Assembly (NCBI GenBank): GCA_017881075.1
Contig: JADGRH010000001.1
Coordinates: forward strand, 59,639 to 123,638
Length of the DNA stretch: 64,000 nucleotides
Direction of reading: 5' to 3'
Source: Minisyncoccota bacterium
Lineage (GTDB): Bacteria; Patescibacteriota; Minisyncoccia; Phycocordibacterales; CAJBRS01
Below the pieces are notes generated by a model that searched no databases, was not told the DNA's origin, and saw nothing but the letters and a program-made list of their open reading frames with translations. Both the position numbers and the translations under genes were made by a program. Shown here one piece after another: positions 1 to 64,000 of this stretch; positions within the stretch are counted from its first letter, which is position 1; every line of letters starts with the position of its first letter.

Positions 1-3000
1 GCAACCTCATCTATATTCAGGGTGAATGCTAATGGCAACGTCGGCATCGGGACGACGACACCGGGGTATAAGTTACACGTTAAGTCGGCTAGTGATATTC
101 AATTTGCTCTCGACGTTGATAGTGGAGGTAGATACACAAGTCAATATTTTCTGAATAATGGCTCAACTCGTGCGGTTAATTTTTGGGACGAGACGAGTAA
201 TAATTTAACAATTGGAACATCGCACTCGGGCGCAGATTTGATTTTCAATCGGGGATTAAATGCTGCAGCAATGACGATTAGTGGAACTACAGGCAACGTC
301 GGCATCGGGACGACGACGCCTAGTACAAAATTGTCAGTGGCAGGTCAAGGATTCTTTGAAACTTCGACTGAAACCCCAGTGGGTTCTGGAACTCCTGGTC
401 CTGGGATAAGGATTGGGTATCTTACAAGCGGTGATTATGGATATATAACTTCAAGTAATTCTGGTGTAGCGGCTAAAAACTTGGTTTTGCAGCCTGGCGG
501 AACTGGAAATGTGGGTATCAATCAAACTGTGCCATTAGATTTGCTTCATATAGCAGGTGATAACATAGCTACGATAAGATTGCAAAACACAATCTCTGGT
601 GGAAAAACGTACCAAATCGGTTCCGCCATTTCTGGTGTAAGTAATGCAGGTTTTCAAATCTATAATGTTACCAACTCAAGAAGTGAAATGGTAATTGATA
701 CAAACGGCAACGTCGGCATCGGGACGACGGCGCCGGGTGGAAAACTAAGTGTCTCCGGCGGTGCCGCTATTGGCTCATCTTACGCTACCACTGCAGTTTC
801 GGATGGAAATCTCATAGTTTCTGGTTCTTTGGGCATCGGGACGACGACTCCTGGATCTAAACTCGACATCTGGGGAAATCTCAATGTGGCTACTGGCACC
901 ACTCCGGCACTTTTCGTGAATACGGCGACGGGGAATGTGGGAATTGGAGTTATTAATCCCGGTAAACCTTTAGATGTAACGGGAGATATTAGAGCTAGTG
1001 GAAATCTGTTGGCAGGGGGCGGCAATGCTTATCTTTTTAACGGAGGAGTTAGATTAGGAAATTCTTCTGGAGAAATTGATCTTTCTGCTAACGATATGAT
1101 TTACGGACCCAATGCCGGAACAACCAATCATATATTCAAGATCGGAGGAAATGAAATCGCTAGGATAAATTCAACAGGAATCGGCATCGGCACGACAACC
1201 CCAGGAGCAAAGCTACATGCTCTTTCCACCACCGAGCAATTAAGACTAGGATACGATGCTTCAAACTACAATTCCTTCACTGTCGGTTCGACTGGAAGTC
1301 TCACAGTCGCCGCTGTAGGAACTAATCCTAATATCACCCTTACACCTGGTGGAACGGGGTATACCATATTGAACGGCAACGTCGGCATCGGAACGACGGC
1401 GCCGGGTCAAAAACTTGATGTGGCAGGAAACATTAATGTTTCAACTAATTCTGCCTATATGTATAACGGCCTGAATGTCATCACCGCATCAACTACATTG
1501 AGTAATTATTTCTTCGGTGGTTCTGGTAACTTAACAATGACTGGAAACGCCAACACCGCCAGTGGTTATCAGGCGCTCTATAGCAACACCACTGGAACCA
1601 CCAACACCGCCAGTGGTTTTCGTGCGCTCTATAGCAACACCACTGGAACCTACAACACCGCCAGTGGTATTAATGCGCTCTATAGCAACACCACTGGAAC
1701 CCGCAACACCGCCAATGGTCTTGGAGCGCTCTATAGCAACACCACTGGAGGCAATAATGCGGGATATGGTATCAACTCTGGCTACGGCCTCACCACTGGG
1801 AACAATAACACCTTAATCGGACCTTCTGATTCTGTGGTCGCTTCATACAATCAGGTTACTACTGGCTCTAACAACATTTCAATCGGCAACAATGTCGCCG
1901 TGGCCAGCCCAACGGCAAGTAATCAATTGAACATTGGTAATCTTATCTATGGTACAGGCTTGAATGGCACGGGAGCGACGATAAGTGGCGGCAACGTCGG
2001 CATTGGGACGATTGCCCCAGACAAAAAACTCGAAGTCAATTTAGGAACATCAGATGCTCTCCGACTCACTTACAACGACTCTGATGGAAGTGCGGCTAAC
2101 TATACGGATTTCAATGTTTCTTCCGTCGGAAGTTTGACCATTGCTCCCACAGGAACTAATCCTAATATTACTCTCACCCCAGGAGGAACGGGGTATACCA
2201 TATTGAACGGCAATGTTGGGATTGGGACGAGCACGCCGACGTTGCCATTGGTTGTTAACGGCAAAATTATGAGCTATGGGAACAGTACTAACCAGATTAC
2301 TATGTCACCGGCGGGCAATGGCGTAGACAGTTACGCTCATTTGCAAATATTCAACACCGCAGGGTATGGTCAGGGCTATTTGGATTTTTATACCTATCCC
2401 GGCCAGGGTCTGGGTACACCTACGGTAAGATGGCGGGGCGTTGACCTCGGCAGCTACACCGGTGGCCACGTATTCTCGGCTTCCGCCGCCTCGCAGAACG
2501 GCGCTTCCACGGATGTCTTATTCGTTGGAAATACCGGAGCTACTGGCGTACTTACTAATCATTTTGGCGTAGGTGTGTTAACTAACGCGCCAGTATCGGC
2601 GTTGGATGTTAACGGCGGGGTAAGCATCGGTTCATACGCCGCTGTTAACGCGGCCCCGAGCAACGGGTTAATTGTCAGTGGCAACGTCGGCATCGGGACG
2701 ACGACACCAGGATTTAATCTTCAGGTTGCAGGTACTGGAGTTTCAGCGGCATTTGGGGCGGCGGCAAATAATAACGGAGCGGGGGTTGCTTTCTTGGGGT
2801 CAAGCACTGGCAAAAATTTCTTTATCGGTAATCAATATAATATAGGTGGCGCTTTGGAGATTACGCCATCGACTGCCAATGGCGGTTCCACTTTCACGAC
2901 GCCTGTTGTCACAATTTTAAGCACCGGCAACGTCGGCATCGGGACGACGGCGCCAGGCACCAAACTGGAAGTGGTTGGTACGGCTTCTTCTACTGGTTTG

Positions 3001-6000
3001 CAGGTTAATGGCAACGGAGCAATCACAGGAACGATAAGTGCACCAACTTTTGTAGCTACCACAAACAATATCGCGTTCCTTTCACTAAAATCACTTTCTT
3101 CTACAATTGGAGTGGGAGTTACAAATGGAGATGTTCTTTCATTTGACTGGGGCGGAATATATCCAAAGGGGTATCAATTCAGAACATCGGCGACACAGGG
3201 GATTAATATAGATAGTTCAGGCAACGTCGGCATCGGGACGACGGCGCCAGGGGCATCTTTGCAAGTTGCTGGCACTGGTATATGGTCTAGCGTTTACGGT
3301 TTTTCTGCCGGTGGGAACGCGCCACTTGCAGTTGGCACAGCAGTACTTCGTACGGGTAATGACTTCCGTATTCAGGACGATGGTAGTTTTAAAATAAATC
3401 AAAGTGGCGCGGCGGCATTCCTGACAATATTAAACACCGGCAACGTCGGCATCGGCACGACGGCACCTAGGGAAAAACTTGATGTTGCGGGAAATATCAC
3501 CACGGATTGGGCAGACCGCTTCATTGGAACTGAATATCAAGATGGCTCTACTTACAGAATGGGTATGAAAGTAGTTACTTCAGATAGAGATTTGCAGATA
3601 ATTAACAAGAGCGCAGGAGAGAATTTTTCGGGAATTTCCTTTCATACGGGGACTGGTCCAACGGAGCGTATGAGAATTGATAAGGGCGGCAACGTCGGCA
3701 TCGGGACGACGAATCCTGGAAACAAGTTAGTTGTGAGCGGAGCCGGTTATACTTATGCAGAGGTAGATGCAAGTTCGAGCAGCGGAACATATTCCGGAGG
3801 TTATCGTGCATATAATGATGTCGGGGCACAGGTATTATTGGATATTTATGCCAGCTCCAGTGTGGGCACATATCTAGGCCAGCCTCTTTCTAATCTTGTA
3901 AGGTTAACGGATTATAGCGGTTCAAGCGGTATTGCCATAGGCACATACACAAATACTCCGCTCACGTTAGGCACCAATAATTCGGCAAGGTTGGTAATCA
4001 ATGGTGCAGGCAACGTCGGCATCGGGACGACGGCACCGAGTGCGAAGTTACAAGTAAATGTAGCCAGTGGGTATGCAAATACTTGGTGGTCAAATGATAG
4101 TGTAACTACTCCATTTAGCGCTATTTACGGAGCTCACGTTGTTGGGTCATTCGGTCAAAATTATTCAACGGGTGGAGGTGCTGATTTTGCTGGATTTAGT
4201 CACGCAAATAACGAAGTCGGGGTGGAATTTGACGGATATGTAGGGGGAACTAGTCCTACAGCACCTGCACTTTTATTGGCAGGTTGGAAGTCTAATGGCA
4301 CTACGGGTGCTTCGGCGATGAGTGGAACAGATATTATTGCGCAGATTGCGGCTGGTGCGTCTCCTGTTGTGACAGTTCAAGCAAACGGCAACGTCGGCAT
4401 CGGGACGACGTCACCTGTCTCAAAATTAGATGTCTCAGTAACTTCACCAGGGTCAACAAACTTTGGTTTAAGTGTGCGGGATTCTACCGTAACCCCAACG
4501 TATGCCAGTAATGCAGATAATCTTTTAACTGTAAGAGGGGCAGGCAGTTCGGTAACTACTTGGAAAGGAAGAATTACTGCAGGTGGAGATAATGTGGAAT
4601 TTCTTATGGGTGAATACAATTCTCTTGCTTGGTTAGGAGCGCATAATGCCGCCCTCAATGCTTGGACTAACATATATATTAACCCTGATGGTGGGTCAAA
4701 TGCATACATTGGAGATTCAGGTGGTGGAGTTAACAATATCCCAGTTCCGATTCTTGCGGTAATTAACAGCACCGGCAACGTCGGTATCGGGACGACGGCG
4801 CCAGATGTAAATCTAGCAATTGGTTCACAGTTACTTGGTGCGCAAGGATTAAGCGGAGCCGTCTTAAACCTTGGTGGTAGTTCCTCTCAAATGCCAGGCA
4901 TAAATATTGGGCAAGACGCTACTCACGCCATAGAGTTTTATTGGATAGGCAATGCGACACCTGGAAGTGCGACTGCTGCGTTGGAAACCTCTGGCTACTT
5001 AAATCCATTTGCTATTAACGGTTCAAAAACAACCATACAAAGTGCGGCTGGAAATGTGATATTGGCGACAGGTGGTGGCAACGTCGGCATCGGGACGACG
5101 GCACCGGGTGGAAAACTAAGCGTGTCCGGCGGTGCAGCTATTGGCTCATCTTACGCTACCACCGCAGTTTCGGATGGAAATCTCATAGTTTCTGGTTCTT
5201 TGGGCATCGGGACGACGGCGCCGGGGTCAAAGATTCAGGCTGTAGGAGGATATATATCAACTTTTGATAACACTGGATACGGACCTGCATTTATGCAAGG
5301 CGCAAGTGGTGTTTCATATTTCGGCAACACCGGGACTTCAAGAATTGCTTTCGGGAACAATACTAATTATGAAAGGATGACGATTTTAGATAACGGCAAC
5401 GTCGGCATCGGGACGACTACTCCGGGTTTTCTTCTCACTGTTGCTGGCACTTCCAACATCACCGGAGCGGCGATATTCGGATCGACTCTAGGAGTTACTG
5501 GTGCAACAACTCTTTCTTCAACTTTGGGCGTCACCGGCCAAACAACTCTGGCGAATGCTTCATCAACGAATCTCACCGTCTCCACTAATTCATATCTTGG
5601 AACTGTGCAGTCAGGAACTTGGAATGGAACGACCATTGCTGTAGCAAACGGAGGCACTGGCCAAACCACATACACTAATGGCCAACTCCTGATTGGTAAC
5701 ACTACCGGCAATACTCTTACAAAAGCAGCTTTGACAGGCACTACAAATCAAGTAGTAGTGACAAATAGCACAGGTTCAATCACTCTTTCCACTCCGCAGG
5801 ATATTGCTACGGCCTCCACTCCAACCTTCGCCTCAACCACTCTTTCAAACTTTACTCTAGGATCCATCCCATTCTTCGGCAGTAGTGGAAAACTGGGTCA
5901 AAACAATGCCAACTTTTTCTGGGATGGTACCAATAACAGATTAGGGATTGGGACATCTACTCCCGATACGCTCCTTACCGTTGCAGGAAACGGAAGATTC

Positions 6001-9000
6001 ACCGGCACCCTCTCCGCTTCAAATCTCTCCGGCACCAACACTGGCGATGTAACTCTAGGAGCAATTGCTGCTACTCCAAACGCAAACGGAGCTTCTCTTT
6101 CCGGGCAAGTCTTAACTTTGCAGCCAGCCTCGACTTCCTTTGGCGGTGTCGTTACAACCGGAACTCAATCGTTTACAGGAGATAAGACCTTTACATCAAA
6201 CTCACTCGCAGCTTTACAAGTTACGGGGAGTAACACAGGAAGAACCTCTATCACTGTTCAAAATACGAACGCATCAGGTAATGCATCATTCTACTTTCAA
6301 AATGATAGAGGTAGCTTCAATTCATACGGAGGCCTTTTGACAGGAGGTTCGTCAGATGTAGGAGGTACTTTATTTGGGCTTGCTCGTGCGGACAGAACCT
6401 TCTTGATAAATGATGGTACTAATGCTCTAGGACTTGCTCTTGGTACTTTGACAGCACAGCCATTGACACTAGGAACGAATAATTTGGCACGGGTCACAAT
6501 TCTAAGTGGTGGTAATGTCGGAATTGGAACGACAGCACCGACCAGCACACTTGAATTATATAGAGGCGATAACAATATCGGGCCAACTCTTACTTTGAAT
6601 AATCCTACTGGAAATGCAGGCACCGCCGGATCAGCAATAGACTTTCTCGGTTATAGCGGAGCGAGCCAGCCGGTTACTAATAGGATTAAAACCATCGACG
6701 ATGGAGCTTATGGCTATCATTTAGCATTTCTCACCAAAGCGGATTCTTCGGGAGGAGCACTTTTTGAAGCAATGAGGATACAAGGAGGCACGGGCAATGT
6801 TGGGATCGCCACCACCACTCCGGGCTTTCCACTTACAGTGACAGGCGCTTCTAATTTCACCGGCGCCCTCAACTTTAACGGCGCCGCTGGATCTTCCGGA
6901 AACATCCTCCAATCAAACGGATCGGGAAGCGCTCCAAGCTGGGTATCAACCACCACACTCGGTACCATTGCGGTAAACCAAGGCGGCACCGGCCAAACTA
7001 CTTATACAAACGGCCAGCTCTTGATCGGAAACACCACCGGAAATACATTAACAAAAGCAACTCTCACGGGCACCGCTAACCAAGTGAATGTTACGAATGG
7101 TGCTGGTTCAATTACCCTTTCTACTCCTCAAAATATTGGTACCACATCCTCTCCCACATTTAACTCTCTCAATATCGCTAATGGATCAACATATAGCGGT
7201 TGGATAGGTAATTTCGGGCTAGGCTCTGACTGGGTTGGATTTACCGCAGATGGAGCGCAAAGTGCTTCAAAGTATGCATTCGAAGCAACGGCATCATATG
7301 GTGAAACTGTTTTTAATGCTAACGGTGGGGGGACATTGCCCTTCATTGATTTTCGATTTTCCAACGGGGGTGTTGAACCTATTACCAGAATATATGGGTC
7401 TGGCGGGCTCTATTTTGGTAGTGTGGCTGGTGCTGCTGACCCCGGTTTACAGAACCTCTCTATCTTTTCTGGAAAACTTGGTGTTGGGGTTCTAACCGCT
7501 TCTGCCAAAATCCACGCCCTTTCCACCACCGAGCAATTAAGACTAGGCTACGATGCTTCCAACTACAATTCCTTTACTGTCGGTTCAACTGGAAGTCTCA
7601 CAGTCGCCGCTGTAGGAACTAATCCTAATATTACCCTCACGCCGGGCGGAACTGGGTATACCATATTGAACGGCAACGTCGGCATCGGGACGACGACGCC
7701 AGGGGCAAAGTTGAGTGTCAAAGGTGGTGGTACTACAACAGGTCTTAACTTCCAAACTACAAACTCTAATAACCTACCTTTGGTCACAATATTAGACTCC
7801 GGCAACGTCGGCATCGGGACGACGACGCCGGGGAATAAACTCCAGATAAATGCTGCTCTTGCCACTGCTTCTGAATCTTTGCTTCGTCTGTCTGGAGGGT
7901 CAACGGGATTTGCCGGGACCAATGATGCAGGCACTGCGTATTCTCTTGTGTTCGATGGTACTGCATATAGTGTTGGTACTGGAGTTGTGCAACGTGATGG
8001 TGCAAAGATTGAGATGGCAAAAGAGGCATCGTGGAACGAAGCCGGTGGTGGCGGCGGTCCGCTTGGAGCATTATTGTTCTACACGAGTGCAGGTTCAATT
8101 GCATCTCCGAAGCTAACGGAAAAAATGAGAATAACAAGTCTCGGCAACGTCGGTATCGGGACGACGGCGCCGGATTCGAAGTTAACTATTTCATCAAATA
8201 CCGCAACCTTACCGTCTGGGGCAGCCACACTTCGTATTGCTGAAGCCGATACCGTGCAGACTAGCGCGGTTATAGACGCTTTTGCTACTAACGGGCTTTT
8301 TAACTTTCGACGGGCCGACACTACGGCGGCAAGCCCCTCGGCGGTCCAGTCTGGTGAAAATTTGGGCGTGTTCGGCGCCGCTGGCTACGGAACCAGTGCT
8401 TATTCCGGCACCCGCGCCCGCGTTGGATTTTTTGCCGATGAGACTTGGACGAATACTGCTAATGGAACATCCATTCGCTTTAGCACTACGCTCAATGGCG
8501 CCGCCACAGCGGGAGGCACGGAACGCATGAGAATAGATAACGCCGGCAATGTCGGAATTGGCACCTCCACCCCGGACCAAGCTCTAGTTGTATCAGGTAC
8601 GGCAAGAGCTACCAACTTACTCGGAGGTGCCACAACTCTTTCAACCGATGCTTCAGGTAACATTATTCGTACTCCATCAGACATTAGTCTCAAGGAAAAC
8701 ATCCAAAATATCGATAGCGCTGATGCTCTAAGCCAGGTTCTAGCCCTTCAAGGAGTAACCTATTTCTGGAAGGACAAGGCGAGATTTGGCACTGCCCAAG
8801 AAATTGGCTTCATCGCCCAGCAAGTCGAACCGATTGTCCCCCAAGTAGTTAAAAGCGGAGGAGCCTACAAATCCCTTAACTATGGTAACTTAACAGCCGT
8901 CCTTGCCAGCGCCATTCAAGAGCAACAAAAACAGATTACAGCCAATGCTTCAACGACGCGGGCCAATGCCTCAAGCACCGCCTCCGCTCTTTCTTCACTG

Positions 9001-9606
9001 GATCTTAGAGTAAGTACCTTAGAGAACCTGGGACCCCAAAGAGGGGGTGGAGGAGTCAGCACTGGAATCTTTGAAGATCTCCTTTCAACACTACAATCCT
9101 TTGGCACCGAAATCGTTGACGGAGTTTCTTATATGAAGAACTTCCTTGCTGAACATCTCACTACCCAGAACTTGACTATAAAAGGCAAAGATATTACGAA
9201 GACAGGATTCACTATTTATGATCGGGCTACCGGCGATCCTATCTGCGTCTATTTTGAGAACGGGATCCAAAAGACTTCCCCAGGCGAGTGTCCCGACAGC
9301 ACAGCTACTTCAACTCCTCCAACAGACACTACCTCCATTGTCTCAGACAACAACCCCCCAATAGATCCCCTCACCGGATCCAGCACTCCTCCGATCTCCG
9401 ATATCGGATCAAATCCTCCTCCAGACCAACCCCCTCCAACACCACCACCCGCCGACCCCACTCCGCCCTCCGATCCCACCTCCTTGATAGCGCCGAGCGC
9501 CCCAACATCACCACCAGCCCCTGATACGTCAGGATCGAATCCTTCTGATTCGACGTCCGCTCCCGCTGATCCGGGCTCGGCTCCTTCCAATGGGGGAGGC
9601 AATTAG
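1..9606 (+). CDS. Giant repetitive surface/fibre-like protein (5'-truncated at window edge; >3194 aa) with C-terminal phage tail-spike-type intramolecular chaperone (peptidase S74-like) domain and Pro/Thr-rich tail
   Basis: Frame 1 is open from nt 1 with no upstream stop, and the ORF-track start at 22 is GTG. The motif GNVGIGTT(T/A)PGxKL recurs about 18 times. Near the C-terminus, 'SDISLKENIQNI...LQGVTYFWKD...IGFIAQQVEPIVPQVV...YGNLTAVLASAIQEQQ' fits the chaperone-of-endosialidase / S74 consensus. The last ~100 aa are P/T/S-rich low complexity. Stop is TAG at 9604-9606. Confidence 0.8.
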   Translation, partial: ATSSIFRVNANGNVGIGTTTPGYKLHVKSASDIQFALDVDSGGRYTSQYFLNNGSTRAVNFWDETSNNLTIGTSHSGADLIFNRGLNAAAMTISGTTGNVGIGTTTPSTKLSVAGQGFFETSTETPVGSGTPGPGIRIGYLTSGDYGYITSSNSGVAAKNLVLQPGGTGNVGINQTVPLDLLHIAGDNIATIRLQNTISGGKTYQIGSAISGVSNAGFQIYNVTNSRSEMVIDTNGNVGIGTTAPGGKLSVSGGAAIGSSYATTAVSDGNLIVSGSLGIGTTTPGSKLDIWGNLNVATGTTPALFVNTATGNVGIGVINPGKPLDVTGDIRASGNLLAGGGNAYLFNGGVRLGNSSGEIDLSANDMIYGPNAGTTNHIFKIGGNEIARINSTGIGIGTTTPGAKLHALSTTEQLRLGYDASNYNSFTVGSTGSLTVAAVGTNPNITLTPGGTGYTILNGNVGIGTTAPGQKLDVAGNINVSTNSAYMYNGLNVITASTTLSNYFFGGSGNLTMTGNANTASGYQALYSNTTGTTNTASGFRALYSNTTGTYNTASGINALYSNTTGTRNTANGLGALYSNTTGGNNAGYGINSGYGLTTGNNNTLIGPSDSVVASYNQVTTGSNNISIGNNVAVASPTASNQLNIGNLIYGTGLNGTGATISGGNVGIGTIAPDKKLEVNLGTSDALRLTYNDSDGSAANYTDFNVSSVGSLTIAPTGTNPNITLTPGGTGYTILNGNVGIGTSTPTLPLVVNGKIMSYGNSTNQITMSPAGNGVDSYAHLQIFNTAGYGQGYLDFYTYPGQGLGTPTVRWRGVDLGSYTGGHVFSASAASQNGASTDVLFVGNTGATGVLTNHFGVGVLTNAPVSALDVNGGVSIGSYAAVNAAPSNGLIVSGNVGIGTTTPGFNLQVAGTGVSAAFGAAANNNGAGVAFLGSSTGKNFFIGNQYNIGGALEITPSTANGGSTFTTPVVTILSTGNVGIGTTAPGTKLEVVGTASSTGLQVNGNGAITGTISAPTFVATTNNIAFLSLKSLSSTIGVGVTNGDVLSFDWGGIYPKGYQFRTSATQGINIDSSGNVGIGTTAPGASLQVAGTGIWSSVYGFSAGGNAPLAVGTAVLRTGNDFRIQDDGSFKINQSGAAAFLTILNTGNVGIGTTAPREKLDVAGNITTDWADRFIGTEYQDGSTYRMGMKVVTSDRDLQIINKSAGENFSGISFHTGTGPTERMRIDKGGNVGIGTTNPGNKLVVSGAGYTYAEVDASSSSGTYSGGYRAYNDVGAQVLLDIYASSSVGTYLGQPLSNLVRLTDYSGSSGIAIGTYTNTPLTLGTNNSARLVINGAGNVGIGTTAPSAKLQVNVASGYANTWWSNDSVTTPFSAIYGAHVVGSFGQNYSTGGGADFAGFSHANNEVGVEFDGYVGGTSPTAPALLLAGWKSNGTTGASAMSGTDIIAQIAAGASPVVTVQANGNVGIGTTSPVSKLDVSVTSPGSTNFGLSVRDSTVTPTYASNADNLLTVRGAGSSVTTWKGRITAGGDNVEFLMGEYNSLAWLGAHNAALNAWTNIYINPDGGSNAYIGDSGGGVNNIPVPILAVINSTGNVGIGTTAPDVNLAIGSQLLGAQGLSGAVLNLGGSSSQMPGINIGQDATHAIEFYWIGNATPGSATAALETSGYLNPFAINGSKTTIQSAAGNVILATGGGNVGIGTTAPGGKLSVSGGAAIGSSYATTAVSDGNLIVSGSLGIGTTAPGSKIQAVGGYISTFDNTGYGPAFMQGASGVSYFGNTGTSRIAFGNNTNYERMTILDNGNVGIGTTTPGFLLTVAGTSNITGAAIFGSTLGVTGATTLSSTLGVTGQTTLANASSTNLTVSTNSYLGTVQSGTWNGTTIAVANGGTGQTTYTNGQLLIGNTTGNTLTKAALTGTTNQVVVTNSTGSITLSTPQDIATASTPTFASTTLSNFTLGSIPFFGSSGKLGQNNANFFWDGTNNRLGIGTSTPDTLLTVAGNGRFTGTLSASNLSGTNTGDVTLGAIAATPNANGASLSGQVLTLQPASTSFGGVVTTGTQSFTGDKTFTSNSLAALQVTGSNTGRTSITVQNTNASGNASFYFQNDRGSFNSYGGLLTGGSSDVGGTLFGLARADRTFLINDGTNALGLALGTLTAQPLTLGTNNLARVTILSGGNVGIGTTAPTSTLELYRGDNNIGPTLTLNNPTGNAGTAGSAIDFLGYSGASQPVTNRIKTIDDGAYGYHLAFLTKADSSGGALFEAMRIQGGTGNVGIATTTPGFPLTVTGASNFTGALNFNGAAGSSGNILQSNGSGSAPSWVSTTTLGTIAVNQGGTGQTTYTNGQLLIGNTTGNTLTKATLTGTANQVNVTNGAGSITLSTPQNIGTTSSPTFNSLNIANGSTYSGWIGNFGLGSDWVGFTADGAQSASKYAFEATASYGETVFNANGGGTLPFIDFRFSNGGVEPITRIYGSGGLYFGSVAGAADPGLQNLSIFSGKLGVGVLTASAKIHALSTTEQLRLGYDASNYNSFTVGSTGSLTVAAVGTNPNITLTPGGTGYTILNGNVGIGTTTPGAKLSVKGGGTTTGLNFQTTNSNNLPLVTILDSGNVGIGTTTPGNKLQINAALATASESLLRLSGGSTGFAGTNDAGTAYSLVFDGTAYSVGTGVVQRDGAKIEMAKEASWNEAGGGGGPLGALLFYTSAGSIASPKLTEKMRITSLGNVGIGTTAPDSKLTISSNTATLPSGAATLRIAEADTVQTSAVIDAFATNGLFNFRRADTTAASPSAVQSGENLGVFGAAGYGTSAYSGTRARVGFFADETWTNTANGTSIRFSTTLNGAATAGGTERMRIDNAGNVGIGTSTPDQALVVSGTARATNLLGGATTLSTDASGNIIRTPSDISLKENIQNIDSADALSQVLALQGVTYFWKDKARFGTAQEIGFIAQQVEPIVPQVVKSGGAYKSLNYGNLTAVLASAIQEQQKQITANASTTRANASSTASALSSLDLRVSTLENLGPQRGGGGVSTGIFEDLLSTLQSFGTEIVDGVSYMKNFLAEHLTTQNLTIKGKDITKTGFTIYDRATGDPICVYFENGIQKTSPGECPDSTATSTPPTDTTSIVSDNNPPIDPLTGSSTPPISDIGSNPPPDQPPPTPPPADPTPPSDPTSLIAPSAPTSPPAPDTSGSNPSDSTSAPADPGSAPSNGGGN
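1561..1800 (+). repeat. In-frame tandem repeat of a ~60-nt unit (about 4 copies), encoding NTASG(Y/F/I)xALYSNTTGTxNTASG, inside the giant gene
   Basis: 'caccgccagtggt...gcgctctatagcaacaccactggaacc' is visibly repeated at 1553-1612, 1613-1672, 1673-1732 and 1733-1790. Confidence 0.8.
9391..9412. repeat. REP-type palindrome TCCGATATCGGA (family 1), embedded in the 3' coding region of the giant gene (encodes PISDIGS)
   Basis: Perfect 12-nt palindrome tccgatatcgga preceded by the partial duplicate tccgatc. The same core recurs at 10438-10449 and 10520-10531. Confidence 0.7.
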
Positions 9607-9736
9607 GGGTTAATCCCTGGTGGAATATCCATAAGAGGTTAAACCTCTTATGAGCTTAGATCATGATTACTCACATTCTCATTAAAATTTCCATTAGTTT
9701 ACACGGTCTAGTGATGAAATATCGCTTCTTATTGCG

Positions 9737-9762
9737 TTAATCTACGCTCCGATCTCCGATGT
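9737..9762. repeat. REP-type near-palindrome (tccgatgtcgga variant of family 1) overlapping the 3' end of the RAYT gene
   Basis: 'gctccgatctccgatgtcggatcgaattc' has the same core as the other family-1 copies with a central 2-nt change. It encodes the RAYT C-terminus ...PTSEIGA. Confidence 0.6.
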
Positions 9763-10428
9763 CGGATCGAATTCATCAAATGTTTTGGCAGGACTTGTGT
9801 CTACAAAATGCTTGTACTCTTCTTTGTTTTTAAATTGGTCAAGAATGAGATCTGTTTTTAGAAGTTCACCCCATCGATTTTCTCCAATATAGTCTTGATA
9901 ACTTGACCAAGGGTAAAAATGCTCCTTGTCCTTCCACCCCGGCAATTCTCGTGCGTTTCTATGAATATAAGCGGAAAGGTGAAGCAACTGAGTATTGTCT
10001 GCAATCAGGACACTCTTGAAAGCTCCCTGAAATAGGTGCCCGATATGAAGATCTTTATATTTTTCATTATTATATTTTGTAGCGGAGATTATAATTCTTT
10101 GTAAATATTTTGATAAAGCTCCATCTTTTTTCCCTGTCGCACTTAGATGAAAGTGATTTGGCATTAAGCCGAATGAGTGAAGCTCCACAGTACGCGAGGC
10201 GACGATCTCCGAAATGATTTTCTTGCTGACCTGGAATTTCCTATGCTTCTCAAAGTATTTTACATATTGAGATAGGTGGCTAAACTTAATCGGAGACTGG
10301 AAAAATAGTATAGTAAAAAGAAAGCGAATATAATCGCGATTATCGTGGAAAATAATTTGCTTATTATTGCCTCTGCTAAGGAGATGAAATACTTCACCCG
10401 CGGCCAAGTTGTCTTTTCTATATGGCAT
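9742..10428 (-). CDS. REP-associated tyrosine transposase (RAYT; IS200/IS605-like HUH transposase)
   Basis: HUH motif 'LMPNHFHL', size about 228 aa, conserved Tyr-containing C-terminal region, flanked on both sides by family-1 REP palindromes. Confidence 0.75.
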   Translation of the reverse strand: MPYRKDNLAAGEVFHLLSRGNNKQIIFHDNRDYIRFLFTILFFQSPIKFSHLSQYVKYFEKHRKFQVSKKIISEIVASRTVELHSFGLMPNHFHLSATGKKDGALSKYLQRIIISATKYNNEKYKDLHIGHLFQGAFKSVLIADNTQLLHLSAYIHRNARELPGWKDKEHFYPWSSYQDYIGENRWGELLKTDLILDQFKNKEEYKHFVDTSPAKTFDEFDPTSEIGA

Positions 10429-10458
10429 TATCTTCCGATCTCCGATATCGGAAGATTT
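10429..10458. repeat. REP hairpin (family 1): atcttccgat-ctccgat-atcggaagat
   Basis: 10-bp inverted repeat arms atcttccgat/atcggaagat enclosing the tccgatatcgga core, immediately 5' of the RAYT start. Confidence 0.7.
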
Positions 10459-10512
10459 AGTATAATAATAGCAGATGAAATATCCTTAAAGATTTTATGA
10501 AAATTTCTTTTT

Positions 10513-10558
10513 ACACTAGTCCGATATCGGAGAATGGAGGATTCATTATACTAGTGAT
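10513..10558. repeat. REP hairpin (family 1) with outer cactagt/actagtg inverted repeat
   Basis: 'cactagtccgatatcggagaatggaggattcattatactagtg' contains the perfect tccgatatcgga core and 7-bp outer inverted repeats. Confidence 0.6.
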
Positions 10559-10598
10559 TATTTGTTATAATATGGAGTATAAATTAATCAATTAGATT

Positions 10599-11624
10599 AT
10601 GAGCAAAATACGAGTGGCAATAAACGGAGCGGGAAGGATTGGGCGGGCATTTTACAAGGTGGCAAGCAAGCGGCCGGAAGTGGAGATCGTGGCCATCAAT
10701 GACGTGGGTGACATCAATAATATTGCCTATCTTTTTAAATATGACAGTGTCTATGGGCGAAGTGGTCTGGATATTAAAGTTGCTAATGATCAGAGAAGTT
10801 TAAATATAGACGGTAAGAGCGTAGCTTATCTCAGTGAGAAAGATCCAGCCCTGCTTCCGTGGAAGGATTTGAATATTGACGTAGTAGTTGAATCTACAGG
10901 CTTTTTCACTAGTTTTGAAAAATCAAAACCGCATCTTGATGCTGGAGCGAAGAGAGTGGTGATAACCGCGCCAGTCAAAGAAGACGCTTCGGCTGGCGCA
11001 CCGACGGTCTTGATGGGAATCAACGAAGGTGAGCTAAAGAATTCCAAGATAAGTTCGAACGCTTCCTGCACCACTAACTCCGCCAGTCCGATCTTGGCAA
11101 TACTTGACGAAACCATAGGAGTTGAAAAAGCAATATTGACAACAGTGCACGGATACACGGCCAGTCAATCAATTGTGGACGGGCCGAATAAAAAAGATTG
11201 GAAAGAGGGCCGAGCGGCGGCACAAAATATCGTGCCGACTTCCACCGGCTCGGCCATTGCCGTAGCCAAAGCCCTGACACAGTTTAAAAATAAGTTTGAT
11301 GGCATTTCCATGCGAGTGCCGGTTCCGGCAGGATCCATTGCCGATATCACTTTTATTGCAAAGCGAAACACCACTGTTGAAGAGGTTAATTCTATTTTAA
11401 AAAAGGCGGCAACCGATCCCCGCTGGCAGAAAATTTTCACCGTGACCGAAGAGCAGATTGTCTCCACTGATATTATCGGAGCTCCTCACGCCGCTATTGC
11501 TGATCTTGGACTGACTCGGGTAGTTGATAATAATCTGGTGAAAGTGCTGTCCTGGTATGACAATGAGATGGGGTACACTTACTCGTTGGTAGAGCATGTA
11601 ATAGAAGCAGGAAAGTATCTATGA
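10599..11624 (+). CDS. gap: Glyceraldehyde-3-phosphate dehydrogenase
   Basis: N-terminal NAD-binding 'INGAGRIGR', catalytic 'SNASCTTNS', GAPDH-typical length (341 aa). Its stop overlaps the rpiB start (ATGA). Confidence 0.9.
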   Translation: MSKIRVAINGAGRIGRAFYKVASKRPEVEIVAINDVGDINNIAYLFKYDSVYGRSGLDIKVANDQRSLNIDGKSVAYLSEKDPALLPWKDLNIDVVVESTGFFTSFEKSKPHLDAGAKRVVITAPVKEDASAGAPTVLMGINEGELKNSKISSNASCTTNSASPILAILDETIGVEKAILTTVHGYTASQSIVDGPNKKDWKEGRAAAQNIVPTSTGSAIAVAKALTQFKNKFDGISMRVPVPAGSIADITFIAKRNTTVEEVNSILKKAATDPRWQKIFTVTEEQIVSTDIIGAPHAAIADLGLTRVVDNNLVKVLSWYDNEMGYTYSLVEHVIEAGKYL

Positions 11625-12124
11625 AAATTTATCTTGCCTCAGATCACGCCGGTTTTAAATTAAAAGACATACTTACTCCTTTCATTAAGGAGTTGGGATA
11701 CGAGGTATTGGATCTGGGAGCATTCACCTACAAAGCGGGGGATGATTATCCTGATTATATTAAACTGGCGGCAGAAAAAGTCTCGGAAGATCCGGAAAAT
11801 GGTAAGGCTATTATTTTGGGAGCTTCCGGTGAAGGGGAGGCGATCGTTGCCAATAAATATAGGGGTGTTCGTGCAACTGTTTATTACGGAGGTAATAGAG
11901 AAATCATCAAGCTTTCTCGTCATGATAATGATTCAAATATCCTGTCCCTAGGGGCCAGATTTCTAAATGAAAAAGAAGCAAAGGAAATGGTTAAATTATG
12001 GCTTGGCGCTAAATTTTCAGAGGAGGAGACAAGACATGTCCGCCGTATAAAGAAAATAGCCGAAATCGAAAAAGTGGCTGGGAAAGGCAAAAAGACAAAA
12101 CTTCGAAAGTTTTTAAGATTTTAA
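11621..12124 (+). CDS. rpiB: Ribose-5-phosphate isomerase B (RpiB/LacAB family) with Lys-rich C-terminal tail
   Basis: 'MKIYLASDHAGFKLKD...' N-terminus and overall RpiB-like pattern. Translationally coupled to gap. Confidence 0.75.
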   Translation: MKIYLASDHAGFKLKDILTPFIKELGYEVLDLGAFTYKAGDDYPDYIKLAAEKVSEDPENGKAIILGASGEGEAIVANKYRGVRATVYYGGNREIIKLSRHDNDSNILSLGARFLNEKEAKEMVKLWLGAKFSEEETRHVRRIKKIAEIEKVAGKGKKTKLRKFLRF

Positions 12125-12129
12125 ATTGA

Positions 12130-12804
12130 ATGGAGATTCTTCCTGCAATAATGCCCGAAAGTTATGACGACCTGCGCGATAAACTGGCCGAGGTCTCAAC
12201 TTTGGTGACGGTCGTCCAGATAGATGTTATGGACGGCCGGTTCGTGGAATCAAAGAGCTGGCCATACAATCTGCATGGCACTGATACTGATTTTAGTAAG
12301 ATTTTACATGAAGATGAGGGCTTGCCGTTTTGGGATAGGCTGGATTTTGAAATTGATTTAATAGTGGAAGATCCACAGCAACAGGTGGAGAAATGGATGA
12401 AGGCTGGCGCCTCTAGGCTGGTAATTCATATTGAAAGTATTAAAGATGATGCTGTCAGTTTGCTTGAAGAAGTGAAGAGGGGTGAAGTTGGAGTAGGTCT
12501 TGCTTTGGATATGGACACCGATGTTGAAGAGGTGTTACCGTTTTTAGATTATGTGGACTTTGTGCAGTTGATGGGGATCGACCACGATGGTTTTCAGGGC
12601 GCCCCTTTTGACCAGAAAGTGCTTGAGAAAATAAAGAGATTGAAAGAGGAGTCGCCGTCGACATTGATTAGTGTCGACGGCGGAGTCAATTTAGAGACGG
12701 CGCCCGCTTTAATAGAGGCGGGCGCCGACCGACTGATCATCGGCTCAGCTATTTTTGAGAGTGGAGATATTGAGGGCGCTATAACCGATTTTGAGAGTTT
12801 ATAG
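12130..12804 (+). CDS. rpe: Ribulose-phosphate 3-epimerase-like protein
   Basis: 'VVQIDVMDGRFV' metal-binding signature of RPE, TIM-barrel-size protein (224 aa), located in the pentose-phosphate cluster. Confidence 0.6.
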   Translation: MEILPAIMPESYDDLRDKLAEVSTLVTVVQIDVMDGRFVESKSWPYNLHGTDTDFSKILHEDEGLPFWDRLDFEIDLIVEDPQQQVEKWMKAGASRLVIHIESIKDDAVSLLEEVKRGEVGVGLALDMDTDVEEVLPFLDYVDFVQLMGIDHDGFQGAPFDQKVLEKIKRLKEESPSTLISVDGGVNLETAPALIEAGADRLIIGSAIFESGDIEGAITDFESL

Positions 12805-12908
12805 CATCGTCATAAGCGGAACCTACCGCTTTAAAACAGACTAAGACTTGGGCAAACGCCCCGGAGTGGTCTGTTTTAAGGCGCGTAGGTGAGCATTATG
12901 ACGATGAT
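12804..12908. repeat. ~100-nt imperfect palindromic element between rpe and tkt
   Basis: Outer arms atcgtcataa (12804-12813) / ttatgacgat (12896-12905). Inner arms aaaacagac / gtctgtttt and cctaccgc / gcgcgtagg. No coding potential on the forward strand. Confidence 0.5.
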
Positions 12909-12925
12909 AATAGTATAATTGAATT

Positions 12926-13792
12926 ATGTCTTTAACCGACAAAGAGATCCAACATTTAGAAGAAAAAGCGAACGACATCCGTCTTTCTATCATTGAAATG
13001 CTCATTGAAGCCGGCTCCGGCCACACCGCTGGCCCTCTCGGTATGGCCGACATTTTCACTGCTCTTTATTTTCAAATCTTAAATCACGACCCGAAAAAGC
13101 CAGACTGGCCGGAAAGGGATCGATTGGTCTTATCAAATGGCCACATCTGCCCGGTTCTATATTCCACCATGGCTCATTCAGGTTATTTTCCGGTGGAAGA
13201 ATTAAAGACTCTGCGTAAATTTGGCTCCCGTCTCCAAGGTCATCCCCATAGAGATTTTCTTCCATATCTTGAAAATAGTTCCGGCCCACTCGGATCAGGT
13301 CTTTCGCAAGCCACTGGTATGGCCCTTGCCGATAGAATTGATCGCGGTGATAGCAATGATCGCTACATTTATTGCCTGATGAGTGATGGGGAATTGGATG
13401 CCGGAAATAGTTGGGAGGGAGCGATGCTTGCCGGCAAGGAGAAATTGAGAAACCTGATCGCCATCGTTGACCGCAATAATATTCAGATAGACGGCTTTAC
13501 CGAAGACATCATGCCACTTGAAAATCTCCGAGCTCGTTGGGAGGCTTGGAATTGGCACGTGCTCGAGATAGACGGCCACAATTTCAATGAGATCGTTGAT
13601 GCGGTCGGTGAGGCAAAGGCTGTTTTTGAAAAACCAACAGTCATAATTGCCCACACTATTCCCGGCAAAGGAGTAAAGGAATTTGAACGAGACTATCGAT
13701 GGCACGGTAAAGCACCCAATAAAGAAGAAGCGAAAATGGCATTGAACGAATTACGAACATTAGGAGGAAAAATTAAAAGCGAACTTGAATAA
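12926..13792 (+). CDS. Transketolase, N-terminal (TPP-binding) subunit of a split transketolase
   Basis: 'GSGHTAGPLGMADIFTALYF' and 'LSNGH' motifs. 288 aa, matching the N-terminal half only. Overlaps the next gene by 8 nt. Confidence 0.85.
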   Translation: MSLTDKEIQHLEEKANDIRLSIIEMLIEAGSGHTAGPLGMADIFTALYFQILNHDPKKPDWPERDRLVLSNGHICPVLYSTMAHSGYFPVEELKTLRKFGSRLQGHPHRDFLPYLENSSGPLGSGLSQATGMALADRIDRGDSNDRYIYCLMSDGELDAGNSWEGAMLAGKEKLRNLIAIVDRNNIQIDGFTEDIMPLENLRARWEAWNWHVLEIDGHNFNEIVDAVGEAKAVFEKPTVIIAHTIPGKGVKEFERDYRWHGKAPNKEEAKMALNELRTLGGKIKSELE

Positions 13793-14804
13793 TCTAAACC
13801 CCAAAATTTTTGATAAAGATGTAGAACAAGTGCCGATCCGAAAAGGATTCGGCGAAGGGCTTCTCATTGCCGGAGAAAAAAATGAAAATGTTGTCGGGCT
13901 TTGCGCTGATTTAACAGAGTCAACACAAATGCATCTTTTCAAACAAAAATTTCCAAATCGATTCGTTCAAGTCGGTGTGGCCGAGCAGAATTTAGCCACC
14001 GTTGCTTCCGGTATGACCGCTATGGGAAAGATCCCGTTCATATCTTCTTACGCCATGTTCAGTCCCGGCCGCAATTGGGAGCAGATCCGTACCACTATTT
14101 GCTATAACAATGCTAACGTCAAAATTGCCGGCAGCCACGCCGGAGTTTCGGTCGGGCCTGATGGCGGGAGCCATCAGGCCCTTGAAGACATCTCTATTAC
14201 GAGAGTAATCCCTCGAATGACAGTCATTTCGCCTTGTGATGCCATTGAAGCCAGAAAAGCTACTCTCGCCGCGGCCGAGATGGTGGGGCCTGTTTATATC
14301 CGTCTTGCTCGCGAGAAAACTCCCATCATCACTACCGAAGAGACACCTTTTGAGATCGGCCTTGGTCAAATATTTTATGATTCGGATGAGAGGGGTTCGA
14401 CCTCTAAAATTGAGGGGTCGAACCCCTCCAAAAGGGCGGGGATCATTGCCACGGGTGCTCTTGTTTACCAAGCAATAATAGCAGCTAAAGAATTGGAAAA
14501 GGAAGGGATTTCAGTCAAAGTTTTAAATCTTGCCACCATCAAACCACTTGATGAAGCTGCTATCTTGCTCTTGGCAAAAGAGACGAGAGCTATCGTTACT
14601 GTAGAAGAACATCAGATCAATGGGGGAATGGGTTCGGCTGTGGCCGAAAGTTTGGCTAAACATTTTCCAGTACCAGTGGAATTCATTGGTGCCAAAGATA
14701 AGTTTGGTCAGTCCGGAACTCCAGCAGAACTGATTGAGCACTATGGCATGGGCATCGATTCCATCAAAAAAGCAGTGAAGGATGTCTTAGCCCGAAAAAA
14801 ATAA
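13785..14804 (+). CDS. Transketolase, C-terminal (pyrimidine-binding) subunit, carrying an in-frame palindromic insertion
   Basis: 'FVQVGVAEQNLATVASGM...' Pyr-domain signature. Residues ERGSTSKIEGSNPSKR are encoded by a 13-bp perfect inverted repeat. Confidence 0.85.
   Translation: MNNLNPKIFDKDVEQVPIRKGFGEGLLIAGEKNENVVGLCADLTESTQMHLFKQKFPNRFVQVGVAEQNLATVASGMTAMGKIPFISSYAMFSPGRNWEQIRTTICYNNANVKIAGSHAGVSVGPDGGSHQALEDISITRVIPRMTVISPCDAIEARKATLAAAEMVGPVYIRLAREKTPIITTEETPFEIGLGQIFYDSDERGSTSKIEGSNPSKRAGIIATGALVYQAIIAAKELEKEGISVKVLNLATIKPLDEAAILLLAKETRAIVTVEEHQINGGMGSAVAESLAKHFPVPVEFIGAKDKFGQSGTPAELIEHYGMGIDSIKKAVKDVLARKK
14390..14428. repeat. Perfect 13-bp inverted repeat (gaggggttcgacc ... ggtcgaacccctc, 13-nt spacer) lying in frame inside the tkt C-subunit gene
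   Basis: Direct inspection: 14390-14402 is the reverse complement of 14416-14428. Confidence 0.8.
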
Positions 14805-14836
14805 GCGAAATTGTAAGCTTCGTATTAATTTCGTAC

Positions 14837-15829
14837 CTAGATTTTCACCGGTGCCCAACCGTCGGGCTTCTTTTTTAACCAGGCCTCGATTCCAGATTGT
14901 GAGAGCAGGCCTTTTTGGGCGCCCACTTCTTGCACTACAGACATGGCATTTATCGATCCCCATTGAAGAGCCTCCCCTGTAGACTTGCCGAGAATGATGG
15001 CACTGGTAAAGGTAGAAGCAAAAGCATCTCCGGCACCGGTTCTTTCGTATGGTGGTTTTGGATCGGGATAGGGTTTCATAAACCAACTGTCAGTTCCATC
15101 ATAAGCATATGCGCCATTTGGTCCGTCAGTTATCACCACAATCTTCGGTCCCAGATCAGCCATCATTTTTAATAAGATTTTAACATCCGATTCCGCAGTC
15201 TCTAATATTTTTTGAGATTCTTGAACATTACAAAAAAAAAGTTCACTGCGAGCATAAATATCTTTCAGTTTTTCTTTTCCTAATTTAATATCAAAAACTC
15301 CCGGTTGAAATACGAGCTTAATCTTTGAATGTTCTTTCAAATAGGAAATAATCTTTTCATACATCGCCGAGGCCCCTTCTCGCAGAGAGCTAAGATAAAT
15401 AAATTTCGGTTCTCCAACGTTTGGTAATTCGTACTCGTATTCCTCATGTTTTATCAGTATGGTTCGCTCATCATGGAACCAAAGGACATAATGATGGTTG
15501 GTCTTCATGTCCTGGTTGATCTTGATAAAAGTGGTATCTACGGCGTTTTGGTGTAGGCTCTCCAAGCAGTCTTTGCCTAATTGATCATCCCCTAGATTAG
15601 AGATTAAGGCCGATTTCAAGCCAAGACGAGAGGCGGAAACTGCCGCATTAGGGCTATTTCCAACGGCGTTCACAATCTCTTCAAATTCGTACGGGATCTT
15701 ACTGGCAAAGGAAAGACAGAGCTTCTCGCTAGTGTGTTCTGCATTCCAGAGATCCTCAGCCTGCTCTAATCGAATAAAAGTATCGACTACGGTATCTCCC
15801 AAGGCGATGAAATCAAAGTCATTTTTCAT
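14837..15829 (-). CDS. PfkB-family carbohydrate/nucleoside kinase (ribokinase-like)
   Basis: C-terminal 'TGAGDAFASTF' anion-hole/ATP motif and N-terminal 'ALGDTVVD' of the ribokinase fold. 330 aa. Confidence 0.7.
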   Translation of the reverse strand: MKNDFDFIALGDTVVDTFIRLEQAEDLWNAEHTSEKLCLSFASKIPYEFEEIVNAVGNSPNAAVSASRLGLKSALISNLGDDQLGKDCLESLHQNAVDTTFIKINQDMKTNHHYVLWFHDERTILIKHEEYEYELPNVGEPKFIYLSSLREGASAMYEKIISYLKEHSKIKLVFQPGVFDIKLGKEKLKDIYARSELFFCNVQESQKILETAESDVKILLKMMADLGPKIVVITDGPNGAYAYDGTDSWFMKPYPDPKPPYERTGAGDAFASTFTSAIILGKSTGEALQWGSINAMSVVQEVGAQKGLLSQSGIEAWLKKKPDGWAPVKI

Positions 15830-15860
15830 GAGAATATTATATCAGAAGTTATGTTAAAAT

Positions 15861-16733
15861 ATGATTATGCATTCGCTTAAATATCACCTAGAACAGGCGG
15901 TAAAAAATAAGGTGGCTATTGGCCATTTTAATATTTCCAACATTGAGGGTTTATGGGCCGTTTTTAATGCGGCCAAGGCTTTAAATCTGCCGGTCATTGT
16001 TGGCACATCCGAGAAGGAGCGTGATTTTATCGGTCTAAAACAGTCGGTAGCTTTGATTCGTAGTTTGCGGGAAGAATTTGATTATCCGATCTTTCTCAAC
16101 GCCGATCATACTTATTCATTTGAAAAAGTGAAGGAAGCGGTGGACGCGGGCTACGATGCCGTCATTTACGATGGGGCAGAACAACCCCTTGAAGAAAATA
16201 TAAAAATAACTAGGCAGTGTGTTGAATATGCCAGAAGTAAAAATCCGAACATTGTGGTGGAAGGGGAGCTCGGCTACAAAGGAACTTCTTCTCAAGTCCT
16301 GGATTCAATTCCAAAAGGCGTGGAACTAGATAAGGAATATTTAACCAGCGTAGAGGAAGCGGCTCGATTTGTAAAAGAAACGGGAGTGGATCTTTTGGCT
16401 CCAGCCATAGGTAATTTTCATGGAATGCTCTCAAGTGGACATGACCCAGCCTTGAATATTGATGTGGCCAGAGAGGTGGCAGAGGCAGCCGGTATCCCTC
16501 TGGTTCTTCATGGTGCTTCCGGCAATTCCGCCGAAGACATTAAAGCCTCCATTGACGCCGGTGTTTCCATTGTGCATGTCAGCACCGAGCTACGGGTAGC
16601 ATTCAGGAAGAGTCTTGAAGAAACTTTGGCTGCCAATCCTAAGGAGGTCGCCACTTACAAAATTTTAGGACCGTCAGTAGAGGCAGTGCAGAAAGTGGTG
16701 ACAGATAAATTAAAAATATTCAATGAAAGATGA
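15861..16733 (+). CDS. fba: Class II fructose/tagatose-bisphosphate aldolase
   Basis: 'KVAIGHFNISN', 'LNADHT', 'LHGASG' class II aldolase signatures. 290 aa. Confidence 0.8.
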   Translation: MIMHSLKYHLEQAVKNKVAIGHFNISNIEGLWAVFNAAKALNLPVIVGTSEKERDFIGLKQSVALIRSLREEFDYPIFLNADHTYSFEKVKEAVDAGYDAVIYDGAEQPLEENIKITRQCVEYARSKNPNIVVEGELGYKGTSSQVLDSIPKGVELDKEYLTSVEEAARFVKETGVDLLAPAIGNFHGMLSSGHDPALNIDVAREVAEAAGIPLVLHGASGNSAEDIKASIDAGVSIVHVSTELRVAFRKSLEETLAANPKEVATYKILGPSVEAVQKVVTDKLKIFNER

Positions 16734-18360
16734 AATTCAGAAGATAATCAAAGGAGAGGCCGAAGACGATGAAACCACTCTCAAAACTTATAGCCGTGAC
16801 GCTAGTCTTTTTTTGGTCCGGCCGAGTTTGGTGGTTTTTCCGAAAGACACAGAAGATTTGAAAGCTTTAGTTAAATATGTAAATGAAAATAAAGCGGACC
16901 GGCCGGAACTTTCTCTTACCGGCCGGTCTGCCGGAACGGATATGACTGGCGGACCGCTGAACGACTCCATCATTCTGGATTTCACACGCCATTTCAAAAA
17001 GGAAAAAGTGGACGTTGAGGCTCTTTCCGCTGTGGTAGAGCCGGGCGTATTCTATCATGATTTTGAGACCGACACTCTGCCGAAACACATCTCACTACCC
17101 GTTTATCCGGCCTCAAAACAGTTGGCCGCTCTCGGTGGCATGATTATGAATAATGCTGCTGGCGAAAAGACTCTTCGTTATGGTCAAATCAGAGATTTCG
17201 TTAATGAAATTTCCATGATCCTTTCCGATGGAAATGAGTATTCATTTCGGAAACTGAATAAAAAAGAATTGGATGAAAAGCTCGCCCTCCAGAATTTCGA
17301 GGGCGAGCTCTACCGAAAAGTCCACACTTTAATTGAAAATAATTATGATCTAATTCAAAAGGCTAAGCCAAAAACTACTAAAAATTCATCCGGCTATTCT
17401 CTTTGGCGAGTGTGGGACCGCCAGACTTTTGATATGAGTCAACTATTCGTCGGCTCGCAGGGGACTCTCGGGTTGCTCGCCGAAGCCAAGATGAGATTGA
17501 TAAAAGAAAAACCATATCGAAAATTAATTGCCACCTTTTTTAAATCTTGGGATGATCTACCGGCGATGGTTAATGCCATCTTGCCGTTTAATCCTGAAAG
17601 TATGGAAGCTTTTGATGACACCACTCTTAAGTTGGGAATTCAGTTTATGCCGGAAATTGCCAAACGAGCACATGAGCATTTCTGGCGCTTTGCATTACGT
17701 TTTCTGCCGGAAGCTTTTATCGGAATAGAAATGGGTGGCCTCCCTAAATTAATTGTTCTTGTTGAATTATCAGAGGACTCTCAAGAGGAAATAGATAAAA
17801 AGGTTCCAGAGATTGAAAATATTCTAAAAACTTTTCCAGTGCATGTGCGGGTACTTGATGATGGGCCCGATGCGGAGAAATATTGGATAATGCGACGGGA
17901 GAGTTTCAATCTTCTTCGTCAACATGTTCATGGCCTGAGCACTGCTCCTTTCATTGACGACTTTGCCATTGATCCGGCCAAGATGCCGGAATTTCTGCCA
18001 AAGCTTTTGAAAATTCTTAAAGATCATGGCATTAAGGCCAACATTGCCGGCCACGCCGGTAATGGAAATTATCATATTATTCCACTAATGGATCTGAAGG
18101 AGGCAAGCGAGAGAGACAAAATATTGCCAGTAGCCAAGCTGGTCTATGATTTGATCATTCAATCGGGTGGCACCATTACTGCCGAACACAATGATGGTAT
18201 CATTCGCACTCCATTTGTGGAGCAAATGTTTGGTCACGAAATGTATCATCTATTTGAAGAAGTAAAGAAGATTCTTGATCCGCAGGATATTTTTAACCCT
18301 GGCAAGAAGGTAGGGGGTACCTTAAAATATCTAGAAGAGCATATTGCCAAAGGCGCCTGA
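16723..18360 (+). CDS. FAD-linked oxidase (GlcD / D-lactate dehydrogenase-like FAD-binding oxidoreductase)
   Basis: PCMH-type FAD-binding N-terminal region ('PSLVVFPKDTEDLKALV...LTGRSAGTDMTGGPL') and a C-terminal FAD-oxidase domain. 545 aa. Confidence 0.6.
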   Translation: MKDEIQKIIKGEAEDDETTLKTYSRDASLFLVRPSLVVFPKDTEDLKALVKYVNENKADRPELSLTGRSAGTDMTGGPLNDSIILDFTRHFKKEKVDVEALSAVVEPGVFYHDFETDTLPKHISLPVYPASKQLAALGGMIMNNAAGEKTLRYGQIRDFVNEISMILSDGNEYSFRKLNKKELDEKLALQNFEGELYRKVHTLIENNYDLIQKAKPKTTKNSSGYSLWRVWDRQTFDMSQLFVGSQGTLGLLAEAKMRLIKEKPYRKLIATFFKSWDDLPAMVNAILPFNPESMEAFDDTTLKLGIQFMPEIAKRAHEHFWRFALRFLPEAFIGIEMGGLPKLIVLVELSEDSQEEIDKKVPEIENILKTFPVHVRVLDDGPDAEKYWIMRRESFNLLRQHVHGLSTAPFIDDFAIDPAKMPEFLPKLLKILKDHGIKANIAGHAGNGNYHIIPLMDLKEASERDKILPVAKLVYDLIIQSGGTITAEHNDGIIRTPFVEQMFGHEMYHLFEEVKKILDPQDIFNPGKKVGGTLKYLEEHIAKGA

Positions 18361-18403
18361 CCAGTGTTTGATTTTTTAATTTCAGTCTATATAATAGGTT
18401 TCT

Positions 18404-19078
18404 ATGCTGACTTTATCGATAGAAAAGCGCCAAAAGAAAGAGAAATTAGAGAAAATTAGGAAAAACGGCAAAATCCCGGCTGTTTTTTATGGACGCAAAG
18501 AAGCGGCTACCTCTATCGCTCTGTCTGAAGTGGATTTTCTAAAAGCCTGGAAAGAAGCGGGAGAATCATCCGTCCTAGTATTGAAAGGGGTAGGTGATGA
18601 GCATGAGGCTCTGATTCACGCCGTTGACACCGATCCGGTAACAGGCCGAGTTCGTCACGCTGATTTTTATGTAATTGAGAAAGGTAAGAAGCTGAAGATC
18701 AAAGTGCCGATTGAATTTACTGGCATTGCTCCGGCAGTGAAAGAGCTTGGAGGTATGTTGGTCAAAGTTCTTTATGAGTTGGAAGTCGAGGCTTTACCAA
18801 AAGATCTACCTCATAAAATTGAAGTTAGTATTTCCACACTTGTTAATTTTGAAAGTCAGATTCTGGCCAAGGATGTTAATTTACCGGCCGGTGTAGAATT
18901 AGTTATTGACCCGGAAGAAGTAGTGGCTCTGACCGCCGAAGCCAAAGAAGAAGTGGAGGAAGTGGTTGCACCGGTAGATCTTTCCGCCATTGAAGTAGAA
19001 GAGAAAGGTAAGAAGAAAGAAGAAGGGGAAGAGGCGGCGGCCGAAGAGAAGCCGGCCGCCGCCGCCGAAACGAAGTAA
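18404..19078 (+). CDS. rplY: 50S ribosomal protein L25 / general stress protein Ctc, with acidic C-terminal tail
   Basis: 'RKNGKIPAVFYG' N-terminus, beta-barrel pattern, Glu/Ala-rich tail. Confidence 0.75.
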   Translation: MLTLSIEKRQKKEKLEKIRKNGKIPAVFYGRKEAATSIALSEVDFLKAWKEAGESSVLVLKGVGDEHEALIHAVDTDPVTGRVRHADFYVIEKGKKLKIKVPIEFTGIAPAVKELGGMLVKVLYELEVEALPKDLPHKIEVSISTLVNFESQILAKDVNLPAGVELVIDPEEVVALTAEAKEEVEEVVAPVDLSAIEVEEKGKKKEEGEEAAAEEKPAAAAETK

Positions 19079-19098
19079 TTATTCTAATCATTAAATTT

Positions 19099-20466
19099 GT
19101 GATCAAATTTGGCAAAAGTTTTTTAAAATTGGTCATTTTATTTACAGCTGTAATTTCCTTGATGGCTTTACCGATCTCTTTTCAACCGCTTCCTAATGTT
19201 TTGGCCCAAACGGCTAATCCGGACCTAACTCCAGAACAGCGCAAAGCTCTGGAAGATCAATTGGCTAAGATTGAGCAGGAGATCGCGGCCCAACAACAGA
19301 TCTTAGACCAAAAGAAGCAGGAAGGATCGTCAATTTCTCGTGATATAGCTATTCTTGATGCTCAAATTAAACAGGCTCAACTAAAAATCCAGGCGCACAA
19401 TTTGGCTATTAGTCGATTAGGAAAAGACATCACGGTCAAAGTTCAGGTAATTGATAATTTAAATATCCATATTAGTAGCGAACAGGAATCTCTGGCTCAA
19501 ATTCTCCGCCAGACCAATCAATTGGATTCCTACTCATTAGCCGAAGCCATGTTGAGCAAGCAGGATCTCTCTGCTTTTCTCTTAGATATGGACACTTTTT
19601 CTACCATCAATCAATCTTTAAAACAGAAGATGGATGATATTACCAATGCCAAGAATCAGAATGAACAAGCAAAGAATTCTCTCGATCAGCAACGCAACCA
19701 GGAAATTGATACTAAAGTTAATGTTGAAAACGAACAGAAGAAAATCAAGACGGCTGAGGCCCAAAAACAAGCTCTGCTTAATATCAATAAAAATCAGCAG
19801 CAGGGCTATCAGACGGTTATTGCTAATAAACAGGCCCAAGCGGCGACCATCAGAAACACCCTCTTTCCTTTGCGAGATGTTCCGGCTATTAAATTCGGTG
19901 ATGCCGTAACCTACGCCACGGTGGCGTTCAGAGCTACCGGTGTAGATCCAGCTTTTATTCTGGCTATCATTACTCAGGAAAGTAATCTAGGGGCCAATGT
20001 TGGAGCGTGTTATTTGAAAGATGCTTCCGGGGCAGGCACCCGGATCAGTTCTGGCGTTACGGTTTCAAATCTAATGAAGCCTGATCGAGATATTCAACCA
20101 TTTTTGGAAATTACTAAATTGGTTGGACGCGACCCATTTCAGACCAAAGTATCTTGTCCGTTATCGGTGGGGTACGGCGGAGCGATGGGACCGGCTCAAT
20201 TTATTCCTTCTACCTGGAAACTTATGGCATCAAAAATTGCTGCCGCTGTAGGGAAACCAGCGGCTGACCCCTGGAATCCTCAAGATGCAATCATGGCCTC
20301 AGCTCTCTTTTTGAGGGACCTCGGAGCTGTGTCCGGCAGTTATACCTCGGAAATCAAGGCCGCCTGTAAATACTATGGTTCAGGCGGTTCCGCATGTGCT
20401 TACGGAACTCAAGTAATGGCAAAAGTGCAAGCCATTCAGGCTAATATTGATGTGTTGAATAGCTAA
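19099..20466 (+). CDS. Secreted coiled-coil protein with C-terminal lytic transglycosylase (SLT-like) domain
   Basis: Signal peptide, then a ~200-aa Q/K/E-rich coiled coil. C-terminal 'ITQESNLG...GAMGPAQFIPSTW' resembles the SLT catalytic Glu and substrate-binding motif. Confidence 0.55.
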   Translation: MIKFGKSFLKLVILFTAVISLMALPISFQPLPNVLAQTANPDLTPEQRKALEDQLAKIEQEIAAQQQILDQKKQEGSSISRDIAILDAQIKQAQLKIQAHNLAISRLGKDITVKVQVIDNLNIHISSEQESLAQILRQTNQLDSYSLAEAMLSKQDLSAFLLDMDTFSTINQSLKQKMDDITNAKNQNEQAKNSLDQQRNQEIDTKVNVENEQKKIKTAEAQKQALLNINKNQQQGYQTVIANKQAQAATIRNTLFPLRDVPAIKFGDAVTYATVAFRATGVDPAFILAIITQESNLGANVGACYLKDASGAGTRISSGVTVSNLMKPDRDIQPFLEITKLVGRDPFQTKVSCPLSVGYGGAMGPAQFIPSTWKLMASKIAAAVGKPAADPWNPQDAIMASALFLRDLGAVSGSYTSEIKAACKYYGSGGSACAYGTQVMAKVQAIQANIDVLNS

Positions 20467-20491
20467 CGCAGATTTGATATAGTCTATCAAC

Positions 20492-20728
20492 ATGAAAAAA
20501 GACATTCACCCACAATATTTTCCAAAAGCGACCATTACTTGCGCCTGCGGAGTGGTCTATACTCTTGGCTCTACTAAGGAGAAGATGGAAGTGGAAATCT
20601 GCTCTGCTTGCCATCCACTTTATACCGGCAATGAGAAGGTGCTTGATTCGGCTGGGCGAGTGGAGAAGTTTAAGGCACGACAGTCTGGTGCTAAAACTAG
20701 GAAAGCTGTCTCAAAGAAAGAGAAATAG
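20492..20728 (+). CDS. rpmE: 50S ribosomal protein L31
   Basis: 'MKKDIHPQY...CxxC...CSACHP' zinc-ribbon pattern. 78 aa. Confidence 0.85.
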   Translation: MKKDIHPQYFPKATITCACGVVYTLGSTKEKMEVEICSACHPLYTGNEKVLDSAGRVEKFKARQSGAKTRKAVSKKEK

Positions 20729-20887
20729 ATTTGTACAGCTGGTGTGGCCCGTATCGCTCCTGCCCGACTTTCCTCCTCTGATGACTCGGAAGAGTCGTTC
20801 ACGAGCTCTCCGGGAACAACCTGGACGATTGGGTATTTCACAGCATGTCTATTGTGGTGCTGCTAATCCAGGTTCCAAATTGATATC

Positions 20888-21817
20888 ATGCAAAAAGAAC
20901 AACTTGATGGATTAAAACAAAATCACAAGACCTCCTATCTCGCCGGCGAATATGAAAGATTAGAAAAGCAGGAAGAGGAGATCAGGAAGATGTCGGAGAA
21001 CGATCCGGCTCTTTTGGCATTGGCCGAAGATGAATTAAAAGATCTGGATGTACAAAAGAAAATGATAGAAGAGCAAATTGAAAATATTACCAAGGTAGAA
21101 GAGTCGGAAGATGATTTTCCTTCTGAAATTGTTTTGGAAGTGAGGGCTGGCGCCGGTGGGGAAGAGGCAACTCTTTTTGCCGAAGAGCTCGCTCTAATGT
21201 ATCAGAAGTATGCCGCCGCCGAGGGTTGGGCGACTCATAAGATTAACGACACCTCATTTGAAATTAAAGGCAAGGATGTTTATCGAAAACTTCGATTTGA
21301 AACTGGCGTCCATCGTATTCAGCGCGTTCCGGAGACTGAAAAAATGGGCCGAGTCCATACTTCCACCGCCTCAGTGGCCATTCTTCCTATTCGTAAGAAA
21401 ACTAGTATCGTTATTAATCTCGTCGATATTGAGATGGAATTCTCCCGTTCCGGTGGAGCGGGAGGTCAGAATGTGAACAAAGTAGAAACTGCCGTGCGTC
21501 TCATCCATAAACCAACAGGCATTGATGTTCGCTCTACTCAAGAGCGAAGCCAATTGAAAAATCGGGAGAAGGCCATGAGCATTTTGATTGCCAAACTGGA
21601 GTTGATGAAAGAAGAAGAGGAAGCCAAAAAATTCTCCAAAGAGCGCTCCGACCAGATTGGCACCGCCGACCGCTCCGAAAAGATCCGCACTTACAACATC
21701 CTCCAAGACCGCGTCACCGACCACCGCATCAAAGAATCCTGGCACAATATAGAAAAGATCTTCGCTGGCGGCCTTGGACCGATCGTGGAGGCAATGAATC
21801 AGGCCTCAGGGGTATAA
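20888..21817 (+). CDS. prfA: Peptide chain release factor 1 (compact form)
   Basis: GGQ motif ('[18 protein letters not shown]'). 'RVPETE' is a PxT-type tripeptide position (RF1-like, not the SPF of RF2). 309 aa. Confidence 0.7.
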
Positions 21818-21819
21818 AA

Positions 21820-22062
21820 TTAGTGAATGAATTTAAGAGAAGTGGAAGTGCTCGTCGTTGTTGCATTCATGGTAGAAGTGCTGAAAGTTGAAATTATGGA
21901 ATTCCAAATATTTCCTGGGCGCTCCAATTGGCTCATAATTTGACCGGTAAGGCCTCCCTGCTGATTATGATAACTGCTATATCCGATAGTGGCGACGAAT
22001 GCCACAGCAACAATAAGAACAATCAACAGCCCGATAAAGCCGTGTTTTTTAGTGGTTTTCAT
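21820..22062 (-). CDS. Small hypothetical membrane/secreted protein
   Basis: 80-aa ORF with an N-terminal hydrophobic segment and no recognisable domain. Confidence 0.3.
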   Translation of the reverse strand: MKTTKKHGFIGLLIVLIVAVAFVATIGYSSYHNQQGGLTGQIMSQLERPGNIWNSIISTFSTSTMNATTTSTSTSLKFIH

Positions 22063-22088
22063 ACGCTTAAAATCATAACATATCTCTT

Positions 22089-22107
22089 GCAGAGGTCTGA
22101 CCTCTGC
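22089..22107. repeat. REP palindrome family 2: GCAGAGGTCTGACCTCTGC
   Basis: Perfect 19-nt palindrome. Copies occur at 22089-22107, 22190-22208 and 22916-22934. Confidence 0.8.
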
Positions 22108-22189
22108 AGCCGAGTTTCTGCAGATTTTTTTTATCTATAATTTATATTTCCTTTAATGTTTCTTCATAGTCGGTACTATAAAATATCTT

Positions 22190-22208
22190 GCAGAGGTCAG
22201 ACCTCTGC
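22190..22208. repeat. REP palindrome family 2 copy (central A variant) directly abutting the RAYT start codon
   Basis: gcagaggtcagacctctgc, followed 3 nt later by the RAYT ATG at 22212. Confidence 0.8.
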
Positions 22209-22211
22209 AAG

Positions 22212-22907
22212 ATGAGAAAAGAACCATTTAATGTCGGATCATACATTCATGTAATAAAAAGAGGCCATAGAAAGTCTCTCATTGTTCGGGATGAGAATGA
22301 CAGAAATCATTTTGAGCGAATCTTGTATTACCTGAATCATAAGAAATCATTGCCCGAACGTTGGTCTCAGATTTTAAGAGAAAAGAGAATTAAGAATTTT
22401 GATTTTCCTAAGGAGTGGGGAAAAAGAAAGCCTTTGGTAAAAATTGTAGCTTATGCTCTAATGCCGAACCATCTTCATCTATTTCTGAAAGAAATTGTTG
22501 AAGGAGGAGTAACGACTTTCATGAGAAAAATAGGCAATAGCATGACAGCTCATTTTAATCTCAGACATGAAGAATCTGGAACGCTTTTTCCAGGTGCCTA
22601 TCGGTCTAAAACAATTGAAGACGATGCTTATTTTCGTTACTGTGGAGTATATATCATGGTCAAAAATATTTTTGAGCTTTATCCTGGTGGACTCGAGCGA
22701 GCAAAAAAAGAATTTGAGATAGCATTTCAATGGGCTTTAAATTATAGATTCAGCAGTTTGCCGGAATATCTGAATATCAGGACTCAACCGATAATCGATA
22801 AGGAATTGTTAGGGGAACTCTTTTTCGGTCCTAAGGACTTCAAGGATTTTGCTAGAGATTGTATTTTAGGAAGGAAACCTGATTTTAATGAGATAAATCT
22901 AGAGTAA
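22212..22907 (+). CDS. REP-associated tyrosine transposase (RAYT, second distinct copy/family)
   Basis: HUH motif 'LMPNHLHLF', about 231 aa, bracketed by family-2 REP palindromes. The ORF-track start at 22188 lies inside the REP, so the second Met (22212) was chosen. Confidence 0.75.
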   Translation: MRKEPFNVGSYIHVIKRGHRKSLIVRDENDRNHFERILYYLNHKKSLPERWSQILREKRIKNFDFPKEWGKRKPLVKIVAYALMPNHLHLFLKEIVEGGVTTFMRKIGNSMTAHFNLRHEESGTLFPGAYRSKTIEDDAYFRYCGVYIMVKNIFELYPGGLERAKKEFEIAFQWALNYRFSSLPEYLNIRTQPIIDKELLGELFFGPKDFKDFARDCILGRKPDFNEINLE

Positions 22908-22915
22908 ATGAAATC

Positions 22916-22934
22916 TGCAGAGGTCTGACCTCTG
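22916..22934. repeat. REP palindrome family 2 copy 3' of the RAYT gene
   Basis: ctgcagaggtctgacctctgcag is a 23-nt palindrome 9 nt after the RAYT stop. Confidence 0.8.
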
Positions 22935-22990
22935 CAGGAAATTTATGGGTTGCGCCGATAATTCTAATTTGCTACACTACCTCCTACACT

Positions 22991-23716
22991 ATGGAAAAAA
23001 CCAATACAAATAGCCTCGTTATAGAAAAAATGTTCCAAGCCGGTGCTCATTTTGGCTATTCTAAATCCCGGCGCCACCCGACCACCAGCCCCTACATTTT
23101 CGGGGTCAAAAATAAGGTAGAGATTATTGATTTAGAAAAGACCGAGGAATCTCTCACTGCCGCATTGGAATTCGTCAAGAAACTAGCCTCTGAAGGCAAA
23201 ACTATTCTTTTTGCTTCCGGCAAAAATGAAGGAAAGTCTGCTATTCAGAAAGGGGCAGAGGCCATTGAAATGCCATTTGTTGCCGGCCGCTGGGTAGGAG
23301 GAACTTTCACCAATTTTGACAATATCAAAAAACGAGTAGAGAAGATGCAGGACCTTCTATCTCAACGAGAGAAAGGAGAATTGGCCAAATATACCAAGAA
23401 AGAAAGATTGATGATTGATCGCCAGATCGACAAATTGAATCTGCTTTTCTCAGGATTGGTCTTATTGAAACAACTTCCCGCAGCACTTTTTGTAATTGAT
23501 TCAAGACGCGAGCATATCGCCGTAGAGGAAGCGAAGTGCATGAAGATTCCGGTGATCGCTCTTAGTGGCTCAGATTGCAATCTCAAAGAAGTTGACTACC
23601 CGATCGTCGCTAATGATTCTGCCATGGCCAGCATTAAATTTTTTGTTGATAAAGTGACCGACGCCTACAAAGAAGGGAAGTTAATGAAAAAAACTGAACC
23701 AATCAAAGCTGTATAA
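22991..23716 (+). CDS. rpsB: 30S ribosomal protein S2
   Basis: 'MFQAGAHFGYSKSRRHP' S2 N-terminal signature. 241 aa. Confidence 0.9.
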   Translation: MEKTNTNSLVIEKMFQAGAHFGYSKSRRHPTTSPYIFGVKNKVEIIDLEKTEESLTAALEFVKKLASEGKTILFASGKNEGKSAIQKGAEAIEMPFVAGRWVGGTFTNFDNIKKRVEKMQDLLSQREKGELAKYTKKERLMIDRQIDKLNLLFSGLVLLKQLPAALFVIDSRREHIAVEEAKCMKIPVIALSGSDCNLKEVDYPIVANDSAMASIKFFVDKVTDAYKEGKLMKKTEPIKAV

Positions 23717-23719
23717 GTC

Positions 23720-24310
23720 ATGACTATCACTACCGAACAAGTAAAAGAATTACGTGACAAGACCGGTATTTCGGTGATGCAATGCAAGAAGGCTTTGGAA
23801 GAAGCCGGTGGCGACATGGAAAAGGCCACGGTCATTTTGCGAAAGAAAGGAGCGGAAATTGCTTCTAAGAAATCGGACCGAACGCTCGGCGCTGGCACCG
23901 TCGCCGCCTACATTCATTCTAATGGTACTGTCGGAGCGATGGTGGAGCTCGTTTCAGAGACAGATTTCGTTTCCAAGAATGAGGAATTTAAAACTCTGGC
24001 CTATAATATCGCCATGCACGTTGCTGCATCCAAACCAGAATTTCTCACCACCGAAGAAATAGACAAAACAACCAAGAAGAATGCCGCTGAAGTGTTTCAA
24101 AAAGAGGTGGAAGGAAAACCAAAAGAAATGCAGGCAAAGATACTGGAAGGGAAACTTAACTCTTATTTCGCCGACAAAATTCTATTGGAACAACCATTCA
24201 TCAAAAATCCGGAACTAACCATCAATCAACTTATTCAGAACGCTATTCAAAAATTCGGCGAGAAAATAGAAGTGGCCAAATTCACTCGCTTCTCTGTCTT
24301 AGAAAAATAA
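23720..24310 (+). CDS. tsf: Elongation factor Ts (short form)
   Basis: 'VKELRDKTGISVMQCKKALEEAGGDMEKA' UBA-like N-terminus typical of EF-Ts. Immediately downstream of rpsB. Confidence 0.85.
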   Translation: MTITTEQVKELRDKTGISVMQCKKALEEAGGDMEKATVILRKKGAEIASKKSDRTLGAGTVAAYIHSNGTVGAMVELVSETDFVSKNEEFKTLAYNIAMHVAASKPEFLTTEEIDKTTKKNAAEVFQKEVEGKPKEMQAKILEGKLNSYFADKILLEQPFIKNPELTINQLIQNAIQKFGEKIEVAKFTRFSVLEK

Positions 24311-24320
24311 GCAAACATTC

Positions 24321-24698
24321 ATGATTATTGCTCTCTCATTGCTGATTGTCTCTTTTTTGGCCATGATGGGTATGGTTTATCTGAAACTGACCGAGACCAG
24401 AACTGGTAAGTCCTACCTCTTTTTCAATAAAAAAAGTGATCAGTTTGTGGAAAATAGTTATACTGGTGCAAAGAAATTCTTTCATCGCTGGAATTGGCGG
24501 ACCATCCAATTGCTTTACCACCTTGTTTTGGAGAAAATTGAGGATTTCTTTCTGAATATCTATCGATATACTAGAAAGAAGTTTGATAAACCGGTCAGTA
24601 TGGTAAAAGGACAAGGTGACCTTCCAACTGAAAAATCAGACAGCTCCTTTTTCTTGAAAAACATAGAGGAGCATAAAAATAATAATAAGCCGAAGTAG
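24321..24698 (+). CDS. Hypothetical small membrane protein
   Basis: One N-terminal TM helix and no recognisable domain. Its stop overlaps the tRNA 5' end. Confidence 0.35.
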   Translation: MIIALSLLIVSFLAMMGMVYLKLTETRTGKSYLFFNKKSDQFVENSYTGAKKFFHRWNWRTIQLLYHLVLEKIEDFFLNIYRYTRKKFDKPVSMVKGQGDLPTEKSDSSFFLKNIEEHKNNNKPK

Positions 24699-24764
24699 CT
24701 CAGTTGGTAGAGCAGCTGTTTTGTAAACAGCAGGTCGTCGGTTCAAACCCGACCTTCGGCTCCA
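24689..24764 (+). tRNA. tRNA-Thr (anticodon UGU), CCA encoded
   Basis: Cloverleaf drawn by hand. Acceptor gccgaag/cttcggc, D-arm gctc-agttggta-gagc, anticodon stem gctgt/acagc with loop tttgtaa (anticodon TGT), T-arm gtcgg-ttcaaac-ccgac, then discriminator t + cca. Confidence 0.8.
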
Positions 24765-24767
24765 AGA

Positions 24768-25463
24768 TTATTTCTTCTTACTACTAGTGCTTGTGGTGGA
24801 AGTGGCGCTGGTGGAGCTCGCCAGTAATGTTTGAAGAATTGGCAAGTCTTTCTCAATGTCTTCAATGCTGGTGAAACCGTAATAGGTCTTGTCTTCAATG
24901 ATGGTGGCCGGCAATGATCCATTCAATTTATAAATGGAAATGAGAGTCTTGACGGCAGAGAGGTCAAGATCATAATCAAAAGAATAAACTCGGAGAGACG
25001 GATATTTCTGTCTCATGGCGGTCAGAACATAGCCCTGTTTAGTACAATCATCGCAGTGAGTGTTGTTGGAATAAAAATATAGAATGAATACGGAAGGCAC
25101 ATGGCATCTTTCGCTCACCTGTTTCATTAAGAGATAATCTTTAATTTCCAAGAGAGAATAATCTTTCTTCAGCTGAACAATGTTGCTGTCTTGATTGCCA
25201 ATATTTTCTTCTCCGTATTGAATCTTATCGGCCAGAGAGTTTAGTTCGGGGGATAAGATAGAATCATTGACGTCCTTGCAGGAAAGCTCTCCAAGTAAAG
25301 AGAACTGAACCTCCGAGGAGGCAATGTCCGTAGAAATGGAACTCTGGATTGATTGAATGTCGGCAATTCTTTTGCCGTTGAAATAATTATTCAGATAAAG
25401 GGCCGTAAAGAAAATAGCGGCCGTGATCAGAAGAGTAATAAGATATTTTTTCCAATCCATCAT
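24768..25463 (-). CDS. Membrane-anchored thioredoxin-like (CxxC) protein
   Basis: N-terminal TM helix. The C-terminal region with 'CDDC' and flanking pattern is consistent with a thioredoxin/DsbA-like fold. Ser/Thr-rich tail. Confidence 0.4.
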   Translation of the reverse strand: MMDWKKYLITLLITAAIFFTALYLNNYFNGKRIADIQSIQSSISTDIASSEVQFSLLGELSCKDVNDSILSPELNSLADKIQYGEENIGNQDSNIVQLKKDYSLLEIKDYLLMKQVSERCHVPSVFILYFYSNNTHCDDCTKQGYVLTAMRQKYPSLRVYSFDYDLDLSAVKTLISIYKLNGSLPATIIEDKTYYGFTSIEDIEKDLPILQTLLASSTSATSTTSTSSKKK

Positions 25464-25476
25464 GAGTGTGTCGCCC

Positions 25477-26733
25477 CTATCTCCAGGAGCTTTGTCTTCC
25501 GAATAAAGTATTGTAAAAAGCCTTGATAAGCCAGAGTGGAGCGATCATGGAATAAAGGAAGAGAGAATAAACCACATCCATATATCGGCGGTCTCTCACT
25601 CCGGCCATTCGCTTTCCGGTAAAAATAATGATCAGTGTAAGAACGATGAGCAAGGCATTAATGAAGGAAATAGCTTTCGTATTAATAAAGAACCAATCGA
25701 AATGAAAATTACTAAGGCTCCAATGAAAACCGACAGTTTGGAATCTAACGGTTTCTTTAATAAGAAATTTCAAGATGCCATAATAGATGACAAAGACTAG
25801 ATAGATAGTGCCAAAGAAAGAGACAAAGGCTAGCGGTAGGATAAAAAGGCCCAGATTGCCATATTTTTTATTAAAGACCAGATGCCGATAATCCTTGATA
25901 TTTTCCAGAAAGCCGTGGGTCCAGCGCACCCTCTGCTTGTAAAGCTTCGGTAAGGTTTTCGGACCAACAGTATAGACTACGGCCTTATGGGCGTTCACAA
26001 TCTTATAATGATTGCTCTGAAGACGTAGTGCCATCTCCATATCTTCGGTGTTGTGAGCATGATGATAATTACCTAGCTCGGTAAAAACTCGGGTTCTGAA
26101 AATGGAAAACGGACCGGGCGTGACATAAATAGCATTCAGAATACTGAAAACTTTTCGGGCGAAGATACCAAGATTATATTCAACATTCTGGATCATTCTG
26201 ATAATACTGTTCGGACTGTGGATTTTAAGCGACGGGGTAACAGCCATGACTTTTGGGTCTCTGAAATAGACCATGATATTTTTCAGAGCGTCCGGATGGA
26301 CGAAGGAATCAGCATCAAGACAGCCGACATAGTCTGTGACGGTATGTTCCAGGCCAAGATTGAGTGCAGTATATTTACCCCCGTTTTCTTTTTGAAATGT
26401 TTGAATTTGGGAAATATCTTTAAATTCGGAGATAACTTTGAAAGTATTGTCAGTACTGCCGTCATCAATAATTAAAATATGTAATTTCTCTTTAGGGTAA
26501 TTCAGTTTCAGTAAAGATTCTACAGTGGTTCTAATAGTGTTCTCTTCATTGAAGCAAGGAACGATAACGGTGACAGCCGGATGATCAATCAATTGCCACG
26601 ACTCTTCTTCCCGAATTTGCCCCTTTTTTTCCCAAAAAGTGAGCAACAGGAAGACTTCAAAATATAAAGACATGAAGAGAATGGTATATGTAACAATATC
26701 GGAGGCAATATGAAAAGGCATAGGTCGTTCCAT
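25477..26733 (-). CDS. Family-2 glycosyltransferase, processive beta-glycan synthase-like (PgaC/NodC/cellulose-synthase-like)
   Basis: 'VIVPCFNEE', 'DDGSTD', 'DADS' and 'QRVRWTHG' (QxxRW) motifs, with multiple C-terminal TM helices. Confidence 0.75.
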   Translation of the reverse strand: MERPMPFHIASDIVTYTILFMSLYFEVFLLLTFWEKKGQIREEESWQLIDHPAVTVIVPCFNEENTIRTTVESLLKLNYPKEKLHILIIDDGSTDNTFKVISEFKDISQIQTFQKENGGKYTALNLGLEHTVTDYVGCLDADSFVHPDALKNIMVYFRDPKVMAVTPSLKIHSPNSIIRMIQNVEYNLGIFARKVFSILNAIYVTPGPFSIFRTRVFTELGNYHHAHNTEDMEMALRLQSNHYKIVNAHKAVVYTVGPKTLPKLYKQRVRWTHGFLENIKDYRHLVFNKKYGNLGLFILPLAFVSFFGTIYLVFVIYYGILKFLIKETVRFQTVGFHWSLSNFHFDWFFINTKAISFINALLIVLTLIIIFTGKRMAGVRDRRYMDVVYSLFLYSMIAPLWLIKAFYNTLFGRQSSWR

Positions 26734-26797
26734 CCTATCTCATTTTGACCTCCTTTTCAACCTTTATTTTAAGGCTTAATTTGGCTATAATCGACTT

Positions 26798-27946
26798 ATG
26801 AGAAATATTTTTGAGGTGTCATATGAGGATCAAAAGAAGGCTTTAACCACGCTCGATGCTCTACATGATCCTGAAAACGAACGAATTAAAAGGTTTTTAA
26901 AAATGTCGGATTTATCTCGAACAGTCGGCAGTCCTATTGCCGAAATGGTAGAGAAAATTCTGGCCCGCCCGGAATTCAAAGATTTCGATGTTATTGAAAC
27001 GCCCGAAGTGGTGCCTACAACTATTAGTTTTGATCTTTTCGATTTTCCAAAAGATCATCCGGCCAGAAGCCGCTCCGATACCTACTACGTGAACGATGAA
27101 AATATTCTCCGAACTCACACCACCGTAATGTGGTATTACTATTTAAAGGAGAAAGATGTCCAAAAAAGAATGAGTAAGGGAGAGCCGGTCGGCTGTTTTT
27201 CCTTCGGAAAAGTTTATCGAAAGGATGAGATTGATCGAAATCACATGAATGTCTTCCATCAGCTGGACGGCTGGTATCTTGCCCCAAAAGAGAGAGAAAA
27301 AATTGGCGCAGATGAATTGAAAAAAGTTTTAGGAGCTATTGCCGAAGCGGTATATGGCCCGAAAATGGAAAAACGATATAACCCCGATGAATTTCCATAC
27401 ACTGACCCGTCTCTTGAAATGGAAATCAAGCCGGATGATCGATGGATTGAAGTTTTGGGGAGCGGAGTGGTGAAAGACAGCGTTTTGGATAAGCTCGGCA
27501 TTGATTCAAATAAATGGAATGGCTGGGCTTTCGGCTTTGGACTGGAGCGGTTAGCCATAGTTTCAATGGAATTGCCGGACATCCGCCTCCTCTGGTCGGA
27601 AGACGAAAGAGTGAAGAAGCAGTTGAAGCTCGGTTCTAAATTCAAAGAAGTCAGCAAATTTCCGCCGGTTATCCGCGACATTTCTTTTATTGCTCCCAAA
27701 AATTTAATTTTAAATCACTACTTTGATCGCATTCGCGATATTGTCGACGATCAAATCGAGGAAATGAAACTAACCGATAAATATGAGAATGATGCCAAGT
27801 TCGGTGTGGATAAAATGAGTTATACCTGGAGACTGACTTATCGAGATTTGAATAAAACTTTAACTAGTGAGGAAGTAAACGGTTTGCACGCTAAAGTTGA
27901 AGAAATGACAGAAAAGGAATTCAACGCCGCTGTAAGAAGAGCATAA
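26798..27946 (+). CDS. pheS: Phenylalanine--tRNA ligase alpha-type catalytic domain fused to a C-terminal FDX-ACB (PheT-type anticodon-binding) domain; monomeric/mitochondrial-type architecture
   Basis: Class II motifs 'HPARSRSDTYY', 'FGKVYRKDEIDRNHMNVFHQLDG' and 'GWAFGFGLERLAIVSMELPDIRLLW'. These are followed by ~100 aa 'KFPPVIRDISFIAP...YTWRLTYRDLNKTLTSEEVN' resembling the FDX-ACB domain. No pheT is adjacent. Confidence 0.7.
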   Translation: MRNIFEVSYEDQKKALTTLDALHDPENERIKRFLKMSDLSRTVGSPIAEMVEKILARPEFKDFDVIETPEVVPTTISFDLFDFPKDHPARSRSDTYYVNDENILRTHTTVMWYYYLKEKDVQKRMSKGEPVGCFSFGKVYRKDEIDRNHMNVFHQLDGWYLAPKEREKIGADELKKVLGAIAEAVYGPKMEKRYNPDEFPYTDPSLEMEIKPDDRWIEVLGSGVVKDSVLDKLGIDSNKWNGWAFGFGLERLAIVSMELPDIRLLWSEDERVKKQLKLGSKFKEVSKFPPVIRDISFIAPKNLILNHYFDRIRDIVDDQIEEMKLTDKYENDAKFGVDKMSYTWRLTYRDLNKTLTSEEVNGLHAKVEEMTEKEFNAAVRRA

Positions 27947-27951
27947 AACAC

Positions 27952-28278
27952 ATGGAAGATAAAATTCGACAAATTCTTTCGGATATAGGTTTCGTGGAAT
28001 CCGATAATGGAAATAAAATTTTTAAAATTAAGGATGGCATCCTTACCGTTGCTATTTCTAAACCTTCTTCGGGTAAGACGGTAAACGAAGAAATTCGCCA
28101 AACTCGTGAATATCTCTTGAAAAACCTTGATGCTAAAATTTTGACTCTCTGCACCATTGATGATACAGGTGGAATTTTAATGCTAGGAAAGGAGAAAATC
28201 GGTGAAATTAATAGAATAGATGGAGTAATGGAGATAAATCTCCATAAATTACTAAATAGTGCCTCAACTAAGGGTTAA
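27952..28278 (+). CDS. Hypothetical protein
   Basis: 108-aa ORF with good coding appearance, following pheS by 5 nt. No recognisable motif. Confidence 0.35.
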   Translation: MEDKIRQILSDIGFVESDNGNKIFKIKDGILTVAISKPSSGKTVNEEIRQTREYLLKNLDAKILTLCTIDDTGGILMLGKEKIGEINRIDGVMEINLHKLLNSASTKG

Positions 28279-28296
28279 ATTGAGTCAGTGTTAGCT

Positions 28297-28326
28297 TGGC
28301 AAAGAGGCCAGTAAAATGCTATAATA
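28297..28326 (+). promoter_or_regulatory. Candidate sigma70-type promoter (TTGGCA-N18-TATAAT) upstream of gyrB
   Basis: ttggca at 28297-28302 and tataat at 28321-28326, about 30 nt upstream of the gyrB start. Confidence 0.4.
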
Positions 28327-28358
28327 TGAGTAAATAAAGCCATTAAAAGGGGCTTTGT

Positions 28359-30476
28359 TTGTTTCAAAAAATGGCAAAAGATAGCAAAGAAAAAGATGTA
28401 AAAAAGGGCTCATATGGGGCTGCTGATATTACGGTATTAGAAGGGTTGGAACCGGTCCGAAAGCGGCCGGGAATGTATATCGGTACCACCGGCCCGGACG
28501 GCCTCCACCACCTCATTACAGAAATATTTGACAATGCCCGCGATGAAGCCATGGGTGGTTTTGCTAATGATATTGAAATTGCCTTTCTGCCAAACAACCG
28601 AATCCGAGTAGTAGACAATGGCCGAGGTATTCCGGTGGATATGCACAAGCAGACGAAAGTTTCGGCGTTGGAGACTATCATGACCACACTCCACGCCGGA
28701 GGAAAATTCGGAGGTGAGAACAGTAGCTACAAAGTTTCCGGCGGGCTTCACGGTGTGGGTGCCTCAGTGGTCAATGCCCTTTCAATTTATACCAAGGTGA
28801 CAGTACATAAAGATGGGGGAGTGTATGTTCAGGAATATTCTCAAGGCAAGCGAAAAGCAGCAGTCAAAAAGATTGGTAACACAAAACTTTCCGGCACCAT
28901 TGTTATCTTTGAACCGGATCCGGCCATTTTCAGTGAGATTAAATTTGATTTTGAAAAGATAGTTTCTCATATGCGACAGCAGGCGTATTTAGTGAAGAGT
29001 TTGCGCATCTCTCTCCTTAATTTTACGGAAGTAAAAGAAAAAATTGAAACGGATAAGGTCTTCTATCTGCGAGAACTTGATCTAGAGGGACCATCACAAA
29101 CTTTTTATTTTGAAGGTGGACTTTTGTCTTTGGTCAAATTCTATAACCAACTCCAAAAACCGATCCACAAAAATATTTTTTATGTAGAGAAGAAAGTGGA
29201 AGGGGTGGAATCAGTGGAAGTAGCTTTGCAATACGTAGATGATATTGCTTCAAGAGTAGTGACTTTTGCCAATAATATTAATACTCCCGAAGGAGGAACA
29301 CATCTCACTGGTTTTAAAACCGCTCTGACTAGAACTCTAAACAGCTACGGCCGCAAAACGAACATTATTAAAGAATCGGAAGACAATTTTACTGGTGATG
29401 ATGTTCTGGAAGGTCTTACCGCCATCGTTTCGGTAAAGCTCCGAGAGATCCAATTTGAGGGCCAAACAAAGGCTAAATTAGGCAGCATGGAGGCCCAGAG
29501 TGCAGTAAACACGGTCTTTGGCGAGGCCTTTTCGGCGTATCTCGAGGAGAATCCGGATGATGCTCGATCTATCATCAACAAATCAATATTGGCTCTGAAG
29601 TCTCGGAAGGCAGCCAAGGCGGCCAAAGATTCCATCTTGCGCAAAGGTGCCTTGGAAGGAATGACCTTACCCGGAAAGCTGGCTGACTGCCAGTCAAAAG
29701 AAGCTAGTGAATCGGAGCTATTCATCGTAGAGGGGGATTCGGCCGGCGGTACGGCCAAGATGGGGCGCGACCGAAGGACTCAGGCCATACTGCCTCTCCG
29801 AGGAAAGATTTTAAATATTGAACGGGCACGACTTGATAAGATGCTTGCTTCCGAGCAGATCAAGAATTTGGTTATTGCTATCGGCACGGCTATCGGCGAC
29901 ACCTTTGATATTTCCAAACTTCGCTATCACAAAATTATTATCGCCACCGATGCCGACGTTGACGGTGCGCACATTCGCACTCTTATTTTGACTTTGTTCT
30001 ACCGATATTTCCGGCCGCTTCTCGATGGCGGCTTTATTTACATCGCCCAGCCGCCACTTTATAAAGTGAAATATGGAAAAGAAGTCTTGTATTTCTATAC
30101 TGAAGAAGAGAAAGATAAATTTCTGGTCAAAGAAAAAGTGGAAGTGGAGGAGGTGAAGGAAAGTGATGACAACAATAATGAGGTGGAAGTTTCGGAAGAG
30201 GAGAACGAGGAATCAGCCGAAGTGTCGACTGGTAAAAAAGCGGTCGCTTCGGCAAAAAAGAAAATCAGTATCCAAAGATATAAAGGTCTCGGAGAAATGA
30301 ACGCCGAAGAGCTTGGTGAGACCACTATGAATGTAAACAATCGCATCTTGAAACAAGTAAATGTAGATGACGCCGAAGCGGCTGACAAAGTGATTGAGGT
30401 CCTCATGGGCACCGACGTCCCTTCTCGCAAATCCTTCATCCAATCAAACGCCAAGGCTGCGAATATTGATATATAA
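28359..30476 (+). CDS. gyrB: DNA gyrase subunit B (type IIA topoisomerase B subunit)
   Basis: GHKL ATPase 'LEGLEPVRKRPGMYIG', 'HHLITEIFDNARDEA', Toprim 'FIVEGDSAGG', 'PLRGKILN'. Contains an acidic low-complexity insertion before the C-terminal region. Confidence 0.85.
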   Translation: MFQKMAKDSKEKDVKKGSYGAADITVLEGLEPVRKRPGMYIGTTGPDGLHHLITEIFDNARDEAMGGFANDIEIAFLPNNRIRVVDNGRGIPVDMHKQTKVSALETIMTTLHAGGKFGGENSSYKVSGGLHGVGASVVNALSIYTKVTVHKDGGVYVQEYSQGKRKAAVKKIGNTKLSGTIVIFEPDPAIFSEIKFDFEKIVSHMRQQAYLVKSLRISLLNFTEVKEKIETDKVFYLRELDLEGPSQTFYFEGGLLSLVKFYNQLQKPIHKNIFYVEKKVEGVESVEVALQYVDDIASRVVTFANNINTPEGGTHLTGFKTALTRTLNSYGRKTNIIKESEDNFTGDDVLEGLTAIVSVKLREIQFEGQTKAKLGSMEAQSAVNTVFGEAFSAYLEENPDDARSIINKSILALKSRKAAKAAKDSILRKGALEGMTLPGKLADCQSKEASESELFIVEGDSAGGTAKMGRDRRTQAILPLRGKILNIERARLDKMLASEQIKNLVIAIGTAIGDTFDISKLRYHKIIIATDADVDGAHIRTLILTLFYRYFRPLLDGGFIYIAQPPLYKVKYGKEVLYFYTEEEKDKFLVKEKVEVEEVKESDDNNNEVEVSEEENEESAEVSTGKKAVASAKKKISIQRYKGLGEMNAEELGETTMNVNNRILKQVNVDDAEAADKVIEVLMGTDVPSRKSFIQSNAKAANIDI

Positions 30477-30488
30477 TTTAATGATCAT

Positions 30489-30638
30489 ATGAAACGACAA
30501 AATCCTATGAATAAGAAAAAACTCTTGCGGCAGGTAGATCACTTTACCCGCCCGCCACGGCTTGAGGGCAAGGCAAAAAATGCAGGAATGAACCCAATTC
30601 GCAAGAAGAAAAGAATTATTTATAAAGATAAAAAATGA
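30489..30638 (+). CDS. Candidate 49-aa highly basic small protein, translationally coupled (ATGA) to the VKOR gene
   Basis: ATG at 30489. Translation is MKRQNPMNKKKLLRQVDHFTRPPRLEGKAKNAGMNPIRKKKRIIYKDKK. Its stop overlaps the VKOR start. Too short for the ORF track. Confidence 0.35.
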   Translation: MKRQNPMNKKKLLRQVDHFTRPPRLEGKAKNAGMNPIRKKKRIIYKDKK

Positions 30639-31054
30639 ATAAAAAAATAATAATACTCTCAACGCTCGCCCTTGTTGGTTTTATCGATGCGGCATATCTT
30701 ACGATCCAACACTACGCGAACGCTATCCCACCCTGCACCATCCATGGTTGCGAGACGGTGCTCTCGAGTGCCTACTCGGTTGTTTTCGGTCTGCCGGTCG
30801 CTCTCCTCGGTGTTGCTTACTACTTTGTATTGTTAATTCTTTATTTCATTTATTTTCAAAAAAAGAATACCAGTCTGCTCATCTTTACTCTACGTCTATC
30901 AATCGTGGGCTTTCTGGCCGATCTCTGGTTTGTCTCGGCCCAAGCCTTTCTCATCCATGCGTGGTGTGTGTACTGCCTTTTGTCCGCTCTGATGTCGACT
31001 CTCATTTTTATCCTCTCGTATTGGGAACTTTTCCACAAAAAGAATTTGTTGTAA
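30635..31054 (+). CDS. Vitamin K epoxide reductase (VKOR) family membrane protein
   Basis: Loop cysteines 'CTIHGC' and active-site 'CVYC' in the last TM helix, with about 4 TM helices. 139 aa. Confidence 0.75.
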   Translation: MNKKIIILSTLALVGFIDAAYLTIQHYANAIPPCTIHGCETVLSSAYSVVFGLPVALLGVAYYFVLLILYFIYFQKKNTSLLIFTLRLSIVGFLADLWFVSAQAFLIHAWCVYCLLSALMSTLIFILSYWELFHKKNLL

Positions 31055-31098
31055 CATTTGAAAGAAATAGGCAGTTCAGACGTATATATAGGTACAAT

Positions 31099-31629
31099 AT
31101 GAAAAAATTCTTTACCTCACTTATCTTTGTGTTGATTTTTGCTGGCTATGGACTCCAGCAGCATTTTGGCAATGCATCTCAGATGGCTCCTATTGTCTCT
31201 GATATAACTCCCACAACACAACTTGTCGATACTGGTATCCAGACTAGCCTTACTCCTACACCGCCGCCGCCTCCCTCAACCAACAATCACACACCTACCC
31301 CAGTTCCTACCCCCACCCCCACACCACCACCAACGCCTAGAGGGCAATATATTGACGGTTCTTACACAGGGGGTGTAGCCGACGCCTATTACGGCTATGT
31401 GCAGGTACGAGTTACGGTGCGCGGTGGCAAAATGACGGACGTGGCTTTTCTTCAATATCCGAACGATCGGAACACCTCCCGTTACATAAATAGTCAGGCA
31501 ATGCCAATCCTTCGAAGCGAAGCGATCCAGGCTCAAAGTGCTCAAGTAGACACTGTCTCGGGAGCAAGCGCTACTAGTGGAGCTTTCCAGCAGTCGCTTG
31601 CCGATGCACTTTCGCAAGCCAGAGCCTAA
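31099..31629 (+). CDS. Secreted FMN-binding-domain protein (ApbE flavinylation substrate type)
   Basis: Signal peptide, PT-rich linker, then an FMN_bind-like domain ending 'AQVDTVSGASATSGAF', which carries the Dxx(S/T)GA(T/S) flavinylation motif. The ORF-track 5' extension (30748) overlaps VKOR and is rejected. Confidence 0.65.
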   Translation: MKKFFTSLIFVLIFAGYGLQQHFGNASQMAPIVSDITPTTQLVDTGIQTSLTPTPPPPPSTNNHTPTPVPTPTPTPPPTPRGQYIDGSYTGGVADAYYGYVQVRVTVRGGKMTDVAFLQYPNDRNTSRYINSQAMPILRSEAIQAQSAQVDTVSGASATSGAFQQSLADALSQARA

Positions 31630-31630
31630 T

Positions 31631-32377
31631 ATGAAGCAGAATCGTGACATTATGGGAATGCCAGTGGCTCTCGAGATTACTGACGCCATAGTGAAGCAAG
31701 AATACTTTGATAAAGTGTTTGATTATTTCGTGCACATTGATCAGAAATTCAGCACGTACAAGAATGAAAGTGAAATTTCTCGTATCAACCGAGGAGAGCT
31801 ATCTCCCGCCGAATATAGTGATGAAATGAAAATTGTTTTTGACCTATCGGAAGAAACCAAGAAAATGACGGGAGGATATTTTGATATACGAAAAGCAGAT
31901 GGCACTTATGATCCGTCGGGCCTAGTGAAGGGTTGGGCAATCAATAACGGCGCTCTTATTTTGAAAAATCTCGGCTGTAAAAATTTTTATGTTGATATTG
32001 GGGGAGATATTCAAGTGAATGGAAAGAATGGTCAGAGTGAGGAATGGAGCATCGGTATTCGCAACCCTTTCAATCGAGAGGAGATAATTAAAGTGATATA
32101 TCCGCGTGGCCAAGGAGTGGCTACCTCCGGTACTTATATTAGAGGAGACCACATCCTAGATCCGTTCTCCAAGAAAGCGGTTGAATCCGATATAATTAGT
32201 CTTACGGTCATAGGGCCGAATATTTATGAAGCGGACCGCTTTGCTACTGCTGCATTTGCCATGGGTTCAGAGGCAATTCAGTTTATAGAAAATCTAGAAG
32301 GCTTTGAAGGTTATGCTGTAAATAAAAATGGCATTGCCACAATGACAAGCGGATTTGAGCATTACACAAAATTATGA
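31631..32377 (+). CDS. apbE: ApbE-family FAD:protein FMN transferase
   Basis: 'MGMPVALEI' N-terminus and the overall ApbE pattern ('GGYFDIRKADGTYDPSGLVKGWA', 'GVATSGTYIRGDHILDP'). Immediately downstream of the FMN-binding substrate gene. Confidence 0.65.
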   Translation: MKQNRDIMGMPVALEITDAIVKQEYFDKVFDYFVHIDQKFSTYKNESEISRINRGELSPAEYSDEMKIVFDLSEETKKMTGGYFDIRKADGTYDPSGLVKGWAINNGALILKNLGCKNFYVDIGGDIQVNGKNGQSEEWSIGIRNPFNREEIIKVIYPRGQGVATSGTYIRGDHILDPFSKKAVESDIISLTVIGPNIYEADRFATAAFAMGSEAIQFIENLEGFEGYAVNKNGIATMTSGFEHYTKL

Positions 32378-33897
32378 TCAAAATTATTGATAATTTCCTG
32401 AATAAGATAACTATGTATCGTTTGGTGTTCTACGAGCTATTCTTTCTATTGTTTGTGGCCGGAGTGCTCGGCTATTTTGGAATGCTACCCTATAACCCTT
32501 TAGCCCTAGCTTTTTCCGTAGCTTTTATTTTCGCAATCTGTTGGCTGGTGAATAAAATCTTTGCTCAGATGTTTAACGTACCGTCAAATCCGGAGTCAGT
32601 TTGGATAACCGCTTTTATTTTGGCTCTTATTATTATGCCCACCAGCAGTTTTTTAGATATGCATTTTTTGCCGCTGGCATTCTGGGCATCGGCTTCTGCA
32701 ATCGCTTCTAAATATATCTTGGCCATACGGGGGAAACATCTCTTTAATCCGACCGCCATGGGTGTTGCTGTGACCAGTTTAGTCCTAGGCTTATCCGCCA
32801 ACTGGTGGATAGGCACTCCCATCATGATACCGTTCGTACTTCTCGGCGGATTATTGGTGGTGCGAAAAATCCATCGATTCGATTTAATGTGGGCCTTTAT
32901 CGGAACTTTTGTCGTCGGAATCGTCTTTTCTAATTTTGCCCGAGGGTCTGGTTTGATACACCTCTTGAGCCAATCTTTATTCTACGCACCGGCATTTTTC
33001 TTTGCCACGGTAATGCTCACCGAACCAGCCACCATGCCACCGACACGCGTACTACGTATTTTCTACGGAATGCTTGTCGGGCTCCTATTCTTGCCCAATT
33101 TTAATATTGCCGGTTTCTATTTCACTCCCGAGCTCGCTCTGATTGCTGGCAACCTGTTTTCATATATAGTCAGTCCAAAATATAAACTTATGCTGAGGCT
33201 TAAAAAAATCATTCGCTTGTCTCCCGATGTTTACGAGTTTGCTTTTGCCACAAACAGAACGATTTCATTTAAACCGGGACAATTTATGGAATGGACACTG
33301 GCGCACGAGCATGCCGACAGTCGAAGCGTGCGACGCTATTTCACTTTAGCTTCCTCTCCGACAGAAAGAGAAGTGAAAGTGGGAGTAAAGTTTTATGCCC
33401 CGGCGAGCACTTTCAAGAAAGCACTTATATCGATGGGTGAGGGAGAGTCCCTTGTAGCCTCACAGTTATCAGGTGATTTCACTTTGCCTAGAAATAAAAA
33501 GAAAAAGCTGGTATTTATTGCCGGGGGAATTGGTGTTACGCCATTCAGAAGTATGATTAAATATTTACTTGATAAGCGAGAGAGACGCTCCATAACTCTT
33601 TTGTATGCCAACAAAACTCCGGCTGATGTTGTTTACTCCAATATTTTTACCATGGCCGAACGTGATCTTGGGATAAAAACAATCTACGCCTTTACCGACA
33701 AAAATGCTCAGCTTCCTTATGGAGCGGTTTCTATTATTGATGCTGAGACGATTAGGCGAGAAGTACCTGATTATTTTGATCGGCTATTCTATATTTCCGG
33801 ACCGCAAGGGATGGTGACCGCTTTCAAAGAGACTTTGTTAGAAATGAATATTCCAAGATCTCAAATCAAAACGGATTATTTTCCCGGGTTTGCATAG
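32374..33897 (+). CDS. Membrane oxidoreductase: N-terminal polytopic TM domain fused to a C-terminal FNR-like FAD/NAD(P)-binding domain
   Basis: About 7 predicted TM helices in the first ~270 aa. Then 'RRYFTLASSP' (RxYS FAD motif), 'LVFIAGGIGVTPFRSM' (NAD(P) Rossmann) and a C-terminal 'YISGP' region. Confidence 0.6.
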   Translation: MIKIIDNFLNKITMYRLVFYELFFLLFVAGVLGYFGMLPYNPLALAFSVAFIFAICWLVNKIFAQMFNVPSNPESVWITAFILALIIMPTSSFLDMHFLPLAFWASASAIASKYILAIRGKHLFNPTAMGVAVTSLVLGLSANWWIGTPIMIPFVLLGGLLVVRKIHRFDLMWAFIGTFVVGIVFSNFARGSGLIHLLSQSLFYAPAFFFATVMLTEPATMPPTRVLRIFYGMLVGLLFLPNFNIAGFYFTPELALIAGNLFSYIVSPKYKLMLRLKKIIRLSPDVYEFAFATNRTISFKPGQFMEWTLAHEHADSRSVRRYFTLASSPTEREVKVGVKFYAPASTFKKALISMGEGESLVASQLSGDFTLPRNKKKKLVFIAGGIGVTPFRSMIKYLLDKRERRSITLLYANKTPADVVYSNIFTMAERDLGIKTIYAFTDKNAQLPYGAVSIIDAETIRREVPDYFDRLFYISGPQGMVTAFKETLLEMNIPRSQIKTDYFPGFA

Positions 33898-33968
33898 ATA
33901 ACTTTTTGTCGCTCTTTTATTTGACTTTGACCCGGAAGAAGATTAATCTCAGGTGAGGAAAACAGCTC

Positions 33969-34682
33969 ATGAAAAACACAAATAAGAAGAGATTTTTACC
34001 GGTGATTCACGTTGAAAAACTCTACGAGACAGAAGAAAATGCCAAAATTGCTTTTGACAACGGCGCCGATGGCATCTTTCTGATTATTTACAACATTCAG
34101 ACTTATAAACTGCTCGAAATCTACGATCGAGTGCGGATTCTATATCCAGATCGCTACATCGGCCTTAACCTACTTGACCTCGGGGCCGGAAGCGCTTTGA
34201 GACAAATTCCAAGGACGGCTAACGCCTTGTGGGTTGATAGTCCCGCTTTGGTTGGCAGTCCTTCCAACTGGCCTTTTTGTAAGAAAGCTAGGGAGTTCTG
34301 GGAACGCCGCCAGCAATATCCAGATTGGGAAGGTGAATGCTTCGTGGGTGTCGCCTTCAAGCATCAACCGACAATTCCTATGGCTGAACTGGCTGCGGTC
34401 ACAAAGGCCTCGGCGCCATTTATGGATGTTGTTGTCACAAGTGGTAAGGCGACAGGAGTGCCGCCGATACCGAGGAAGCTGGAGATCATGCGAGAGGCAA
34501 TTGGGAATGAAAAACGTCTCGCTCAAGCAAGCGGCATCACACCCAAAAATGTCTTTGACTCCTTGCCGTTCATTGACGATTTTATTGCCAACACTGGTGT
34601 CAGCAGGAGTCCGACAGAGTTGGAGCCGCGTCTCGTTAGGGTGACAGGGGACATCATTCACAATTACTCCTGTAGAAATTAA
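33969..34682 (+). CDS. BtpA/SgcQ-family TIM-barrel protein (function unknown)
   Basis: Pattern 'GADGIFLI...VVVTSGKATG...ASGITPKNV' resembles the BtpA family. Identification is weak. Confidence 0.35.
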   Translation: MKNTNKKRFLPVIHVEKLYETEENAKIAFDNGADGIFLIIYNIQTYKLLEIYDRVRILYPDRYIGLNLLDLGAGSALRQIPRTANALWVDSPALVGSPSNWPFCKKAREFWERRQQYPDWEGECFVGVAFKHQPTIPMAELAAVTKASAPFMDVVVTSGKATGVPPIPRKLEIMREAIGNEKRLAQASGITPKNVFDSLPFIDDFIANTGVSRSPTELEPRLVRVTGDIIHNYSCRN

Positions 34683-34787
34683 GGGAGAGAATGTCGGGCG
34701 AAAACCGAAGGTTTTCGCCCATTTTTATATCACAGGAATTAAAAATATCGAAGTCTGACTTCGATAAATCCTTGTTATAATGGCGAA

Positions 34788-35105
34788 ATGAAAGAGAGTT
34801 TTGGTGACAGGGTCATAAAGATAGCTCTTCGGATTCCATCCGGCCGGGTGACGACTTACGGCCGGATTGCTCGAGCGGCGGGCGGCGGGGCGATGGCGAG
34901 CCAGAGTATTACAAGTATTCTCAGCAAAGCATATGATAATGGAGAGAAGAAGATCCCATTTCACCGCATCGTCTATGCTGATGGCAGAATTTGGGTGAAC
35001 TCACGCTACCGCAAGGAGCGCATGAAGCTCTACAAAAAAGAGGGAATTGAAATTGATAATAAAGACCGAATCAAAGATTTTCGAGACATTCTTTTGGATT
35101 TTTAA
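34788..35105 (+). CDS. Alkyltransferase-like (ATL) protein: MGMT DNA-binding domain lacking the acceptor Cys
   Basis: 'IPSGRVTTYGRIARAAG' and 'PFHRIV', where canonical MGMT has PCHR. 105 aa. Confidence 0.55.
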   Translation: MKESFGDRVIKIALRIPSGRVTTYGRIARAAGGGAMASQSITSILSKAYDNGEKKIPFHRIVYADGRIWVNSRYRKERMKLYKKEGIEIDNKDRIKDFRDILLDF

Positions 35106-35345
35106 ATGAGTGAAATAATTTTTAATGACGTTTGTAATAGAGATTGAGGCGGAGGAATTCGCTTCGACCATGGTGATTATTAGTCCCGACGTCTCTGTCG
35201 GGGCCCCGATCAAAGCATTGGGGATAATTTATCAAAAATTGTAACAACATGTGAAGATTCGTTTGGGCAAAACCCGCCTTCGGCGGCTTTTGCCGTGTTT
35301 AGAATAAGCTTGCTATCAAATTGCATAAAAGATATAACATAATTT

Positions 35346-35924
35346 ATGGATCCGACCGATCTCACACTCTCCGATGAAGAAGTAGCCCTGCTCATTCAAA
35401 AAGGAGATAAAGAAAAATTCAGTCTTTTAGTCAAACGCTATGAAGACAAACTGTTTCGATATGGACGCAGGTTTCTTTCCAGTCGCGAAAATATTGAGGA
35501 TATAGTTCAGGACGTCTTTGTCAGCACATTTCAAAATATTAATAATTTTGACTCATCGCTCCGATTTTCGTCCTGGATTTATCGAATTGCCCACAACGCT
35601 TTTGTTAACAGTCTGAAGAAAAATAGCAAAAGCCCTATTATTTATATCGATTTCGATACATTAATTTCGCATCCCGTATATGAAGAGCCTAAGGATTTTG
35701 AAAAAGAGCAGAAGGAAATGAAGGAAATGGTAGACAAAGGGTTGGAAAAACTTTCATCAAAATACAAAGAAGTGATCATCCTGCACTATTTGGAAGAAAT
35801 GAGCTATAAGGAAATATCGGATATTTTAAGAATACCAATGGGCACCGTCGGCATTCGTATTAAAAGAGCCAAGGAATCCTTAAGAGTAGCGTACGCCAAA
35901 ATGAATTTAAATTATGGAAAATAA
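35346..35924 (+). CDS. ECF-type RNA polymerase sigma factor
   Basis: Region 2 ('SWIYRIAHNAFVNSLKK') and region 4 ('YKEISDILRIPMGTVGIRIKRAKESLR') patterns. 192 aa. Confidence 0.75.
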   Translation: MDPTDLTLSDEEVALLIQKGDKEKFSLLVKRYEDKLFRYGRRFLSSRENIEDIVQDVFVSTFQNINNFDSSLRFSSWIYRIAHNAFVNSLKKNSKSPIIYIDFDTLISHPVYEEPKDFEKEQKEMKEMVDKGLEKLSSKYKEVIILHYLEEMSYKEISDILRIPMGTVGIRIKRAKESLRVAYAKMNLNYGK

Positions 35925-36648
35925 TCAAGACCAAAAACCAAATAAAATCCAGCAAATTCTGGAGAAGATAAAGAAAAATGAGATCACTCCTCATTCAAAG
36001 TTTTATTTCAAATTACGAATGACCTCGGTGATAATTGTGGCCGTGGCCGTCTTCCTTATCACCGCCCTTCTGCTCAGCTTCATTATTTTTAGTATGAAAA
36101 TAGGCGGTCAGTTTGCTTTGATCGGTTTCGGTCATCACGGCTGGGAAGTATTCCTGGTCACTTTTCCTTGGATCTTATTCTTTCTTGATCTTATTTTAAT
36201 GATTCTTCTCGGCTGGCTTTTAAGGACTTTCCGATTTGGATATAAGAGCCCGGCCCTTTATTTATTGGCCGGGCTTCTAGGCCTTACTATTTTAAGCGCG
36301 GTTGTATTTGAGGGCGAGACCTCGTTTCATAATCGTCTATTTCTCGAGGCGGAAAAGGATAATCTACCCTCACCTTTTGAAGAGCTATATGAACATGTTC
36401 ACCGCCCACCACCCTCAGGCCACGGCATATTTCGAGGAATGATTGCCTCCATTAGTGATGGCACTCTCGTAGTTAATATTGAGAGCCCGGATAGTACCTC
36501 AACCATGCCCTTCAAAGTCATAATCTCACCATCTCAAAATACCGATGCCTACCAAGTCGGTCAGTTGATCTTTATAGACGGCGTAATCATTAATGATCAG
36601 ATTCAGGCTGAAGGTATTCGCGAAGCCCCCGAAGTGCCGGGCGAATAA
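35914..36648 (+). CDS. Putative anti-sigma factor / membrane protein (overlaps the sigma gene by 11 nt)
   Basis: N-terminal cytoplasmic segment, then a TM helix and further hydrophobic segments. Assigned by genomic context only. Confidence 0.4.
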   Translation: MENNQDQKPNKIQQILEKIKKNEITPHSKFYFKLRMTSVIIVAVAVFLITALLLSFIIFSMKIGGQFALIGFGHHGWEVFLVTFPWILFFLDLILMILLGWLLRTFRFGYKSPALYLLAGLLGLTILSAVVFEGETSFHNRLFLEAEKDNLPSPFEELYEHVHRPPPSGHGIFRGMIASISDGTLVVNIESPDSTSTMPFKVIISPSQNTDAYQVGQLIFIDGVIINDQIQAEGIREAPEVPGE

Positions 36649-36751
36649 TTAGTAGTGATCGGAAAGATAATGGTGTCCTAATTATAGCTTAGTCTGTCCT
36701 TGAAATTATATGTAGAGGGCTCACTGCATGTTATAAGCAGGAACTAAGCTT

Positions 36752-36792
36752 GACAGAATTCTATATTTAGTTAAGATACTTAACTAAATATG
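36752..36792 (+). promoter_or_regulatory. Candidate promoter (TTGACA) plus perfect 12-bp inverted-repeat operator overlapping the MarR start
   Basis: ttgaca at 36752-36757. tatttagttaag-ata-cttaactaaata at 36766-36792 is a perfect palindrome ending at the MarR ATG (36790). Confidence 0.55.
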
Positions 36793-37215
36793 GATACCCG
36801 AAAACAGGCTACTTTGGCCATTATGGAGAGCATGCAAGTCGTTAGACGACGTCTAATGGTGCGTAAAACTATTACTGACATTACCTTTTCACAATGGGCG
36901 GTTTTGTCTGCGGTCATGAAGATGAAACGTGGTGGTATAAAAGAGATCGCTACAGAGCTCGATATTACCCCAAGCGCCGCTACTCAACTAGTTGATGAAT
37001 TGGTTCTGAAAGGGTATCTCTTAAGGGAGGGCAGTGACCGCGACAGGCGGGCCATTTTCATTAAATTATCTCCAAAACAAGAGAAAAACCTCAAAGATCT
37101 TAAAGCTAAACGGCTAAAGAAATTTAACATCATGTTTCGCGTCTTAGATGATGAGGAGTTGCGAACATATGCCGTTCTGAACAAGAAAATTGCAGTCGGC
37201 CTTTTAAACAGATAA
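36790..37215 (+). CDS. MarR-family transcriptional regulator
   Basis: Winged-helix region 'IKEIATELDITPSAATQLVDELVLKGYLLREGSDRDRRAIFIKLS'. Confidence 0.8.
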   Translation: MDTRKQATLAIMESMQVVRRRLMVRKTITDITFSQWAVLSAVMKMKRGGIKEIATELDITPSAATQLVDELVLKGYLLREGSDRDRRAIFIKLSPKQEKNLKDLKAKRLKKFNIMFRVLDDEELRTYAVLNKKIAVGLLNR

Positions 37216-37235
37216 ATAAACATTAATTTTAATAT

Positions 37236-38897
37236 ATGAAAAATTTTTTTAGCGGAATCAAAATCTGGGTGGTCAAGCATAAAGTCATCAGTGCCATTAT
37301 AGTCATTGTTATTTTGGGCGGTGGCTATTGGAGTTATACGAAATTTTTTGTCGGTACACCAGCAACCCAATATGTTTTGGGGCAAGTTACCAAAGGAACG
37401 CTTATCTCATCTATTGACGGTACCGGCCAAGTCTCCGCCACTAATCAAATAGATTTAAAACCAAAAGTTTCCGCTAAGATTACCTCCATTTCCGTTAAAG
37501 CCGGACAGGAAGTGAAGCAAGGGGCGGTCATTGCTAGTCTAGATGCAGGGGATGCCTCAAAGGCTGTACGTGACGCAGAACTCAGTCTTCAAAGCGCCCA
37601 ATTATCTCTGGCTAAGCAAAATCAATCTTTGTCTCAGACTGATGTCAGGAAGGCTTATGACGATGGTTTTAATGCGGTAGGGAACTCATTCCTTGATTTG
37701 CCCGGAATGCTTACAAAATTAGAAGACCTGGTATATAACGGAAAGGGCTATCTTTCCAACAACTCAATTAATGCTTTAGGACAGGTTGCCCAAACATATA
37801 GTCAAACGGCTGTCGCTTCTTATTTCAAAACCAAGAAGAGCTACGACCAAAATTTAGTAGACTATAAACTCACTTCTCGCGATTCAGCGACCAGTACCAT
37901 TGAATCCTTAATTTCAGAAACCTATAATACCATTCAAGATTTATCGGAAGCCATTAAGGATGCTAATACCTTAGTGGATTATTTAAATACACAGTATGAT
38001 ACCCAGAATAAACCTCCCCAACTTATGATTGATCAGAGTAGTTTAAACACTTTTACTAATACCACCAACAGTCACGCAACTGCTCTTATAAATTCAAAAT
38101 CCAGTATTCAAAGTGCCACAGATGCCGTAGGCAACAATGGCCTAGATACTCAATCATCGGAGTTGACAGTGGCAGTGCGTCAAAATGCTCTGAACGATGC
38201 TCGAGAAAAATTGGCCGACTACACTATTCGAGCACCCTTTAGTGGCATTATTGGTAATGTTGTTGCCTCTCTTTCCGATGACGTTGGCCCATCTTCAGTA
38301 ATCGCCACTTTAGTGACAAAACAAAAAATTGCCGTTATTCAATTAAATGAAGTAGACGAGGCGAAGATCGCTTTGGGTAATAAAGCCACCTTAACCTTTG
38401 ACGCTCTTCCGGATCTCTCCTTGACTGGCACGGTGGAAGAAATTGAGAATGTTGGAGTGCTTTCACAAGGAGTAGTGACCTACAATATTAAAATTACATT
38501 TGACACTCAAGACGACAGGGTTAAACCAACCATGACTGTTTCAGCTTCCATCATCACTGATTCCAAAGAAGGAGTATTAATGGTTCCAAGTTCGGCTGTT
38601 AAGACTGATGCCAACGGAGGGAAATACGTTCAGGAAATTGCCGGAGCATCCGCCGGAGCCGGAAATGTTTCGACTAAGACTGCTCCACAATCGGTTGCAG
38701 TGGAAGTTGGCAACTCCAATGATACAGATACGGAAATAGTTTCCGGATTGAATGAGGGCGATACGATTGTCATTAGATCAATTGCCTCTAGCGCCACAAC
38801 CGCAGTCGCTTCTGCGCCCAGCCTCTTTGGCGGCAGTACCGGTGGAAACAGAGGAGGAACCACCGGAGCAACCACCAGAGCTCTTCGTTCAAATTAA
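37236..38897 (+). CDS. Periplasmic adaptor / membrane fusion protein (MacA/HlyD family) with Gly-rich C-terminal tail
   Basis: N-terminal TM, lipoyl-like 'ISVKAGQEVKQGAVIASLD', coiled coil, 'IRAPFSGIIGNV' beta-barrel motif. Confidence 0.7.
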   Translation: MKNFFSGIKIWVVKHKVISAIIVIVILGGGYWSYTKFFVGTPATQYVLGQVTKGTLISSIDGTGQVSATNQIDLKPKVSAKITSISVKAGQEVKQGAVIASLDAGDASKAVRDAELSLQSAQLSLAKQNQSLSQTDVRKAYDDGFNAVGNSFLDLPGMLTKLEDLVYNGKGYLSNNSINALGQVAQTYSQTAVASYFKTKKSYDQNLVDYKLTSRDSATSTIESLISETYNTIQDLSEAIKDANTLVDYLNTQYDTQNKPPQLMIDQSSLNTFTNTTNSHATALINSKSSIQSATDAVGNNGLDTQSSELTVAVRQNALNDAREKLADYTIRAPFSGIIGNVVASLSDDVGPSSVIATLVTKQKIAVIQLNEVDEAKIALGNKATLTFDALPDLSLTGTVEEIENVGVLSQGVVTYNIKITFDTQDDRVKPTMTVSASIITDSKEGVLMVPSSAVKTDANGGKYVQEIAGASAGAGNVSTKTAPQSVAVEVGNSNDTDTEIVSGLNEGDTIVIRSIASSATTAVASAPSLFGGSTGGNRGGTTGATTRALRSN

Positions 38898-38900
38898 ATA

Positions 38901-39605
38901 ATGATTGAATGCAAAGACATCACTAAAATCTACAAAAACGGTGACAACGAAACGGTTGCTCTGAAAGATGTCTCTTTATCTATTAATGATGGTGAATTCG
39001 TGGCGATCATGGGACCGTCAGGATCCGGCAAATCAACCCTAATGCATATTTTAGGAGCTCTTGATACACCCACTTCCGGCACTTATTTTCTGGATGGCGA
39101 AGATGTATCTAAACTTTCTGACGATGAATTGGCCGATATTAGAGCCAAAAAAATCGGCTTTGTTTTTCAAACTTTTAATTTACTTTCCCGAGCAACAGTG
39201 ATGAGAAATGTAATGTTGCCGTTAGTCTACTCCAATGTGGATGAGGCGGCGCGGAAGGAAAGGAGCGCCGCCGCTCTTCGGTCGGCAGGTCTTCCTGAAG
39301 ATCGTTGGCAACATCGGTCCAATCAACTCTCCGGTGGCCAGATCCAACGAGTAGCCATCGCCAGAGCTTTGGTTAATGACCCATCCGTAATTATGGCCGA
39401 TGAGCCAACCGGAAATCTTGATACTAAGACCGGTCAGATTGTCCTAGGCACATTTGAGAGACTGAACAAGGAGCACGGGCGAACTATTGTTCTCATCACT
39501 CACGAAGTAGAAGTGGCAGAATATGCTGATCGCATCATTTATATCAGGGATGGAATGATCACTGAAGATAAGAAAAGCCATAAGAAGCGAAAAGCACATA
39601 TATGA
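38901..39605 (+). CDS. ABC transporter ATP-binding protein (MacB/LolD-type)
   Basis: Walker A 'GPSGSGKST', signature '[15 protein letters not shown]', Walker B '[12 protein letters not shown]'. Confidence 0.9.
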
Positions 39606-40813
39606 CCATAAGAGATCTATTTAACGAAACTTCTTCCGCCTTGCTTAGCAATAAAGTCAGATCGTCTTTGACCATGCTCGGTATTGTTATTGGTATTGCT
39701 TCAGTCATTGCTATGCTCGCTATCGGTAATGGAGCTAAGGTTCAAATCCAATCAAGCATTGAAGGTCTAGGGTCAAATCTTTTAACTATTCTGCCTGGAG
39801 TGGTTCAGCCGGGTCGTGGCATTGTCTCTAGTGGTCGTGGCGCCGCTCAGACCCTGAAGACAGACGATATTGCCGTCATTGCGTCTGTTGATGGTATTAG
39901 CGCTATCTCTCCAGAGAACTCTCGTCGCTTCCAGATAGTGTCTCAAGTCGGTAATAATACCAATACTACTGTCACAGGAGGGCTCTCTGCCTATGCCACT
40001 ATTCATAATCTAGTAATATCAGAAGGTACATTTATCACCGATGAGTCGGAACGAAGCATCCGCCGCCAAGCCGTACTGGGCGCTACTGTCGCCACAGACC
40101 TCTTTGGTGATGTGGATCCTCTTGGCAAGACTGTTCGAGTAAACAATGTCCTCTTCACGGTTATTGGAATATTGCAGAAAAAAGGTGGGGTTGGTTTTTC
40201 CGGTCCGGATGATATGGTCATTGTGCCGCTCTCGGCCATGCAAAAAATTCTAACCGGGGATGATTATTTCTCCACTATTACTGTTAGTGTCGCCGACAAA
40301 AATAATACCAATAATATTCGTGACGAGATAACTTCTGCGCTGATGGCGAAACATCGCGTAGCTGAAGCCGACTTTTCTATTATCTCTCAAGAAGATATCT
40401 TGGGAGCACTCTCTCAAGTAGTAAATACCTTCACTCTATTTCTTGCTTCAATTGCCGGTATTTCTCTATTGGTGGGGGGTATCGGTATTATGAATATGAT
40501 GCTTACTACAGTTACAGAAAGAACCAGGGAGATTGGTTTAAGAAAGGCCGTAGGAGCAAAGAGCAAGGATATCAACAATCAATTTCTGACTGAGGCCATC
40601 TTGCTTACTTTTGTCGGAGGAGTGGTCGGAGTAATTCTCGGTTGGGTTGTGGCTTTTGGTGTATCATCTACTGGGATAGTAAATGCCCAAATCAGCCTTT
40701 TCTCCGTAATTTTGGCTTTCGGTGTCTCTGCCGTCATCGGTATCGCCTTCGGATATTATCCAGCCAGACGTGCGGCCAATCTTAATCCAATTGAAGCATT
40801 GAGGTATGAATAA
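39602..40813 (+). CDS. ABC transporter permease (MacB-type periplasmic domain + FtsX domain)
   Basis: N-terminal TM, large periplasmic domain, C-terminal 3-TM FtsX-like region ('GGIGIMNMMLTTVTERTREIGLRKAVGA'). Confidence 0.8.
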   Translation: MTIRDLFNETSSALLSNKVRSSLTMLGIVIGIASVIAMLAIGNGAKVQIQSSIEGLGSNLLTILPGVVQPGRGIVSSGRGAAQTLKTDDIAVIASVDGISAISPENSRRFQIVSQVGNNTNTTVTGGLSAYATIHNLVISEGTFITDESERSIRRQAVLGATVATDLFGDVDPLGKTVRVNNVLFTVIGILQKKGGVGFSGPDDMVIVPLSAMQKILTGDDYFSTITVSVADKNNTNNIRDEITSALMAKHRVAEADFSIISQEDILGALSQVVNTFTLFLASIAGISLLVGGIGIMNMMLTTVTERTREIGLRKAVGAKSKDINNQFLTEAILLTFVGGVVGVILGWVVAFGVSSTGIVNAQISLFSVILAFGVSAVIGIAFGYYPARRAANLNPIEALRYE

Positions 40814-40854
40814 CAGAGCTATAATGTTCAAAATTATTAATAAAAATTTATAAA

Positions 40855-41292
40855 ATGAATAAAAATAAATCAATAGGGTTCATAATAATCGGGTTAGTAA
40901 TTGCTGCCGGCCTCTTTTATGGCGGGCTGAAATATGGAGAAGCTCATGCACAGCCTGTGGCGGGAGCGTTCGCTCGTGGAGCAGGGGGAGCTGGTGCCAA
41001 TTTTGCCGGCCGGCAGACCGCAGGTGGCGGAGCACGGGCTGGTGCGAACGGCGGCCTGGTTCTAGGTCAGATCTTAAATAAGGATAGCCAGAGTATTACT
41101 ATCGGTCTCTCGGGAGGTGGTTCAAAAATCGTTTTTCTGGCCACTTCTACACCCATAACGAAATCAGTATCAGGATCTCGGAATGATCTTCAAACAGGAA
41201 CAACAGTTTCGGTTATCGGCAGTGCTAATTCAGACGGTAGTGTCACTGCACAATCAATTCAAATTAGAACAGCTACTTCAACACCAAGATAA
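40855..41292 (+). CDS. Hypothetical secreted Gly/Ala-rich protein
   Basis: Signal-anchor, G/A-rich low-complexity region, then a small beta-rich C-terminal region. Confidence 0.4.
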   Translation: MNKNKSIGFIIIGLVIAAGLFYGGLKYGEAHAQPVAGAFARGAGGAGANFAGRQTAGGGARAGANGGLVLGQILNKDSQSITIGLSGGGSKIVFLATSTPITKSVSGSRNDLQTGTTVSVIGSANSDGSVTAQSIQIRTATSTPR

Positions 41293-42115
41293 TTAACGAA
41301 AGAAGTCCGGCCAGGATGCAGTAAATGGCAAAAGGTTTAAGAGTGTGAGTTTTAAAATATTTAGTCAGGAATCGAATGGAAAAGTAGGCAGCTATGGCGG
41401 CCGATATAAAACCAGCAAGAATTGGACTATACACAGTTTGATCGGCCTGTATTAATTGCGGCAATTTTAATACGGCGGCAGCCAATATAATTGGTGTTGC
41501 CAGCAGAAAAGAAAAGCGGGCGGCGGCCTCGTGATCAAGGCCAGAAAGGAGACCTCCGCCGAGGCTCGCTCCGGTTCGGGAAAAACCGGGCAAAAGTGCT
41601 ATGGCCTCTGAAAGACCGATTCCCAAAGTATTTTTCCAGGAAAGTTTGGCGATTTCCTCGTCCGGCCGACTACCCTCTATTTTTCTATGCCTGATTTTTT
41701 CCATCAGAAATAGCATCAGGCCGTTCAAAATCAGAAAGATGGCAATAATGAAGGAAGAAGCAAAGAGGCTTCTGAATTGCTTTTCAAAAAGCAATCCTAA
41801 AATACCGGCTGGAATAGTAGCGACGATGATAAACCAGGAAAGTTTCTCATAAGTATCCGTAATTTTTCTCTTTCCAATTGAACGAAAAAATCCTCGAATA
41901 ATCAAGAGCCAGTCTTTATAGAAAAAGACCAATAGAACTAAGGCGGTAGCCAGATGAGTAGCCACTAAGAAAATGAGGAAAAAGTTATTACTCTCATTGA
42001 TTGGCCAATTTAAAATTGCCGGCAGAAGGACACCATGCCCAAGACTGGAGATTGGAAAAAGTTCTGTCACCCCCTGAACCAACCCCAAAATTATTGCTTG
42101 AGTAAAGCTAATCAC
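41273..42115 (-). CDS. uppP: Undecaprenyl-diphosphatase (BacA/UppP)
   Basis: 'QGVTELFPISSLGHGVL' and 'SRTGASL' conserved BacA motifs. Polytopic membrane protein. Confidence 0.85.
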   Translation of the reverse strand: MISFTQAIILGLVQGVTELFPISSLGHGVLLPAILNWPINESNNFFLIFLVATHLATALVLLVFFYKDWLLIIRGFFRSIGKRKITDTYEKLSWFIIVATIPAGILGLLFEKQFRSLFASSFIIAIFLILNGLMLFLMEKIRHRKIEGSRPDEEIAKLSWKNTLGIGLSEAIALLPGFSRTGASLGGGLLSGLDHEAAARFSFLLATPIILAAAVLKLPQLIQADQTVYSPILAGFISAAIAAYFSIRFLTKYFKTHTLKPFAIYCILAGLLSLIILVLK

Positions 42116-42143
42116 CCCTCTATTTTATCACTTCCTAGCGAAC

Positions 42144-42683
42144 ATGCTAGAATTATGTATGGCTAAGATAACTATTGATGGGTTGGCAGGAACGGGGAAG
42201 AGCACGGCCACCAAGATGTTGGCCGAAAAGCTCGGCTACCAGTTCTCCTCAAGTGGTGATTTTATAAGAATGCAGGCAAAAGAGCTTGGTCTTTCTATTC
42301 ACCAATTCGATGATTTGGCCAGAACCGACTCTAAGTATGATATTACACGGGACAAAATGGTAGAAAAATACGGAAAGATCCACAATGATTTTATTGTCGA
42401 GGGTAGATTAGGTTGGAAATTTATTCCCGATGCCCATAAAGTAAAATTGCACTGCGATTTTGACGCAAGGGTGCGAAGGGCGGCTGACCGAGATGGTCTT
42501 GATTTTGAAACGGCTAAACGACACACTATTCAGCGGGAAGAAGCCATTGCGGACAGATTTTTTCGTTATTATGGAATTGAAAATGCCATCGACGATTCTC
42601 ATTTTGATTTGATTATAGATACTACCAATACAAAAAAAGGTGAGGCAATGGAAATAATTTGCCGCCATTTCAACCTAAAATAA
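42144..42683 (+). CDS. Cytidylate kinase-like P-loop kinase
   Basis: 'ITIDGLAGTGKSTATKMLAEKLGY' P-loop, with LID/NMP regions consistent with a short CMP-kinase-like protein. Confidence 0.5.
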   Translation: MLELCMAKITIDGLAGTGKSTATKMLAEKLGYQFSSSGDFIRMQAKELGLSIHQFDDLARTDSKYDITRDKMVEKYGKIHNDFIVEGRLGWKFIPDAHKVKLHCDFDARVRRAADRDGLDFETAKRHTIQREEAIADRFFRYYGIENAIDDSHFDLIIDTTNTKKGEAMEIICRHFNLK

Positions 42684-42796
42684 GTCAAAAATCTACAACC
42701 GGGTTATCCCCACCCCTCCTATTGACTACCCCCCCCTTATGCTATTCTTATAGGTGAGGGAAGTAACTCTAAACTTTATTAATAAATATTTTTTCT

Positions 42797-44692
42797 ATGT
42801 CTAAAAATCATTTCAGACTGATTTTATCAGTTTTCTTTATAAGTGCTTTCTTTTTGGCCCATGGAGCTCTGGCGGCGACCCACCCTACACCAGTCTTTAC
42901 AGTGGATATGCATGATTACACTTACCCGCCTGAAGCTTCTACTGATGCCAACACTGGCGGGCAGGTTAGTGGTCTCCAGAACTTTTTGACAACCACTGGT
43001 TATTTCCACGGCCCAGTCAGCGGATATTTCGGTTCTGTCACCAAGACCGCCGTTGTAAACTTTCAAGTAGGCAACTGTATTGATCCTGCTTCTGGATATG
43101 TTGGGTCTGTCACCCGCGCAAGAATTGCCACTGGAAATTATGTAAACGGAGGCCCTAATCCTACAACTTGCGTTCCTGCTCCCTCTAATCCATTTATCCA
43201 AATCTATTCTCCAAATGGGGGAGAGCACTTAGTAAGCGGACAAACAGCCAACATCTCCTGGAATGCTCACAATATTCCACTTGGGGCAACACTCTCTCTA
43301 GGCTTAATACCTGTAGGAGCGCCTTGCAGTCCTCTTCCTTGTGTTGGTACTATGATGCTTATAACTACCCTTCATAATGATTCAGGTCAATACACTAATT
43401 CTGCTAGCTATGATTGGTTAGTGCCGATTATGCCTGGTCCTCAACAGTACAATATTAATATTATTGTTCGGCAAGGTAATAATCCAGAGACTCTTGCATC
43501 CGACCAGACAGATGCGCCATTTACTATCGGACCACTAACTACGACAGGACCTCACATCTCTTTTCTTTCTTCGGTCTCTGGTCGAGCCGGCAGTCAACTG
43601 ACGATTTACGGATCGGGATTTGCGCCGACATATAATACCGTTAACTTTATTGGCCCGCCTCCTTTGGGTGCTGGCCTTGCTGTATTACCATCAAACGGAA
43701 CATCTATAACGGTCACTGTGCCAAATATTGCAAATCTTCCACCGGGCATATATATGGTTGCTGTCTCGCATGATCCAGACAATTCGCCAAGCAACCTAAT
43801 GACTTTTGTCGTGCTCTCTAGTAATCAAACAGGATCTCCGGTCATCTCTTCTCTTTCTCCCAACCCTGCCCCTGTGGAGTCATCAGTAGATATTATTGGC
43901 TCAGGTCAAATAATTAGCGGCATCTTTTATCCCGTCTTAACAGACAATGGTTGTCCTGCAGTAATACTCCCGATTCATTTCAGCCCGACTACCGGAAGAC
44001 CAATATTCGACGTCCCGTTTCATTATGGGTGCTCGAACGGCTATCACCCGGTCGTCCCAGGCAACTACATCGTCCAGGGACTAGACACCAATAACTGGAA
44101 GATAAGCAATGCGGTCAATTTTGTGGTTAATGCTGGAACTGTGACGACCTGTATTCCGTACACCACTCCGGGTGTCCAGTATACTTGTGCGCCTTCATAT
44201 TCTTACATCGATCCTTCTTTTGGTCCGGTAGGCAGCACAGTTTATCTATATGGCTCAAACTTCAACCCAAACACTTTTGTCGCCCTTGATGGAAGCTATG
44301 GACAATCGATTACTCCAACCTTAATATCCTCTACTACTCTCCGTTTTATCATTCCATCAAACACCAGTCTTGGCACGCACCTTGTTCAAGTCAATGATAG
44401 AGCGTCAAGTTTTTCTTTGAGTGGCTACGGTAACTTCACTGTCACCTCCGGGCCTGCTCCTACTCCTCCGCAGAAAGACCCAATTACTACAGTCAAACCA
44501 GCTCCAAGTGTCACCCCCAGCACTTCAGCCACACCAAAATCAAATGACTCGGCTAATAAGATGCAGACAGCCAATGTTATTGATTCCTTGAACAATCTGG
44601 TCAACATAGCTAATGGAAATAATATGACAGCGGAAGTGCGTAGTGCTATCAATCTATTGTTGAGAAATTTGCAGATATTTGGCAGGTATTAG
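42797..44692 (+). CDS. Secreted cell-surface protein with an N-terminal peptidoglycan-binding-like domain and multiple IPT/TIG-like Ig-fold repeats
   Basis: Signal peptide. 'LQNFLTTTGYFHGPVSGYFGSVTKTAVVNFQ' resembles PG_binding_1. Repeated 'I..ISP..G..G..VTI.GSGF' IPT-like modules. PT-rich stalk near the C-terminus. Confidence 0.5.
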   Translation: MSKNHFRLILSVFFISAFFLAHGALAATHPTPVFTVDMHDYTYPPEASTDANTGGQVSGLQNFLTTTGYFHGPVSGYFGSVTKTAVVNFQVGNCIDPASGYVGSVTRARIATGNYVNGGPNPTTCVPAPSNPFIQIYSPNGGEHLVSGQTANISWNAHNIPLGATLSLGLIPVGAPCSPLPCVGTMMLITTLHNDSGQYTNSASYDWLVPIMPGPQQYNINIIVRQGNNPETLASDQTDAPFTIGPLTTTGPHISFLSSVSGRAGSQLTIYGSGFAPTYNTVNFIGPPPLGAGLAVLPSNGTSITVTVPNIANLPPGIYMVAVSHDPDNSPSNLMTFVVLSSNQTGSPVISSLSPNPAPVESSVDIIGSGQIISGIFYPVLTDNGCPAVILPIHFSPTTGRPIFDVPFHYGCSNGYHPVVPGNYIVQGLDTNNWKISNAVNFVVNAGTVTTCIPYTTPGVQYTCAPSYSYIDPSFGPVGSTVYLYGSNFNPNTFVALDGSYGQSITPTLISSTTLRFIIPSNTSLGTHLVQVNDRASSFSLSGYGNFTVTSGPAPTPPQKDPITTVKPAPSVTPSTSATPKSNDSANKMQTANVIDSLNNLVNIANGNNMTAEVRSAINLLLRNLQIFGRY

Positions 44693-44705
44693 AAAGGATT
44701 CTATT

Positions 44706-44737
44706 AAAAAAACGCCGCCCAAAAGGCGGCGTTTTTT
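44706..44737. terminator. Bidirectional Rho-independent terminator
   Basis: aaaaaaa-cgccgcc-caaaa-ggcggcg-tttttt between convergent genes. Confidence 0.8.
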
Positions 44738-44743
44738 GTTAAT

Positions 44744-45145
44744 TTATTCCTTTCTCCTCAACTCAATCTCTTCTTTTGATAAATCAAATTTAACCACAAA
44801 ATGTTCAAAGAATCCTTTTTGACCAAGTATTCCATACGGCACAACACTTCCAGAAACGTTAGGCATAAATCCTGCATCAATCTCAAAAGGCCAGCCACCA
44901 ACCATGATACTAATTCGGTGTAAGTAATAAATAGAAACTTTTCCTCCAACTCCAAAAACTTCCTCCGGTCTGCCACTTGTCAAATCAATACCAAGCAGGT
45001 CTCCAATATTAGAGTGAAAAATACATATATCAGAACCGGAATCTATCAAAACATCGTACGGAACAGTTCTATCATTATAGGTAAGTTCAATAGGAATAAC
45101 TGGCCGCAATATTTGCGACCCATAGTTCTTGTATCGAAATTTCAT
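44744..45145 (-). CDS. Retropepsin-like (clan AA) aspartic protease
   Basis: 'VLIDSGSDICIFHSNIGDLLGI' D-S/T-G active-site pattern in a ~130-aa protein. Start placed at the internal Met, which overlaps the upstream gene's stop (ATGA). Confidence 0.55.
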   Translation of the reverse strand: MKFRYKNYGSQILRPVIPIELTYNDRTVPYDVLIDSGSDICIFHSNIGDLLGIDLTSGRPEEVFGVGGKVSIYYLHRISIMVGGWPFEIDAGFMPNVSGSVVPYGILGQKGFFEHFVVKFDLSKEEIELRRKE

Positions 45146-45339
45146 AGTGCACCAATGTATGTCGCCAGCGTTTCCGGCATGCGAGTAAGAATAGGTTTTT
45201 TGTAACCATTCTTTTGAGCCTTCTCCCAAGCTTCTTTTGCGGTCTTGCCACTTCCCACAACCGTGATCTCATCTTTCTTAAGTGCCACCCACAAGCCTTT
45301 ATATTTTTTATATATTTTAGTCCAATCTATAGCTGTCAT
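45142..45339 (-). CDS. Small hypothetical protein encoded upstream of, and translationally coupled to, the retropepsin-like gene
   Basis: 65-aa ORF 'MTAIDWTKIYKKYKGLWVALKKDEITVVGSGKTAKEAWEKAQKNGYKKPILTRMPE...'. Its stop TGA overlaps the ATG of the next gene. Confidence 0.45.
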   Translation of the reverse strand: MTAIDWTKIYKKYKGLWVALKKDEITVVGSGKTAKEAWEKAQKNGYKKPILTRMPETLATYIGAL

Positions 45340-45590
45340 AGTTACGTTATATCAAAATTAAGGATAATTCTCAAGACGTTCGACCGAGACACTATGATAA
45401 AGATCACAGATGAATTTTCGCCAAAGGAAAGATAAAGAAAAAAGCTTCTACTGAGACTTATTTTACACACAGGATTATCCACAGCCAATTTTTTCGGTCT
45501 TCAAAAAAGCCATTTTCTCTGGTATGATTATATAGTTAGTTAAAAGTAAGGGTCGATTTAATTACAAACTTAAATACAAACCCAATCTAT

Positions 45591-45968
45591 ATGGCAAAGA
45601 ATTTAGCTGTTATTTTTGGAGTAGTATTTGTTCTTGTCGGCCTTTTGGGCTTTATTGGCGGAGTTGGTATTGTCGGACCAAATGGCACTTTTGCCACCGA
45701 CACTGTCCACGATCTTATTCACTTCCTTTCTGGTGTGATTATGTTGATTGTGGCCTTTTCCGCTCCTCAGTCTTCTGCTGGAGTTCTGAAGGTCTTCGGT
45801 ATCATCTATCTCTTAGTCACCCTGCTCGGATTTCTCACTCCCGGTCTGCTTGGTAGCCTAATGCTTTCTAACGGAACTGATAATTGGCTACATTTAGTGC
45901 TAGGCGTCGTTATCACTTGGGCTGGCTTTAGTGGCGCAAACAACACCAGCGCTCCGATGACAGCGTAA
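45591..45968 (+). CDS. Hypothetical small membrane protein (3-4 TM)
   Basis: Hydrophobic profile. No catalytic motif. Confidence 0.45.
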   Translation: MAKNLAVIFGVVFVLVGLLGFIGGVGIVGPNGTFATDTVHDLIHFLSGVIMLIVAFSAPQSSAGVLKVFGIIYLLVTLLGFLTPGLLGSLMLSNGTDNWLHLVLGVVITWAGFSGANNTSAPMTA

Positions 45969-45999
45969 GCAATTTTTCTCACTAGAAATTTTTTAGAGA

Positions 46000-46037
46000 C
46001 CCACCCCGTCGCTTCAAAACGACGGGGTGGGTTTTTA
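46000..46037 (+). terminator. Rho-independent terminator
   Basis: acccaccccgtcg-cttcaaaac-gacggggtgggt followed by ttttt. Confidence 0.75.
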
Positions 46038-46245
46038 TGATATTATAAAATGGATGGAAATAAAAAACATTGATCATTACGTTTGTGCCGGAGAGTGCCG
46101 GAGCGAATCGGAAAAGCCCGCCACCTGTGTTGTTAAAAGCTGCTCAAAATATGGAGAACCTCTGGTTTCCTGCACTTGTGCCGATGGTCGTCACAAGGAA
46201 GTTTGGGATAAGGAACTGCCTTCGCCGACGAGGGATGGGTTTTGA
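46027..46245 (+). CDS. Small Cys-rich hypothetical protein (7 Cys in 72 aa)
   Basis: ORF separated from the CAP-domain gene by 3 nt. Its start is embedded in the terminator T-run, so its reality is uncertain. Confidence 0.25.
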   Translation: MGFYDIIKWMEIKNIDHYVCAGECRSESEKPATCVVKSCSKYGEPLVSCTCADGRHKEVWDKELPSPTRDGF

Positions 46246-46248
46246 AAT

Positions 46249-47106
46249 ATGAACTTTCTCCGACCATTAGGCTTCCTATCCTTAATCGTTCTCGTGGGGT
46301 TTTTTCTCCAACACTACCATTTCAACTTTACCGATTTCAAAAATACTACCAGCGCTCTTGAACAGAAAGTTCAGCAAAAAGTAGAAGAGAATCTGCCTCC
46401 ACCGCTCCGCGGCGGCTCCTCTATCACTCCTCCCCAAAGCGGAACGATCAGCCGCTCCGGCATCATCGCTACCACTAACAAGGAAAGGGCCAAAAATGGG
46501 GGCTTCTCCGCGCTCACAGAAAATGCCAAACTTGATGCTGCTGCGGCTGCCAAGGTAACAGACATGTTCGCCAATCAATATTTTGAACACACTTCTCCGA
46601 GTGGTAAGGGGCCAGCGGACCTGGCGAATGCACAGGGCTACTCCTACATTCTCATCGGCGAGAATTTGGCACTCGGCAATTTTACCGACAATCAGGATTT
46701 ACTGACCGCTTGGATGAATAGCCCGGGACATCGGGCCAACATTTTGAATAATCGTTTTATTGAAATGGGAGCGGCGGCCACAATGGGAATGTATGAGGGA
46801 AGAAAAGTATGGTTGGCAGTTCAGGAGTTTGGTTTGCCCCTGTCTTCTTGCCCATCAATTAATTCTAATCTTGAAGCAAGGATCCAAATAATGAAGAACG
46901 ATCTTGATATTAAGGTGGCCGCCCTTCAAGCAAAGAAAAAGGATATTGACAATACCTATCCAAAATCCGGCGATACTTATAATCAAAAGGCGGCAGAATA
47001 CAACCAAATGATAGCTGATTACAACGCTGAAGTGAAAGAAACCAGAACTGATATTGATACTTACAACAAAGGAGTCAAGGCTTTTAATAATTGTGCTCAA
47101 ACCTAA
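46249..47106 (+). CDS. CAP/SCP/PR-1 domain secreted protein with C-terminal coiled coil
   Basis: 'YFEHTSPSGKGPADLA...GENLALG...NSPGHRANIL' CAP-domain signatures. N-terminal signal anchor. Confidence 0.7.
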   Translation: MNFLRPLGFLSLIVLVGFFLQHYHFNFTDFKNTTSALEQKVQQKVEENLPPPLRGGSSITPPQSGTISRSGIIATTNKERAKNGGFSALTENAKLDAAAAAKVTDMFANQYFEHTSPSGKGPADLANAQGYSYILIGENLALGNFTDNQDLLTAWMNSPGHRANILNNRFIEMGAAATMGMYEGRKVWLAVQEFGLPLSSCPSINSNLEARIQIMKNDLDIKVAALQAKKKDIDNTYPKSGDTYNQKAAEYNQMIADYNAEVKETRTDIDTYNKGVKAFNNCAQT

Positions 47107-47113
47107 GATCTAA

Positions 47114-48280
47114 ATGCTAAATTTTTTTCACAGCTTTCATGGTAATGATCTATTAGATGTTATTCTGGTAGCCCTTTTTATCTATGTTGTTTTTATTTTT
47201 ATCAAACAGACTCGCTCTTACTTCATTTTCAATACCTTTCTGCTTCTTTTTGTCATTACCTATTTGTCGCGAACACTGGACCTTGCCCTAAGTCGTAAAC
47301 TATTTGAACCGTTAGTGGCTTTTTTCGCCATCATTTTTGTAGTGGTCTTTCAGCGTGAGATCCGTCGTTTTTTTAAATGGTTTGTTATCTCCCGTAATCG
47401 ACTGGGACGAAAAACCGAAACCATGATTACAACTCGCATTACCGACGCCATTGTGGAAGCGGTGGCTATAATGGCCAAGAAGAGAACAGGGGCTCTGATT
47501 ATTCTCTCCGGCGAATATCCTTTAGATGGCGTGGTAGAAGGAGGATTTTCTCTTGGTGGAGAAGTTTCCACCCCGCTTCTTTTAAGTATCTTTGACAGTC
47601 ATACTCCGGGTCACGACGGAGCGGTGTTGATTGATAATAAACGGGTCAAGAGTTTTGGTTTACATTTGCCTCTCACTGAAGAGTTCCGCGGCTCGCCAAC
47701 CCTAATGGGAACACGTCATCGGGCAGCTCTCGGGCTTTCAGAAAGAACGGACGCCATGATTATTGTGGTCTCGGAAGAGAGGGGAGCTATCTCTATCGCT
47801 CAAAATGGGGCACTACGAACAGTCCCCGATAGTGATAGTTTGGCGACCATCATCCGTGATTTCATTAAGGAAAATCCGCAAGAGACGCATGATTTCTGGT
47901 ATTACATTGTGGTTAAAAATTTTTTTATCAAGATTCTTTCTATTGTTATTGCTCTGGCTCTTTGGATTCTTCTTGTATTTCAGGGCAATATTTCTAATCG
48001 CGAGATCACGGTGCCGATTGAATTCAGTCATATTCCGGCGAGCGTCATTGTAGAGAAAGTGATTCCACCTGAAGTGAAGATTAATGTTTCAGGCAACAGC
48101 CGTGACGTTGCCGCTCTAAAAGAACAAGATGTAAGGGTTATTATTGATCTCTCTAAAGCGGTGGAGGGTAGCGAGCAATTTGATGTCACCAAAAAGGAAG
48201 TCGTTCTGCCGTCCTATCTTAATCTAGTCAGCATCAGCCCAACCAGAACCTTGGTCGGGCTACATAAAGTCGGACCGTGA
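47114..48280 (+). CDS. cdaA: Diadenylate cyclase CdaA fused to a YbbR-like (CdaR) domain
   Basis: 3 N-terminal TM helices. DAC domain with 'TPGHDGAVLI' and 'GTRHRAALGLSERTDAMIIVVSEERG'. Then an additional TM and ~130 aa 'REITVPIEFSHIPASVIVEKVIPPEVKINVSGNSRDVAAL...' resembling YbbR repeats. Confidence 0.75.
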   Translation: MLNFFHSFHGNDLLDVILVALFIYVVFIFIKQTRSYFIFNTFLLLFVITYLSRTLDLALSRKLFEPLVAFFAIIFVVVFQREIRRFFKWFVISRNRLGRKTETMITTRITDAIVEAVAIMAKKRTGALIILSGEYPLDGVVEGGFSLGGEVSTPLLLSIFDSHTPGHDGAVLIDNKRVKSFGLHLPLTEEFRGSPTLMGTRHRAALGLSERTDAMIIVVSEERGAISIAQNGALRTVPDSDSLATIIRDFIKENPQETHDFWYYIVVKNFFIKILSIVIALALWILLVFQGNISNREITVPIEFSHIPASVIVEKVIPPEVKINVSGNSRDVAALKEQDVRVIIDLSKAVEGSEQFDVTKKEVVLPSYLNLVSISPTRTLVGLHKVGP

Positions 48281-48411
48281 GCCTGGTGGTTTTGAGTTCG
48301 AGTCCTTAACCCCCAACAAATAAATAAAAGATAATTTTAAGATAATGTTATTGACAAAATGGCTAAATAGGCGTAGTTATATATTATTATTTGCTTAATA
48401 ATTATATTGCC

Positions 48412-49557
48412 ATGAAAAAACTTCAATTTTCAGCCATATTTTTCAGCCTAATTTTGACAGTGATGTTCTTTCCACATTTCGGATTGGCTGACACCGTTGG
48501 TCTCTCTGTGAGTAGTATGAGCAATAACAGGGTTCAGATTAACGTAAATGGCGACAGTAATTATTCTGTAGATCTTTTTTACCAAGTATCTCCGTCATCG
48601 CCCACCATCCCTGTTGGTTCTATTGGCACCACCGACTCAAGTGGTTACTTTTCTGCCATTCTAAATAGTGGCAGCTACAATCTCTCATCGGGTTATAGAG
48701 TATATGTGGAAGTGAATGGCCAGCAATCAAACACCGTGATCTGGCCGTCTTCTGACAATAACAATAACGACCAAATCACTTTCAGTCAGAACAATATAGA
48801 ATTGGATTATAACCAAAGCATCACCGTAAATATTTATGGTGGCTCCGGCTCGTATTATATTTCTTCCAATTCAAATTCTGATTTTGTCAACGCCTCAATC
48901 AGCGGTAATCAAATTTATCTCTCAACTGACAATAATAATCAGTATAACGGTGACTCGGCTACCATCCGTGTCTGTTCTCGTAATGGTAATTCAAGTTGTG
49001 GTTATCTGTATGTAACCCAGAGTGGCAATAATAATAATGAACAGGTTAGTTTCAGCCAAAATAATATTAATCTCAATATCGGCCAACAAGTTCAAACCAC
49101 TATCTACGGTTCCGGCAGTTACTACATTTCTAACAATTCTAATTCAAATGTGGTCAACGCTTATCTAAACGGCAATACTCTGAATATTACAGGAAGTCAA
49201 AGTGGTTCAGCCACTATCAGAGTTTGTTCCAATAATAGTAATTCAAGTTGTGGCAATCTTCATGTCAGTGTCAGTGGCAACTATTATAATAATAACAATG
49301 GCTACTACAATAATCCTCCCATCGTCTACGTTCAGAATCCAACCACTCCTATGTATACTCAGTCTATTTATGGCGGATTAGGCACGCCGTCCGCCGGAGT
49401 ATTCTTAAGCCATGTGCCTTCAACCGGCATCAGTTTCAATCTGAAAATGGCTCTCTTTTTCATCGGCCTCTTTATGTGGAGTGCTTTCGGTGCTTTTATG
49501 ATTCTTTCCTACCAAGAAAGCAAGAAATTACTGGCTGACCTAGAAAAGAGAAATTAA
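48412..49557 (+). CDS. Secreted surface protein with repeated Ig-like modules and a C-terminal VPSTG + TM + charged-tail sorting-signal-like module
   Basis: Signal peptide from the ATG at 48412. Repeated '...ATIRVCS.N.NSSCG.L.V..SG' modules. C-terminus 'HVPSTGISFNLKMALFFIGLFMWSAFGAFMILSYQESKK...'. Confidence 0.6.
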   Translation: MKKLQFSAIFFSLILTVMFFPHFGLADTVGLSVSSMSNNRVQINVNGDSNYSVDLFYQVSPSSPTIPVGSIGTTDSSGYFSAILNSGSYNLSSGYRVYVEVNGQQSNTVIWPSSDNNNNDQITFSQNNIELDYNQSITVNIYGGSGSYYISSNSNSDFVNASISGNQIYLSTDNNNQYNGDSATIRVCSRNGNSSCGYLYVTQSGNNNNEQVSFSQNNINLNIGQQVQTTIYGSGSYYISNNSNSNVVNAYLNGNTLNITGSQSGSATIRVCSNNSNSSCGNLHVSVSGNYYNNNNGYYNNPPIVYVQNPTTPMYTQSIYGGLGTPSAGVFLSHVPSTGISFNLKMALFFIGLFMWSAFGAFMILSYQESKKLLADLEKRN

Positions 49558-51008
49558 TTGGTGTAAATATTTACGCTGGCAGTATTATTATTTTCTTCAG
49601 TCTCGTTAATATTGTTATTAGGATCAACAGTGATTCTGATATTATTATTGCTCTGATTGTTTAATCCATCTAAACCGACGGTGTAGATTCGGCTTTCGCC
49701 ACCAGCCAGAGAGGGTTGGGTGCTATCAGTATCAAAGTTATTATTTGAGTAGTAATTGTTGTTTGAATTAGGCAAGCTGATCCGGAAGACCCAAGTGCCA
49801 CTAGAAGCCGAGCCATTGTTGGTGACTTGAAAACGGACGCCAGCTCGATCGCCATTATTGATTGAAGAAGTCTGAATGTATTGTCCGCTGGATCGATCAA
49901 TAATGCCGGTATCAAGGATACTTACCGAGAGATCTACTCCGTTTGAAGTTACTCCAGAATTAGTGGCGTTGATGGTGATTGATGCCATGTTATTATCTTT
50001 TCGCAATTCTTTCAATTGATCGGTCGGATCGATATTGATCTGCACCAGTCGGTTTTGTCCGGTCTGAACGTAATCAAAGTAGACTTCACCCGCCAGAGCA
50101 ATTCCGGGCGGAATAGAAGACTGATTGTAGAGATATTTGGTTTGATCAGAAGGGGAGACGGCGGGCAAAATAGCTCGTAAAGTCCAAGGGCCGGAAGGAG
50201 CGCTGCCAATATTATCTACTTGAAATTGAACGGTCACTCGGTCATTGGTATTGACGTCGGTGGTAGGAGTAAAGACTCCAGTATTTCGGTCTCGCACACC
50301 AATGGCCGTGATACGCACCACTAGGTCCGCTGTGCCACCGGCGGTTGGGGGATTGGAATAATTTGGATTGGCGTTTGAAGAAGAGGTGGCCTTCGGAGAA
50401 GTGTTGTTATTGTTTGATCCGTTATTGTTGGGTGGAATAGAAACAGCCGTATTAATAACTACTGAAGTTTCACCACTGACTACAATTTTTCCATCTAATT
50501 TAGAAATGAAATCAACCGAAACAGGGGCGGTGACGGCAGAGCCACTGTTATTAACGCCGATGAGTGTGAATGAAGTACTGGATGCTTCAAGGCGTAATTT
50601 ATTATTGCAGTCGACTGATTGATGATTATTGCCGGTCTGATATTCCAATTTAAAATTATTCTGGCAAGTGGTACTCAAATTGTAGTAGCCATCGATGGTT
50701 GCGCCAATGTGTTTAAAAGAAACGGTAAACGATTCTTCGGAATTGATTCGACTCTTGTCAGAGCTAACAGTGATTTTCTCTTTTGGAGAGAAAAGGGAAG
50801 AAAAGGAAAAGTTTACGGAAGCGAAAGAGGAGAGAGCGGCCGGTACCAGTTTAACGATACCGATGCTTAGAACGATTAAGACGATTAGAACAACTCCCAA
50901 GATCAAAATACGCAGGAGAATACTGCGAGAAGGGGTCTTTTCAGGAAGTTCCTCTCGGATTTCCTGTCGATTAATTGAAAAGTTATCGATGTTTTTGTCT
51001 TTTTCCAT
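49554..51008 (-). CDS. Membrane-anchored protein with two CARDB-like adhesion domains
   Basis: N-terminal TM anchor and Asn-rich linkers. Two modules end '...G.N.I.I.VDP.N.INE..E.NN', which is a CARDB-like ending. Confidence 0.5.
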   Translation of the reverse strand: MEKDKNIDNFSINRQEIREELPEKTPSRSILLRILILGVVLIVLIVLSIGIVKLVPAALSSFASVNFSFSSLFSPKEKITVSSDKSRINSEESFTVSFKHIGATIDGYYNLSTTCQNNFKLEYQTGNNHQSVDCNNKLRLEASSTSFTLIGVNNSGSAVTAPVSVDFISKLDGKIVVSGETSVVINTAVSIPPNNNGSNNNNTSPKATSSSNANPNYSNPPTAGGTADLVVRITAIGVRDRNTGVFTPTTDVNTNDRVTVQFQVDNIGSAPSGPWTLRAILPAVSPSDQTKYLYNQSSIPPGIALAGEVYFDYVQTGQNRLVQINIDPTDQLKELRKDNNMASITINATNSGVTSNGVDLSVSILDTGIIDRSSGQYIQTSSINNGDRAGVRFQVTNNGSASSGTWVFRISLPNSNNNYYSNNNFDTDSTQPSLAGGESRIYTVGLDGLNNQSNNNIRITVDPNNNINETEENNNTASVNIYTN

Positions 51009-51065
51009 AGTGTCGCTATTATATACTACATTTACTTTTTTGTCAAATAGAGCTATAATTGGCCT

Positions 51066-51719
51066 ATGAAACAGTCAGTAAAGTGGTATAAACACAAAGA
51101 GACCCTTTTCATTCTGCTCTTCGTTGGTATATTTTTCGTCTCCTTTGTCATTTTGTATTTTCTGGGACTAATTCCTAATGAGTTGATTGTTGATACCAGT
51201 AAGCCGAGCGCTCTGGACCAATTGAATGAACACTCCATTGAAAGTGTTGTTGGGGGCAATAACTCGAATAATTATTCAGTCACCATTCTCCAAGAAGAGC
51301 CCATCAAGATTGAGGCGGCCACAATCGGTTTAAGTTTCAGTATTGAAAACCCGACCACTGATAATTATCAGGCTCTGGATTCGGCACTGGTGAGGGGGGC
51401 GGTCCATTATCCCGGCTCCGGTTTTCCCGGTGCAGGCAACATGTTTATTTTTGGTCACAGCACCGGCTTCAAAGTAGTGAACAACAAGGCTTATCAAGTT
51501 TTCAATAATATTCACAATCTTCAGCAAGGTGATGAAATAAAAATTTATTCCAAGGACAAAGTTTATTCATATCGTGTCAGTTCGGTGAAGTTGGAAAAAG
51601 ACAGTAATGCTTATGTCAACTTCTCCACCAATATCAACAAATTAACTCTCTCTACCTGCAACAGTTTCGGCGCGAAAGAAGATAGGTATGTTGTGGAGGC
51701 AGACTACGTTAGCAGCTAA
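51066..51719 (+). CDS. Sortase-family transpeptidase
   Basis: N-terminal TM anchor. Catalytic His in 'IFGHSTG', Cys in 'LTLSTC' (TLXTC) and Arg in 'EDRYVVEADY'. Followed by a GC-rich hairpin ggggccggcgc-gga-gcgccggcccc. Confidence 0.75.
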   Translation: MKQSVKWYKHKETLFILLFVGIFFVSFVILYFLGLIPNELIVDTSKPSALDQLNEHSIESVVGGNNSNNYSVTILQEEPIKIEAATIGLSFSIENPTTDNYQALDSALVRGAVHYPGSGFPGAGNMFIFGHSTGFKVVNNKAYQVFNNIHNLQQGDEIKIYSKDKVYSYRVSSVKLEKDSNAYVNFSTNINKLTLSTCNSFGAKEDRYVVEADYVSS

Positions 51720-51853
51720 GGGGCCGGCGCGGAGCGCCGGCCCCGTTGACTATTTCTTCATATAGTGGTAGCAATTAGAGTGGGTAAAACCAACTATTTT
51801 CAATAGAAATTTGACAAATCAATAAAACAAAAAACAAGAAAGGGCAGTTACAG

Positions 51854-53821
51854 ATGCAACAGAACGAACCAACGCAACAGATTTCACATGCTCGCCTTCA
51901 AAAACGCTACCCCACTATGAGGATCGGTGAAGATGAGGATGAGTTCGCAGTAGATCTTGACACCACGAACACTGAGAAAAAAGGGAGACCAGTTAAGGAC
52001 CTGGATCGGGGTGAAAAACAACTTCATTTCGATCATCGGCTTCTCCGATATAATAAACCTGAATTGGCTGCAATGGCCGAACCGCTTTTGCCGGGAGATG
52101 TGAGAGAGACAAGCAATCTCTCCCTTATTTCGGGAAAGACTGGCCATGAAAGCGACGCCAGTCTTCACCGGGTTGTAAAACCCGAAATGGTCGGAGACGG
52201 AGAGAGAGGACGTGCTCTGGCTGAGAGACGACAAAAGAGACGGTTTCCCCGTGAAAATTTCGGCTTAGGAAAGCTCCAAGACGATCACATCAGAATCTAC
52301 GGCAATGCCATTGACGCCTTCGGCTCTCTAGGTCTGGTTAAAGGAAAATTCGAGGAAGGTTTCATTATCGACCTCGACCAGGGTGAAATCGAAGGAAACG
52401 TCGGCGGAAAGAGTGGCTTTAATCACAACACTCACAATATCAGTAATGTCGAGGGCGATGTCACCGGAACAACAGGAAATCCCAGCGGTTTCATAACAAA
52501 GGTAAATGTCACGGATTGGGGTAACTGGGAACAGATACTTCTTCTCTTTTTCGGGTACGATCCGCTTTTGTGGGATGGAACACCTCTTCCCTCTGATCTG
52601 GCTCCTAAGCCAGGAAGCGCCGTTGATCTTTATCGAATCGCCCGAAAAGCATACGAGACTGGCGGTGGAGGTTACACCCCTGAAATCAAGGCACTCTACG
52701 ATCTCTATCGGGTTGAGCTCGCAAGGGTTTGGAAAATCGCCGAAGAGATGCAACTGCCGTGTTATCTCGATCTGGTAACGACCGCCGACTGGAATGCCGG
52801 CGACTGGGTCTATCGAGATTTTTTCGAAAAGTGCCAAGCCAGGTACGAACAAGCGAAAAAAGACGGGGTAGAAAATCCCGTGGAAACACCATTCGTCCTT
52901 GTAAGACACGAAAGTGGCAATCTTCGCACCACGATCGCCTTGTTCTCGGAACTCGACGGTCGTTCTGATGCGGAAAAACAGTGGGAACTGCCGGATGAAC
53001 CAGTCATTCGGAACATCAGCGCGACAGTGCATTGGAGATCAGAGTGGATGCCTCAAGAAGAGATCGAGTGGCGAACGCGAGCTAATGAAAAAATCTCGCG
53101 TAAGAATATTCGTCGTCAGTTGCGTGGCAAAGAACCTTTGCCTCTGTGGCCTGTTGGATCTCTGATTCCAGAATGCGTGCGGCATGGATGGGACGGGGAG
53201 AGGAAGCTCACCCTAAGGCCCATCATAGAGTTTCCTAAACAGCCCGACAGGGAGGTCTGGAACTTTAAGCCGAGATCGGAAAGTGACGAACATTTCCACG
53301 CTCGAATGTTTCGGAAATATAGGATCTGTCCGCGACACCCACCCTTCTGGATTGAGGATTTCTATGTCTCGGTACCAGTCTATGCAGGTACAGGGAAAGT
53401 GAAATACCTCATTTGTCCGAAGATGTTGAAGATGCCGCCCGGTCCGATGCTACACGTTTCTCATGTGCGTGAATTGCTTCATAGGCCAAGAGCTGAAGCT
53501 CTGGCTTATGTGGATCGTCTTCAACCCAAAAAGCCGCAACTCAGCGCTAAAGCGCTTCAGTACATTAAAGGAAAGATGAAACCTTTGCCAAAGGAAGAGC
53601 GAAGAAGTAAAGCCAAACAGAAAACCAAGACTATCCCTCGGATTTCGGAACAACCTCCGAATTTGCCGAAGGAAGTTAATCTTCCTGCTTCAGCTACAAC
53701 TTCAACTTTAGTAGCACCGGCGCCGAATTCTTCCAAAACTCCGCCGGAACCCGAGACCCCAAAGACGGGGGTAATACGACGGCTTGCGGGTGCCGCCGCC
53801 TCCTTCTACATTAGGCAATAG
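51854..53821 (+). CDS. Large (655 aa) orphan protein, first gene of a compositionally distinct island
   Basis: Long ORF with coding-like periodicity and codon usage distinct from its neighbours (more GCC/CGC/GAG/AAG). No recognisable motif. Basic, Lys-rich C-terminal region. Confidence 0.5.
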   Translation: MQQNEPTQQISHARLQKRYPTMRIGEDEDEFAVDLDTTNTEKKGRPVKDLDRGEKQLHFDHRLLRYNKPELAAMAEPLLPGDVRETSNLSLISGKTGHESDASLHRVVKPEMVGDGERGRALAERRQKRRFPRENFGLGKLQDDHIRIYGNAIDAFGSLGLVKGKFEEGFIIDLDQGEIEGNVGGKSGFNHNTHNISNVEGDVTGTTGNPSGFITKVNVTDWGNWEQILLLFFGYDPLLWDGTPLPSDLAPKPGSAVDLYRIARKAYETGGGGYTPEIKALYDLYRVELARVWKIAEEMQLPCYLDLVTTADWNAGDWVYRDFFEKCQARYEQAKKDGVENPVETPFVLVRHESGNLRTTIALFSELDGRSDAEKQWELPDEPVIRNISATVHWRSEWMPQEEIEWRTRANEKISRKNIRRQLRGKEPLPLWPVGSLIPECVRHGWDGERKLTLRPIIEFPKQPDREVWNFKPRSESDEHFHARMFRKYRICPRHPPFWIEDFYVSVPVYAGTGKVKYLICPKMLKMPPGPMLHVSHVRELLHRPRAEALAYVDRLQPKKPQLSAKALQYIKGKMKPLPKEERRSKAKQKTKTIPRISEQPPNLPKEVNLPASATTSTLVAPAPNSSKTPPEPETPKTGVIRRLAGAAASFYIRQ

Positions 53822-53840
53822 TAGGGAAATAACGATAGTC

Positions 53841-53870
53841 GGCGTCGCGTCTTGCGCGACGCCTTTTTAA
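53841..53870 (+). terminator. Rho-independent terminator
   Basis: ggcgtcgcg-tctt-gcgcgacgcc + ttttt. Confidence 0.75.
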
Positions 53871-53960
53871 TTTTCCATTGACACCAGCTACTTATCATGA
53901 TAGATATCTGACTAGATATTGTAGGAAAAAACAACGAACAAAAACAAAAAGAAAGGTATT

Positions 53961-55424
53961 ATGATTAGTTTTTTGATAACACCGTGCAGGAAAATTTGGC
54001 CGAAAAAGCTGAAACCATGGCTTACGGCCACCATAGCCGTCGATATCGGCACCGACAATCTCGACATTTGTCTATGTGATTCAGACGGAAAGCCCGATGT
54101 CGACAAGATTCTTCAGCTGCCCACCGTTGCGCTCAAAATGGCTGATGGAGAAACTCTTCTCGCCATTGGGGATGAAGCTCGAGCGGTGATAGATCGTGTC
54201 TCTAATGATGCGGAAGAAAAAAGGCGTGTGGAGGTGATCCAGCCGGTCAGAAACGGCAAGATCGTCAATCGTCCAGTGGCGACAGCTCTTCTTAAGATGG
54301 GCCTCCGAGAGTTTTGGAAGCAGTATCCTCAAATCACGGATCAAACGCAAATCCGCCTGATTGTCACAGTGCCAATCAAGTTATCTCATGTCCAGGAACG
54401 AGAGGTAGTCAATGTGGCGCAAAACGCGACCACGAGGAATGACGATAGCAGCACCACTTCCGTCTCGGTTATCGATCAGCCGATGGCAGCAGCCATTGGT
54501 TCGGGAGTTTATAACCCGAAGAAAGTTATTGGGTCACTGATTTGTGACATCGGAGGGGGTACTCACCAGGTGATGGCCGTTTCCGGAGTAGCAGGTAACA
54601 TGGCCTCCAGGCTTTTGGAAGAAGGAGGCAACGCTTATACGGAGGTCATACAGGAGTATTGCCGCACCAAGCACAAGATCGATCCTGACTTCAACGAAGC
54701 CGAAAGGGTAAAGTGCGAGATCGGAGCAGCCGAGGTGGTTCCTGAAAAAGACGAGAACAACAAGATGACAGATGGTAATCGAACTACCAGAATCTATGGC
54801 AAACATCTCGAGACGCACTTGGGTGATTCGGTTGAATTGACCAGCGAGGAGTTGGTACCGGTCTTTGCTTCAATCCTTGGTCGTTTCGTGAGACTGATCA
54901 AGGAAGTGGGAGATGTCGCGCCCAAAGGAGTGGTTGCTGACATGGCAAAGCCAAACTCGGGTCTTTATCTTGCAGGCGGAGGCTCTCTGCTTCGCGGTCT
55001 GCCAGAATACCTGAAGAAAGAAACTGGTTACAATGTCTATGACATCCCGAATCCTCAAAGAGTTGTTGTGATTGGGGCGGCCATGGCACTGGGGAGTCCC
55101 ATCCTCTCCTTCAACTTTGTCCGGGAGCCTATCATTGAAGATCCAAAACGAAAGGGTTTGCCGAAAGCTGTCAAACGACCGTCGTTCAGCAACTTGAGCG
55201 GTCAAAGTCCGACCTTCAGATGCTCAACTCTTCCATCGGAGGATGGAGAATCGGATCCGGTCACCCAATACTCGAAGGGCACAACTTCTGATGGTAAGAC
55301 CTTCGAGGAGAAGGCCTTGCTCCTGGGTGTAGGCGTGAAGTATCTCGACGATCTCACACCCGCTGAGAAGAGACGACTCGCGGCGCAGAAGAAAATGCCG
55401 GTAATGGAGACGCAGACAGCCTAA
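53961..55424 (+). CDS. Divergent MreB-like actin-family ATPase with ~90-aa C-terminal extension
   Basis: 'IAVDIGTDNL' (phosphate 1), 'IDQPMAAAIGSG', 'GSLICDIGGGTHQVMAVS' (phosphate 2), 'GGNAYTEVIQEY...ERVKCEIGAA', 'GLYLAGGGSLLRGLPEYLKKETG' (adenosine motif). These align in the MreB order. Confidence 0.7.
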   Translation: MISFLITPCRKIWPKKLKPWLTATIAVDIGTDNLDICLCDSDGKPDVDKILQLPTVALKMADGETLLAIGDEARAVIDRVSNDAEEKRRVEVIQPVRNGKIVNRPVATALLKMGLREFWKQYPQITDQTQIRLIVTVPIKLSHVQEREVVNVAQNATTRNDDSSTTSVSVIDQPMAAAIGSGVYNPKKVIGSLICDIGGGTHQVMAVSGVAGNMASRLLEEGGNAYTEVIQEYCRTKHKIDPDFNEAERVKCEIGAAEVVPEKDENNKMTDGNRTTRIYGKHLETHLGDSVELTSEELVPVFASILGRFVRLIKEVGDVAPKGVVADMAKPNSGLYLAGGGSLLRGLPEYLKKETGYNVYDIPNPQRVVVIGAAMALGSPILSFNFVREPIIEDPKRKGLPKAVKRPSFSNLSGQSPTFRCSTLPSEDGESDPVTQYSKGTTSDGKTFEEKALLLGVGVKYLDDLTPAEKRRLAAQKKMPVMETQTA

Positions 55425-55442
55425 GGGTAGTAATTAGTCAGC

Positions 55443-55472
55443 GCCGCGGAAACCTAGTTTCCGCGGCTTTTT
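55443..55472 (+). terminator. Rho-independent terminator
   Basis: gccgcggaaacc-tag-tttccgcggc + ttttt. Confidence 0.8.
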
Positions 55473-55596
55473 ATATAAAGTAGCTTCTACGGTAAAATTT
55501 AATTGACGTATAAGATTTAGTGTGATAAGGTCAAAAAGAATTTTCATTTCGTCGAATTCTCGACGAAACAGCTCTTAAACAAAGAAAGGAACATAA

Positions 55597-56319
55597 ATGG
55601 CTAAACCAGCCGTAAAGAAAGTCTCAGTGCAGAGGCGCGCGGTTCAATTGGTCAGTCAATTCATTTGCGCTGGCCGCAAGTTTCATTGGCGCAGGGTCGG
55701 AATTACTCTTCTCATGCTTGTAGTTTTTCCAATCTTGATGTGCACTCTTTGGCATCACGGAGGAAAAATCGCTTCTCTCGGGTGGCGTACAACCACTCAA
55801 GGATTGCAATATTTTGGTAGTCACATGCAGATGGCAACGAAGTTGGCAAAAGTGCAGACAGCGCTCAACCTTACCGACTACGATCTTCGAGTGACACAGC
55901 AAAAGTTTGCCAACAAAACCGAAGAAGCGGCGGAAAATGCAGACGAGGCAAAGGCCGCGCACAAATCGGAAGCGGAGTTGCGTGAGTCCCTAGCTGCGAA
56001 GAAGGAATCTTTGGACGCCGAGAAAAAAGCCACCACTAGACTTGAGGGAGAGGTCACACAGGCAAACCTTAATGGCCAGAAGCGGGTGGAGAAAGCTCAA
56101 GCGGAAGCAGCTTCAAAGATCGCTGATGCCAATGGTGTAGCAGCGGCTGCCGTTAATCGCGCCAAAGTAGCCGAAGCTGCGGTAAACAAACTTCCAGACG
56201 AAAGTTTGAGCAAAGCCAAAGCCGAAGCGGAGCAAAAAAACGCCAGATTGGAAGCGGAGCTTAGACAATCGAGAGCGCGACACCTCGCAGACGTCAAAGA
56301 ATTACTGAAGGGCTATTAG
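55597..56319 (+). CDS. Membrane-anchored coiled-coil protein (island gene)
   Basis: One TM helix ('ITLLMLVVFPILMCTLW'), then a ~170-aa Ala/Glu/Lys-rich coiled coil. Followed by the terminator at 56334-56360. Confidence 0.45.
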   Translation: MAKPAVKKVSVQRRAVQLVSQFICAGRKFHWRRVGITLLMLVVFPILMCTLWHHGGKIASLGWRTTTQGLQYFGSHMQMATKLAKVQTALNLTDYDLRVTQQKFANKTEEAAENADEAKAAHKSEAELRESLAAKKESLDAEKKATTRLEGEVTQANLNGQKRVEKAQAEAASKIADANGVAAAAVNRAKVAEAAVNKLPDESLSKAKAEAEQKNARLEAELRQSRARHLADVKELLKGY

Positions 56320-56382
56320 TGCTCAATCAGGACGCAGTGCGGAACACCGATTCCCGCACTGCTTTTTATTTTAGGGCTGTTT

Positions 56383-56411
56383 CAAATTGCCCTTGACTTT
56401 ATTTCAGGGAT
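56383..56411 (+). promoter_or_regulatory. Candidate sigma70 promoter GCCC-TTGACT-N17-TAATAA (extended -10 TGa)
   Basis: ttgact at 56383-56388. tgataataa at 56403-56411. Confidence 0.5.
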
Positions 56412-56512
56412 GTGATAATAAGAGAAATGAATCGTCAATAGTTAATAAATCTTGAACAAGTATTCAGGGTTTATGTTGACAAACAAACAACGCAGACAAC
56501 CCGGGAGGGTTT

Positions 56513-57097
56513 ATGAATATATCGAAAACAAACAAGCCATTCGCTCTCATTCTCGCGCTCATCGCGGCCGTTTCCTTCGTCGCCACCCCCGTGGCGTTCG
56601 CTGGCGACAGGAACGAAGCGAAGCCGAAGCAATCGGCGATACCTACTAAAGCAGCCGCCAAGAAACTACCAAACGAATTCACTGGCATTCCTGAAGCCAC
56701 GCCAGTGGATCAAATGATCGCAATTGATACGACACCGACCGGAAACGATCCGAACAAAAAGAAACTCCAACAGCTAGCTACAGCTGCCGACCCCACGGCG
56801 TCAGCAACTCCGGACCCTACGGTGGAAGCCAAAGCTGGGATCGTCGCCGAGATTCGCAGGATGGCGAAAGCCAAGATTGACGAGATCACAGCCGAAAAAG
56901 ATGATGTTTCGAGCAAGTACAACGAACTGGTCAAAGGCTACAACAATCTGCTCACGCAACTAAACACTGCGAATGGCGATAAGGCTAAGTTGCAAGCCAA
57001 TTACAACGTCTTGGCGGCAGCGTTGGATGGAGCCGACGACATCAAAACGACGCTCAAGCCGAAAGAAAACCCGGCACCGACGGTCGTTAAGAAATAA
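56513..57097 (+). CDS. Secreted coiled-coil protein (island gene)
   Basis: Signal peptide 'ALILALIAAVSFVATPVAFA', then a predicted helical/coiled-coil C-terminal half. Terminator at 57116-57152. Confidence 0.45.
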   Translation: MNISKTNKPFALILALIAAVSFVATPVAFAGDRNEAKPKQSAIPTKAAAKKLPNEFTGIPEATPVDQMIAIDTTPTGNDPNKKKLQQLATAADPTASATPDPTVEAKAGIVAEIRRMAKAKIDEITAEKDDVSSKYNELVKGYNNLLTQLNTANGDKAKLQANYNVLAAALDGADDIKTTLKPKENPAPTVVKK

Positions 57098-57169
57098 GAC
57101 ACGATCAATTTCGATCAGCGAGCGCAGGGAAGTCCTTTGCGCTCGCTATTTTATTTAGAGACGAAGCCC

Positions 57170-57198
57170 TTGACTTTCTACTACTAGTATGATAATAT
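57170..57198 (+). promoter_or_regulatory. Candidate sigma70 promoter GCCC-TTGACT-N17-TAATAT (same architecture as 56383)
   Basis: ttgact at 57170-57175. tgataatat at 57190-57198. Confidence 0.5.
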
Positions 57199-57256
57199 AC
57201 AGGTAAATCAGGTTCTAGACACTATGTTTAGGGCCGCAACACGGAGAAGTATACAG

Positions 57257-58057
57257 ATGAAAAAACAGATCTTTGCAACACTGATCATGGCCCTAGTGGC
57301 TGGATCGATGATCAATAACGTCTCAGCCCAGACTTCAGCATCAGTGGCCGCTGACGCTGACGTTGTGGCACGCGCGGAAAAATTCAAGGCAAACAGGGTG
57401 CATATCGCAACTCTGGAGCAGGAAAATGCTCGGCTCACAGCAAACGCCGAAGTCTACAAAGAAGCTTTGGGAACAGAGCCCGTTGTGACTTCCTCGCCTG
57501 CGGCAAGCACAACCGCTTCACCAAGCGCGACGACAGACACCAAAGCGGAGAGCGCGACGAAGGACGCCACCGAAGCCGAGATCAAGAGATTGGTCGAGGA
57601 CAAACGGCGCGAAATCGCGGCAAGGAAAAATCTTCCTGGCCCGACAGCGAACAACACCTCTGCGGCACCGGCGAGCACGCCCGCAGACCCAATGGATCGT
57701 GAAGGCTACACCAAGACCTTGGTGGGTAGCTACATCCAGAAGGTGGAAGACCCGCGTTCTAAGCCCGTCGAAATCTTGGCCCGCAAGATTACCCTGGTTG
57801 GAGAAACCGAGGGAAAGATGCGCGAGCTTTGTTTCTGGACTGATGGGCACCACAACATTACCACGGGGTATGTGAGTGGTGGGGTGAAGGCGCATTTGAA
57901 TCGTCCGGATCATCAAACCTGGAAAAGGGGAGAGATCCGCGACGGACAGACAGGCAACATTCTTGTCGTCTATTACGTCGATTCGCCGGAAGGGAAGGTG
58001 GTCACAGCCTCCCGCCGGGAGTACCATCAAAAGCCGTCAAAGAATCAGCGTCGATAG
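57257..58057 (+). CDS. Secreted protein with coiled-coil N-terminal part, Ala/Thr/Ser-rich linker and a C-terminal globular domain (island gene)
   Basis: Signal peptide from the internal Met (MKKQIFATLIMALVAGS). C-terminal region 'CFWTDGHHNITTGYVSGGVKAHLNRPDHQTWKRGEI' has no match I recognise. Terminator at 58080-58107. Confidence 0.45.
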   Translation: MKKQIFATLIMALVAGSMINNVSAQTSASVAADADVVARAEKFKANRVHIATLEQENARLTANAEVYKEALGTEPVVTSSPAASTTASPSATTDTKAESATKDATEAEIKRLVEDKRREIAARKNLPGPTANNTSAAPASTPADPMDREGYTKTLVGSYIQKVEDPRSKPVEILARKITLVGETEGKMRELCFWTDGHHNITTGYVSGGVKAHLNRPDHQTWKRGEIRDGQTGNILVVYYVDSPEGKVVTASRREYHQKPSKNQRR

Positions 58058-58116
58058 GACGCAAAACGACTATAAGCGACAAGTGCAGGGAAAAAGTCCC
58101 ACACTTGCCGCCGTTT

Positions 58117-58144
58117 ATTTAAAAACTTGACAAATTAATGATAT
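58117..58144 (+). promoter_or_regulatory. Near-consensus sigma70 promoter TTGACA-N16-TATAAT
   Basis: ttgaca at 58117-58122 and tataat at 58139-58144, about 65 nt upstream of the 58212 gene. Confidence 0.55.
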
Positions 58145-58211
58145 AGTGTATAATACTTAAATCATTGATTTTTAGCCAAAAAAGCATAATTTAAAAATAA
58201 TCAACAAAAAC

Positions 58212-59663
58212 ATGAACAAAATTTTAAAAACAATTAAATACAGCTTAGGAATTATGGTAATCCTTGCCTTTGCTTCTATTTCTATGGGGCAAGTTGTTTA
58301 TGCGGATACCCCATCTGATTATGGATCAGGAAGCTACTACGACTACACTCCTGATTATGGATCTGGAAGTTATTACAACTATACCCCTGATTATGGATCC
58401 GGCAGTTACTATAATTATACTCCTGACTATGGCTCAGGCAGTTACTACGATTCTTCTCCGACCTACACTGATAATACTTCCGGCAATGGTTACGGCACCG
58501 ACTATGGTTATTACTACGGAGACAACTGTGGCTCTAGTTGCGACACTACTAATTATGGCACTGACCAGGGTTATTACTATGGTAATAACTGTGATACTAG
58601 TTGCGACACCGCTAGCAATGATTATGGTTACGGTGGCTCTGGTGGTGGCTACGGAGGCTGTTCTTACGGTTGTGGTAGTAGTAACTCCGGAAGTTATGGC
58701 ATGCCATCCTACAATTCCTACGGCACTCCCTCTTACAATCCACCATCTTACAATTACAACCCCACCCCTACCTATTACAATCCTCCATCTTCTAACGGCT
58801 CCGGCGCTATCGTAGTGAATAACAACAATAACAATACAAATAACAACACCAACAACAATAATGTGGTAGTGAATATTCCTCCGGTCAATACTGTCACTCC
58901 TCCGCCACCCCCACCTCCTCCTGTCTACAACAACCTTACTGCTTACTGTGTTGGCACCCCTTCTAATCCTCAAATTGGAGATAATGTTACATGGAGAGTC
59001 TATGCCTCGGGGGGTAATGGTAACTACAATTATTCTTGGAGAGGAGATGTCTCTGGTAATAACACAACTGAAAACGCCAACTATTATAATAGTGGTACAG
59101 AGAGTGCTTCAGTCAGGGTAACAACCTCAAATGGCGATAGCTTTACTACCGACCAATGTGAAGTAAACGTGCAACCACGAGGATCAACCATTTCTAATGT
59201 TACGGTCTATACTCCACCAACAGGCACTCCTAGCGCAGGTGTATTCCTTAGCCAAATTCCTGCTACTGGCATCAGCCCTACGATGAAATTGGCTCTCTTC
59301 ATTCTCGGACTCTTTCTCTGGAGCGCCTTCGGAGCCTACATGATTCTGGAACGACGCAAGATGGGTACATTGGCTACTGCTGGTATCAATGCTTCCGACA
59401 TGGAAGATGAGGCCGACGAAGTGGTCACTGAACCGACGGAATCAATTCCAGCTGACGATCTTGAAAGTAATCTTTCTTTCCGAGCGCGCGAGAACAATGT
59501 TCTCATCTCTCGAGATGGTCTTGCCGTCATAATGAATCGAGCCAATGGCAATCAGGGCGAGGCTGAAAACATCCTTTCACAACTCGTGAGCAAGGTTTCC
59601 AGAAATGACGGAGATTACGCTACACTGAACGGAGAAAAAATTAATAAATTACTTAATAGTTAA
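58212..59663 (+). CDS. Secreted Tyr/Gly/Ser-rich repeat protein with a C-terminal IPATG + conserved TM module followed by a ~105-aa cytoplasmic tail
   Basis: Signal peptide. 4 tandem 36-nt repeats encoding YGSGSYY(D/N)YTPD. Cys-rich and Asn-rich stretches and a Pro8 run. 'TPSAGVFLSQIPATGISPTMKLALFILGLFLWSAFGAYMILERRK' is shared with the 48412 gene. Confidence 0.6.
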   Translation: MNKILKTIKYSLGIMVILAFASISMGQVVYADTPSDYGSGSYYDYTPDYGSGSYYNYTPDYGSGSYYNYTPDYGSGSYYDSSPTYTDNTSGNGYGTDYGYYYGDNCGSSCDTTNYGTDQGYYYGNNCDTSCDTASNDYGYGGSGGGYGGCSYGCGSSNSGSYGMPSYNSYGTPSYNPPSYNYNPTPTYYNPPSSNGSGAIVVNNNNNNTNNNTNNNNVVVNIPPVNTVTPPPPPPPPVYNNLTAYCVGTPSNPQIGDNVTWRVYASGGNGNYNYSWRGDVSGNNTTENANYYNSGTESASVRVTTSNGDSFTTDQCEVNVQPRGSTISNVTVYTPPTGTPSAGVFLSQIPATGISPTMKLALFILGLFLWSAFGAYMILERRKMGTLATAGINASDMEDEADEVVTEPTESIPADDLESNLSFRARENNVLISRDGLAVIMNRANGNQGEAENILSQLVSKVSRNDGDYATLNGEKINKLLNS

Positions 59664-59666
59664 CAA

Positions 59667-59713
59667 AAAAGAAAACAGCGGCCGCCTAAAGGCGGCCGCT
59701 GTTTTCTTTTTGG
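59667..59713. terminator. Bidirectional Rho-independent terminator overlapping the thrS stop
   Basis: aaaagaaaacagcggccgcc-taaa-ggcggccgctgttttcttttt. Confidence 0.8.
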
Positions 59714-61434
59714 AATTTTTCGATCAATTTTGCTATTTTAATTGTCTCCGCATTTCCTTTGTCACGGCTCTCTAGTGTTACGGTCTGCGACCCAACCTCT
59801 TTGTCACCAATGACGGCCATGTAGGGGACTTTCTCTACCTTTCCTTCTCGTATCTTCTTGCCGAGACTTTCATTAGAATCATCCAACTCCGCTCTGATGC
59901 CGGCGCTTTTCAATTGCTGAAATACTTCGCCGGCATACTCTTGATGTGTCTCACCAATAGAGAGGATCTTTATCTGAACAGGGGAGAGCCAGAAGGGGAA
60001 TGCACCGGCGTAATGTTCGATCAAAAAACCGATGAATCTCTCATGAGTACCAAGAGGGGCGCGGTGAATGCAAAGAGGAGTTTCCTTTTCTCCTTTAGCA
60101 TTAACATAATTTAAATCGAATCGTTTTGGTACCGAAAAATCTACTTGATTAGTAGCCAGAGTAAACTCCCGGCCAATAGCACTCCAAACTTCCACGTCAA
60201 TCTTAGGGCCATAGAAAGCCGCTTCGTTGGCTATTTCTACATAAGGAATTTTTGATTCCACCAAAACATCTCGAACCATTTTTTCCGTTTCAATCCAGAG
60301 CAGAGGCTCATCAACATATTTCTCGCCCAGTCTGGCCGGATCATGAGTGGAAAAACGCATCTGATATTTTTCTATACCAAAAATCTTAAAATATTTAAGA
60401 TACATTTCATTTACTTGTCGAAACTCTTCCGCAAATTGATCCTTACTGCAATAAATATGGGCATCATTCATTTGCATAGAACGCGTCCTCATGATGCCGA
60501 AAAGTTCTCCCGATTTTTCCTGCCTGTAAACAGTGCCATATTCAGCCAGGCGCAGAGGTAGGTCTTTATAACTCGGATGCATCGCCGCAAATATTTTATG
60601 ATGATGCGGACAATTCATGGCCTTTAGATAATACTTTCCGCCCTCATATTCCATTGGTGGAAACATGCTCTCCTGGTAATAGGGAAGATGGCCGCTTTTT
60701 ATATACATTGATTCCTTGGCGATGTGAGGTGTGCGAACTCTTTGGTATCCTGCTTCAAACTCTGTTTCTTTGGCAAGCTTTTCCAGCTCCTCAATAATAA
60801 TGGCTCCGTTCGGAAGCCAGAGCGGCAGCCCTGGCCCGGTATCTTCATCAAAAACAAAAATTTTTAATTCACGGCCGAGTTTTCGATGATCTCGTTTTTC
60901 GGCCTCAATCTGTTGTTTCTCATAATTTTCCAATTCTTCTCTTGTTTCAAACGCTAACCCATAAATACGAGTGAGCATTTTGTTTTTCTCGTCTCCGCGC
61001 CAATAGGCACCGGCGATGTGGGAGAGCTTAAATGCATCAATATTGACATCCTGCATGTTGTCAACGTGTCCGCCGCGACAGAGGTCGGTGAATTTTCCAG
61101 CAGTGTAAAGAGTGATCGGCTCCTTTTTGGCGACAATCTCATCAATCAATTCCAGTTTGTAGGGATTGTCGGTGAATAGGGCCCTCGACTCGCTCGGGCT
61201 CACTTCTTTATGCTCAAACCCTTTCCACCCATTATAAATTTTCTTCATCTTCTTCTCGATCTCCTTCAGGTCTTTATCCGAAATAGGGGACACGAAATCA
61301 AAGTCGTAATAGAACCCATTCTCAATAGCTGGCCCGATAGTATTTAAAGCATCAGGATGCAATTCCAAAACTGCCGCCGCAAGCAAATGTGCCAGCGAAT
61401 GTCGCATTTTAGCCAGTTTGTCGTTTGAATCCAT
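59686..61434 (-). CDS. thrS: Threonine--tRNA ligase (short form lacking the N-terminal TGS domain)
   Basis: Editing-domain 'HSLAHLLAAAV', class II motifs ('FRQVNEMY...', 'HRAPLGTHERFIGFLIEHYAGAFPFWLSP') and a C-terminal anticodon-binding domain. 582 aa. Confidence 0.85.
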   Translation of the reverse strand: MDSNDKLAKMRHSLAHLLAAAVLELHPDALNTIGPAIENGFYYDFDFVSPISDKDLKEIEKKMKKIYNGWKGFEHKEVSPSESRALFTDNPYKLELIDEIVAKKEPITLYTAGKFTDLCRGGHVDNMQDVNIDAFKLSHIAGAYWRGDEKNKMLTRIYGLAFETREELENYEKQQIEAEKRDHRKLGRELKIFVFDEDTGPGLPLWLPNGAIIIEELEKLAKETEFEAGYQRVRTPHIAKESMYIKSGHLPYYQESMFPPMEYEGGKYYLKAMNCPHHHKIFAAMHPSYKDLPLRLAEYGTVYRQEKSGELFGIMRTRSMQMNDAHIYCSKDQFAEEFRQVNEMYLKYFKIFGIEKYQMRFSTHDPARLGEKYVDEPLLWIETEKMVRDVLVESKIPYVEIANEAAFYGPKIDVEVWSAIGREFTLATNQVDFSVPKRFDLNYVNAKGEKETPLCIHRAPLGTHERFIGFLIEHYAGAFPFWLSPVQIKILSIGETHQEYAGEVFQQLKSAGIRAELDDSNESLGKKIREGKVEKVPYMAVIGDKEVGSQTVTLESRDKGNAETIKIAKLIEKFQKENSGRL

Positions 61435-61449
61435 ATTTCAGAATATTAA

Positions 61450-61600
61450 CATATTTATTTCTGTCATTCCCGTGAAGACGGGAATCCAGGTCTTCCTCCC
61501 CTCCTCAGATGAGGAGGGGATTGAGGGGTGGTTGAAGAATCTTAATTTCAGACCACCCCCTGCCCCCTCCTTGTCTAATGAGGGGGTTTCAAAACGGAGT
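61450..61600 (-). promoter_or_regulatory. Cluster of four GC-rich stem-loops in the thrS 5' leader / dnaE 3' region
   Basis: ttcccgt-gaag-acgggaa, cccctcctc-aga-tgaggagggg, ggggtgg-...-ccaccccc and ccccctc-cttgtctaatga-ggggg, all seen directly in an otherwise AT-rich spacer. Confidence 0.5.
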
Positions 61601-61620
61601 CAAAAACTGGCTTTGACACA

Positions 61621-64000
61621 TCATAATTCTTTAATCGCCTCCGCGATCATGCTGGTCTCGCCGTTGCGGTCGGACATCCGGCCTTTGACCGCAATGCATT
61701 TTTCCAGTGCGATAAAAGATTTGTATTTCTCACAAGTCTTTGGAAACACCACCACCTCAATATTTCCGGAGAAATCGGCGATCTTCAGGAAATACATATT
61801 TTCTCCTTTTTTAGTCCTCACCTCTTTTAATTCTTCTACAATACCTTCAACTACGCCGAGCATCCCTTCTCTTAACTCCGCTTTCGTCTTGGCGATATTT
61901 GTTTGTTTTTTCTCTAGCTGTTCTTTGAATTTATCCAAAGGATGACCGCTGATGTAAAGGCCGAGAAGCTCCTTTTCCCAGATGAGCTTCTCGGCCGCCG
62001 TTGCTTCTGGCGCCGCCGAGAGGCGCAAGGATGGTAGGGAAATGCTCGCTCCCAGAGCCCCGAATAATGACTCCTGATTAGTTGGAGCGCGATGTGTTTC
62101 CTTATTGTATTGAATAATGTCTTCAATATTGGCAAGTAACTGGCCTCTTTCGCCGAAGTGATCCATCGCCCCCGCCTTTATCAAAGCTTCCAATGATTTT
62201 TTATTTAAATTTTTATCGCTTACTCGGTTCAGCAAATCCTCCAGAGATTTGAACTTACCGCCCTTCTTCCTCTCATTGATAATGGAATGAGCAATGCCTT
62301 CGCCGAAATTCTTGATGGTCGTTAGGCCGAAACGAATTTGATCTGGCGGTAAGGAAGTCTGACTTCCCTTAGGAAGTCTGACTTCCTTACCGCTCTTTAT
62401 CACCGTAAAATCCTCAAAACTTTCATTGATATCCGGCGGCAGAACGGGGATCCTCATTCGTTTGCATTCCGTGATGATCTCCGAGATCTTCTCCACATCT
62501 CCCGATTCTGCCGTCATCACTGCAGCCATATAAATACATGGGAAGTTGGCCTTCATGTAAGCGGTCTGGTAAGCCACCTTGCCGTAGCTGGCAGCATGGG
62601 CTTTGTTGAATCCGTAGGCCTGAAAAGGTTCAAAAAGTTTCCATAATTTCTCGGCAAAATCTTTTGTCTGACCCTTCTTGATGATACCCTCGATCAATTT
62701 TTCTTTTTGAGCGGCCATTTCTTTTGGAATTTTCTTACCCATAGCCTTTCGGAATTTATCCGCCTCGAGCCAGGAGTAGCCGGCAAGCTCTATGGCGCTA
62801 AGGAGTACGTCGTCCTGATAGACAATAAGACCATAAGATTCCTCCAGATATTTTTTCATTCGGGGATCGGGGTAGGAAATAAGATTCGGATTATTTTTTC
62901 TTCGGACATATTCCGGGATCACTTCCATCGGGCCGGGGCGATAGAGAGCCACCATGGCGTTAATGTCGTGAATGGTGGAAGGTCGAAGGTCTTTCAAGTA
63001 ACGGGTCATGCCGGAGCCGTTCAACTGAAAGAGTCCGGCCGTTTCTCCTTTGGCTAGAAGTTCAAATGTTTTCTTATCATTTAAAGGAACGTTTTCAATA
63101 TCAATATCAATTCCCTCAATGGTTTTCACCAGAGAGACGGAGTCGGCTAAAATGGCAAGATTTCGGATACCGAGAAAATCAAATTTTAAAAGCCCGGCAT
63201 TACTTTCATCTACAGAATGCATGTCGTATTGGGTGATGATCTTACCCTCATCTAATCCGGCGCTTTTCGGATCAAATTGTAGCGGCACAATTTCAGTCAG
63301 AGGAATAGGGGAGATAACCACTCCGGCGGCGTGAACGCTAATGTGTCTTGCCAAGCCTTCAATTTTTTTAGCCATGTCAATGATCGTTGCCACATCTTTG
63401 TCTTGTTGGTAAAGCTGTTTCAGCTCCGACACTTTCGCAAAGGCCCGATCAATGGTCATGGGAAATCCTTGGGCGCCGATAGGAATTAATTTTGAAATTT
63501 TGTCACCCACGTCGTAAGGGAAGCCGAGAGCCCGGGCAACGTCACGCACCGCTCCGCGGGCCATCATCGTTCCGAATGTTCCAATTTGCGCCACTTTGTC
63601 TTTTCCATATTTCTCTTTAGCATAAGCAATAACTTCATCACGACGATTGTCGGCAAAATCCATATCAATGTCCGGCGCCGATGGTCGCTCAAGATTAAGG
63701 AATCTTTCAAAAGGTAATTTATATTCAAGTGGGTCTACATTGGTAATACCGGCGAGATATGTGACTATGGAACCGGCGACAGAACCTCGGATAGTGGTCA
63801 GGATCTTGTTCTCGTGTGCAAAACGCATCAGGTCGGACACTACCAGGAAATAGGAGGCATAGCCCTTCTTTTCAATGATATTCAGTTCGTATTCAATCCT
63901 TTCTTTTACCTTTTCCGATAGTTCCAATTTCCGCCTTTCAAGACCGCTATATACAAGCTCGCGCAATTCCTCATCGATCGATTTGCCTTTTGTCGCTTTA
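61621..64000 (-). CDS. dnaE: DNA polymerase III alpha subunit, C-terminal ~790 aa (5' part lies beyond the window end)
   Basis: '...GTFGTMMARGAVRDVARALG', 'DIDIDF', fingers/beta-binding region and a C-terminal OB fold. The frame stays open to nt 64000 (the ORF-track 'start' at 63966 is a TTG inside a continuing frame). Confidence 0.85.
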   Translation of the reverse strand, partial: KATKGKSIDEELRELVYSGLERRKLELSEKVKERIEYELNIIEKKGYASYFLVVSDLMRFAHENKILTTIRGSVAGSIVTYLAGITNVDPLEYKLPFERFLNLERPSAPDIDMDFADNRRDEVIAYAKEKYGKDKVAQIGTFGTMMARGAVRDVARALGFPYDVGDKISKLIPIGAQGFPMTIDRAFAKVSELKQLYQQDKDVATIIDMAKKIEGLARHISVHAAGVVISPIPLTEIVPLQFDPKSAGLDEGKIITQYDMHSVDESNAGLLKFDFLGIRNLAILADSVSLVKTIEGIDIDIENVPLNDKKTFELLAKGETAGLFQLNGSGMTRYLKDLRPSTIHDINAMVALYRPGPMEVIPEYVRRKNNPNLISYPDPRMKKYLEESYGLIVYQDDVLLSAIELAGYSWLEADKFRKAMGKKIPKEMAAQKEKLIEGIIKKGQTKDFAEKLWKLFEPFQAYGFNKAHAASYGKVAYQTAYMKANFPCIYMAAVMTAESGDVEKISEIITECKRMRIPVLPPDINESFEDFTVIKSGKEVRLPKGSQTSLPPDQIRFGLTTIKNFGEGIAHSIINERKKGGKFKSLEDLLNRVSDKNLNKKSLEALIKAGAMDHFGERGQLLANIEDIIQYNKETHRAPTNQESLFGALGASISLPSLRLSAAPEATAAEKLIWEKELLGLYISGHPLDKFKEQLEKKQTNIAKTKAELREGMLGVVEGIVEELKEVRTKKGENMYFLKIADFSGNIEVVVFPKTCEKYKSFIALEKCIAVKGRMSDRNGETSMIAEAIKEL

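Follow-up and report, generated by a model that had tools for sequence, protein, structure and literature searches.

The giant gene and its full-length product

The window analysed here is a stretch of 64,000 nucleotides from a Minisyncoccota bacterium, and it opens inside a giant gene. Frame +1 runs without a stop codon from nucleotide 1 to a TAA at 9604-9606, a total of 3,201 codons, while the ORF listing gives 22..9606, that is, 3,194 aa counted from the first GTG, with the 5' end cut by the window edge. The original prediction of an ORF of more than 3194 aa truncated at this edge proved correct, because an exhaustive HMMER search returned P0061, a protein of 3,910 aa that is 100% identical and contains window residues 11-3201 exactly, at an offset of +709. 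The features of the gene are as follows, with residue numbers, here and below, being those of the window unless P0061 is named.

1..9606, + strand: 3' 82% of the giant gene, corresponding to residues 710-3910 of P0061, a secreted fibre protein (open frame; identity to P0061)
34..8565, + strand: mosaic fibre body, with the capping-loop motif (G)NVGIGTTxPxxKL at the head of each of its 28 modules
1540..1794, + strand: four tandem 51-nt repeats encoding 17-aa units, NTASGxxALYSNTTGTx (repeat family D3, 68-90% identity)
8566..8676, + strand: last stalk segment running into the predicted cleavage site (...LLGGATTLSTDASGNIIRTP), which the closest homologues conserve strongly (GGATTLSTDASGNIIRTPSD)
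8677..8853, + strand: Peptidase_S74 (chaperone of endosialidase) core (Pfam PF13884, PHROG and 7dc3 alignment)
8854..9030, + strand: remainder of the chaperone and terminal helix, a predicted coiled coil of about 50 residues, aa 2961-3010 (PHROG alignments; AF2)
9031..9054, + strand: Gly-rich linker GPQRGGGG (translation)
9049..9306, + strand: ext module of about 85 aa, aa 3017-3102 (family alignment A1, HMM, AF2)
9292..9603, + strand: low-complexity Pro/Ser/Thr/Asp tail of 104 aa (composition)

P0061 also supplied the N-terminus and signal peptide that were to be sought upstream of the window. It begins with a basic stretch followed by a hydrophobic segment and then ALA|A, which is a Sec-type signal. 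The first 274 residues of P0061 matched only the fibre repeats of 8ond and no Pfam family, and its INYQGKL N-domain is common to only 10 of the 64 long relatives that bear the module. It could be argued that the ORF is a phage tail-fibre gene, a virion component residing in a bacterial contig, because it has strong matches to PHROG tail-fibre families, phage fibres and spikes are where the S74 domain is most familiar, and there is a gene for a Y1 transposase close downstream. But the N-terminal signal/anchor of P0061 is absent from virion fibres, and in the 54 kb downstream none of the genes is for a capsid, terminase, tail or lysis protein; the genes found there are those for glycolysis, ribosomal proteins, tRNA synthetases, gyrase and DnaE. 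Moreover, relatives with the same module come from Patescibacteria contigs that reach 596 kb, and a pattern scan of IMG/VR for this module found no match. We therefore rate a prophage origin as extremely improbable and reject it on the gene context and the signal peptide. The locus is also present in SRR10489828, and its neighbouring gene turned up only on a 5-kb Logan contig. The view that this is a cellular, non-phage gene stands, given its Sec-type signal and its glycolytic, pentose-phosphate, ribosomal and replication neighbours.

The fibre body

The fibre body had been thought to consist of about 18 modules. This is an undercount, as there are 21 exact copies of GNVGIGT and 28 of the relaxed motif [VIL]G[IV][GNA][TVQ]xxP, spaced 36-293 aa apart, and the final capping-loop motif is at aa 2849-2855 (nt 8545-8565). 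Internal duplications were detected as DNA repeat families, with 1207-1406 repeated at 7504-7703 (91%) and 706-860 at 5077-5231 (94%). PHROG tail-fibre families match the fibre body with E-values of 1.9e-51, 1e-47 and 2.1e-30. The module ERMRIDxxGNVGIGTxxP matches the MAT-fibre crystal structures from Bdellovibrio (8ond, E 1e-9; 8oml, E 2e-8) and aligns with the stalk of MYRF (7dc3, E 5e-8).

DNA-level conservation across genomes had been suspected for the 21-mer GGCAACGTCGGCATCGGGACG, which encodes GNVGIGT. This 21-mer is on at least 120 IMG/VR contigs, and so is each of two synonymous control 21-mers (at least 120 each). Since the controls also reach at least 120 contigs, the cross-genome occurrence of GGCAACGTCGGCATCGGGACG alone is no evidence and the claim was withdrawn. 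The homogeneity of GGCAACGTCGGCATCGGGACG within the gene stands.

The S74 domain and the predicted cleavage site

The region near nt 8680-8950 had been recognised as an S74-like chaperone from its residues, and the HMM search agrees with this: PF13884 matched aa 2893-2951 over its full length (profile 1-58/58) with an E-value of 6.9e-15 and 55.5 bits, the cut-off being 22. The S74 region is also matched by 22 PHROG tail-fibre and chaperone families. The catalytic dyad is intact, with Ser2893 (codon 8677-8679) and Lys2898 (codon 8692-8694) in SDISLK, which fits SDxxxK, and with Pro before the Ser. The alignment to MYRF 7dc3 extends across the dyad, at the positions of S587(A) and K592, and the stalk motif and its spacing before S74 match the MYRF and MAT structures at the sequence level. 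Thus, as judged from sequence, this is an S74 domain with an intact dyad, and the predicted scissile bond is P2892|S2893. In MYRF the cut is at P586|S587, and both S587 and K592 are essential (PMC8326128). Among cellular S74 fibres, Bd3182 cuts itself at its Ser and the S782A substitution blocks cutting (PMC10769870).

The position of the domain was also described correctly, since it is not at the C-terminus: there are 309 aa from the catalytic Ser to the protein end, compared with a median of 100 (IQR 97-121) in 57 close S74 relatives. The original prediction put about 230 residues beyond the domain. This holds as a count, with 225 residues after '...AIQEQQ' and 250 after the Pfam match, but a part of them is the chaperone's own terminal helix. 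The Pfam S74 model is only the first part of the chaperone, the PHROG alignments extend to aa ~2980-2988, and the phage families stop 10-20 residues beyond, near aa 2990-3000. Since the PHROG families run past the Pfam match, about 200 residues are truly in excess of a canonical chaperone. All of the elements expected there, a coiled coil, a region with Cys and a Pro/Thr/Ser-rich tail, have their counterparts in the predicted helix at aa 2961-3010, C3082/C3097 and the 104-aa tail. The helix has low pLDDT in the single-sequence AF2 model of aa 2838-3100, a monomer of poor quality overall (mean pLDDT 42.6), and relatives that do not have the extension show an obvious coiled coil at their end. 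Both AF2 predictions, that of the chaperone region and that of the ext module below, are monomeric.

Cleavage at the predicted site would free a large C-terminal fragment, as had been proposed, of 309 aa. This fragment, three times as long as a chaperone usually is, contains the folded ext module, and it might be asked whether the cut liberates it as a soluble signal or toxin, comparable to autoproteolytic Rhs toxin tips. The ext module, however, is small, conserved and not polymorphic, no enzyme or toxin family in Pfam or NCBIfam matched, no immunity-like gene is adjacent, and low-complexity tail makes up a third of the fragment. A released effector is therefore hardly to be expected.

The ext module

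Behind the coiled coil and the Gly-rich linker, the family alignment A1 defines a module with the consensus S.L.S.G..I..G.A..K...A...T...L.VG......TGITIYDR.TG.P.CV..ENG..KT..GEC, in which G3069, C3082, G3095 and C3097 are invariant (Cys codons 9244-9246 and 9289-9291). The AF2 model made with A1 combines an amphipathic helix with a hairpin and a sheet of three strands; its pLDDT is 89-97 over model residues 40-90. A disulfide between C3082 and C3097 probably closes the module. The HMM derived from A1 recovered the window at an iE of 4.5e-34. In the exhaustive HMMER search the module matched 272 cluster representatives at E<=1e-3, of which 25 were at E<=1e-10. It was this search and not the word-indexed one that revealed the family: the word-indexed homologue search gave no matches with the extension alone as query and only one 132-aa fragment with A1, the matches listed being all <=400 aa. 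No family in Pfam, NCBIfam or PHROG covers the ext module and no structural relative was detectable.

A narrow pattern scan, run over species-representative genomes, recovered 15 ext loci, all of them under titles of Patescibacteria or of bacteria without a taxon name; ext relatives are on Patescibacteria contigs as long as 596 kb, the module is conserved across CPR classes, and no viral contig in IMG/VR matched the ext pattern. From conservation, then, the ext module is a real domain that recurs in CPR fibres. The original prediction had called the architecture unusual for a cellular surface protein. The S74 fibres of Bdellovibrio, the internal S74 of MYRF and the 272 ext clusters argue otherwise, and since the module recurs in so many clusters the architecture is the norm within the CPR lineage.

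Partners of the ext module

In 98 of the 123 representatives that are not fragments, the ext module comes immediately after an S74 domain. The first local S74 HMM was too narrow and found an upstream S74 in 66 of 150 representatives; the iterated profile raised this to 98. The median gap between S74 and ext, measured before the S74 profile was iterated, is about 28 aa. A Pfam spot check confirmed the divergent S74 domain in P0062, and in L006 and L008 the arrangement is a tandem S74-S74-ext. In about 15 other representatives the ext module is behind a domain with a profile match to the phi29 gp12 autochaperone (3gqh, E 1.3e-4), and the alignment begins exactly at chain residue 1 of 3gqh. The assignment of this domain as Peptidase_G2-like rests on that one profile match together with Pfam scores below threshold, reached by 7 of 15 members, the best having an E-value of 2e-4. 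Since the ext module follows either S74 or a G2-like autochaperone, it travels with self-cleaving chaperones of two unrelated classes.

The S-x4-K dyad is kept in 82 of the 98 S74+ext proteins, and the fragment predicted to be released has a median length of 304 aa. Among the 16 representatives in which no dyad was recognisable, some are N-terminally truncated fragments and several look complete at the domain start (P0063, P0118, P0170 and P0172); in the complete ones the C-terminal part may stay attached. These exceptions bear on the question of whether the S74 domain is mainly a permanent trimerisation unit, or the cut fragment stays bound, so that the ext module and the mucin-like tail form the fibre's functional distal end, for instance in host contact. 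The location of the ext module at the distal end, with the export signal at the N-terminus, and its compact and confidently predicted fold are in line with this, as is the absence of the Ser/Lys dyad from some relatives. On the other hand, the dyad is kept by the window protein and by 82 of 98 relatives, and the module is highly conserved, whereas receptor-binding fibre tips are the most variable parts, as in the 'tip swapping' of MATs (PMC10769870). In addition, its presence behind two unrelated self-cleaving chaperones suggests that it belongs to the part that the cut discards. We therefore consider a retained tip quite unlikely.

The C-terminal tail

The tail consists of 29% Pro, 18% Ser, 13% Thr and 11% Asp, and it has neither a hydrophobic segment (maximum Kyte-Doolittle value of -0.16 in a 19-aa window) nor a sorting motif. 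The protein ends in ...APSNGGGN, which is not the xPxTG, hydrophobic helix and basic tail of the LPXTG type, and on its C-terminal sequence a reading of the giant fibre as a sortase substrate is rejected. The window does encode a sortase (PF04203) and likely substrates that end in [VI]P[SA]TG plus a helix. In 139 relatives the tails are rich in T/S/P/E/A/D, and in almost all cases some 100 aa separate the ext module from the C-terminus, with a median of 102 aa.

Pro/Thr/Ser-rich segments are typical wall-spanning regions in Gram-positive surface proteins. This raises the possibility that the ext module and the tail hold the C-terminus of the nascent fibre in the wall or S-layer of the monoderm CPR cell until the S74 cut frees the distal tip, the N-terminus being anchored. 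The constant presence of the tail, the conservation of the ext module across CPR classes, which would fit a partner on the cell's own surface, and the lack of viral contigs in the ext pattern scan are consistent with such a tether. However, an LPXTG-like signal plus hydrophobic helix is missing even though sortase and likely substrates are encoded in the window, a TM-like segment was found in only 1 of the 139 tails, and no known wall-binding domain was detected with Pfam and NCBIfam. On balance, an envelope tether seems unlikely.

A proposed model for assembly of the fibre

We lean, by a small measure, towards the explanation that the gene codes for a Sec-exported, homotrimeric, phage-tail-fibre-like CPR surface fibre with an extended C-terminal assembly cassette that is cut off and discarded. 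The cassette would be the last 309 residues, made up of the S74 chaperone, a lengthened trimeric coiled coil, the ext module of about 85 aa and an acidic, disordered Pro/Thr/Ser tail. After export, three C-termini would join through the coiled coil and the ext module, and the chaperone would template the folding of the beta-helical fibre starting from its C-terminal end. Once the protein is trimeric, the Ser2893/Lys2898 dyad would cut P2892|S2893, and the entire cassette would be discarded, exposing the fibre tip. We infer trimerisation, cleavage and the disulfide, and likewise that the ext module is an extra element for nucleating or holding the trimer. A parallel is found in MYRF, in which the S74/ICA domain is internal and the coiled coil drives trimerisation, which is a precondition for cleavage (PMC8326128). 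The conservation of the ext module across CPR classes supports the discarded cassette because adhesive tips are normally variable. Against it, a tail of about 100 aa and two invariant Cys on a part that is discarded are unexplained. Since the S74 fibres of Bdellovibrio and of phages fold without it, the ext module is dispensable for S74 function as such.

A further proposal, which we put forward tentatively and hold to be possible rather than probable, is that the ext module and the acidic tail are a new domain family, seen so far only in CPR genomes, that was recruited behind S74 and G2-like chaperones. It would define a lineage-specific pathway by which a monoderm cell assembles giant trimeric fibres extracellularly, in which, for instance, the three C-termini are nucleated or tethered ahead of the chaperone's action. 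If this is the case, the ext module would be a handle on the host-attachment fibres of episymbiotic CPR bacteria. CPR bacteria are mostly uncultured episymbionts whose attachment to host cells is largely unknown, and surface adhesins have been reported as essential in the few cultivated species of CPR/Patescibacteria (PMC11665869). The gene described here indicates that CPR bacteria, like Bdellovibrio, make phage-like trimeric fibres of very large size and equip them with a chaperone that cleaves itself. A conserved, unannotated C-terminal module is also common to many of these CPR fibres. It could serve as a sequence marker for cataloguing these fibres, as a clue to how trimers of multi-thousand-residue chains are assembled outside the cell, and as a test of which additions an S74 pro-region tolerates with its function kept. 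Nothing in the known biology of S74 domains is overturned.

Relation to known systems

The closest parallel is with the MAT fibres of Bdellovibrio bacteriovorus (Caulton et al. 2024, PMC10769870), where 13 surface fibres terminate in S74 and self-cleavage has been demonstrated for one. Both are cellular phage-like surface fibres with a signal peptide and are trimeric, which for the window protein is inferred; both have repeated V-G-x-x-x-x-P-x-x-x-L capping loops, with sequence matches to 8ond, 8oml, 8on4, 8ojn and 8ol4 at E-values from 1e-9 to 9e-3; and the S74 subgroup of MATs shares the SDxxxK S74 domain and the mosaic module content. They differ in that the MAT S74 fibres end in S74, the Bd3182 construct (aa 632-922, cut at S782) having ~140 aa after the Ser compared with 309 here, and in that neither a post-chaperone module nor a Pro/Thr/Ser tail, both present here, is described for MATs. 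The MATs are also much smaller, roughly 1,000 aa as against 3,910, and belong to a diderm predator and not to a monoderm CPR bacterium. Behind the signal peptide, MATs carry a conserved, beta-rich N-terminal domain of ~130 aa.

Phage endosialidases and tail fibres (K1F endoNF, T5 pb1) share PF13884 and the Ser/Lys dyad with the window protein, and probable further parallels are a stalk, predicted to be beta-helical, right before the domain and a last helix that would form a trimeric coiled coil. The phage proteins have no signal peptide, fold in the cytoplasm and belong to families that end 10-20 residues past ~aa 2985 of the window protein. The ICA domain of MYRF, a eukaryotic membrane-bound transcription factor (PMC3742443, PMC8326128), shares the internal S74 and an identical Pro|Ser...Lys cleavage geometry, and its stalk motif GRVGINTDRPDEALVV aligns with GNVGIGTSTPDQALVV. 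Beyond the coiled coil, however, MYRF and the window protein have no sequence relation, and MYRF has a transmembrane anchor on the C-terminal side, its product being the released N-terminal trimer, whereas the C-terminal side here is anchorless. In gp12, the pre-neck appendage protein of phi29, nothing follows the autochaperone (Peptidase_G2, PF11962; 3gqh), while in the relatives with a gp12-like domain, the window protein not being one of them, the ext module does. The foldon, a small beta-hairpin unit at the C-terminus of T4 fibritin, nucleates the trimerisation of that long fibre, and its resemblance to the ext module is a functional analogy only.

The S74 chaperone and its predicted cleavage site

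The fibre protein carries the Peptidase_S74 chaperone of endosialidase that the original prediction had recognized in it, because PF13884 matches over its entire profile at aa 2893-2951 (nt 8677-8853) with an E value of 6.9e-15 and a score of 55.5 bits, where the cut-off is 22. The domain begins ...NIIRTP|SDISLKENI..., with Ser2893 and Lys2898 in the SDxxxK motif and a Pro before the Ser, and a HMMER alignment to 7dc3, the structure of the MYRF stalk and chaperone (ICA), puts these two residues on the positions of the MYRF dyad. In MYRF the cut has been mapped to P586|S587, both S587 and K592 are essential, and they correspond to S911 and K916 of endosialidase NF (PMC8326128). The PF13884 model extends just ~58 residues into the chaperone. 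Since the alignments of 22 PHROG families extend to about aa 2980-2988 and stop at most 10-20 positions short of their own C-termini, the canonical phage-type chaperone should end near aa 2990-3000, which corrects the end proposed originally. The stretch that starts at the catalytic Ser and runs to the end of the protein is 309 aa long, as against a median of 100 (IQR 97-121, maximum 233) in 57 close S74 relatives. Thus, the claims that the chaperone is not C-terminal and that cleavage, here predicted at P2892|S2893, would yield a large C-terminal fragment both hold. Release of an effector by this cleavage is an unlikely purpose of the fragment.

Four elements make up the region from the last chaperone helix onwards:

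(i) aa 2961-3010 (+), last chaperone helix, prolonged, ~50 residues (predicted by single-sequence AF2, low confidence)
(ii) after the helix (+), Gly-rich linker
(iii) about aa 3017-3102 (+), post-chaperone module with two Cys
(iv) C-terminal 104 aa (+), tail of 29% Pro, 18% Ser, 13% Thr and 11% Asp

Relatives that end after the helix element show an obvious coiled-coil sequence at that place, and it is the equivalent coiled coil that mainly drives trimerisation of MYRF (PMC8326128). One main rival reading of the region is that it tethers the fibre to the wall or the S-layer, but a sorting signal is missing: the tail has neither a sorting motif nor a hydrophobic stretch (maximum Kyte-Doolittle value -0.16).

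The post-chaperone module is a conserved domain

When aa 3011-3100 were used as a phmmer query against 1.84 billion cluster representatives, 272 proteins of 54 to 5,744 aa matched at E<=1e-3, 25 of them at E<=1e-10. Typically ~100 residues separate the module from the C-terminus (the tail has a median of 102 aa, IQR 76-137), and the tails of 139 relatives are rich in T, S, P, E, A and D with a TM-like segment in only one. Across 48 aligned modules four positions never vary (G3069, C3082, G3095 and C3097), and the consensus of the alignment reads S.L.S.G..I..G.A..K...A...T...L.VG......TGITIYDR.TG.P.CV..ENG..KT..GEC. With this alignment AF2 predicted a confident core (pLDDT 89-97 for model residues 40-90) that is made up of a helix, a short hairpin, an extended segment and a three-stranded sheet. 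No Pfam-A, NCBIfam or PHROG family match covers the module, and Foldseek found nothing similar to its model among viral models at E<=1e-3. The module is thus a domain that is conserved but so far lacks annotation.

A peptide-pattern scan of one genome per species gave 15 module loci, 13 of which are titled Patescibacteria (Paceibacteria, 'Saccharibacteria', Taylorbacteria, Parcubacteria, Sungiibacteriota, WWE3 and 'Patescibacteria group') while the other two are titled just 'uncultured bacterium' and 'bacterium'. IMG/VR, scanned with a similar pattern, yielded no relatives; the patterns in both scans were narrow and the real range of the module may exceed them.

The module follows self-cleaving chaperones

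The upstream context of the 150 best module representatives was searched with an iterated S74 HMM. The S74 chaperone lies directly before the module in 98 of them, with a median gap of ~28 aa among the 66 detected in the first pass, and the S-x4-K dyad is kept in 82 of these 98, the predicted released fragment having a median of 304 aa. Among the rest, 27 are N-terminally truncated fragments and 25 are longer and have another upstream element. About 15 of these 25 share the domain DxAExYPTxD...GDIV...GxxSTxPG..LG...VALxGRVPVKV..ExGxI..GD.IT.SS..G.GMKA, and its profile matches the autochaperone of the phi29 pre-neck appendage gp12 (3gqh, E 1.3e-4) from chain residue 1 and also residues 691-743 of full-length gp12 (6qz9). 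Pfam Peptidase_G2 was detected in 7 of the 15, at best with E 2e-4, which is under the gathering score.

Other arrangements were also seen. In P0114, P0134, P0140 and P0178 the module comes after a third terminal element, LGSxSxRWANLYAxTTxVGDLVFxNxFRxTE, that has no Pfam match. Tandem S74-S74 domains precede the module in two CPR fibre genes (L006 1643-2584 and L008 5269-6225), and in a Paceibacteria locus (L002) the neighbouring fibre paralogues at 2752-6555 and 8278-11697 both end in S74 and module. The close S74 relatives P0002, P0007 and P0010 have, within their C-terminal ~100 aa, the two-Cys element C-x-[DG]-D-x-C-[IV]-T-x-x-x-F-K-x-x-L ahead of a Pro/Thr/Glu-rich tail; since this differs from the module, more than one type of add-on exists behind S74 in environmental proteins.

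Because the module is kept across CPR classes and behind two unrelated classes of self-cleaving chaperone, with the dyad mostly intact, these sequences are most simply read with the module as part of the removed pro-region and not of the mature fibre. The other main rival is that the module is retained as a distal tip, but it is conserved and goes together with cleaving chaperones, both of which argue against this. If the module is part of the pro-region, the last 309 residues would be an extended cassette for assembly. In it, the coiled coil and the module would align three chains with one another after export, the chaperone would template the beta-helix, the trimer-dependent dyad would cut at P2892|S2893, and the cassette would then depart. 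The module itself might contribute extra trimer nucleation, temporary tethering to the envelope or solubilisation via the acidic tail. To judge by the libraries and literature searched, both the conserved module and its coupling with self-cleaving chaperones are new.

Comparison with known fibres

The mosaic adhesive trimer (MAT) fibres of Bdellovibrio comprise 21 trimeric proteins with 'capping loops', all with a signal peptide, and 13 of them have a C-terminal S74 domain with the SDxxxK motif; Bd3182 cleaves itself at S782 and the S782A change blocks this (PMC10769870). Thus, a cellular, secreted, phage-like trimeric fibre that ends in an S74 chaperone is of a kind already known. The S74 domain of MYRF is internal too, and the same architecture recurs in CPR genomes, so to call it unusual among cellular surface proteins, as was proposed, was an overstatement. 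What sets the present fibre apart is its module, without which the S74 fibres of Bdellovibrio and phages function.

The repeat unit of the fibre body, ...ERMRIDxxGNVGIGTxxPxxxLxV, aligns to MAT structures of Bdellovibrio bacteriovorus (8ond/Bd2133, E 1.1e-9; 8oml, E 2.2e-8; also 8on4, 8ojn and 8ol4), to 7dc3 (E 5.3e-8) and to 6f45, a phage long-tail-fibre tip. About 18 repeats had been proposed, which is an undercount: the part of the fibre in the window has 21 exact GNVGIGT motifs and 28 relaxed ones ([VIL]G[IV][GNA][TVQ]xxP) spaced 36-293 residues apart.

Full-length gene and its neighbourhood

In frame +1 there are 3,201 codons without a stop from nt 1 to the stop codon at 9604-9606, and the start of the gene lies beyond the 5' edge. 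Part of the C-terminus served as query in an exhaustive HMMER search, which found a full-length protein of 3,910 aa (P0061) that contains window residues 11-3201 exactly (100% identity, offset +709). Since its N-terminus, MIQNRLKSKLQLNKLDVRSLILTLLITGSIFFVLFSLYSNVALA|AINQQINYQGKL..., has a basic stretch, then a hydrophobic segment (maximum Kyte-Doolittle value 2.35) and an Ala-Leu-Ala site, it is predicted to be a Sec-type signal or signal anchor. The 54 kb downstream of the fibre gene code for:

Y1 transposase
central carbon metabolism: GAPDH, RpiB, ribulose-phosphate epimerase, split transketolase and aldolase
translation: L25, release factor, S2, EF-Ts, PheS and ThrRS
replication: GyrB and DnaE
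sortase and several low-complexity surface proteins

The fibre body matches PHROG tail-fibre families (E 1.9e-51, 1e-47 and 2.1e-30) and the gene has a G+C of 0.47-0.50 as against about 0.40-0.45 for the genome; no phage structural genes were found in these 54 kb. A prophage origin of the fibre gene is unlikely. Taken together, the genes in the window and the relatives of the fibre indicate that the genome is that of a CPR/Patescibacteria bacterium.

Individual loci of this region are:

9742-10428 (-), directly 3' of the fibre gene, and 22188-22907 (+), IS200/Y1-transposase-like genes (PF01797)
42797-44692 (+), a further envelope protein, secreted, 631 aa, Pro/Thr-rich in its C-terminal part and bearing a peptidoglycan-binding domain (PF01471)
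48391-49557 (+) and 58212-59663 (+), low-complexity surface proteins
51066-51719 (+), sortase ORF (PF04203, E 6e-20)
53961-55424, MreB/actin-like protein (PF06723, E 4e-45)

The two low-complexity proteins are likely sortase substrates because their C-termini have [VI]P[SA]TG and then a hydrophobic helix; the giant fibre, unlike them, has no such C-terminal signal. The stretch 51800-58100, in which the MreB/actin-like gene lies, has a G+C raised to 0.49-0.51 from ~0.42 and a strong AT skew of up to 0.26, and also codes for a 655-aa ORF without a Pfam match and Ala/Lys-rich coiled-coil-like ORFs. It may be a foreign island.

Repeats at the DNA level

Four tandem 51-nt repeats at 1540-1794 code for NTASGxxALYSNTTGTx, and two long internal duplications were found (1207-1406 with 7504-7703, 91% nucleotide identity; 706-860 with 5077-5231, 94%). 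Such sequences indicate recent intragenic duplication or conversion. The 21-mer GGCAACGTCGGCATCGGGACG codes for 13 of the 21 GNVGIGT copies identically and for 18 with at most one mismatch, these 18 sites spanning 34-8163 (for example 34-54, 292-312, 706-726 and 7801-7821). The rest of the gene uses these codons in a minority of cases (probability 3.3e-5 per copy), and the sequences that flank the sites have diverged to 60-75% identity. The 21-mer is also in 6 of the 7 copies of an otherwise unalignable CPR fibre gene (L011, 1105-5178) and in at least 120 IMG/VR contigs. Two synonymous control 21-mers were each likewise in at least 120 contigs, so the spread of GGCAACGTCGGCATCGGGACG across genomes is no evidence of DNA-level selection and that argument was dropped. 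In the contigs listed for GGCAACGTCGGCATCGGGACG (median G+C 0.46) the same version is reused at 29% of the other GNVGIGT sites, and in those listed for the controls at 13.6% (G+C 0.56) and 2.5% (G+C 0.38). Homogenisation within the gene, for example by gene conversion or in-frame recombination between repeat units, could plausibly explain this uniformity, and the sites might serve as anchors of such events for shuffling the units.

Follow-up and report, generated by a model that had tools for sequence, protein, structure and literature searches.

Copies of a 24-nt word within one giant gene are more alike in their DNA than the shared peptide requires, and the question raised by this locus is what keeps them so. 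The gene occupies positions 1–9606 on the plus strand of the window (the whole stretch of 64,000 nucleotides that was analyzed), and its left end is cut by the window edge.

The fibre gene and its 24-nt word

According to the ORF call and its translation, the window contains the C-terminal 3201 aa of a secreted, tail-fibre-like protein of 3910 aa; the full-length sequence P0001 is 100% identical to the ORF product and starts with a hydrophobic signal or anchor. The gene stems from an uncultured bacterium, is chromosomal and cellular, and comprises approximately 12 kb with 18–21 joints. Its product, which is matched by PHROG tail-fibre families and by structures of the Bdellovibrio MAT fibres (8oml, E = 1.5e-17), is a very long secreted fibre of the phage-tail-fibre or MAT type and is probably trimeric. 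The fibre is composed of some twenty modules; each starts with GNVGIGTT-x-P-x-x-K-L, an invariant peptide that corresponds to the 'capping loop' or module-boundary element of solved MAT fibres. A self-cleaving Peptidase_S74 intramolecular chaperone domain, identified by domain match (8677–8853, plus strand), is located near the C-terminus and opens with the catalytic SDxxxK motif (defined in PMC10769870), here SDISLK at 8677–8694. No close relative of the gene was found in the databases searched; the nearest homologue aligns over 10% of the gene's length with 40% identity, and the nearest matches in cultured phages are cyanophage tail-fibre genes.

A motif scan of the window with GGCAACGTCGGCATCGGGACGACG returned 18 copies at up to three mismatches, and 100 dinucleotide shuffles gave no match at the same threshold. 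All copies are on the plus strand and in frame with the ORF, are spaced by multiples of three, and are read as the GNVGIGTT motif; across the rest of the 64 kb, no copy was found outside the giant ORF. Twelve copies are exact, namely cores 1 (34–57), 2 (292–315), 3 (706–729), 6 (2680–2703), 7 (2926–2949), 8 (3220–3243), 10 (3688–3711), 11 (4009–4032), 12 (4387–4410), 14 (5077–5100), 16 (7672–7695), and 17 (7801–7824). One synonymous mismatch each is found in cores 4 (1375–1398, GGA), 13 (4774–4797, GGT), 15 (5395–5418, ACT), and 18 (8143–8166, GGT). Core 9 (3439–3462) has GGC instead of GGG for the third glycine (C at position 18, an alternative allowed for in the original prediction), which makes it the most duplex-stable synonymous variant, and core 5 (1990–2013) carries three mismatches and reads GNVGIGTI. 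The near-invariance of the motif stated in the original prediction was thus confirmed; the positions given there were correct to within 10 nt, but the copies at 1990, 4774, and 8143 had been omitted.

The DNA is indeed conserved beyond the need of the protein, as had been proposed. With the codon usage of the gene itself, the exact word would be expected in approximately 5e-6 of the motifs, compared to the 12 of 18 observed, and it includes GGG and ACG, although both are rare here (12–17%). In contrast, the conserved proline three residues downstream of the motif is freely encoded by CCG, CCA, and CCT, and codons are likewise scrambled at the conserved flanking residues Pro +9, Lys, and Leu +13. 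An escaped copy at 6511–6534 (plus strand; GGT AAT GTC GGA ATT GGA ACG ACA) retains the full GNVGIGTT peptide even though five of its eight codons differ from the word, indicating that the canonical spelling is not required by the protein. The island covers the 24 nt encoding GNVGIGTT and the next codon; inside it, synonymous sites evolve in concert among the copies of one gene, and outside it all sites are free, including the codons of equally conserved residues.

Long repeats within the gene

Two module-sized blocks were copied within the gene, and together with the concerted evolution of the motif copies they bear out the predicted intragenic copying at the DNA level. Copy 1 of pair A (706–846) is a module patch reaching from the full core 3 to a 15-nt half core of GSLGIGTT (832–846), and copy 2 (5077–5217) starts with core 14; both are on the plus strand. 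Over 155 nt (706–860 vs 5077–5231), the DNA identity is 93.5%, with a dS of 0.19 and a dN of 0, and the identity begins exactly at 706/5077 and ends exactly at 846/5217, the edges of cores. Pair B, also on the plus strand, consists of 1216–1398, ending at core 4, and 7513–7695, ending at core 16. The compared segments (1216–1411 vs 7513–7709; 197 nt) are 91.9% identical, with a dS of 0.36 and a dN of 0, and the identity ends at the motif edge (1398/7695); a third, older copy at 2151–2237 has 84–87% identity. A further pair that had been predicted to be near-identical (5640–5830 vs 6960–7150) shares a peptide (GGTGQTTYTNGQLLIGNTTGNTLTKA...; 5650–5799 and 6982–7131, plus strand) that is conserved at the amino-acid level only: it shows 90% amino-acid but 74% nucleotide identity, identical residues have the same codon in 18 of 45 cases, and dS has reached saturation. 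Such synonymously diverged similarity was found for this pair alone, so that two of the three long pairs of the original prediction hold. The same region also contains a second DNA-level repeat, a tandem array of 4.1 units of 51 nt at 1540–1749 (plus strand; 17-aa unit ...ALYSNTTGTxNTASG..., 89% matches).

The predicted recent origin of these repeats did not hold up. With a dS of 0.19 and 0.36 at a dN of 0, pairs A and B are not recent, and module exchange in this gene is infrequent on a recent timescale. Recent duplication is not the source of the 24-nt word either, given the saturated codons of conserved residues in its immediate vicinity, and since hundreds of genes in distant phyla have the same word between unrelated flanks, it did not arise in this gene. 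Judged from the sequence, the ends of pairs A and B at motif edges fit a motif-to-motif recombination that could make the fibre longer or shorter or change its composition. However, endpoints located at cores could instead reflect the survival of only those duplications that respect structural module boundaries.

The word in other genomes and its possible causes

The exact word was found in more than 120 genome loci of lineages as diverse as Patescibacteria, DPANN archaea, Elusimicrobia, and Bacteroidia, and its flanks were saturated in every case (127 loci compared, one core each). An unbiased degenerate scan of metagenomes gave 27 exact words among 203 motifs, compared to 0.025 expected, and 16 unbiased loci carry the word with no other shared nucleotide similarity. 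Within 21 ORFs selected on their amino-acid sequence, the codon identity between copies was 0.54–0.85 at core codons 0 to +8 (0.28–0.56 expected from codon usage), while the flanks matched the expectation (Pro +9, 0.37 vs 0.35; Leu +13, 0.23 vs 0.25; Val +15, 0.35 vs 0.35). Several genes have homogenized words of their own with fully diverged flanks: GGCAACGTCGGGATTGGGACTACG is present in 7 of 12 copies of L204, the second glycine is GGT in L275, the third glycine is GGA in L075, and the AT-rich viral locus L315 uses GGTAATGTTGGTATAGGTACAACA. It can be concluded that identity between copies matters, and not one fixed sequence. Among 42 ORFs, copies without amino-acid changes departed from the word of their gene at 16% of the unchanged codons; this share was 39% with one change and 48% with two, which indicates that the unit is the whole word rather than the single codon. 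The fully escaped copy at 6511 fits this view. Long intragenic repeats of all loci had 28 of 72 endpoints within 12 nt of a core (8.4 expected), and in L020 a core-to-core unit of 142 nt was amplified four-fold with 96–98% identity.

Taken together, the shared spelling points to copying between repeats or to selection on the DNA itself, and not to recent duplication. We give roughly even odds to the reading that the island arises by short-range, identity-dependent homogenization of in-frame recombination joints, a reading drawn from sequence comparison. The amino-acid constraint would fix 16 of the 24 bases and thereby enable the copies to pair. Pairing could proceed by RecA-type strand exchange, which needs roughly 24 nt to be efficient, or independently of RecA, with strands that switch template or anneal at the replication fork. 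Repair of short heteroduplexes within the block would then homogenize the third positions, and a copy with further mismatches would leave the exchange and decay. Crossovers between cores would delete, duplicate, or replace whole modules while keeping the reading frame, because the copies are all direct repeats in one frame, and the two long near-identical blocks may be module patches from such exchanges. A filter favouring G and C, which could be GC-biased conversion or selection of a joint that anneals strongly, would explain why all third positions of the dominant word are G or C and why its duplex stability is near-maximal (8th of 24,576 synonymous variants by nearest-neighbour calculation). 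Departures from the canonical word are AT-ward over G<->C by approximately 2:1, far less AT-ward than flank codon usage suggests. However, neutral homogenization does not slow long-term drift of the word and cannot by itself explain the dominance of one GC-rich word across phyla (Patescibacteria, DPANN archaea, Elusimicrobia, Bacteroidia), where the canonical form accounts for 32 of the 45 all-GC-ending variants of the unbiased samples. Conversion tracts of 24–27 nt with such sharp edges are also unusual, which is a point against homogenization.

Alternatively, the word itself may be under selection, be it as a small mRNA or ssDNA hairpin, as a site for a conserved factor, or as a pacing signal for transcription or translation; the word shared amid saturated flanks, its excess in the unbiased metagenome sample, and the 16 otherwise dissimilar loci all favour this alternative, which we nevertheless consider unlikely. 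The motif is quasi-palindromic about position 15, with third positions 6–24, 9–21, and 12–18 all forming C-G pairs in the canonical word, the DNA fold of the word reaches −6.2 kcal/mol (z = −2.9), and in RNA folding the word ranks within the best 3% of its synonymous variants. Non-canonical A/T variants also show complementarity at pair 9–21 (odds ratio 2.8, p = 0.002), but with one consensus word per locus the covariation of this pair is weak (p = 0.03) and exceeded by the unpredicted pair 9–24, and there is none at 6–24 (0.22 vs 0.21) or 12–18 (0.25 vs 0.30). Wobble-tolerated C->T changes in the left arm (102) are not commoner than disruptive G->A changes in the right arm (113), more stable hairpin variants exist yet are rare, locus-specific words like the one in L204 disrupt the stem and are still homogenized, and in context the fold z-scores are just −1.3 to −2.2. 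An Rfam search gave no family match, and 79% of the differences in near-canonical copies are at third positions, which are thus less constrained than the first two.

The same mostly synonymous differences are what decay from a common state predicts, in the case that horizontal spread of the family, or of its modules, was too recent for the cores to diverge and the copies within this gene are young duplicates, as originally predicted. Tail-fibre genes are notoriously mobile, the closest cultured-phage matches come from cyanophages, and viral contigs carry the motif (canonical word in 5 of 238). Such shared ancestry is nonetheless improbable: conserved residues one to nine codons off the core are at the codon-usage expectation both within genes and between loci, loci sharing the word have nothing else in common at the megablast level, the host ORFs keep their own codon usage (GC3 as low as 0.17–0.30) around a GC-rich core, and the nearest homologue of the gene is as distant as described above. 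Codon-level selection for translational accuracy or speed at an invariant, structurally critical peptide has hardly any probability left. Five of the eight codons end in C (GGC, AAC, GTC, GGC, ATC), in many bacteria Asn and Ile are decoded accurately by C-ending codons, and the island coincides with invariant residues. However, this explanation is already largely refuted by the rare GGG and ACG, by the dependence of the codon on position (first glycine GGC in 63% and GGG in 3%, third glycine GGG in 40% of the unbiased sample), by the private words of different genes, and by the collapse of synonymous identity when a neighbouring residue changes, which independent codon selection does not predict. 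Pro +9, which is 95–98% conserved, has no codon preference.

Comparison with known systems

Conserved recombination sites inside the coding sequence of a fibre or pilus tip are known from the invertible tail-fibre segments and shufflons of Mu (Gin/gix), P1 (Cin), and R64 (Rci/sfx), which use inverted repeats and a dedicated site-specific recombinase. In the present gene, the 18 copies are all direct repeats, and a scan of 19 neighbouring ORFs found no invertase. In Neisseria pilE/pilS minicassettes and Borrelia vlsE, surface variation is generated by segmental gene conversion with conserved DNA flanks. Likewise, short nucleotide-conserved segments bracket variable cassettes in the present gene and provide homology for patch-wise replacement, and pair A resembles such a patch. 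Unlike in those systems, all copies lie within one ORF, no silent donor cassettes were found (in the 64-kb window, the word is confined to the expressed gene), and the patches (dS 0.19–0.36) show no sign of high-frequency switching.

In T-even phages, genetic exchanges in the tail-fibre adhesin genes take place inside or close to the best-conserved glycine-rich motifs (PMC3157838), and those of g37/g38, together with the 'His boxes', are described as module-swapping recombination sites (Tetart et al. 1996, 1998, as cited in Trojet et al. 2011, PMC3157838). The present family similarly has short conserved glycine-rich motifs between variable fibre or adhesin segments, and its repeat endpoints lie at the motif, comparable to the T-even motifs at which exchanges create chimeric fibres. 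The fibre gene here, however, is cellular and chromosomal with 18–21 joints in ~12 kb, and the comparison with gp38 concerns motif layout and exchange sites, not sequence. Furthermore, conservation extends to synonymous sites and is sharply confined to 24–27 nt, it is homogenized within each gene with one word common to bacterial and archaeal phyla, and recombination at the joints is deduced from sequence rather than from crosses.

A further comparison is with the mosaic adhesive trimer (MAT) fibres of Bdellovibrio bacteriovorus and with phage S74 fibres (Caulton et al. 2024, PMC10769870; PDB 8oml, 8on4, 8ol4, 8ond), and the 8oml match establishes direct sequence homology. The alignment pairs the module '...ERMRI-x-x-x-GNVGIGT-x-x-P-x-x-x-L-x-V' with ERMRITGSGLVGIGTPAPAVPLQV and TEKVVIDQNGNVGVGVGAPTAKMDV in the solved MAT fibre. 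Both proteins carry SDxxxK in an S74 domain at the C-terminus as well as an N-terminal signal sequence, and both are members of a large mosaic family; MAT proteins have ~1000 aa, compared to 3910 aa here. That study covers protein structure and the capping-loop consensus V-G-G/N-pi-x-x-P-x-x-x-L, and its main text does not contain the word 'nucleotide'. The present analysis adds, as its new result, that the island is a trait of the whole family.

The giant fibre gene and its surroundings

The giant gene lies on the plus strand, where it enters the window at the left edge and stops at 9606. The 3201 residues encoded there are the C-terminal part of the database protein P0001 (3910 aa, 100% identity), which originates from one 169-kb NCBI contig. 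By inspection only, the N-terminus of P0001, outside the window, contains a hydrophobic signal or anchor segment (LILTLLITGSIFFVLFSLYSNVALA). The sole Pfam match of the giant protein was a Peptidase_S74 'chaperone of endosialidase' domain (PF13884, E = 6.9e-15) at aa 2893–2951. It opens with SDISLK at aa 2893, and judged from sequence this fits the SDxxxK catalytic motif as defined for S74-type domains (PMC10769870). PHROG tail-fibre families matched the protein over its whole length with E-values down to 7e-28, and the nearest solved structures were the 'mosaic adhesive trimer' (MAT) fibres of Bdellovibrio (8oml_A, E = 1.5e-17 over 184 aa). In this alignment, '...EKMRITSLGNVGIGTTAPDSKL...' and '...TERMRIDNAGNVGIGTSTPDQAL...' of the window are placed opposite the fibre segments 'ERMRITGSGLVGIGTPAPAVPL' and 'TEKVVIDQNGNVGVGVGAPTAKM', and both GNVGIGT motifs align to the fibre's LVGIGT and NVGVGV. 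The peptide that recurs in the giant protein thus corresponds to a structural element already known from module boundaries. The named homologues of the protein are mostly from Patescibacteria, and its neighbours are chromosomal housekeeping genes (GAPDH, RpiB, Rpe, split transketolase, GyrB, MreB, ThrRS and DnaE).

Several further features of the window were recorded. After the S74 domain, the giant protein ends in a Pro/Ser/Thr-rich low-complexity tail (9277–9603, ...PPPDQPPPTPPPADPTPPSDP...). An IS200-like Y1 transposase ORF follows 136 nt downstream of the stop on the minus strand (9742–10428; Pfam Y1_Tnp, E = 2.7e-9; no PHROG match); adjacency is the sole support for a tie between it and the repeats. 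The transketolase is encoded as separate N-terminal and C-terminal ORFs (12926–13792 and 13785–14804) with an 8-nt overlap. Relative to the remainder of the window, the stretch between 52 and 58 kb has a raised GC content (0.49–0.51) and an unusually strong AT skew (0.11–0.26). A 655-aa ORF at 51854–53821 had no Pfam match, and the MreB homologue at 53961–55424 is unusually long with 487 aa, of which aa 23–377 match Pfam MreB_Mbl.

Repeats within the giant gene

A near-invariant 24-nt word, conserved far beyond what its peptide requires, had been predicted for this gene from sequence alone, and both parts of the claim held. Allowing up to three mismatches, 18 copies of this core were found (12 of them exact), all on the plus strand between 34 and 8166, and none appeared in 100 shuffles. 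All 18 are in frame, with every core spacing a multiple of three, and encode GNVGIGTT (GNVGIGTI at 1990). The probability of the exact word is approximately 5e-6 per motif with the codon usage of the rest of the gene and approximately 4e-6 with that of 31 other window genes; GGG and ACG are minority codons (12–17%). In the immediate flanks of the core, conserved residues (Pro, Gly, Lys and Leu) make use of all their codons. The copy at 6511 retains the full peptide, yet five of its eight codons are unlike the word, which is therefore not needed by the protein. Outside the ORF, neither the 24-mer (up to three mismatches) nor the peptide motif was found within the 64-kb window, be it as inverted or as silent copies.

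Three pairs of long segments had also been taken for near-identical DNA. Self-comparison of the gene recovered two of them at the DNA level, namely pair A (706–860 vs 5077–5231, 93.5% identity) and pair B (1216–1411 vs 7513–7709, 91.9% identity, with a third, older copy at 2151–2237), together with dozens of 30–70-nt matches centred on cores. Pair C (5650–5799 vs 6982–7131) was absent from the DNA matches: its peptide (GGTGQTTYTNGQLLIGNTTGNTLTKA...) is 90% identical and its DNA 74%, with the same codon at 18 of 45 identical residues. Since this peptide identity persists despite a saturated dS, strong purifying selection must act on the peptide. The pair C region matches PHROG 31660 (tail fibre). 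The attribution of the repeats to recent duplication or conversion did not survive for pairs A and B, with dS values of 0.19 and 0.36 and zero amino-acid change; both pairs were copied long ago and are held by strong purifying selection. A tandem array at 1540–1749 (extending to about 1799), not mentioned in the original prediction, consists of 4.1 copies of a 51-nt unit with 89% matches. Its translation is a 17-aa repeat (...ALYSNTTGTxNTASG...), and as DNA it is of the classical slippage-prone type.

The word across genomes and the nature of its constraint

In scope, the original prediction fell short, as the word is not peculiar to the giant gene. It is a family-wide, cross-phylum island of 24 bases, and it is more interesting than first thought. 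One-genome-per-species contigs were scanned for the exact word (at least 120 rows), and the matches listed included many Patescibacteria classes, DPANN archaea (Woese-, Pace-, Aenigm- and Nanoarchaeota), Elusimicrobia, Omnitrophica, Bacteroidia, Acidobacteria, Bdellovibrionales and others. The taxonomy of short-contig MAGs may err; long archaeal and bacterial contigs do carry the word, and some exact-word contigs measure 150–620 kb. Among the matches listed, 200 of 200 exact copies were in frame within ORFs, and GC3 was below 0.40 in 41 of these ORFs (minimum 0.17).

Against ascertainment bias, metagenome and viral contigs were scanned with the degenerate pattern GGNAAYGTNGGNATHGGNACNACN. The exact word made up 27 of 203 metagenome motifs, while 0.025 were expected from host-ORF codon usage, and 12 of 56 motifs in metagenome ORFs with a GC3 of 0.25–0.35. 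Of the 24,576 spellings that are possible, the runner-up occurred seven times in this unbiased scan. On viral contigs, the exact word was rarer (5 of 238 motifs). Overall, 16 of 240 unbiased loci contained at least one exact word and 44 a word within two mismatches; no other nucleotide similarity was detected among the 16, whose GC content spans 34–66%. When all third positions were G or C, the canonical word (the dominant exact spelling) accounted for 32 of 45 motifs in the unbiased samples (from 16 loci), with at most three for any other. Glycine codons depended on position, with GGC at 63% and GGG at 3% for the first Gly and GGG at 40% for the third. In 127 loci, represented by one exact core each, the codons at Ile -4, Pro +9, Lys +12, Leu +13, Val +15 and Gly +17 were scrambled. 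The exact word was absent from cultured phages, where cyanophage tail-fibre genes came nearest (approximately 88% over 33 nt). No paper on the peptide motif (GNVGIGT, NVGIGT and others) and no published account of the 24-base island were found in the literature searched, and the term 'nucleotide' is absent from the main text of the MAT paper (PMC10769870).

Within genes, core codons 0 to +8 were alike in 54–85% of copy comparisons vs 28–56% expected, and codon identity equalled expectation at Pro +9, Lys +12, Leu +13 and Val +15 (21 ORFs). Concerted evolution is limited to about 27 nt, and the earlier reading of the repeats as recombinogenic and evolving in concert at the DNA level was right in spirit. 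The constraint is not bound to one sequence: three other fetched loci (L204, L275 and L075) and the AT-rich viral contig L315 each have a private homogenised word, present in most copies of the gene, between fully diverged flanks. The gene with the private word in L204 lies on the minus strand at 10993–14662; the word of L315 has ATA for Ile, and its flanks favour ATT.

The word is constrained as a unit. Mismatches at unchanged codons rose from 16% to 39% with one amino-acid change and to 48% with two. Taken with the use of rare codons and of codons that depend on position, this behaviour largely excludes codon-by-codon translational selection; codon optimisation was likewise rejected in view of the rare codons, the position-specific Gly codons and the lack of preference at Pro +9. 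Recent whole-module duplication was rejected as the source of the 24-mer, as the flanks are saturated. Differences between near-canonical copies fall at third positions in 79% of cases, which means that these positions decay from a shared state and are less constrained than coding positions. A weaker explanation is that the word forms an RNA or single-stranded DNA hairpin (CGTCG/CGACG, plus C12–G18). The motif is a quasi-palindrome in which the canonical third positions 6–24, 9–21 and 12–18 are C–G pairs; as DNA, it folds at -6.2 kcal/mol (z = -2.9), and its RNA folding ranks at about 640–830 of 24,576 variants (top 3%, not optimal). Pair 9–21, the sole pair to do so, gave a signal at the level of individual variants. 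However, variants with a stabler fold are rare, wobble-compatible changes (102) were not commoner than disruptive ones (113), and the stem is broken in private words, that of L204 among them. When each locus was represented by one consensus word, covariation was weak for 9–21 and none was seen for 6–24 and 12–18. An Rfam search returned no family at the gathering threshold or at E <= 1.

Homogenisation accounts for the identity within genes, but not for the dominance of one word across phyla. Deviations from the word were AT-ward vs G<->C at roughly 2:1, which suggests a G/C-favouring filter; such a filter would freeze most changes, so that the word would drift more slowly from its ancestral form. 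The dominance may also derive from selection on the word itself or from exchange with a common pool. The saturated flanks contradict the idea that whole modules spread horizontally in recent times. In nearest-neighbour duplex stability, the word ranks 8th of 24,576 variants, and its five CpG steps are the maximum. A far-reaching reading, which we regard as rather unlikely, is that the 24-mer serves as a cross-lineage 'standard connector', a near-strongest annealing spelling of GNVGIGTT under direct nucleotide-level selection, identical across Patescibacteria, DPANN, other bacteria and some phages, whose common-pool identity would permit in-frame module exchange within and between genomes. If true, it would be a universal recombination signal inside a structural peptide.

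What stands is a sharply bounded stretch of 24–27 nt of frozen synonymous sites, with up to two dozen copies per gene, from Patescibacteria to DPANN, and neither codon usage nor recent duplication nor an annotated RNA explains it. Selection for the word itself would make it a new kind of nucleic-acid signal within a protein repeat. Either way, it provides a concrete, experimentally testable sequence and a simple genomic marker of the family, and it may serve the engineering of modular fibres.

Cores as candidate joints and comparison with known systems

The ends of the long repeats point to the cores as joints. The identity of pair A runs from the first base of a core (706/5077) to the last base of a half-core (846/5217), with unrelated sequence beyond, and that of pair B stops at the last base of a core (1398/7695); in total, three of the four ends coincide exactly with a core edge. 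Over the fetched loci as a whole, long intragenic repeats had 72 endpoints, 28 of them within 12 nt of a core where 8.4 were expected, and locus L020 contains a 142-nt core-to-core unit four times at 96–98% identity. Selection for intact modules or module boundaries could mimic such behaviour, and the endpoint evidence for exchange at cores is therefore indirect. As the copies are direct and in frame, the reading frame survives any core-to-core exchange. RecA-dependent exchange in E. coli needs a minimum of about 24 nt to be efficient.

No relative of the giant gene close enough to reveal length variation was found in the databases: the sole 100% match was P0001 itself, the contig look-up with the exact protein was empty, and its cluster has one member. 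None of the fetched loci was related to the giant gene beyond the core, and diverged contig pairs yielded one usable aligned core only for an orthologous synonymous rate. Natural module-number polymorphism in this kind of protein was observed between L139 (about 4364–4426) and L146 (3727–4196), two high-GC metagenome contigs of 97–99.6% identity that differ by one extra module of ~0.5 kb in a tail-fibre-like gene of a related family. This strain pair was rejected as a test of core breakpoints, as the indel is bounded by a different motif (DTLAxLSCxxGQIxKxNGTAWxCAAD).

Several known variation systems differ from the present one. Diversity-generating retroelements leave adenine-specific differences in a hypervariable target, whereas here the changes are of all kinds, most of them synonymous and at third positions, and the cores are invariant; no reverse transcriptase was found in the ORFs scanned. 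Cassette-type antigenic variation draws on silent donor cassettes, of which the 64-kb window holds none for the giant gene. Gin, Cin and shufflon inversions require inverted sites and an adjacent recombinase, whereas all copies here are direct, and a scan of 19 ORFs turned up no recombinase and a single mobile-element gene, the IS200-like transposase at 9742–10428. The giant protein does resemble the superfamily of S74-type trimeric fibres and MAT proteins, both in its S74 domain with SDxxxK and in its sequence homology to solved modules, including the capping-loop element. The closest parallel in mode of variation is the g37/g38-type shuffling of T-even phages, in whose adhesin genes exchanges occur in or near conserved glycine-rich motifs (PMC3157838). 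There as in the present family, short conserved motifs bracket variable segments, and the exchange points in or next to these motifs have an indirect counterpart in the repeat endpoints at cores. If the cores are joints, episymbiotic and predatory microbes would have, built into their giant fibre genes, a frame-preserving device that reshuffles host-binding modules, analogous to phage tail-fibre evolution, yet cellular and much larger.

Follow-up and report, generated by a model that had tools for sequence, protein, structure and literature searches.

The gene at 9742-10428 of the window (the whole 64-kb stretch of DNA analyzed here) encodes a small HUH enzyme and is surrounded by copies of a palindrome. 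This raises the question of whether the enzyme and its palindromes form a classic REP/RAYT system, as claimed in a preliminary description of this DNA, or another kind of unit; the term "classic REP/RAYT" implies a dispersed repeat family, usually with a GT[AG]G foot. The features under consideration are the following:

9387..9414, plus strand: copy 1, solo (19-mer core 9390-9408), an exact 19-mer
9742..10428, minus strand: Y1 HUH endonuclease/transposase-like gene, 228 aa (class-2 TnpAY1, RAYT/TIRYT-like), from the open reading frame and Pfam
9748..9766, plus strand: copy 2, the downstream hairpin TCCGATCTCCGATGTCGGA (A>G), the 19-mer with 1 mismatch
10200..10215, plus strand: possible decayed internal copy CGACGATCTCCGAAAT, 12/13 nt (92%) identical to the repeat
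10430..10456, plus strand: copy 3, the proximal upstream hairpin ATCTTCCGAT-CTCCGAT-ATCGGAAGAT (19-mer core 10434-10452), an exact 19-mer
10453..10519, no strand: AT-rich 67-nt spacer between copies 3 and 4, from the sequence
10520..10542, minus strand: copy 4, distal upstream and inverted, differing from the 19-mer at 2 positions
22212-22907: second Y1 paralog, Pfam Y1_Tnp 24.5 bits against a cut-off of 23

The 228-aa protein, which is read from the minus strand and contains the motif LMPNHFHL as first reported, is a member of the HUH Y1 superfamily with a predicted TnpA-type fold. It passes the Pfam model for Y1_Tnp (PF01797; 37.6 bits, cut-off 23), in agreement with the family assigned to it earlier, and contains no other Pfam domain (no Bac_DnaA_C, and no HTH at the C-terminus). 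The HUH motif is N91-H92-F93-H94 (PNHFHL) and the catalytic tyrosine is Y154, in AYIHRNA; H92, H94, Y154, and N158 are invariant in 33 homologues. The clade consensus for the Y motif is YIHRNP, while the protein of 9742-10428 reads YIHRNA (the class-2 motif is Y---NP; PMC6006769). The AF2 model has a pLDDT of 89.4, with residues 218-228 disordered (pLDDT <50), and its best Foldseek match is 4ER8, the E. coli TnpAREP with a REP hairpin bound (E 1.9e-5), followed by the IS608 and ISDra2 TnpA structures (~2e-3); the sequence-profile match of the enzyme to the PDB is weak. Alignment with homologues reveals a conserved C-terminal extension beyond the Y1 core, and homologues have tails unrelated to that of this enzyme, which ends in ...EFDPTSEIGA. 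Against the NCBIfam model NF047646 (REP_Tyr_transpos), the protein scores 31.3 bits and fails the equivalog cut-off of 80.

In a scan of the 64-kb window allowing at most one mismatch, the 12-mer TCCGATATCGGA has four matches: exact ones at 9397-9408, 10441-10452, and 10520-10531, and the one-mismatch variant TCCGATGTCGGA at 9755-9766. By chance, 0.19 matches would be expected, and none of 100 shuffles reaches four. All four copies are confined to 1.15 kb at the transposase gene, with none elsewhere in the 64 kb. Of the positions reported earlier, 9398, 10438, and 10520 are right within a few bases, whereas the variant placed at 9744 lies at 9755 (12-mer) or 9748 (19-mer). The longer common unit is the 19-mer TCCGATCTCCGATATCGGA (chance expectation in the window 0.03), which is exact at 9390-9408 and 10434-10452, has one mismatch at 9748-9766, and is inverted with two mismatches at 10520-10538; the remaining ~62.8 kb of the window contain no further copy, even at up to three mismatches. 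Copies 1 and 2 are identical at 24/26 nt, flank included, and copy 1 lies 358 nt past copy 2 in the same orientation. Copies 3 and 4 form a REPIN-like inverted doublet (two REPs in inverted orientation; span 10430-10542) that corresponds to an inverted repeat (I3) of 23 nt, 87% complementary and 67 nt apart, in which the 5' arm of copy 4 is degenerate (TCCATT replaces TCCGAT). Chance similarity or an assembly artefact, which has the small number of copies and nothing else in its favor, has next to no probability: it is excluded by the chance expectations, by the independent assembly of the same window sequence in a Logan contig (L001), and by the recurrence of the same architecture in dozens of independent metagenomic loci.

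The 12-mer had been taken for the palindrome core; the true repeat unit is instead a 19-27 nt stem-loop, TCCGAT / CTCCGAT / ATCGGA, and the minimum-energy fold of copies 1-3 has a 6-10 bp stem and a 7-nt loop. Copy 3, with a 10-bp stem and a 7-nt loop, ends 1 nt short of the ATG at 10428; it folds at -8.6 kcal/mol as DNA (z -4.6) and at -13.1 kcal/mol as sense-strand RNA, where the stem abuts the AUG. The doublet of copies 3 and 4 folds at -19.2 kcal/mol (z -3.7), copy 4 by itself being not significant. The locus of the closest homologue (L032; 62% identical) has three hairpin copies, TCCGAC-TTCCGAT-GTCGGA, and when these are aligned with the window copies, 81% of cells pair, compared with 26-50% in slid controls, with compensatory changes in five pairs (1/500 shuffles reaches the score). 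The hairpin structure is supported by these compensatory stem changes; near-perfect palindromes could equally serve as double-stranded DNA operator sites.

Copies of the repeat also occur within coding sequence, as the preliminary description had recognized. Copy 1 is in frame within the giant ORF (22-9606), in a C-terminal tail rich in P, S, and T, where the sequence ...TPPISDIGSNPPP... codes for PPISDIG, ~180 aa downstream of a Peptidase_S74 domain (nt 8677-8853), and copy 2, inside the 3' end of the transposase gene, codes for DPTSEIG among its last 8 residues. The sense strand of 10200..10215, TCGGAGATCG, codes for ISEIV within the variable linker and hints weakly at a decayed third palindrome, a resemblance that a chance match could explain. 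The spacer at 10453..10519 is probably the promoter region of the gene; a consensus promoter scan of it gave no signal above shuffles.

The enzyme gene falls in a large clade of Patescibacteria genes, and its association with hairpins extends across the family. A word of at least 13 nt is common to the upstream and downstream flanks in 53/72 homologue loci, compared with 5/295 position controls, and the stems of the flanking palindromes are lineage-specific. Of 46 related loci, 12 have a downstream palindrome overlapping the 3' gene end, and 17 carry in-frame internal palindromes, co-varying with the flanks, in the homologous linker; this internal position is a hypervariable linker N-terminal to the HuH motif. 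Divergent paralogs located on one contig, as at loci L073 and L111, each have their own palindrome. Within the window, the second paralog, the sole other copy of the gene there, is only 28% identical to the enzyme of 9742-10428 and has three private palindromes (unit 22088-22936), with no copy of its hairpin elsewhere in the window.

Such an arrangement could be that of an autonomous insertion sequence of the IS200/IS605 type, in which the gene and two subterminal hairpins would move as one unit via a single-stranded circle. The hairpins are tight at both gene ends in nearly all lineages, and at the window locus and L032 the downstream copy and the proximal one upstream are direct and on the same strand, like IS200/IS605 ends; additionally, gene neighborhood is not conserved between lineages, which implies some mobility or frequent rearrangement. 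However, upstream and downstream loops have no uniform relative orientation in the family (direct in about half, inverted in about half), a pattern that fits neither the IS200 nor the RAYT rule cleanly. There is one copy per contig, the protein clusters are singletons, and two homologues (P0106 and P0036) each occupy a single fixed locus in 24 contigs apiece from many samples. Given also the low identity between the two paralogs of the window, and a 228-aa protein with a conserved C-terminal extension and Y---N(P) where IS200 has ~150 aa and Y---Q (PMC6006769), we consider an autonomous element of this type quite unlikely. Copy number is low and local, with one fixed locus per population.

Alternatively, the hairpin could belong to a genome-wide dispersed REP/REPIN family mobilized by this RAYT, of which the window would display just the REPtron. 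The REPtron-like layout, with its upstream doublet, and the fold nearest TnpAREP are compatible with this, as are a few genuine solo copies in related loci and the three occurrences of an exact 19-mer variant in one unrelated Bacteroidota genome, which indicate that the hairpin can act as a dispersed repeat somewhere. Nevertheless, in the 46 related loci the 201 kb lying 0.4-4 kb from the gene contain 8 solo copies and the 158 kb farther out than 4 kb contain none, and neither paralog's hairpin recurs in the window's other 62.8 kb. Because the palindrome occurs in the window only at this locus, all copies lying within 1.15 kb, the claim of an own REP family fails within the window on the preliminary description's own terms. 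Furthermore, neither GTAG nor GTGG is present in the 5' flanks of the four window copies (CACTCC, CTACGC, TTATCT, and GAATCC), the enzyme misses the NCBIfam RAYT cut-off, and its signature fits TnpAY1 subclass 2.1, in which no REPs were found (PMC6006769). A dispersed family is, on this evidence, very unlikely. What stands of the "classic REP/RAYT" label is the HUH/Y1 enzyme, the TnpAREP-like fold, and the bracketing by cognate hairpins, while the GTAG foot, the RAYT score (31.3 against 80 bits), and dispersed copies in the window do not bear it out.

The hairpins might instead be mainly cis-regulatory for a domesticated nuclease gene (as operator, translational occluder, or transcript end), without DNA mobilization, the giant-ORF copy being an accidental local duplication. 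The position of the proximal hairpin is consistent with such a role: it lies 1 nt from the AUG here, takes in the first two letters of the AUG in the second paralog (-24.6 kcal/mol, z -5.9), and ends 4-30 nt short of the start in many homologues. Near-perfect palindromes are also typical binding sites of dimeric proteins, and copy number is very low. This view leaves unexplained why copies lie downstream, why internal copies are in frame and co-vary with the flanks (17/46 loci), and why there are solo copies, several of which are in frame within genes, with full-length ones 0.5-3.5 kb away in other genes; at one locus (L109), copies lie inside ComF-like and DprA-like ORFs with the frame unbroken. 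The strict conservation of the catalytic HUH/Tyr residues argues for retained DNA cleavage, and we regard a purely regulatory role as unlikely.

We therefore favor, with moderate confidence, a REPtron/TIRtron-like unit, comprised of a single-copy, probably domesticated class-2 Y1 HUH enzyme and its own cognate DNA stem-loop; a transposase with private hairpins is a real but fairly ordinary unit. Copy 4, the 67-nt spacer, and copy 3 (at the ATG) lie upstream, copy 2 at the 3' end, and copy 1 in the neighboring gene. From the analogous TnpAREP and IS200/IS605 TnpA, we infer that the enzyme would recognize the hairpin folded in single-stranded DNA, cut beside it with His92/His94 and a metal ion, with Tyr154 forming a 5'-phosphotyrosine link, and then rejoin the strands. 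This activity may maintain and homogenize the flanking hairpin copies and occasionally seed a new nearby copy, also in frame where a disordered protein tail tolerates it; copy 3, at the start codon, would, if transcribed, probably also restrain translation of the enzyme. The unit fits the REPtron/TIRtron concept, whose repeats are private to the gene or gathered in its vicinity: REPs cluster near tnpAREP in Marinomonas (PMC8266576), and TIRtron repeats are often not dispersed, with flanking repeats overlapping gene ends (PMC3733652).

Among known systems, the REPtron (E. coli yafM; Stenotrophomonas, Marinomonas) is similar in that co-evolving cognate stem-loops flank a single-copy Y1 HUH gene and a REPIN-type inverted doublet lies upstream, with 4ER8 as the closest solved fold. 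Perfect palindromes with 3-4 nt loops, and the concentration of REPs near the gene, are both known (PMC2817692, PMC8266576). RAYTs are single or low copy with a housekeeping-like distribution, a trait matched here by the singleton clusters and the fixed loci of P0106 and P0036 (PMC5581495). Unlike the REPtron, the window hairpins have no GT[AG]G foot and no dispersed family in the window or related loci; the enzyme falls below the RAYT cut-off, extends further at its C-terminus, and has FQ in place of WQ/WE; and the host is a member of the Patescibacteria (CPR), not a Proteobacterium.

The IS200/IS605 family (TnpAY1 subclass 1.1) is similar in its HUH/Tyr chemistry, in the subterminal hairpin at each end (here on the same strand), and in a hairpin near the start codon; in IS200, a stem-loop occludes the ribosome-binding site. 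The unit described here differs in that it is not multi-copy and has no tnpB, and in that its enzyme has Y---N rather than Y---Q and 228 aa rather than a core-only ~150 aa (Table 1, PMC6006769).

The signature of TIRYT (TnpAY1 subclass 2.1, Bertels group 1), NH[YF]H ... FQ ... Y[IV]HxNP ... SS, is matched here (NHFH, GHLFQG, YIHRN(P/A), PWSSYQDY; motifs compared by eye with Table 1, PMC6006769), as is its length of about 238 aa, the proteins here having ~225-238 aa and the enzyme of 9742-10428 having 228. TIRtron repeats are often gene-private, sometimes self-complementary, sometimes overlap gene ends, and occur as singles or dimers (PMC3733652). In contrast to TIRYT, the enzyme lacks the C-terminal HTH / Bac_DnaA_C-like domain (a feature of subgroup 2.1.2), and in contrast to the TIRtron, the repeats are TCCGAT-type hairpins without GGGGWSAS terminal inverted repeats. 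For subclass 2.1, Quentin et al. found no REP-like hairpins (PMC6006769), whereas palindromes bracket the gene in 53/72 loci here. TnpAY1 subclass 2.4 differs in that the internal copy of the clade is N-terminal to the HuH motif and the gene at 9742-10428 is without a clear internal copy. It and intragenic REPs are similar in that repeats lie within coding sequence with the frame kept, as in the gene's own 3' end, the giant ORF tail, the homologues, and L109; in-frame REPs inside tnpAREP (subclass 2.4) and intragenic REPs generally are both known (PMC6006769, PMC3733652).

The open reading frame at 9742-10428 on the reverse strand encodes a 228-aa protein with the motif LMPNHFHL, which passed the Pfam Y1_Tnp model (37.6 bits, cut-off 23), and which missed the cut-off of the NCBIfam REP-associated tyrosine transposase model by far (31.3 vs 80). 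A database search returned over 1,460 relatives, with identities of 50-62%; those with names are nearly all from Patescibacteria/Parcubacteria metagenome-assembled genomes, and almost every relative is a singleton cluster on one contig. A profile search of 1.84 billion representatives recovered 750 clusters at E <= 1e-30 (counted at 50% identity clustering), and 12,521 at E <= 1e-10. Across an alignment of 33 relatives, N91, H92, and H94 (the HUH motif), Y154, N158, and the C-terminal block PWSSYQDY..NRWG are invariant. Given the Pfam match and the invariant HUH motif, the protein had been correctly assigned in the preliminary description. The AlphaFold model has a pLDDT of 89.4, with low confidence confined to residues 1-5 and 218-228, the latter being a tail encoded by a repeat. 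Among solved structures, it is closest to E. coli TnpAREP in complex with a REP hairpin (4ER8; E 1.9e-5, target TM 0.67), followed by the IS608 and ISDra2 transposases (~2e-3); a single-sequence PDB search was uninformative (E 1.5), and a profile PDB search was likewise weak. Compared by eye with Table 1 of PMC6006769, the NHFH, FQ, YIHRN(P), and SS motifs and the protein length would fit subclass 2.1, the counterpart of Bertels group 1 and of De Nocera et al.'s TIRYTs (PMC6006769).

Repeats of a single family surround this gene, and two further elements lie within or beside it:

9390-9408: copy 1, exact 19-mer TCCGATCTCCGATATCGGA, with the 12-mer TCCGATATCGGA at 9397
9748-9766: copy 2, 19-mer with one mismatch, with the one-mismatch 12-mer TCCGATGTCGGA at 9755
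10434-10452: copy 3, exact 19-mer, with the exact 12-mer at 10441
10520-10538: copy 4, 19-mer inverted with two mismatches, with the exact 12-mer at 10520
10200-10215: possible internal copy CGATCTCCGAAAT inside the Y1 gene, matching the repeat at 12 of 13 nt, sense strand reading ISEIV
9630-9652: unrelated hairpin CATAAGAGGT-TAA-ACCTCTTATG (z -4.7), the only copy in the window

The four 12-mer matches compare with 0.19 expected in the window, and none of the shuffles reached four; the copies previously reported around the gene are therefore upheld, with small coordinate corrections. The conserved repeat unit is longer than the 12-mer first described: the 19-mer has a chance expectation of 0.03 in the window, and copies 1 and 2 have 24 of 26 nt in common, 3' flank included. 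No additional copies occur in the window, down to 16/26 matches above background.

Folded as single-stranded DNA, copies 1-3 form a stem (TCCGAT/ATCGGA) with a 7-nt loop (CTCCGAT), and in copy 3 the stem reaches 10 bp (ATCTTCCGAT/ATCGGAAGAT; -8.6 kcal/mol, z -4.6). Copy 4 is degenerate alone, and copies 3 and 4 jointly fold into a long, REPIN-like hairpin of two inverted repeats (-19.2 kcal/mol, z -3.7). The 12-mer palindrome, taken as the hairpin itself, is not the minimum-energy fold of copies 1-3; it arises from a second occurrence of the stem sequence in the 3' part of the loop, and its 4-bp stem is invariant and therefore uninformative. P0002 (62% identity; locus L032), the closest homologue, shows the same layout, with two inverted copies upstream and one downstream, and its repeat, TCCGAC-TTCCGAT-GTCGGA, has a compensated stem and the same loop. 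In a covariation test of seven aligned copies, paired cells amounted to 81% under a model of a 10-bp stem and 7-nt loop vs 26-50% for slid controls; changes were two-sided in five stem pairs, and the score was reached by only one of 500 shuffles. The GT[AG]G foot is absent from all the copies. Rfam gave only sub-threshold matches, from plant miRNA-precursor models to the long inverted doublet, and these merely mirror the shape of a hairpin.

The window also contains a second Y1 unit, found by tblastn, whose layout matches that of the first:

22212-22907, forward strand: Y1_Tnp paralog, 231 aa, 28% identical to the first enzyme
22088-22108: paralog palindrome, distal upstream copy
22189-22209: paralog palindrome, proximal copy, abutting the ATG
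22916-22936: paralog palindrome, downstream copy, 8 nt past the stop

The paralog carries PNHLHL and passes the Pfam Y1_Tnp model (24.5 bits vs 23). Its palindrome, TGCAGAGGT-CWG-ACCTCTGCA, is present in three exact copies within 22088-22936 and nowhere else in the window; the hairpin words of the two units, TCCGATCTCCGATRTCGGA and TGCAGAGGTCWGACCTCTGCA, were seen in four and three copies, respectively. Two homologue loci from metagenomes (L073 and L111) each have two divergent paralogs as well, every one with a private palindrome.

The association of gene and hairpin is a property of the whole clade. Among 80 homologue loci from metagenomes, and several more obtained by exact look-up, 72 have both flanks present, and in 68 of these a word of at least 9 nt is common to the 200 nt upstream and to the 3' end plus 200 nt downstream. 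For words of at least 13 nt the count is 53/72, vs 5/295 for controls of identical geometry placed at other positions in these loci. What the flanks share are almost perfect palindromes (stems of 7-16 bp, loops of 3-7 nt), whose sequence changes by lineage. The upstream hairpin usually ends 4-60 nt ahead of the start codon, while the downstream hairpin falls roughly between -36 and +44 from the stop, running into the 3' end of the gene in 12/46 loci; relative loop orientation is mixed (about half direct, about half inverted).

Several copies lie inside coding sequence. As had been proposed, one copy falls in the giant ORF and another in the end of the enzyme gene. Copy 1 is in frame within the giant ORF (22-9606), where it reads PPISDIG. 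From copy 2 come seven of the enzyme's last eight residues, DPTSEIG, in a tail that the model leaves disordered and that homologues do not conserve. The giant ORF exceeds 3,194 aa, is open at the window start, and contains many GNVGIGTT(T/A)PG repeats, a Peptidase_S74 (endosialidase chaperone) domain at nt 8677-8853, and then a P/S/T-rich tail of ~250 aa, in which copy 1 lies ~180 aa beyond the domain. In S74 intramolecular chaperone domains, folding is followed by cleavage that removes the C-terminal part, and the tail of the giant protein should therefore tolerate insertions. The idea that this P-rich tail was built from several decayed copies is unsupported: a half-site scan yielded one weak half-site (9461-9474, 12/14 nt), with the rest at background level. 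The Y1 gene itself lacks a clear internal copy, and the sole candidate, the 12/13-nt stretch at 10203-10215, may be a decayed copy or chance; the 10200-10215 element falls in the linker region where homologues hold internal palindromes. In 17/46 related loci a third palindrome copy is in frame in the enzyme gene. It occupies nt +161 to +198, where a linker that varies in both length and sequence joins the N-terminal block to the strand ahead of HUH. Its changes track those of the flanking copies, and the encoded peptide differs by lineage (e.g., LVKHLVFDK in L071 and QSYEAKPRKIG in L080; other loci with internal copies include L107, L100, L035, L034, L073, L109, L114, and L083). REPs in frame within tnpAREP (subclass 2.4) and in other genes have been described (PMC6006769; PMC3733652).

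Dispersal was surveyed in 46 loci with a clear motif (201 kb at 0.4-4 kb from the gene and 158 kb beyond 4 kb). Eight full-length solo copies occur, all at 0.5-3.5 kb, five of them inside long ORFs, and none was found in the 158 kb beyond 4 kb; the probability of this near/far split under a uniform distribution is ~0.01. The window is similar, with one solo copy 358 nt off, in frame in the neighboring ORF, and none in the other 62.8 kb. In locus L109, solo copies of the palindrome GAGGTCSGACCTC at 1223-1250 and 2009-2036, 2.7-3.5 kb from the Y1 gene, are in frame inside ORFs that read by eye as ComF-like (712-1389) and DprA-like (1248-2201), and further solo copies inside long ORFs occur in L041, L079, and L113. 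A scan of 185,579 GTDB representative genomes, which do not include the source genome, gave 30 scattered singleton matches to TCCRWTCTCCGATRTCGGA (chance estimate ~35), none on a Patescibacteria contig, and viral contigs gave one unrelated singleton match only. An exact protein look-up retrieved a 5-kb Logan contig identical to the window. Separately, one Bacteroidota genome, Flaviaesturariibacter flavus, has the exact 19-mer TCCGATCTCCGATGTCGGA followed by TTT, as in window copy 2, at three intergenic sites, far above chance for a single genome, and with no Y1 gene within those 8-kb stretches:

L018, 1356-1374: F. flavus 19-mer site
L020, 2643-2661: F. flavus 19-mer site
L022, 1779-1797: F. 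flavus 19-mer site

The Y1 unit is not an active insertion sequence. The Y1 protein and its paralog are each a singleton cluster on one contig, and two homologous proteins found on 24 contigs each in many samples (P0106 and P0036) each keep to one fixed locus (L118-L126 and L127-L136). Between lineages the neighborhood varies; synteny is not conserved beyond a GyrB-PheS upstream region common only to L033 and L118. These lineage-specific neighborhoods fit the patchy distribution of class 2, attributed to horizontal transfer and then loss (PMC6006769). The P0106 and P0036 genes each converge on a large gene for a surface protein (CARDB; DUF2341/LamG), in the same geometry as in the window, and the called length of that gene varies by sample from 517 to >1,129 aa. 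Preferential convergence with giant surface-protein genes is not robust, as a downstream ORF of at least 700 aa occurs in 8/50 loci vs 6% of all ORFs, in a sample with redundancy and some hand-picked loci.

As RNA, the proximal hairpin of the first gene ends 1 nt ahead of the AUG (-13.1 kcal/mol), and that of the paralog has a 14-bp stem that takes in the A and U of the AUG (-24.6 kcal/mol, z -5.9). In IS200, initiation is hindered by a hairpin, and the hairpins here, if transcribed, would hinder translation initiation; promoter and terminator predictions stayed at background, with none above shuffles and no terminator-like site. The unrelated hairpin at 9630-9652 has the stop codons of the giant ORF and the Y1 gene on either side, the two genes being convergent, and may mark transcript ends in both directions; its stem (GAGGT/ACCTC) is similar to private palindromes found in distant homologues (e.g., L083 and L113).

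The locus is best taken as a REPtron/TIRtron-like unit. It belongs to a large CPR clade of class-2 Y1 enzymes that seems not to have been described before, and whose hairpins are private and confined to the surroundings of the gene. The earlier assignment of the protein was sound; the label of a classic REP/RAYT unit goes too far, with no dispersed copies of the repeat in the window. Since published precedent exists for every individual feature, the result for this locus is modest, and more work would be better spent on the pattern across the family, in which private hairpins seem to be maintained in concert on both sides of the gene and, in about one third of lineages, also as an in-frame copy in the enzyme gene. 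That this reflects a Patescibacteria-wide clade of domesticated Y1 HUH enzymes, each acting on its own concerted hairpins as a self-directed system and not as a genome-wide spreader, is a speculative reading that we consider improbable. If true, its roles could include autoregulation, self-editing, or local rearrangement of adjacent DNA, the last perhaps placing hairpins in frame in neighboring genes, for example those for giant surface proteins and the L109 ORFs that resemble ComF and DprA.

RAYT/REP biology comes so far almost wholly from Proteobacteria, and our literature search turned up nothing on Y1 enzymes of the Candidate Phyla Radiation, whose reduced genomes retain one or two Y1 genes, each with a private hairpin set that can be written in frame into proteins. 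Because these Y1 genes are not active insertion sequences, the locus matters for annotation, and it bears on the route of short palindromes into coding sequence and on the role of domesticated single-strand DNA transposases without a repeat family to spread. Each tnpAREP has its own repeat family (PMC6006769), a rule matched by the one private palindrome per paralog in the window, L073, and L111. The local state of the repeats also has its counterpart in the published record: REPs cluster beside tnpAREP in Marinomonas (PMC8266576), flanking repeats in some bacteria are not genome-wide (PMC2817692), and TIRtron repeats are usually private (PMC3733652), the same state as in the window.
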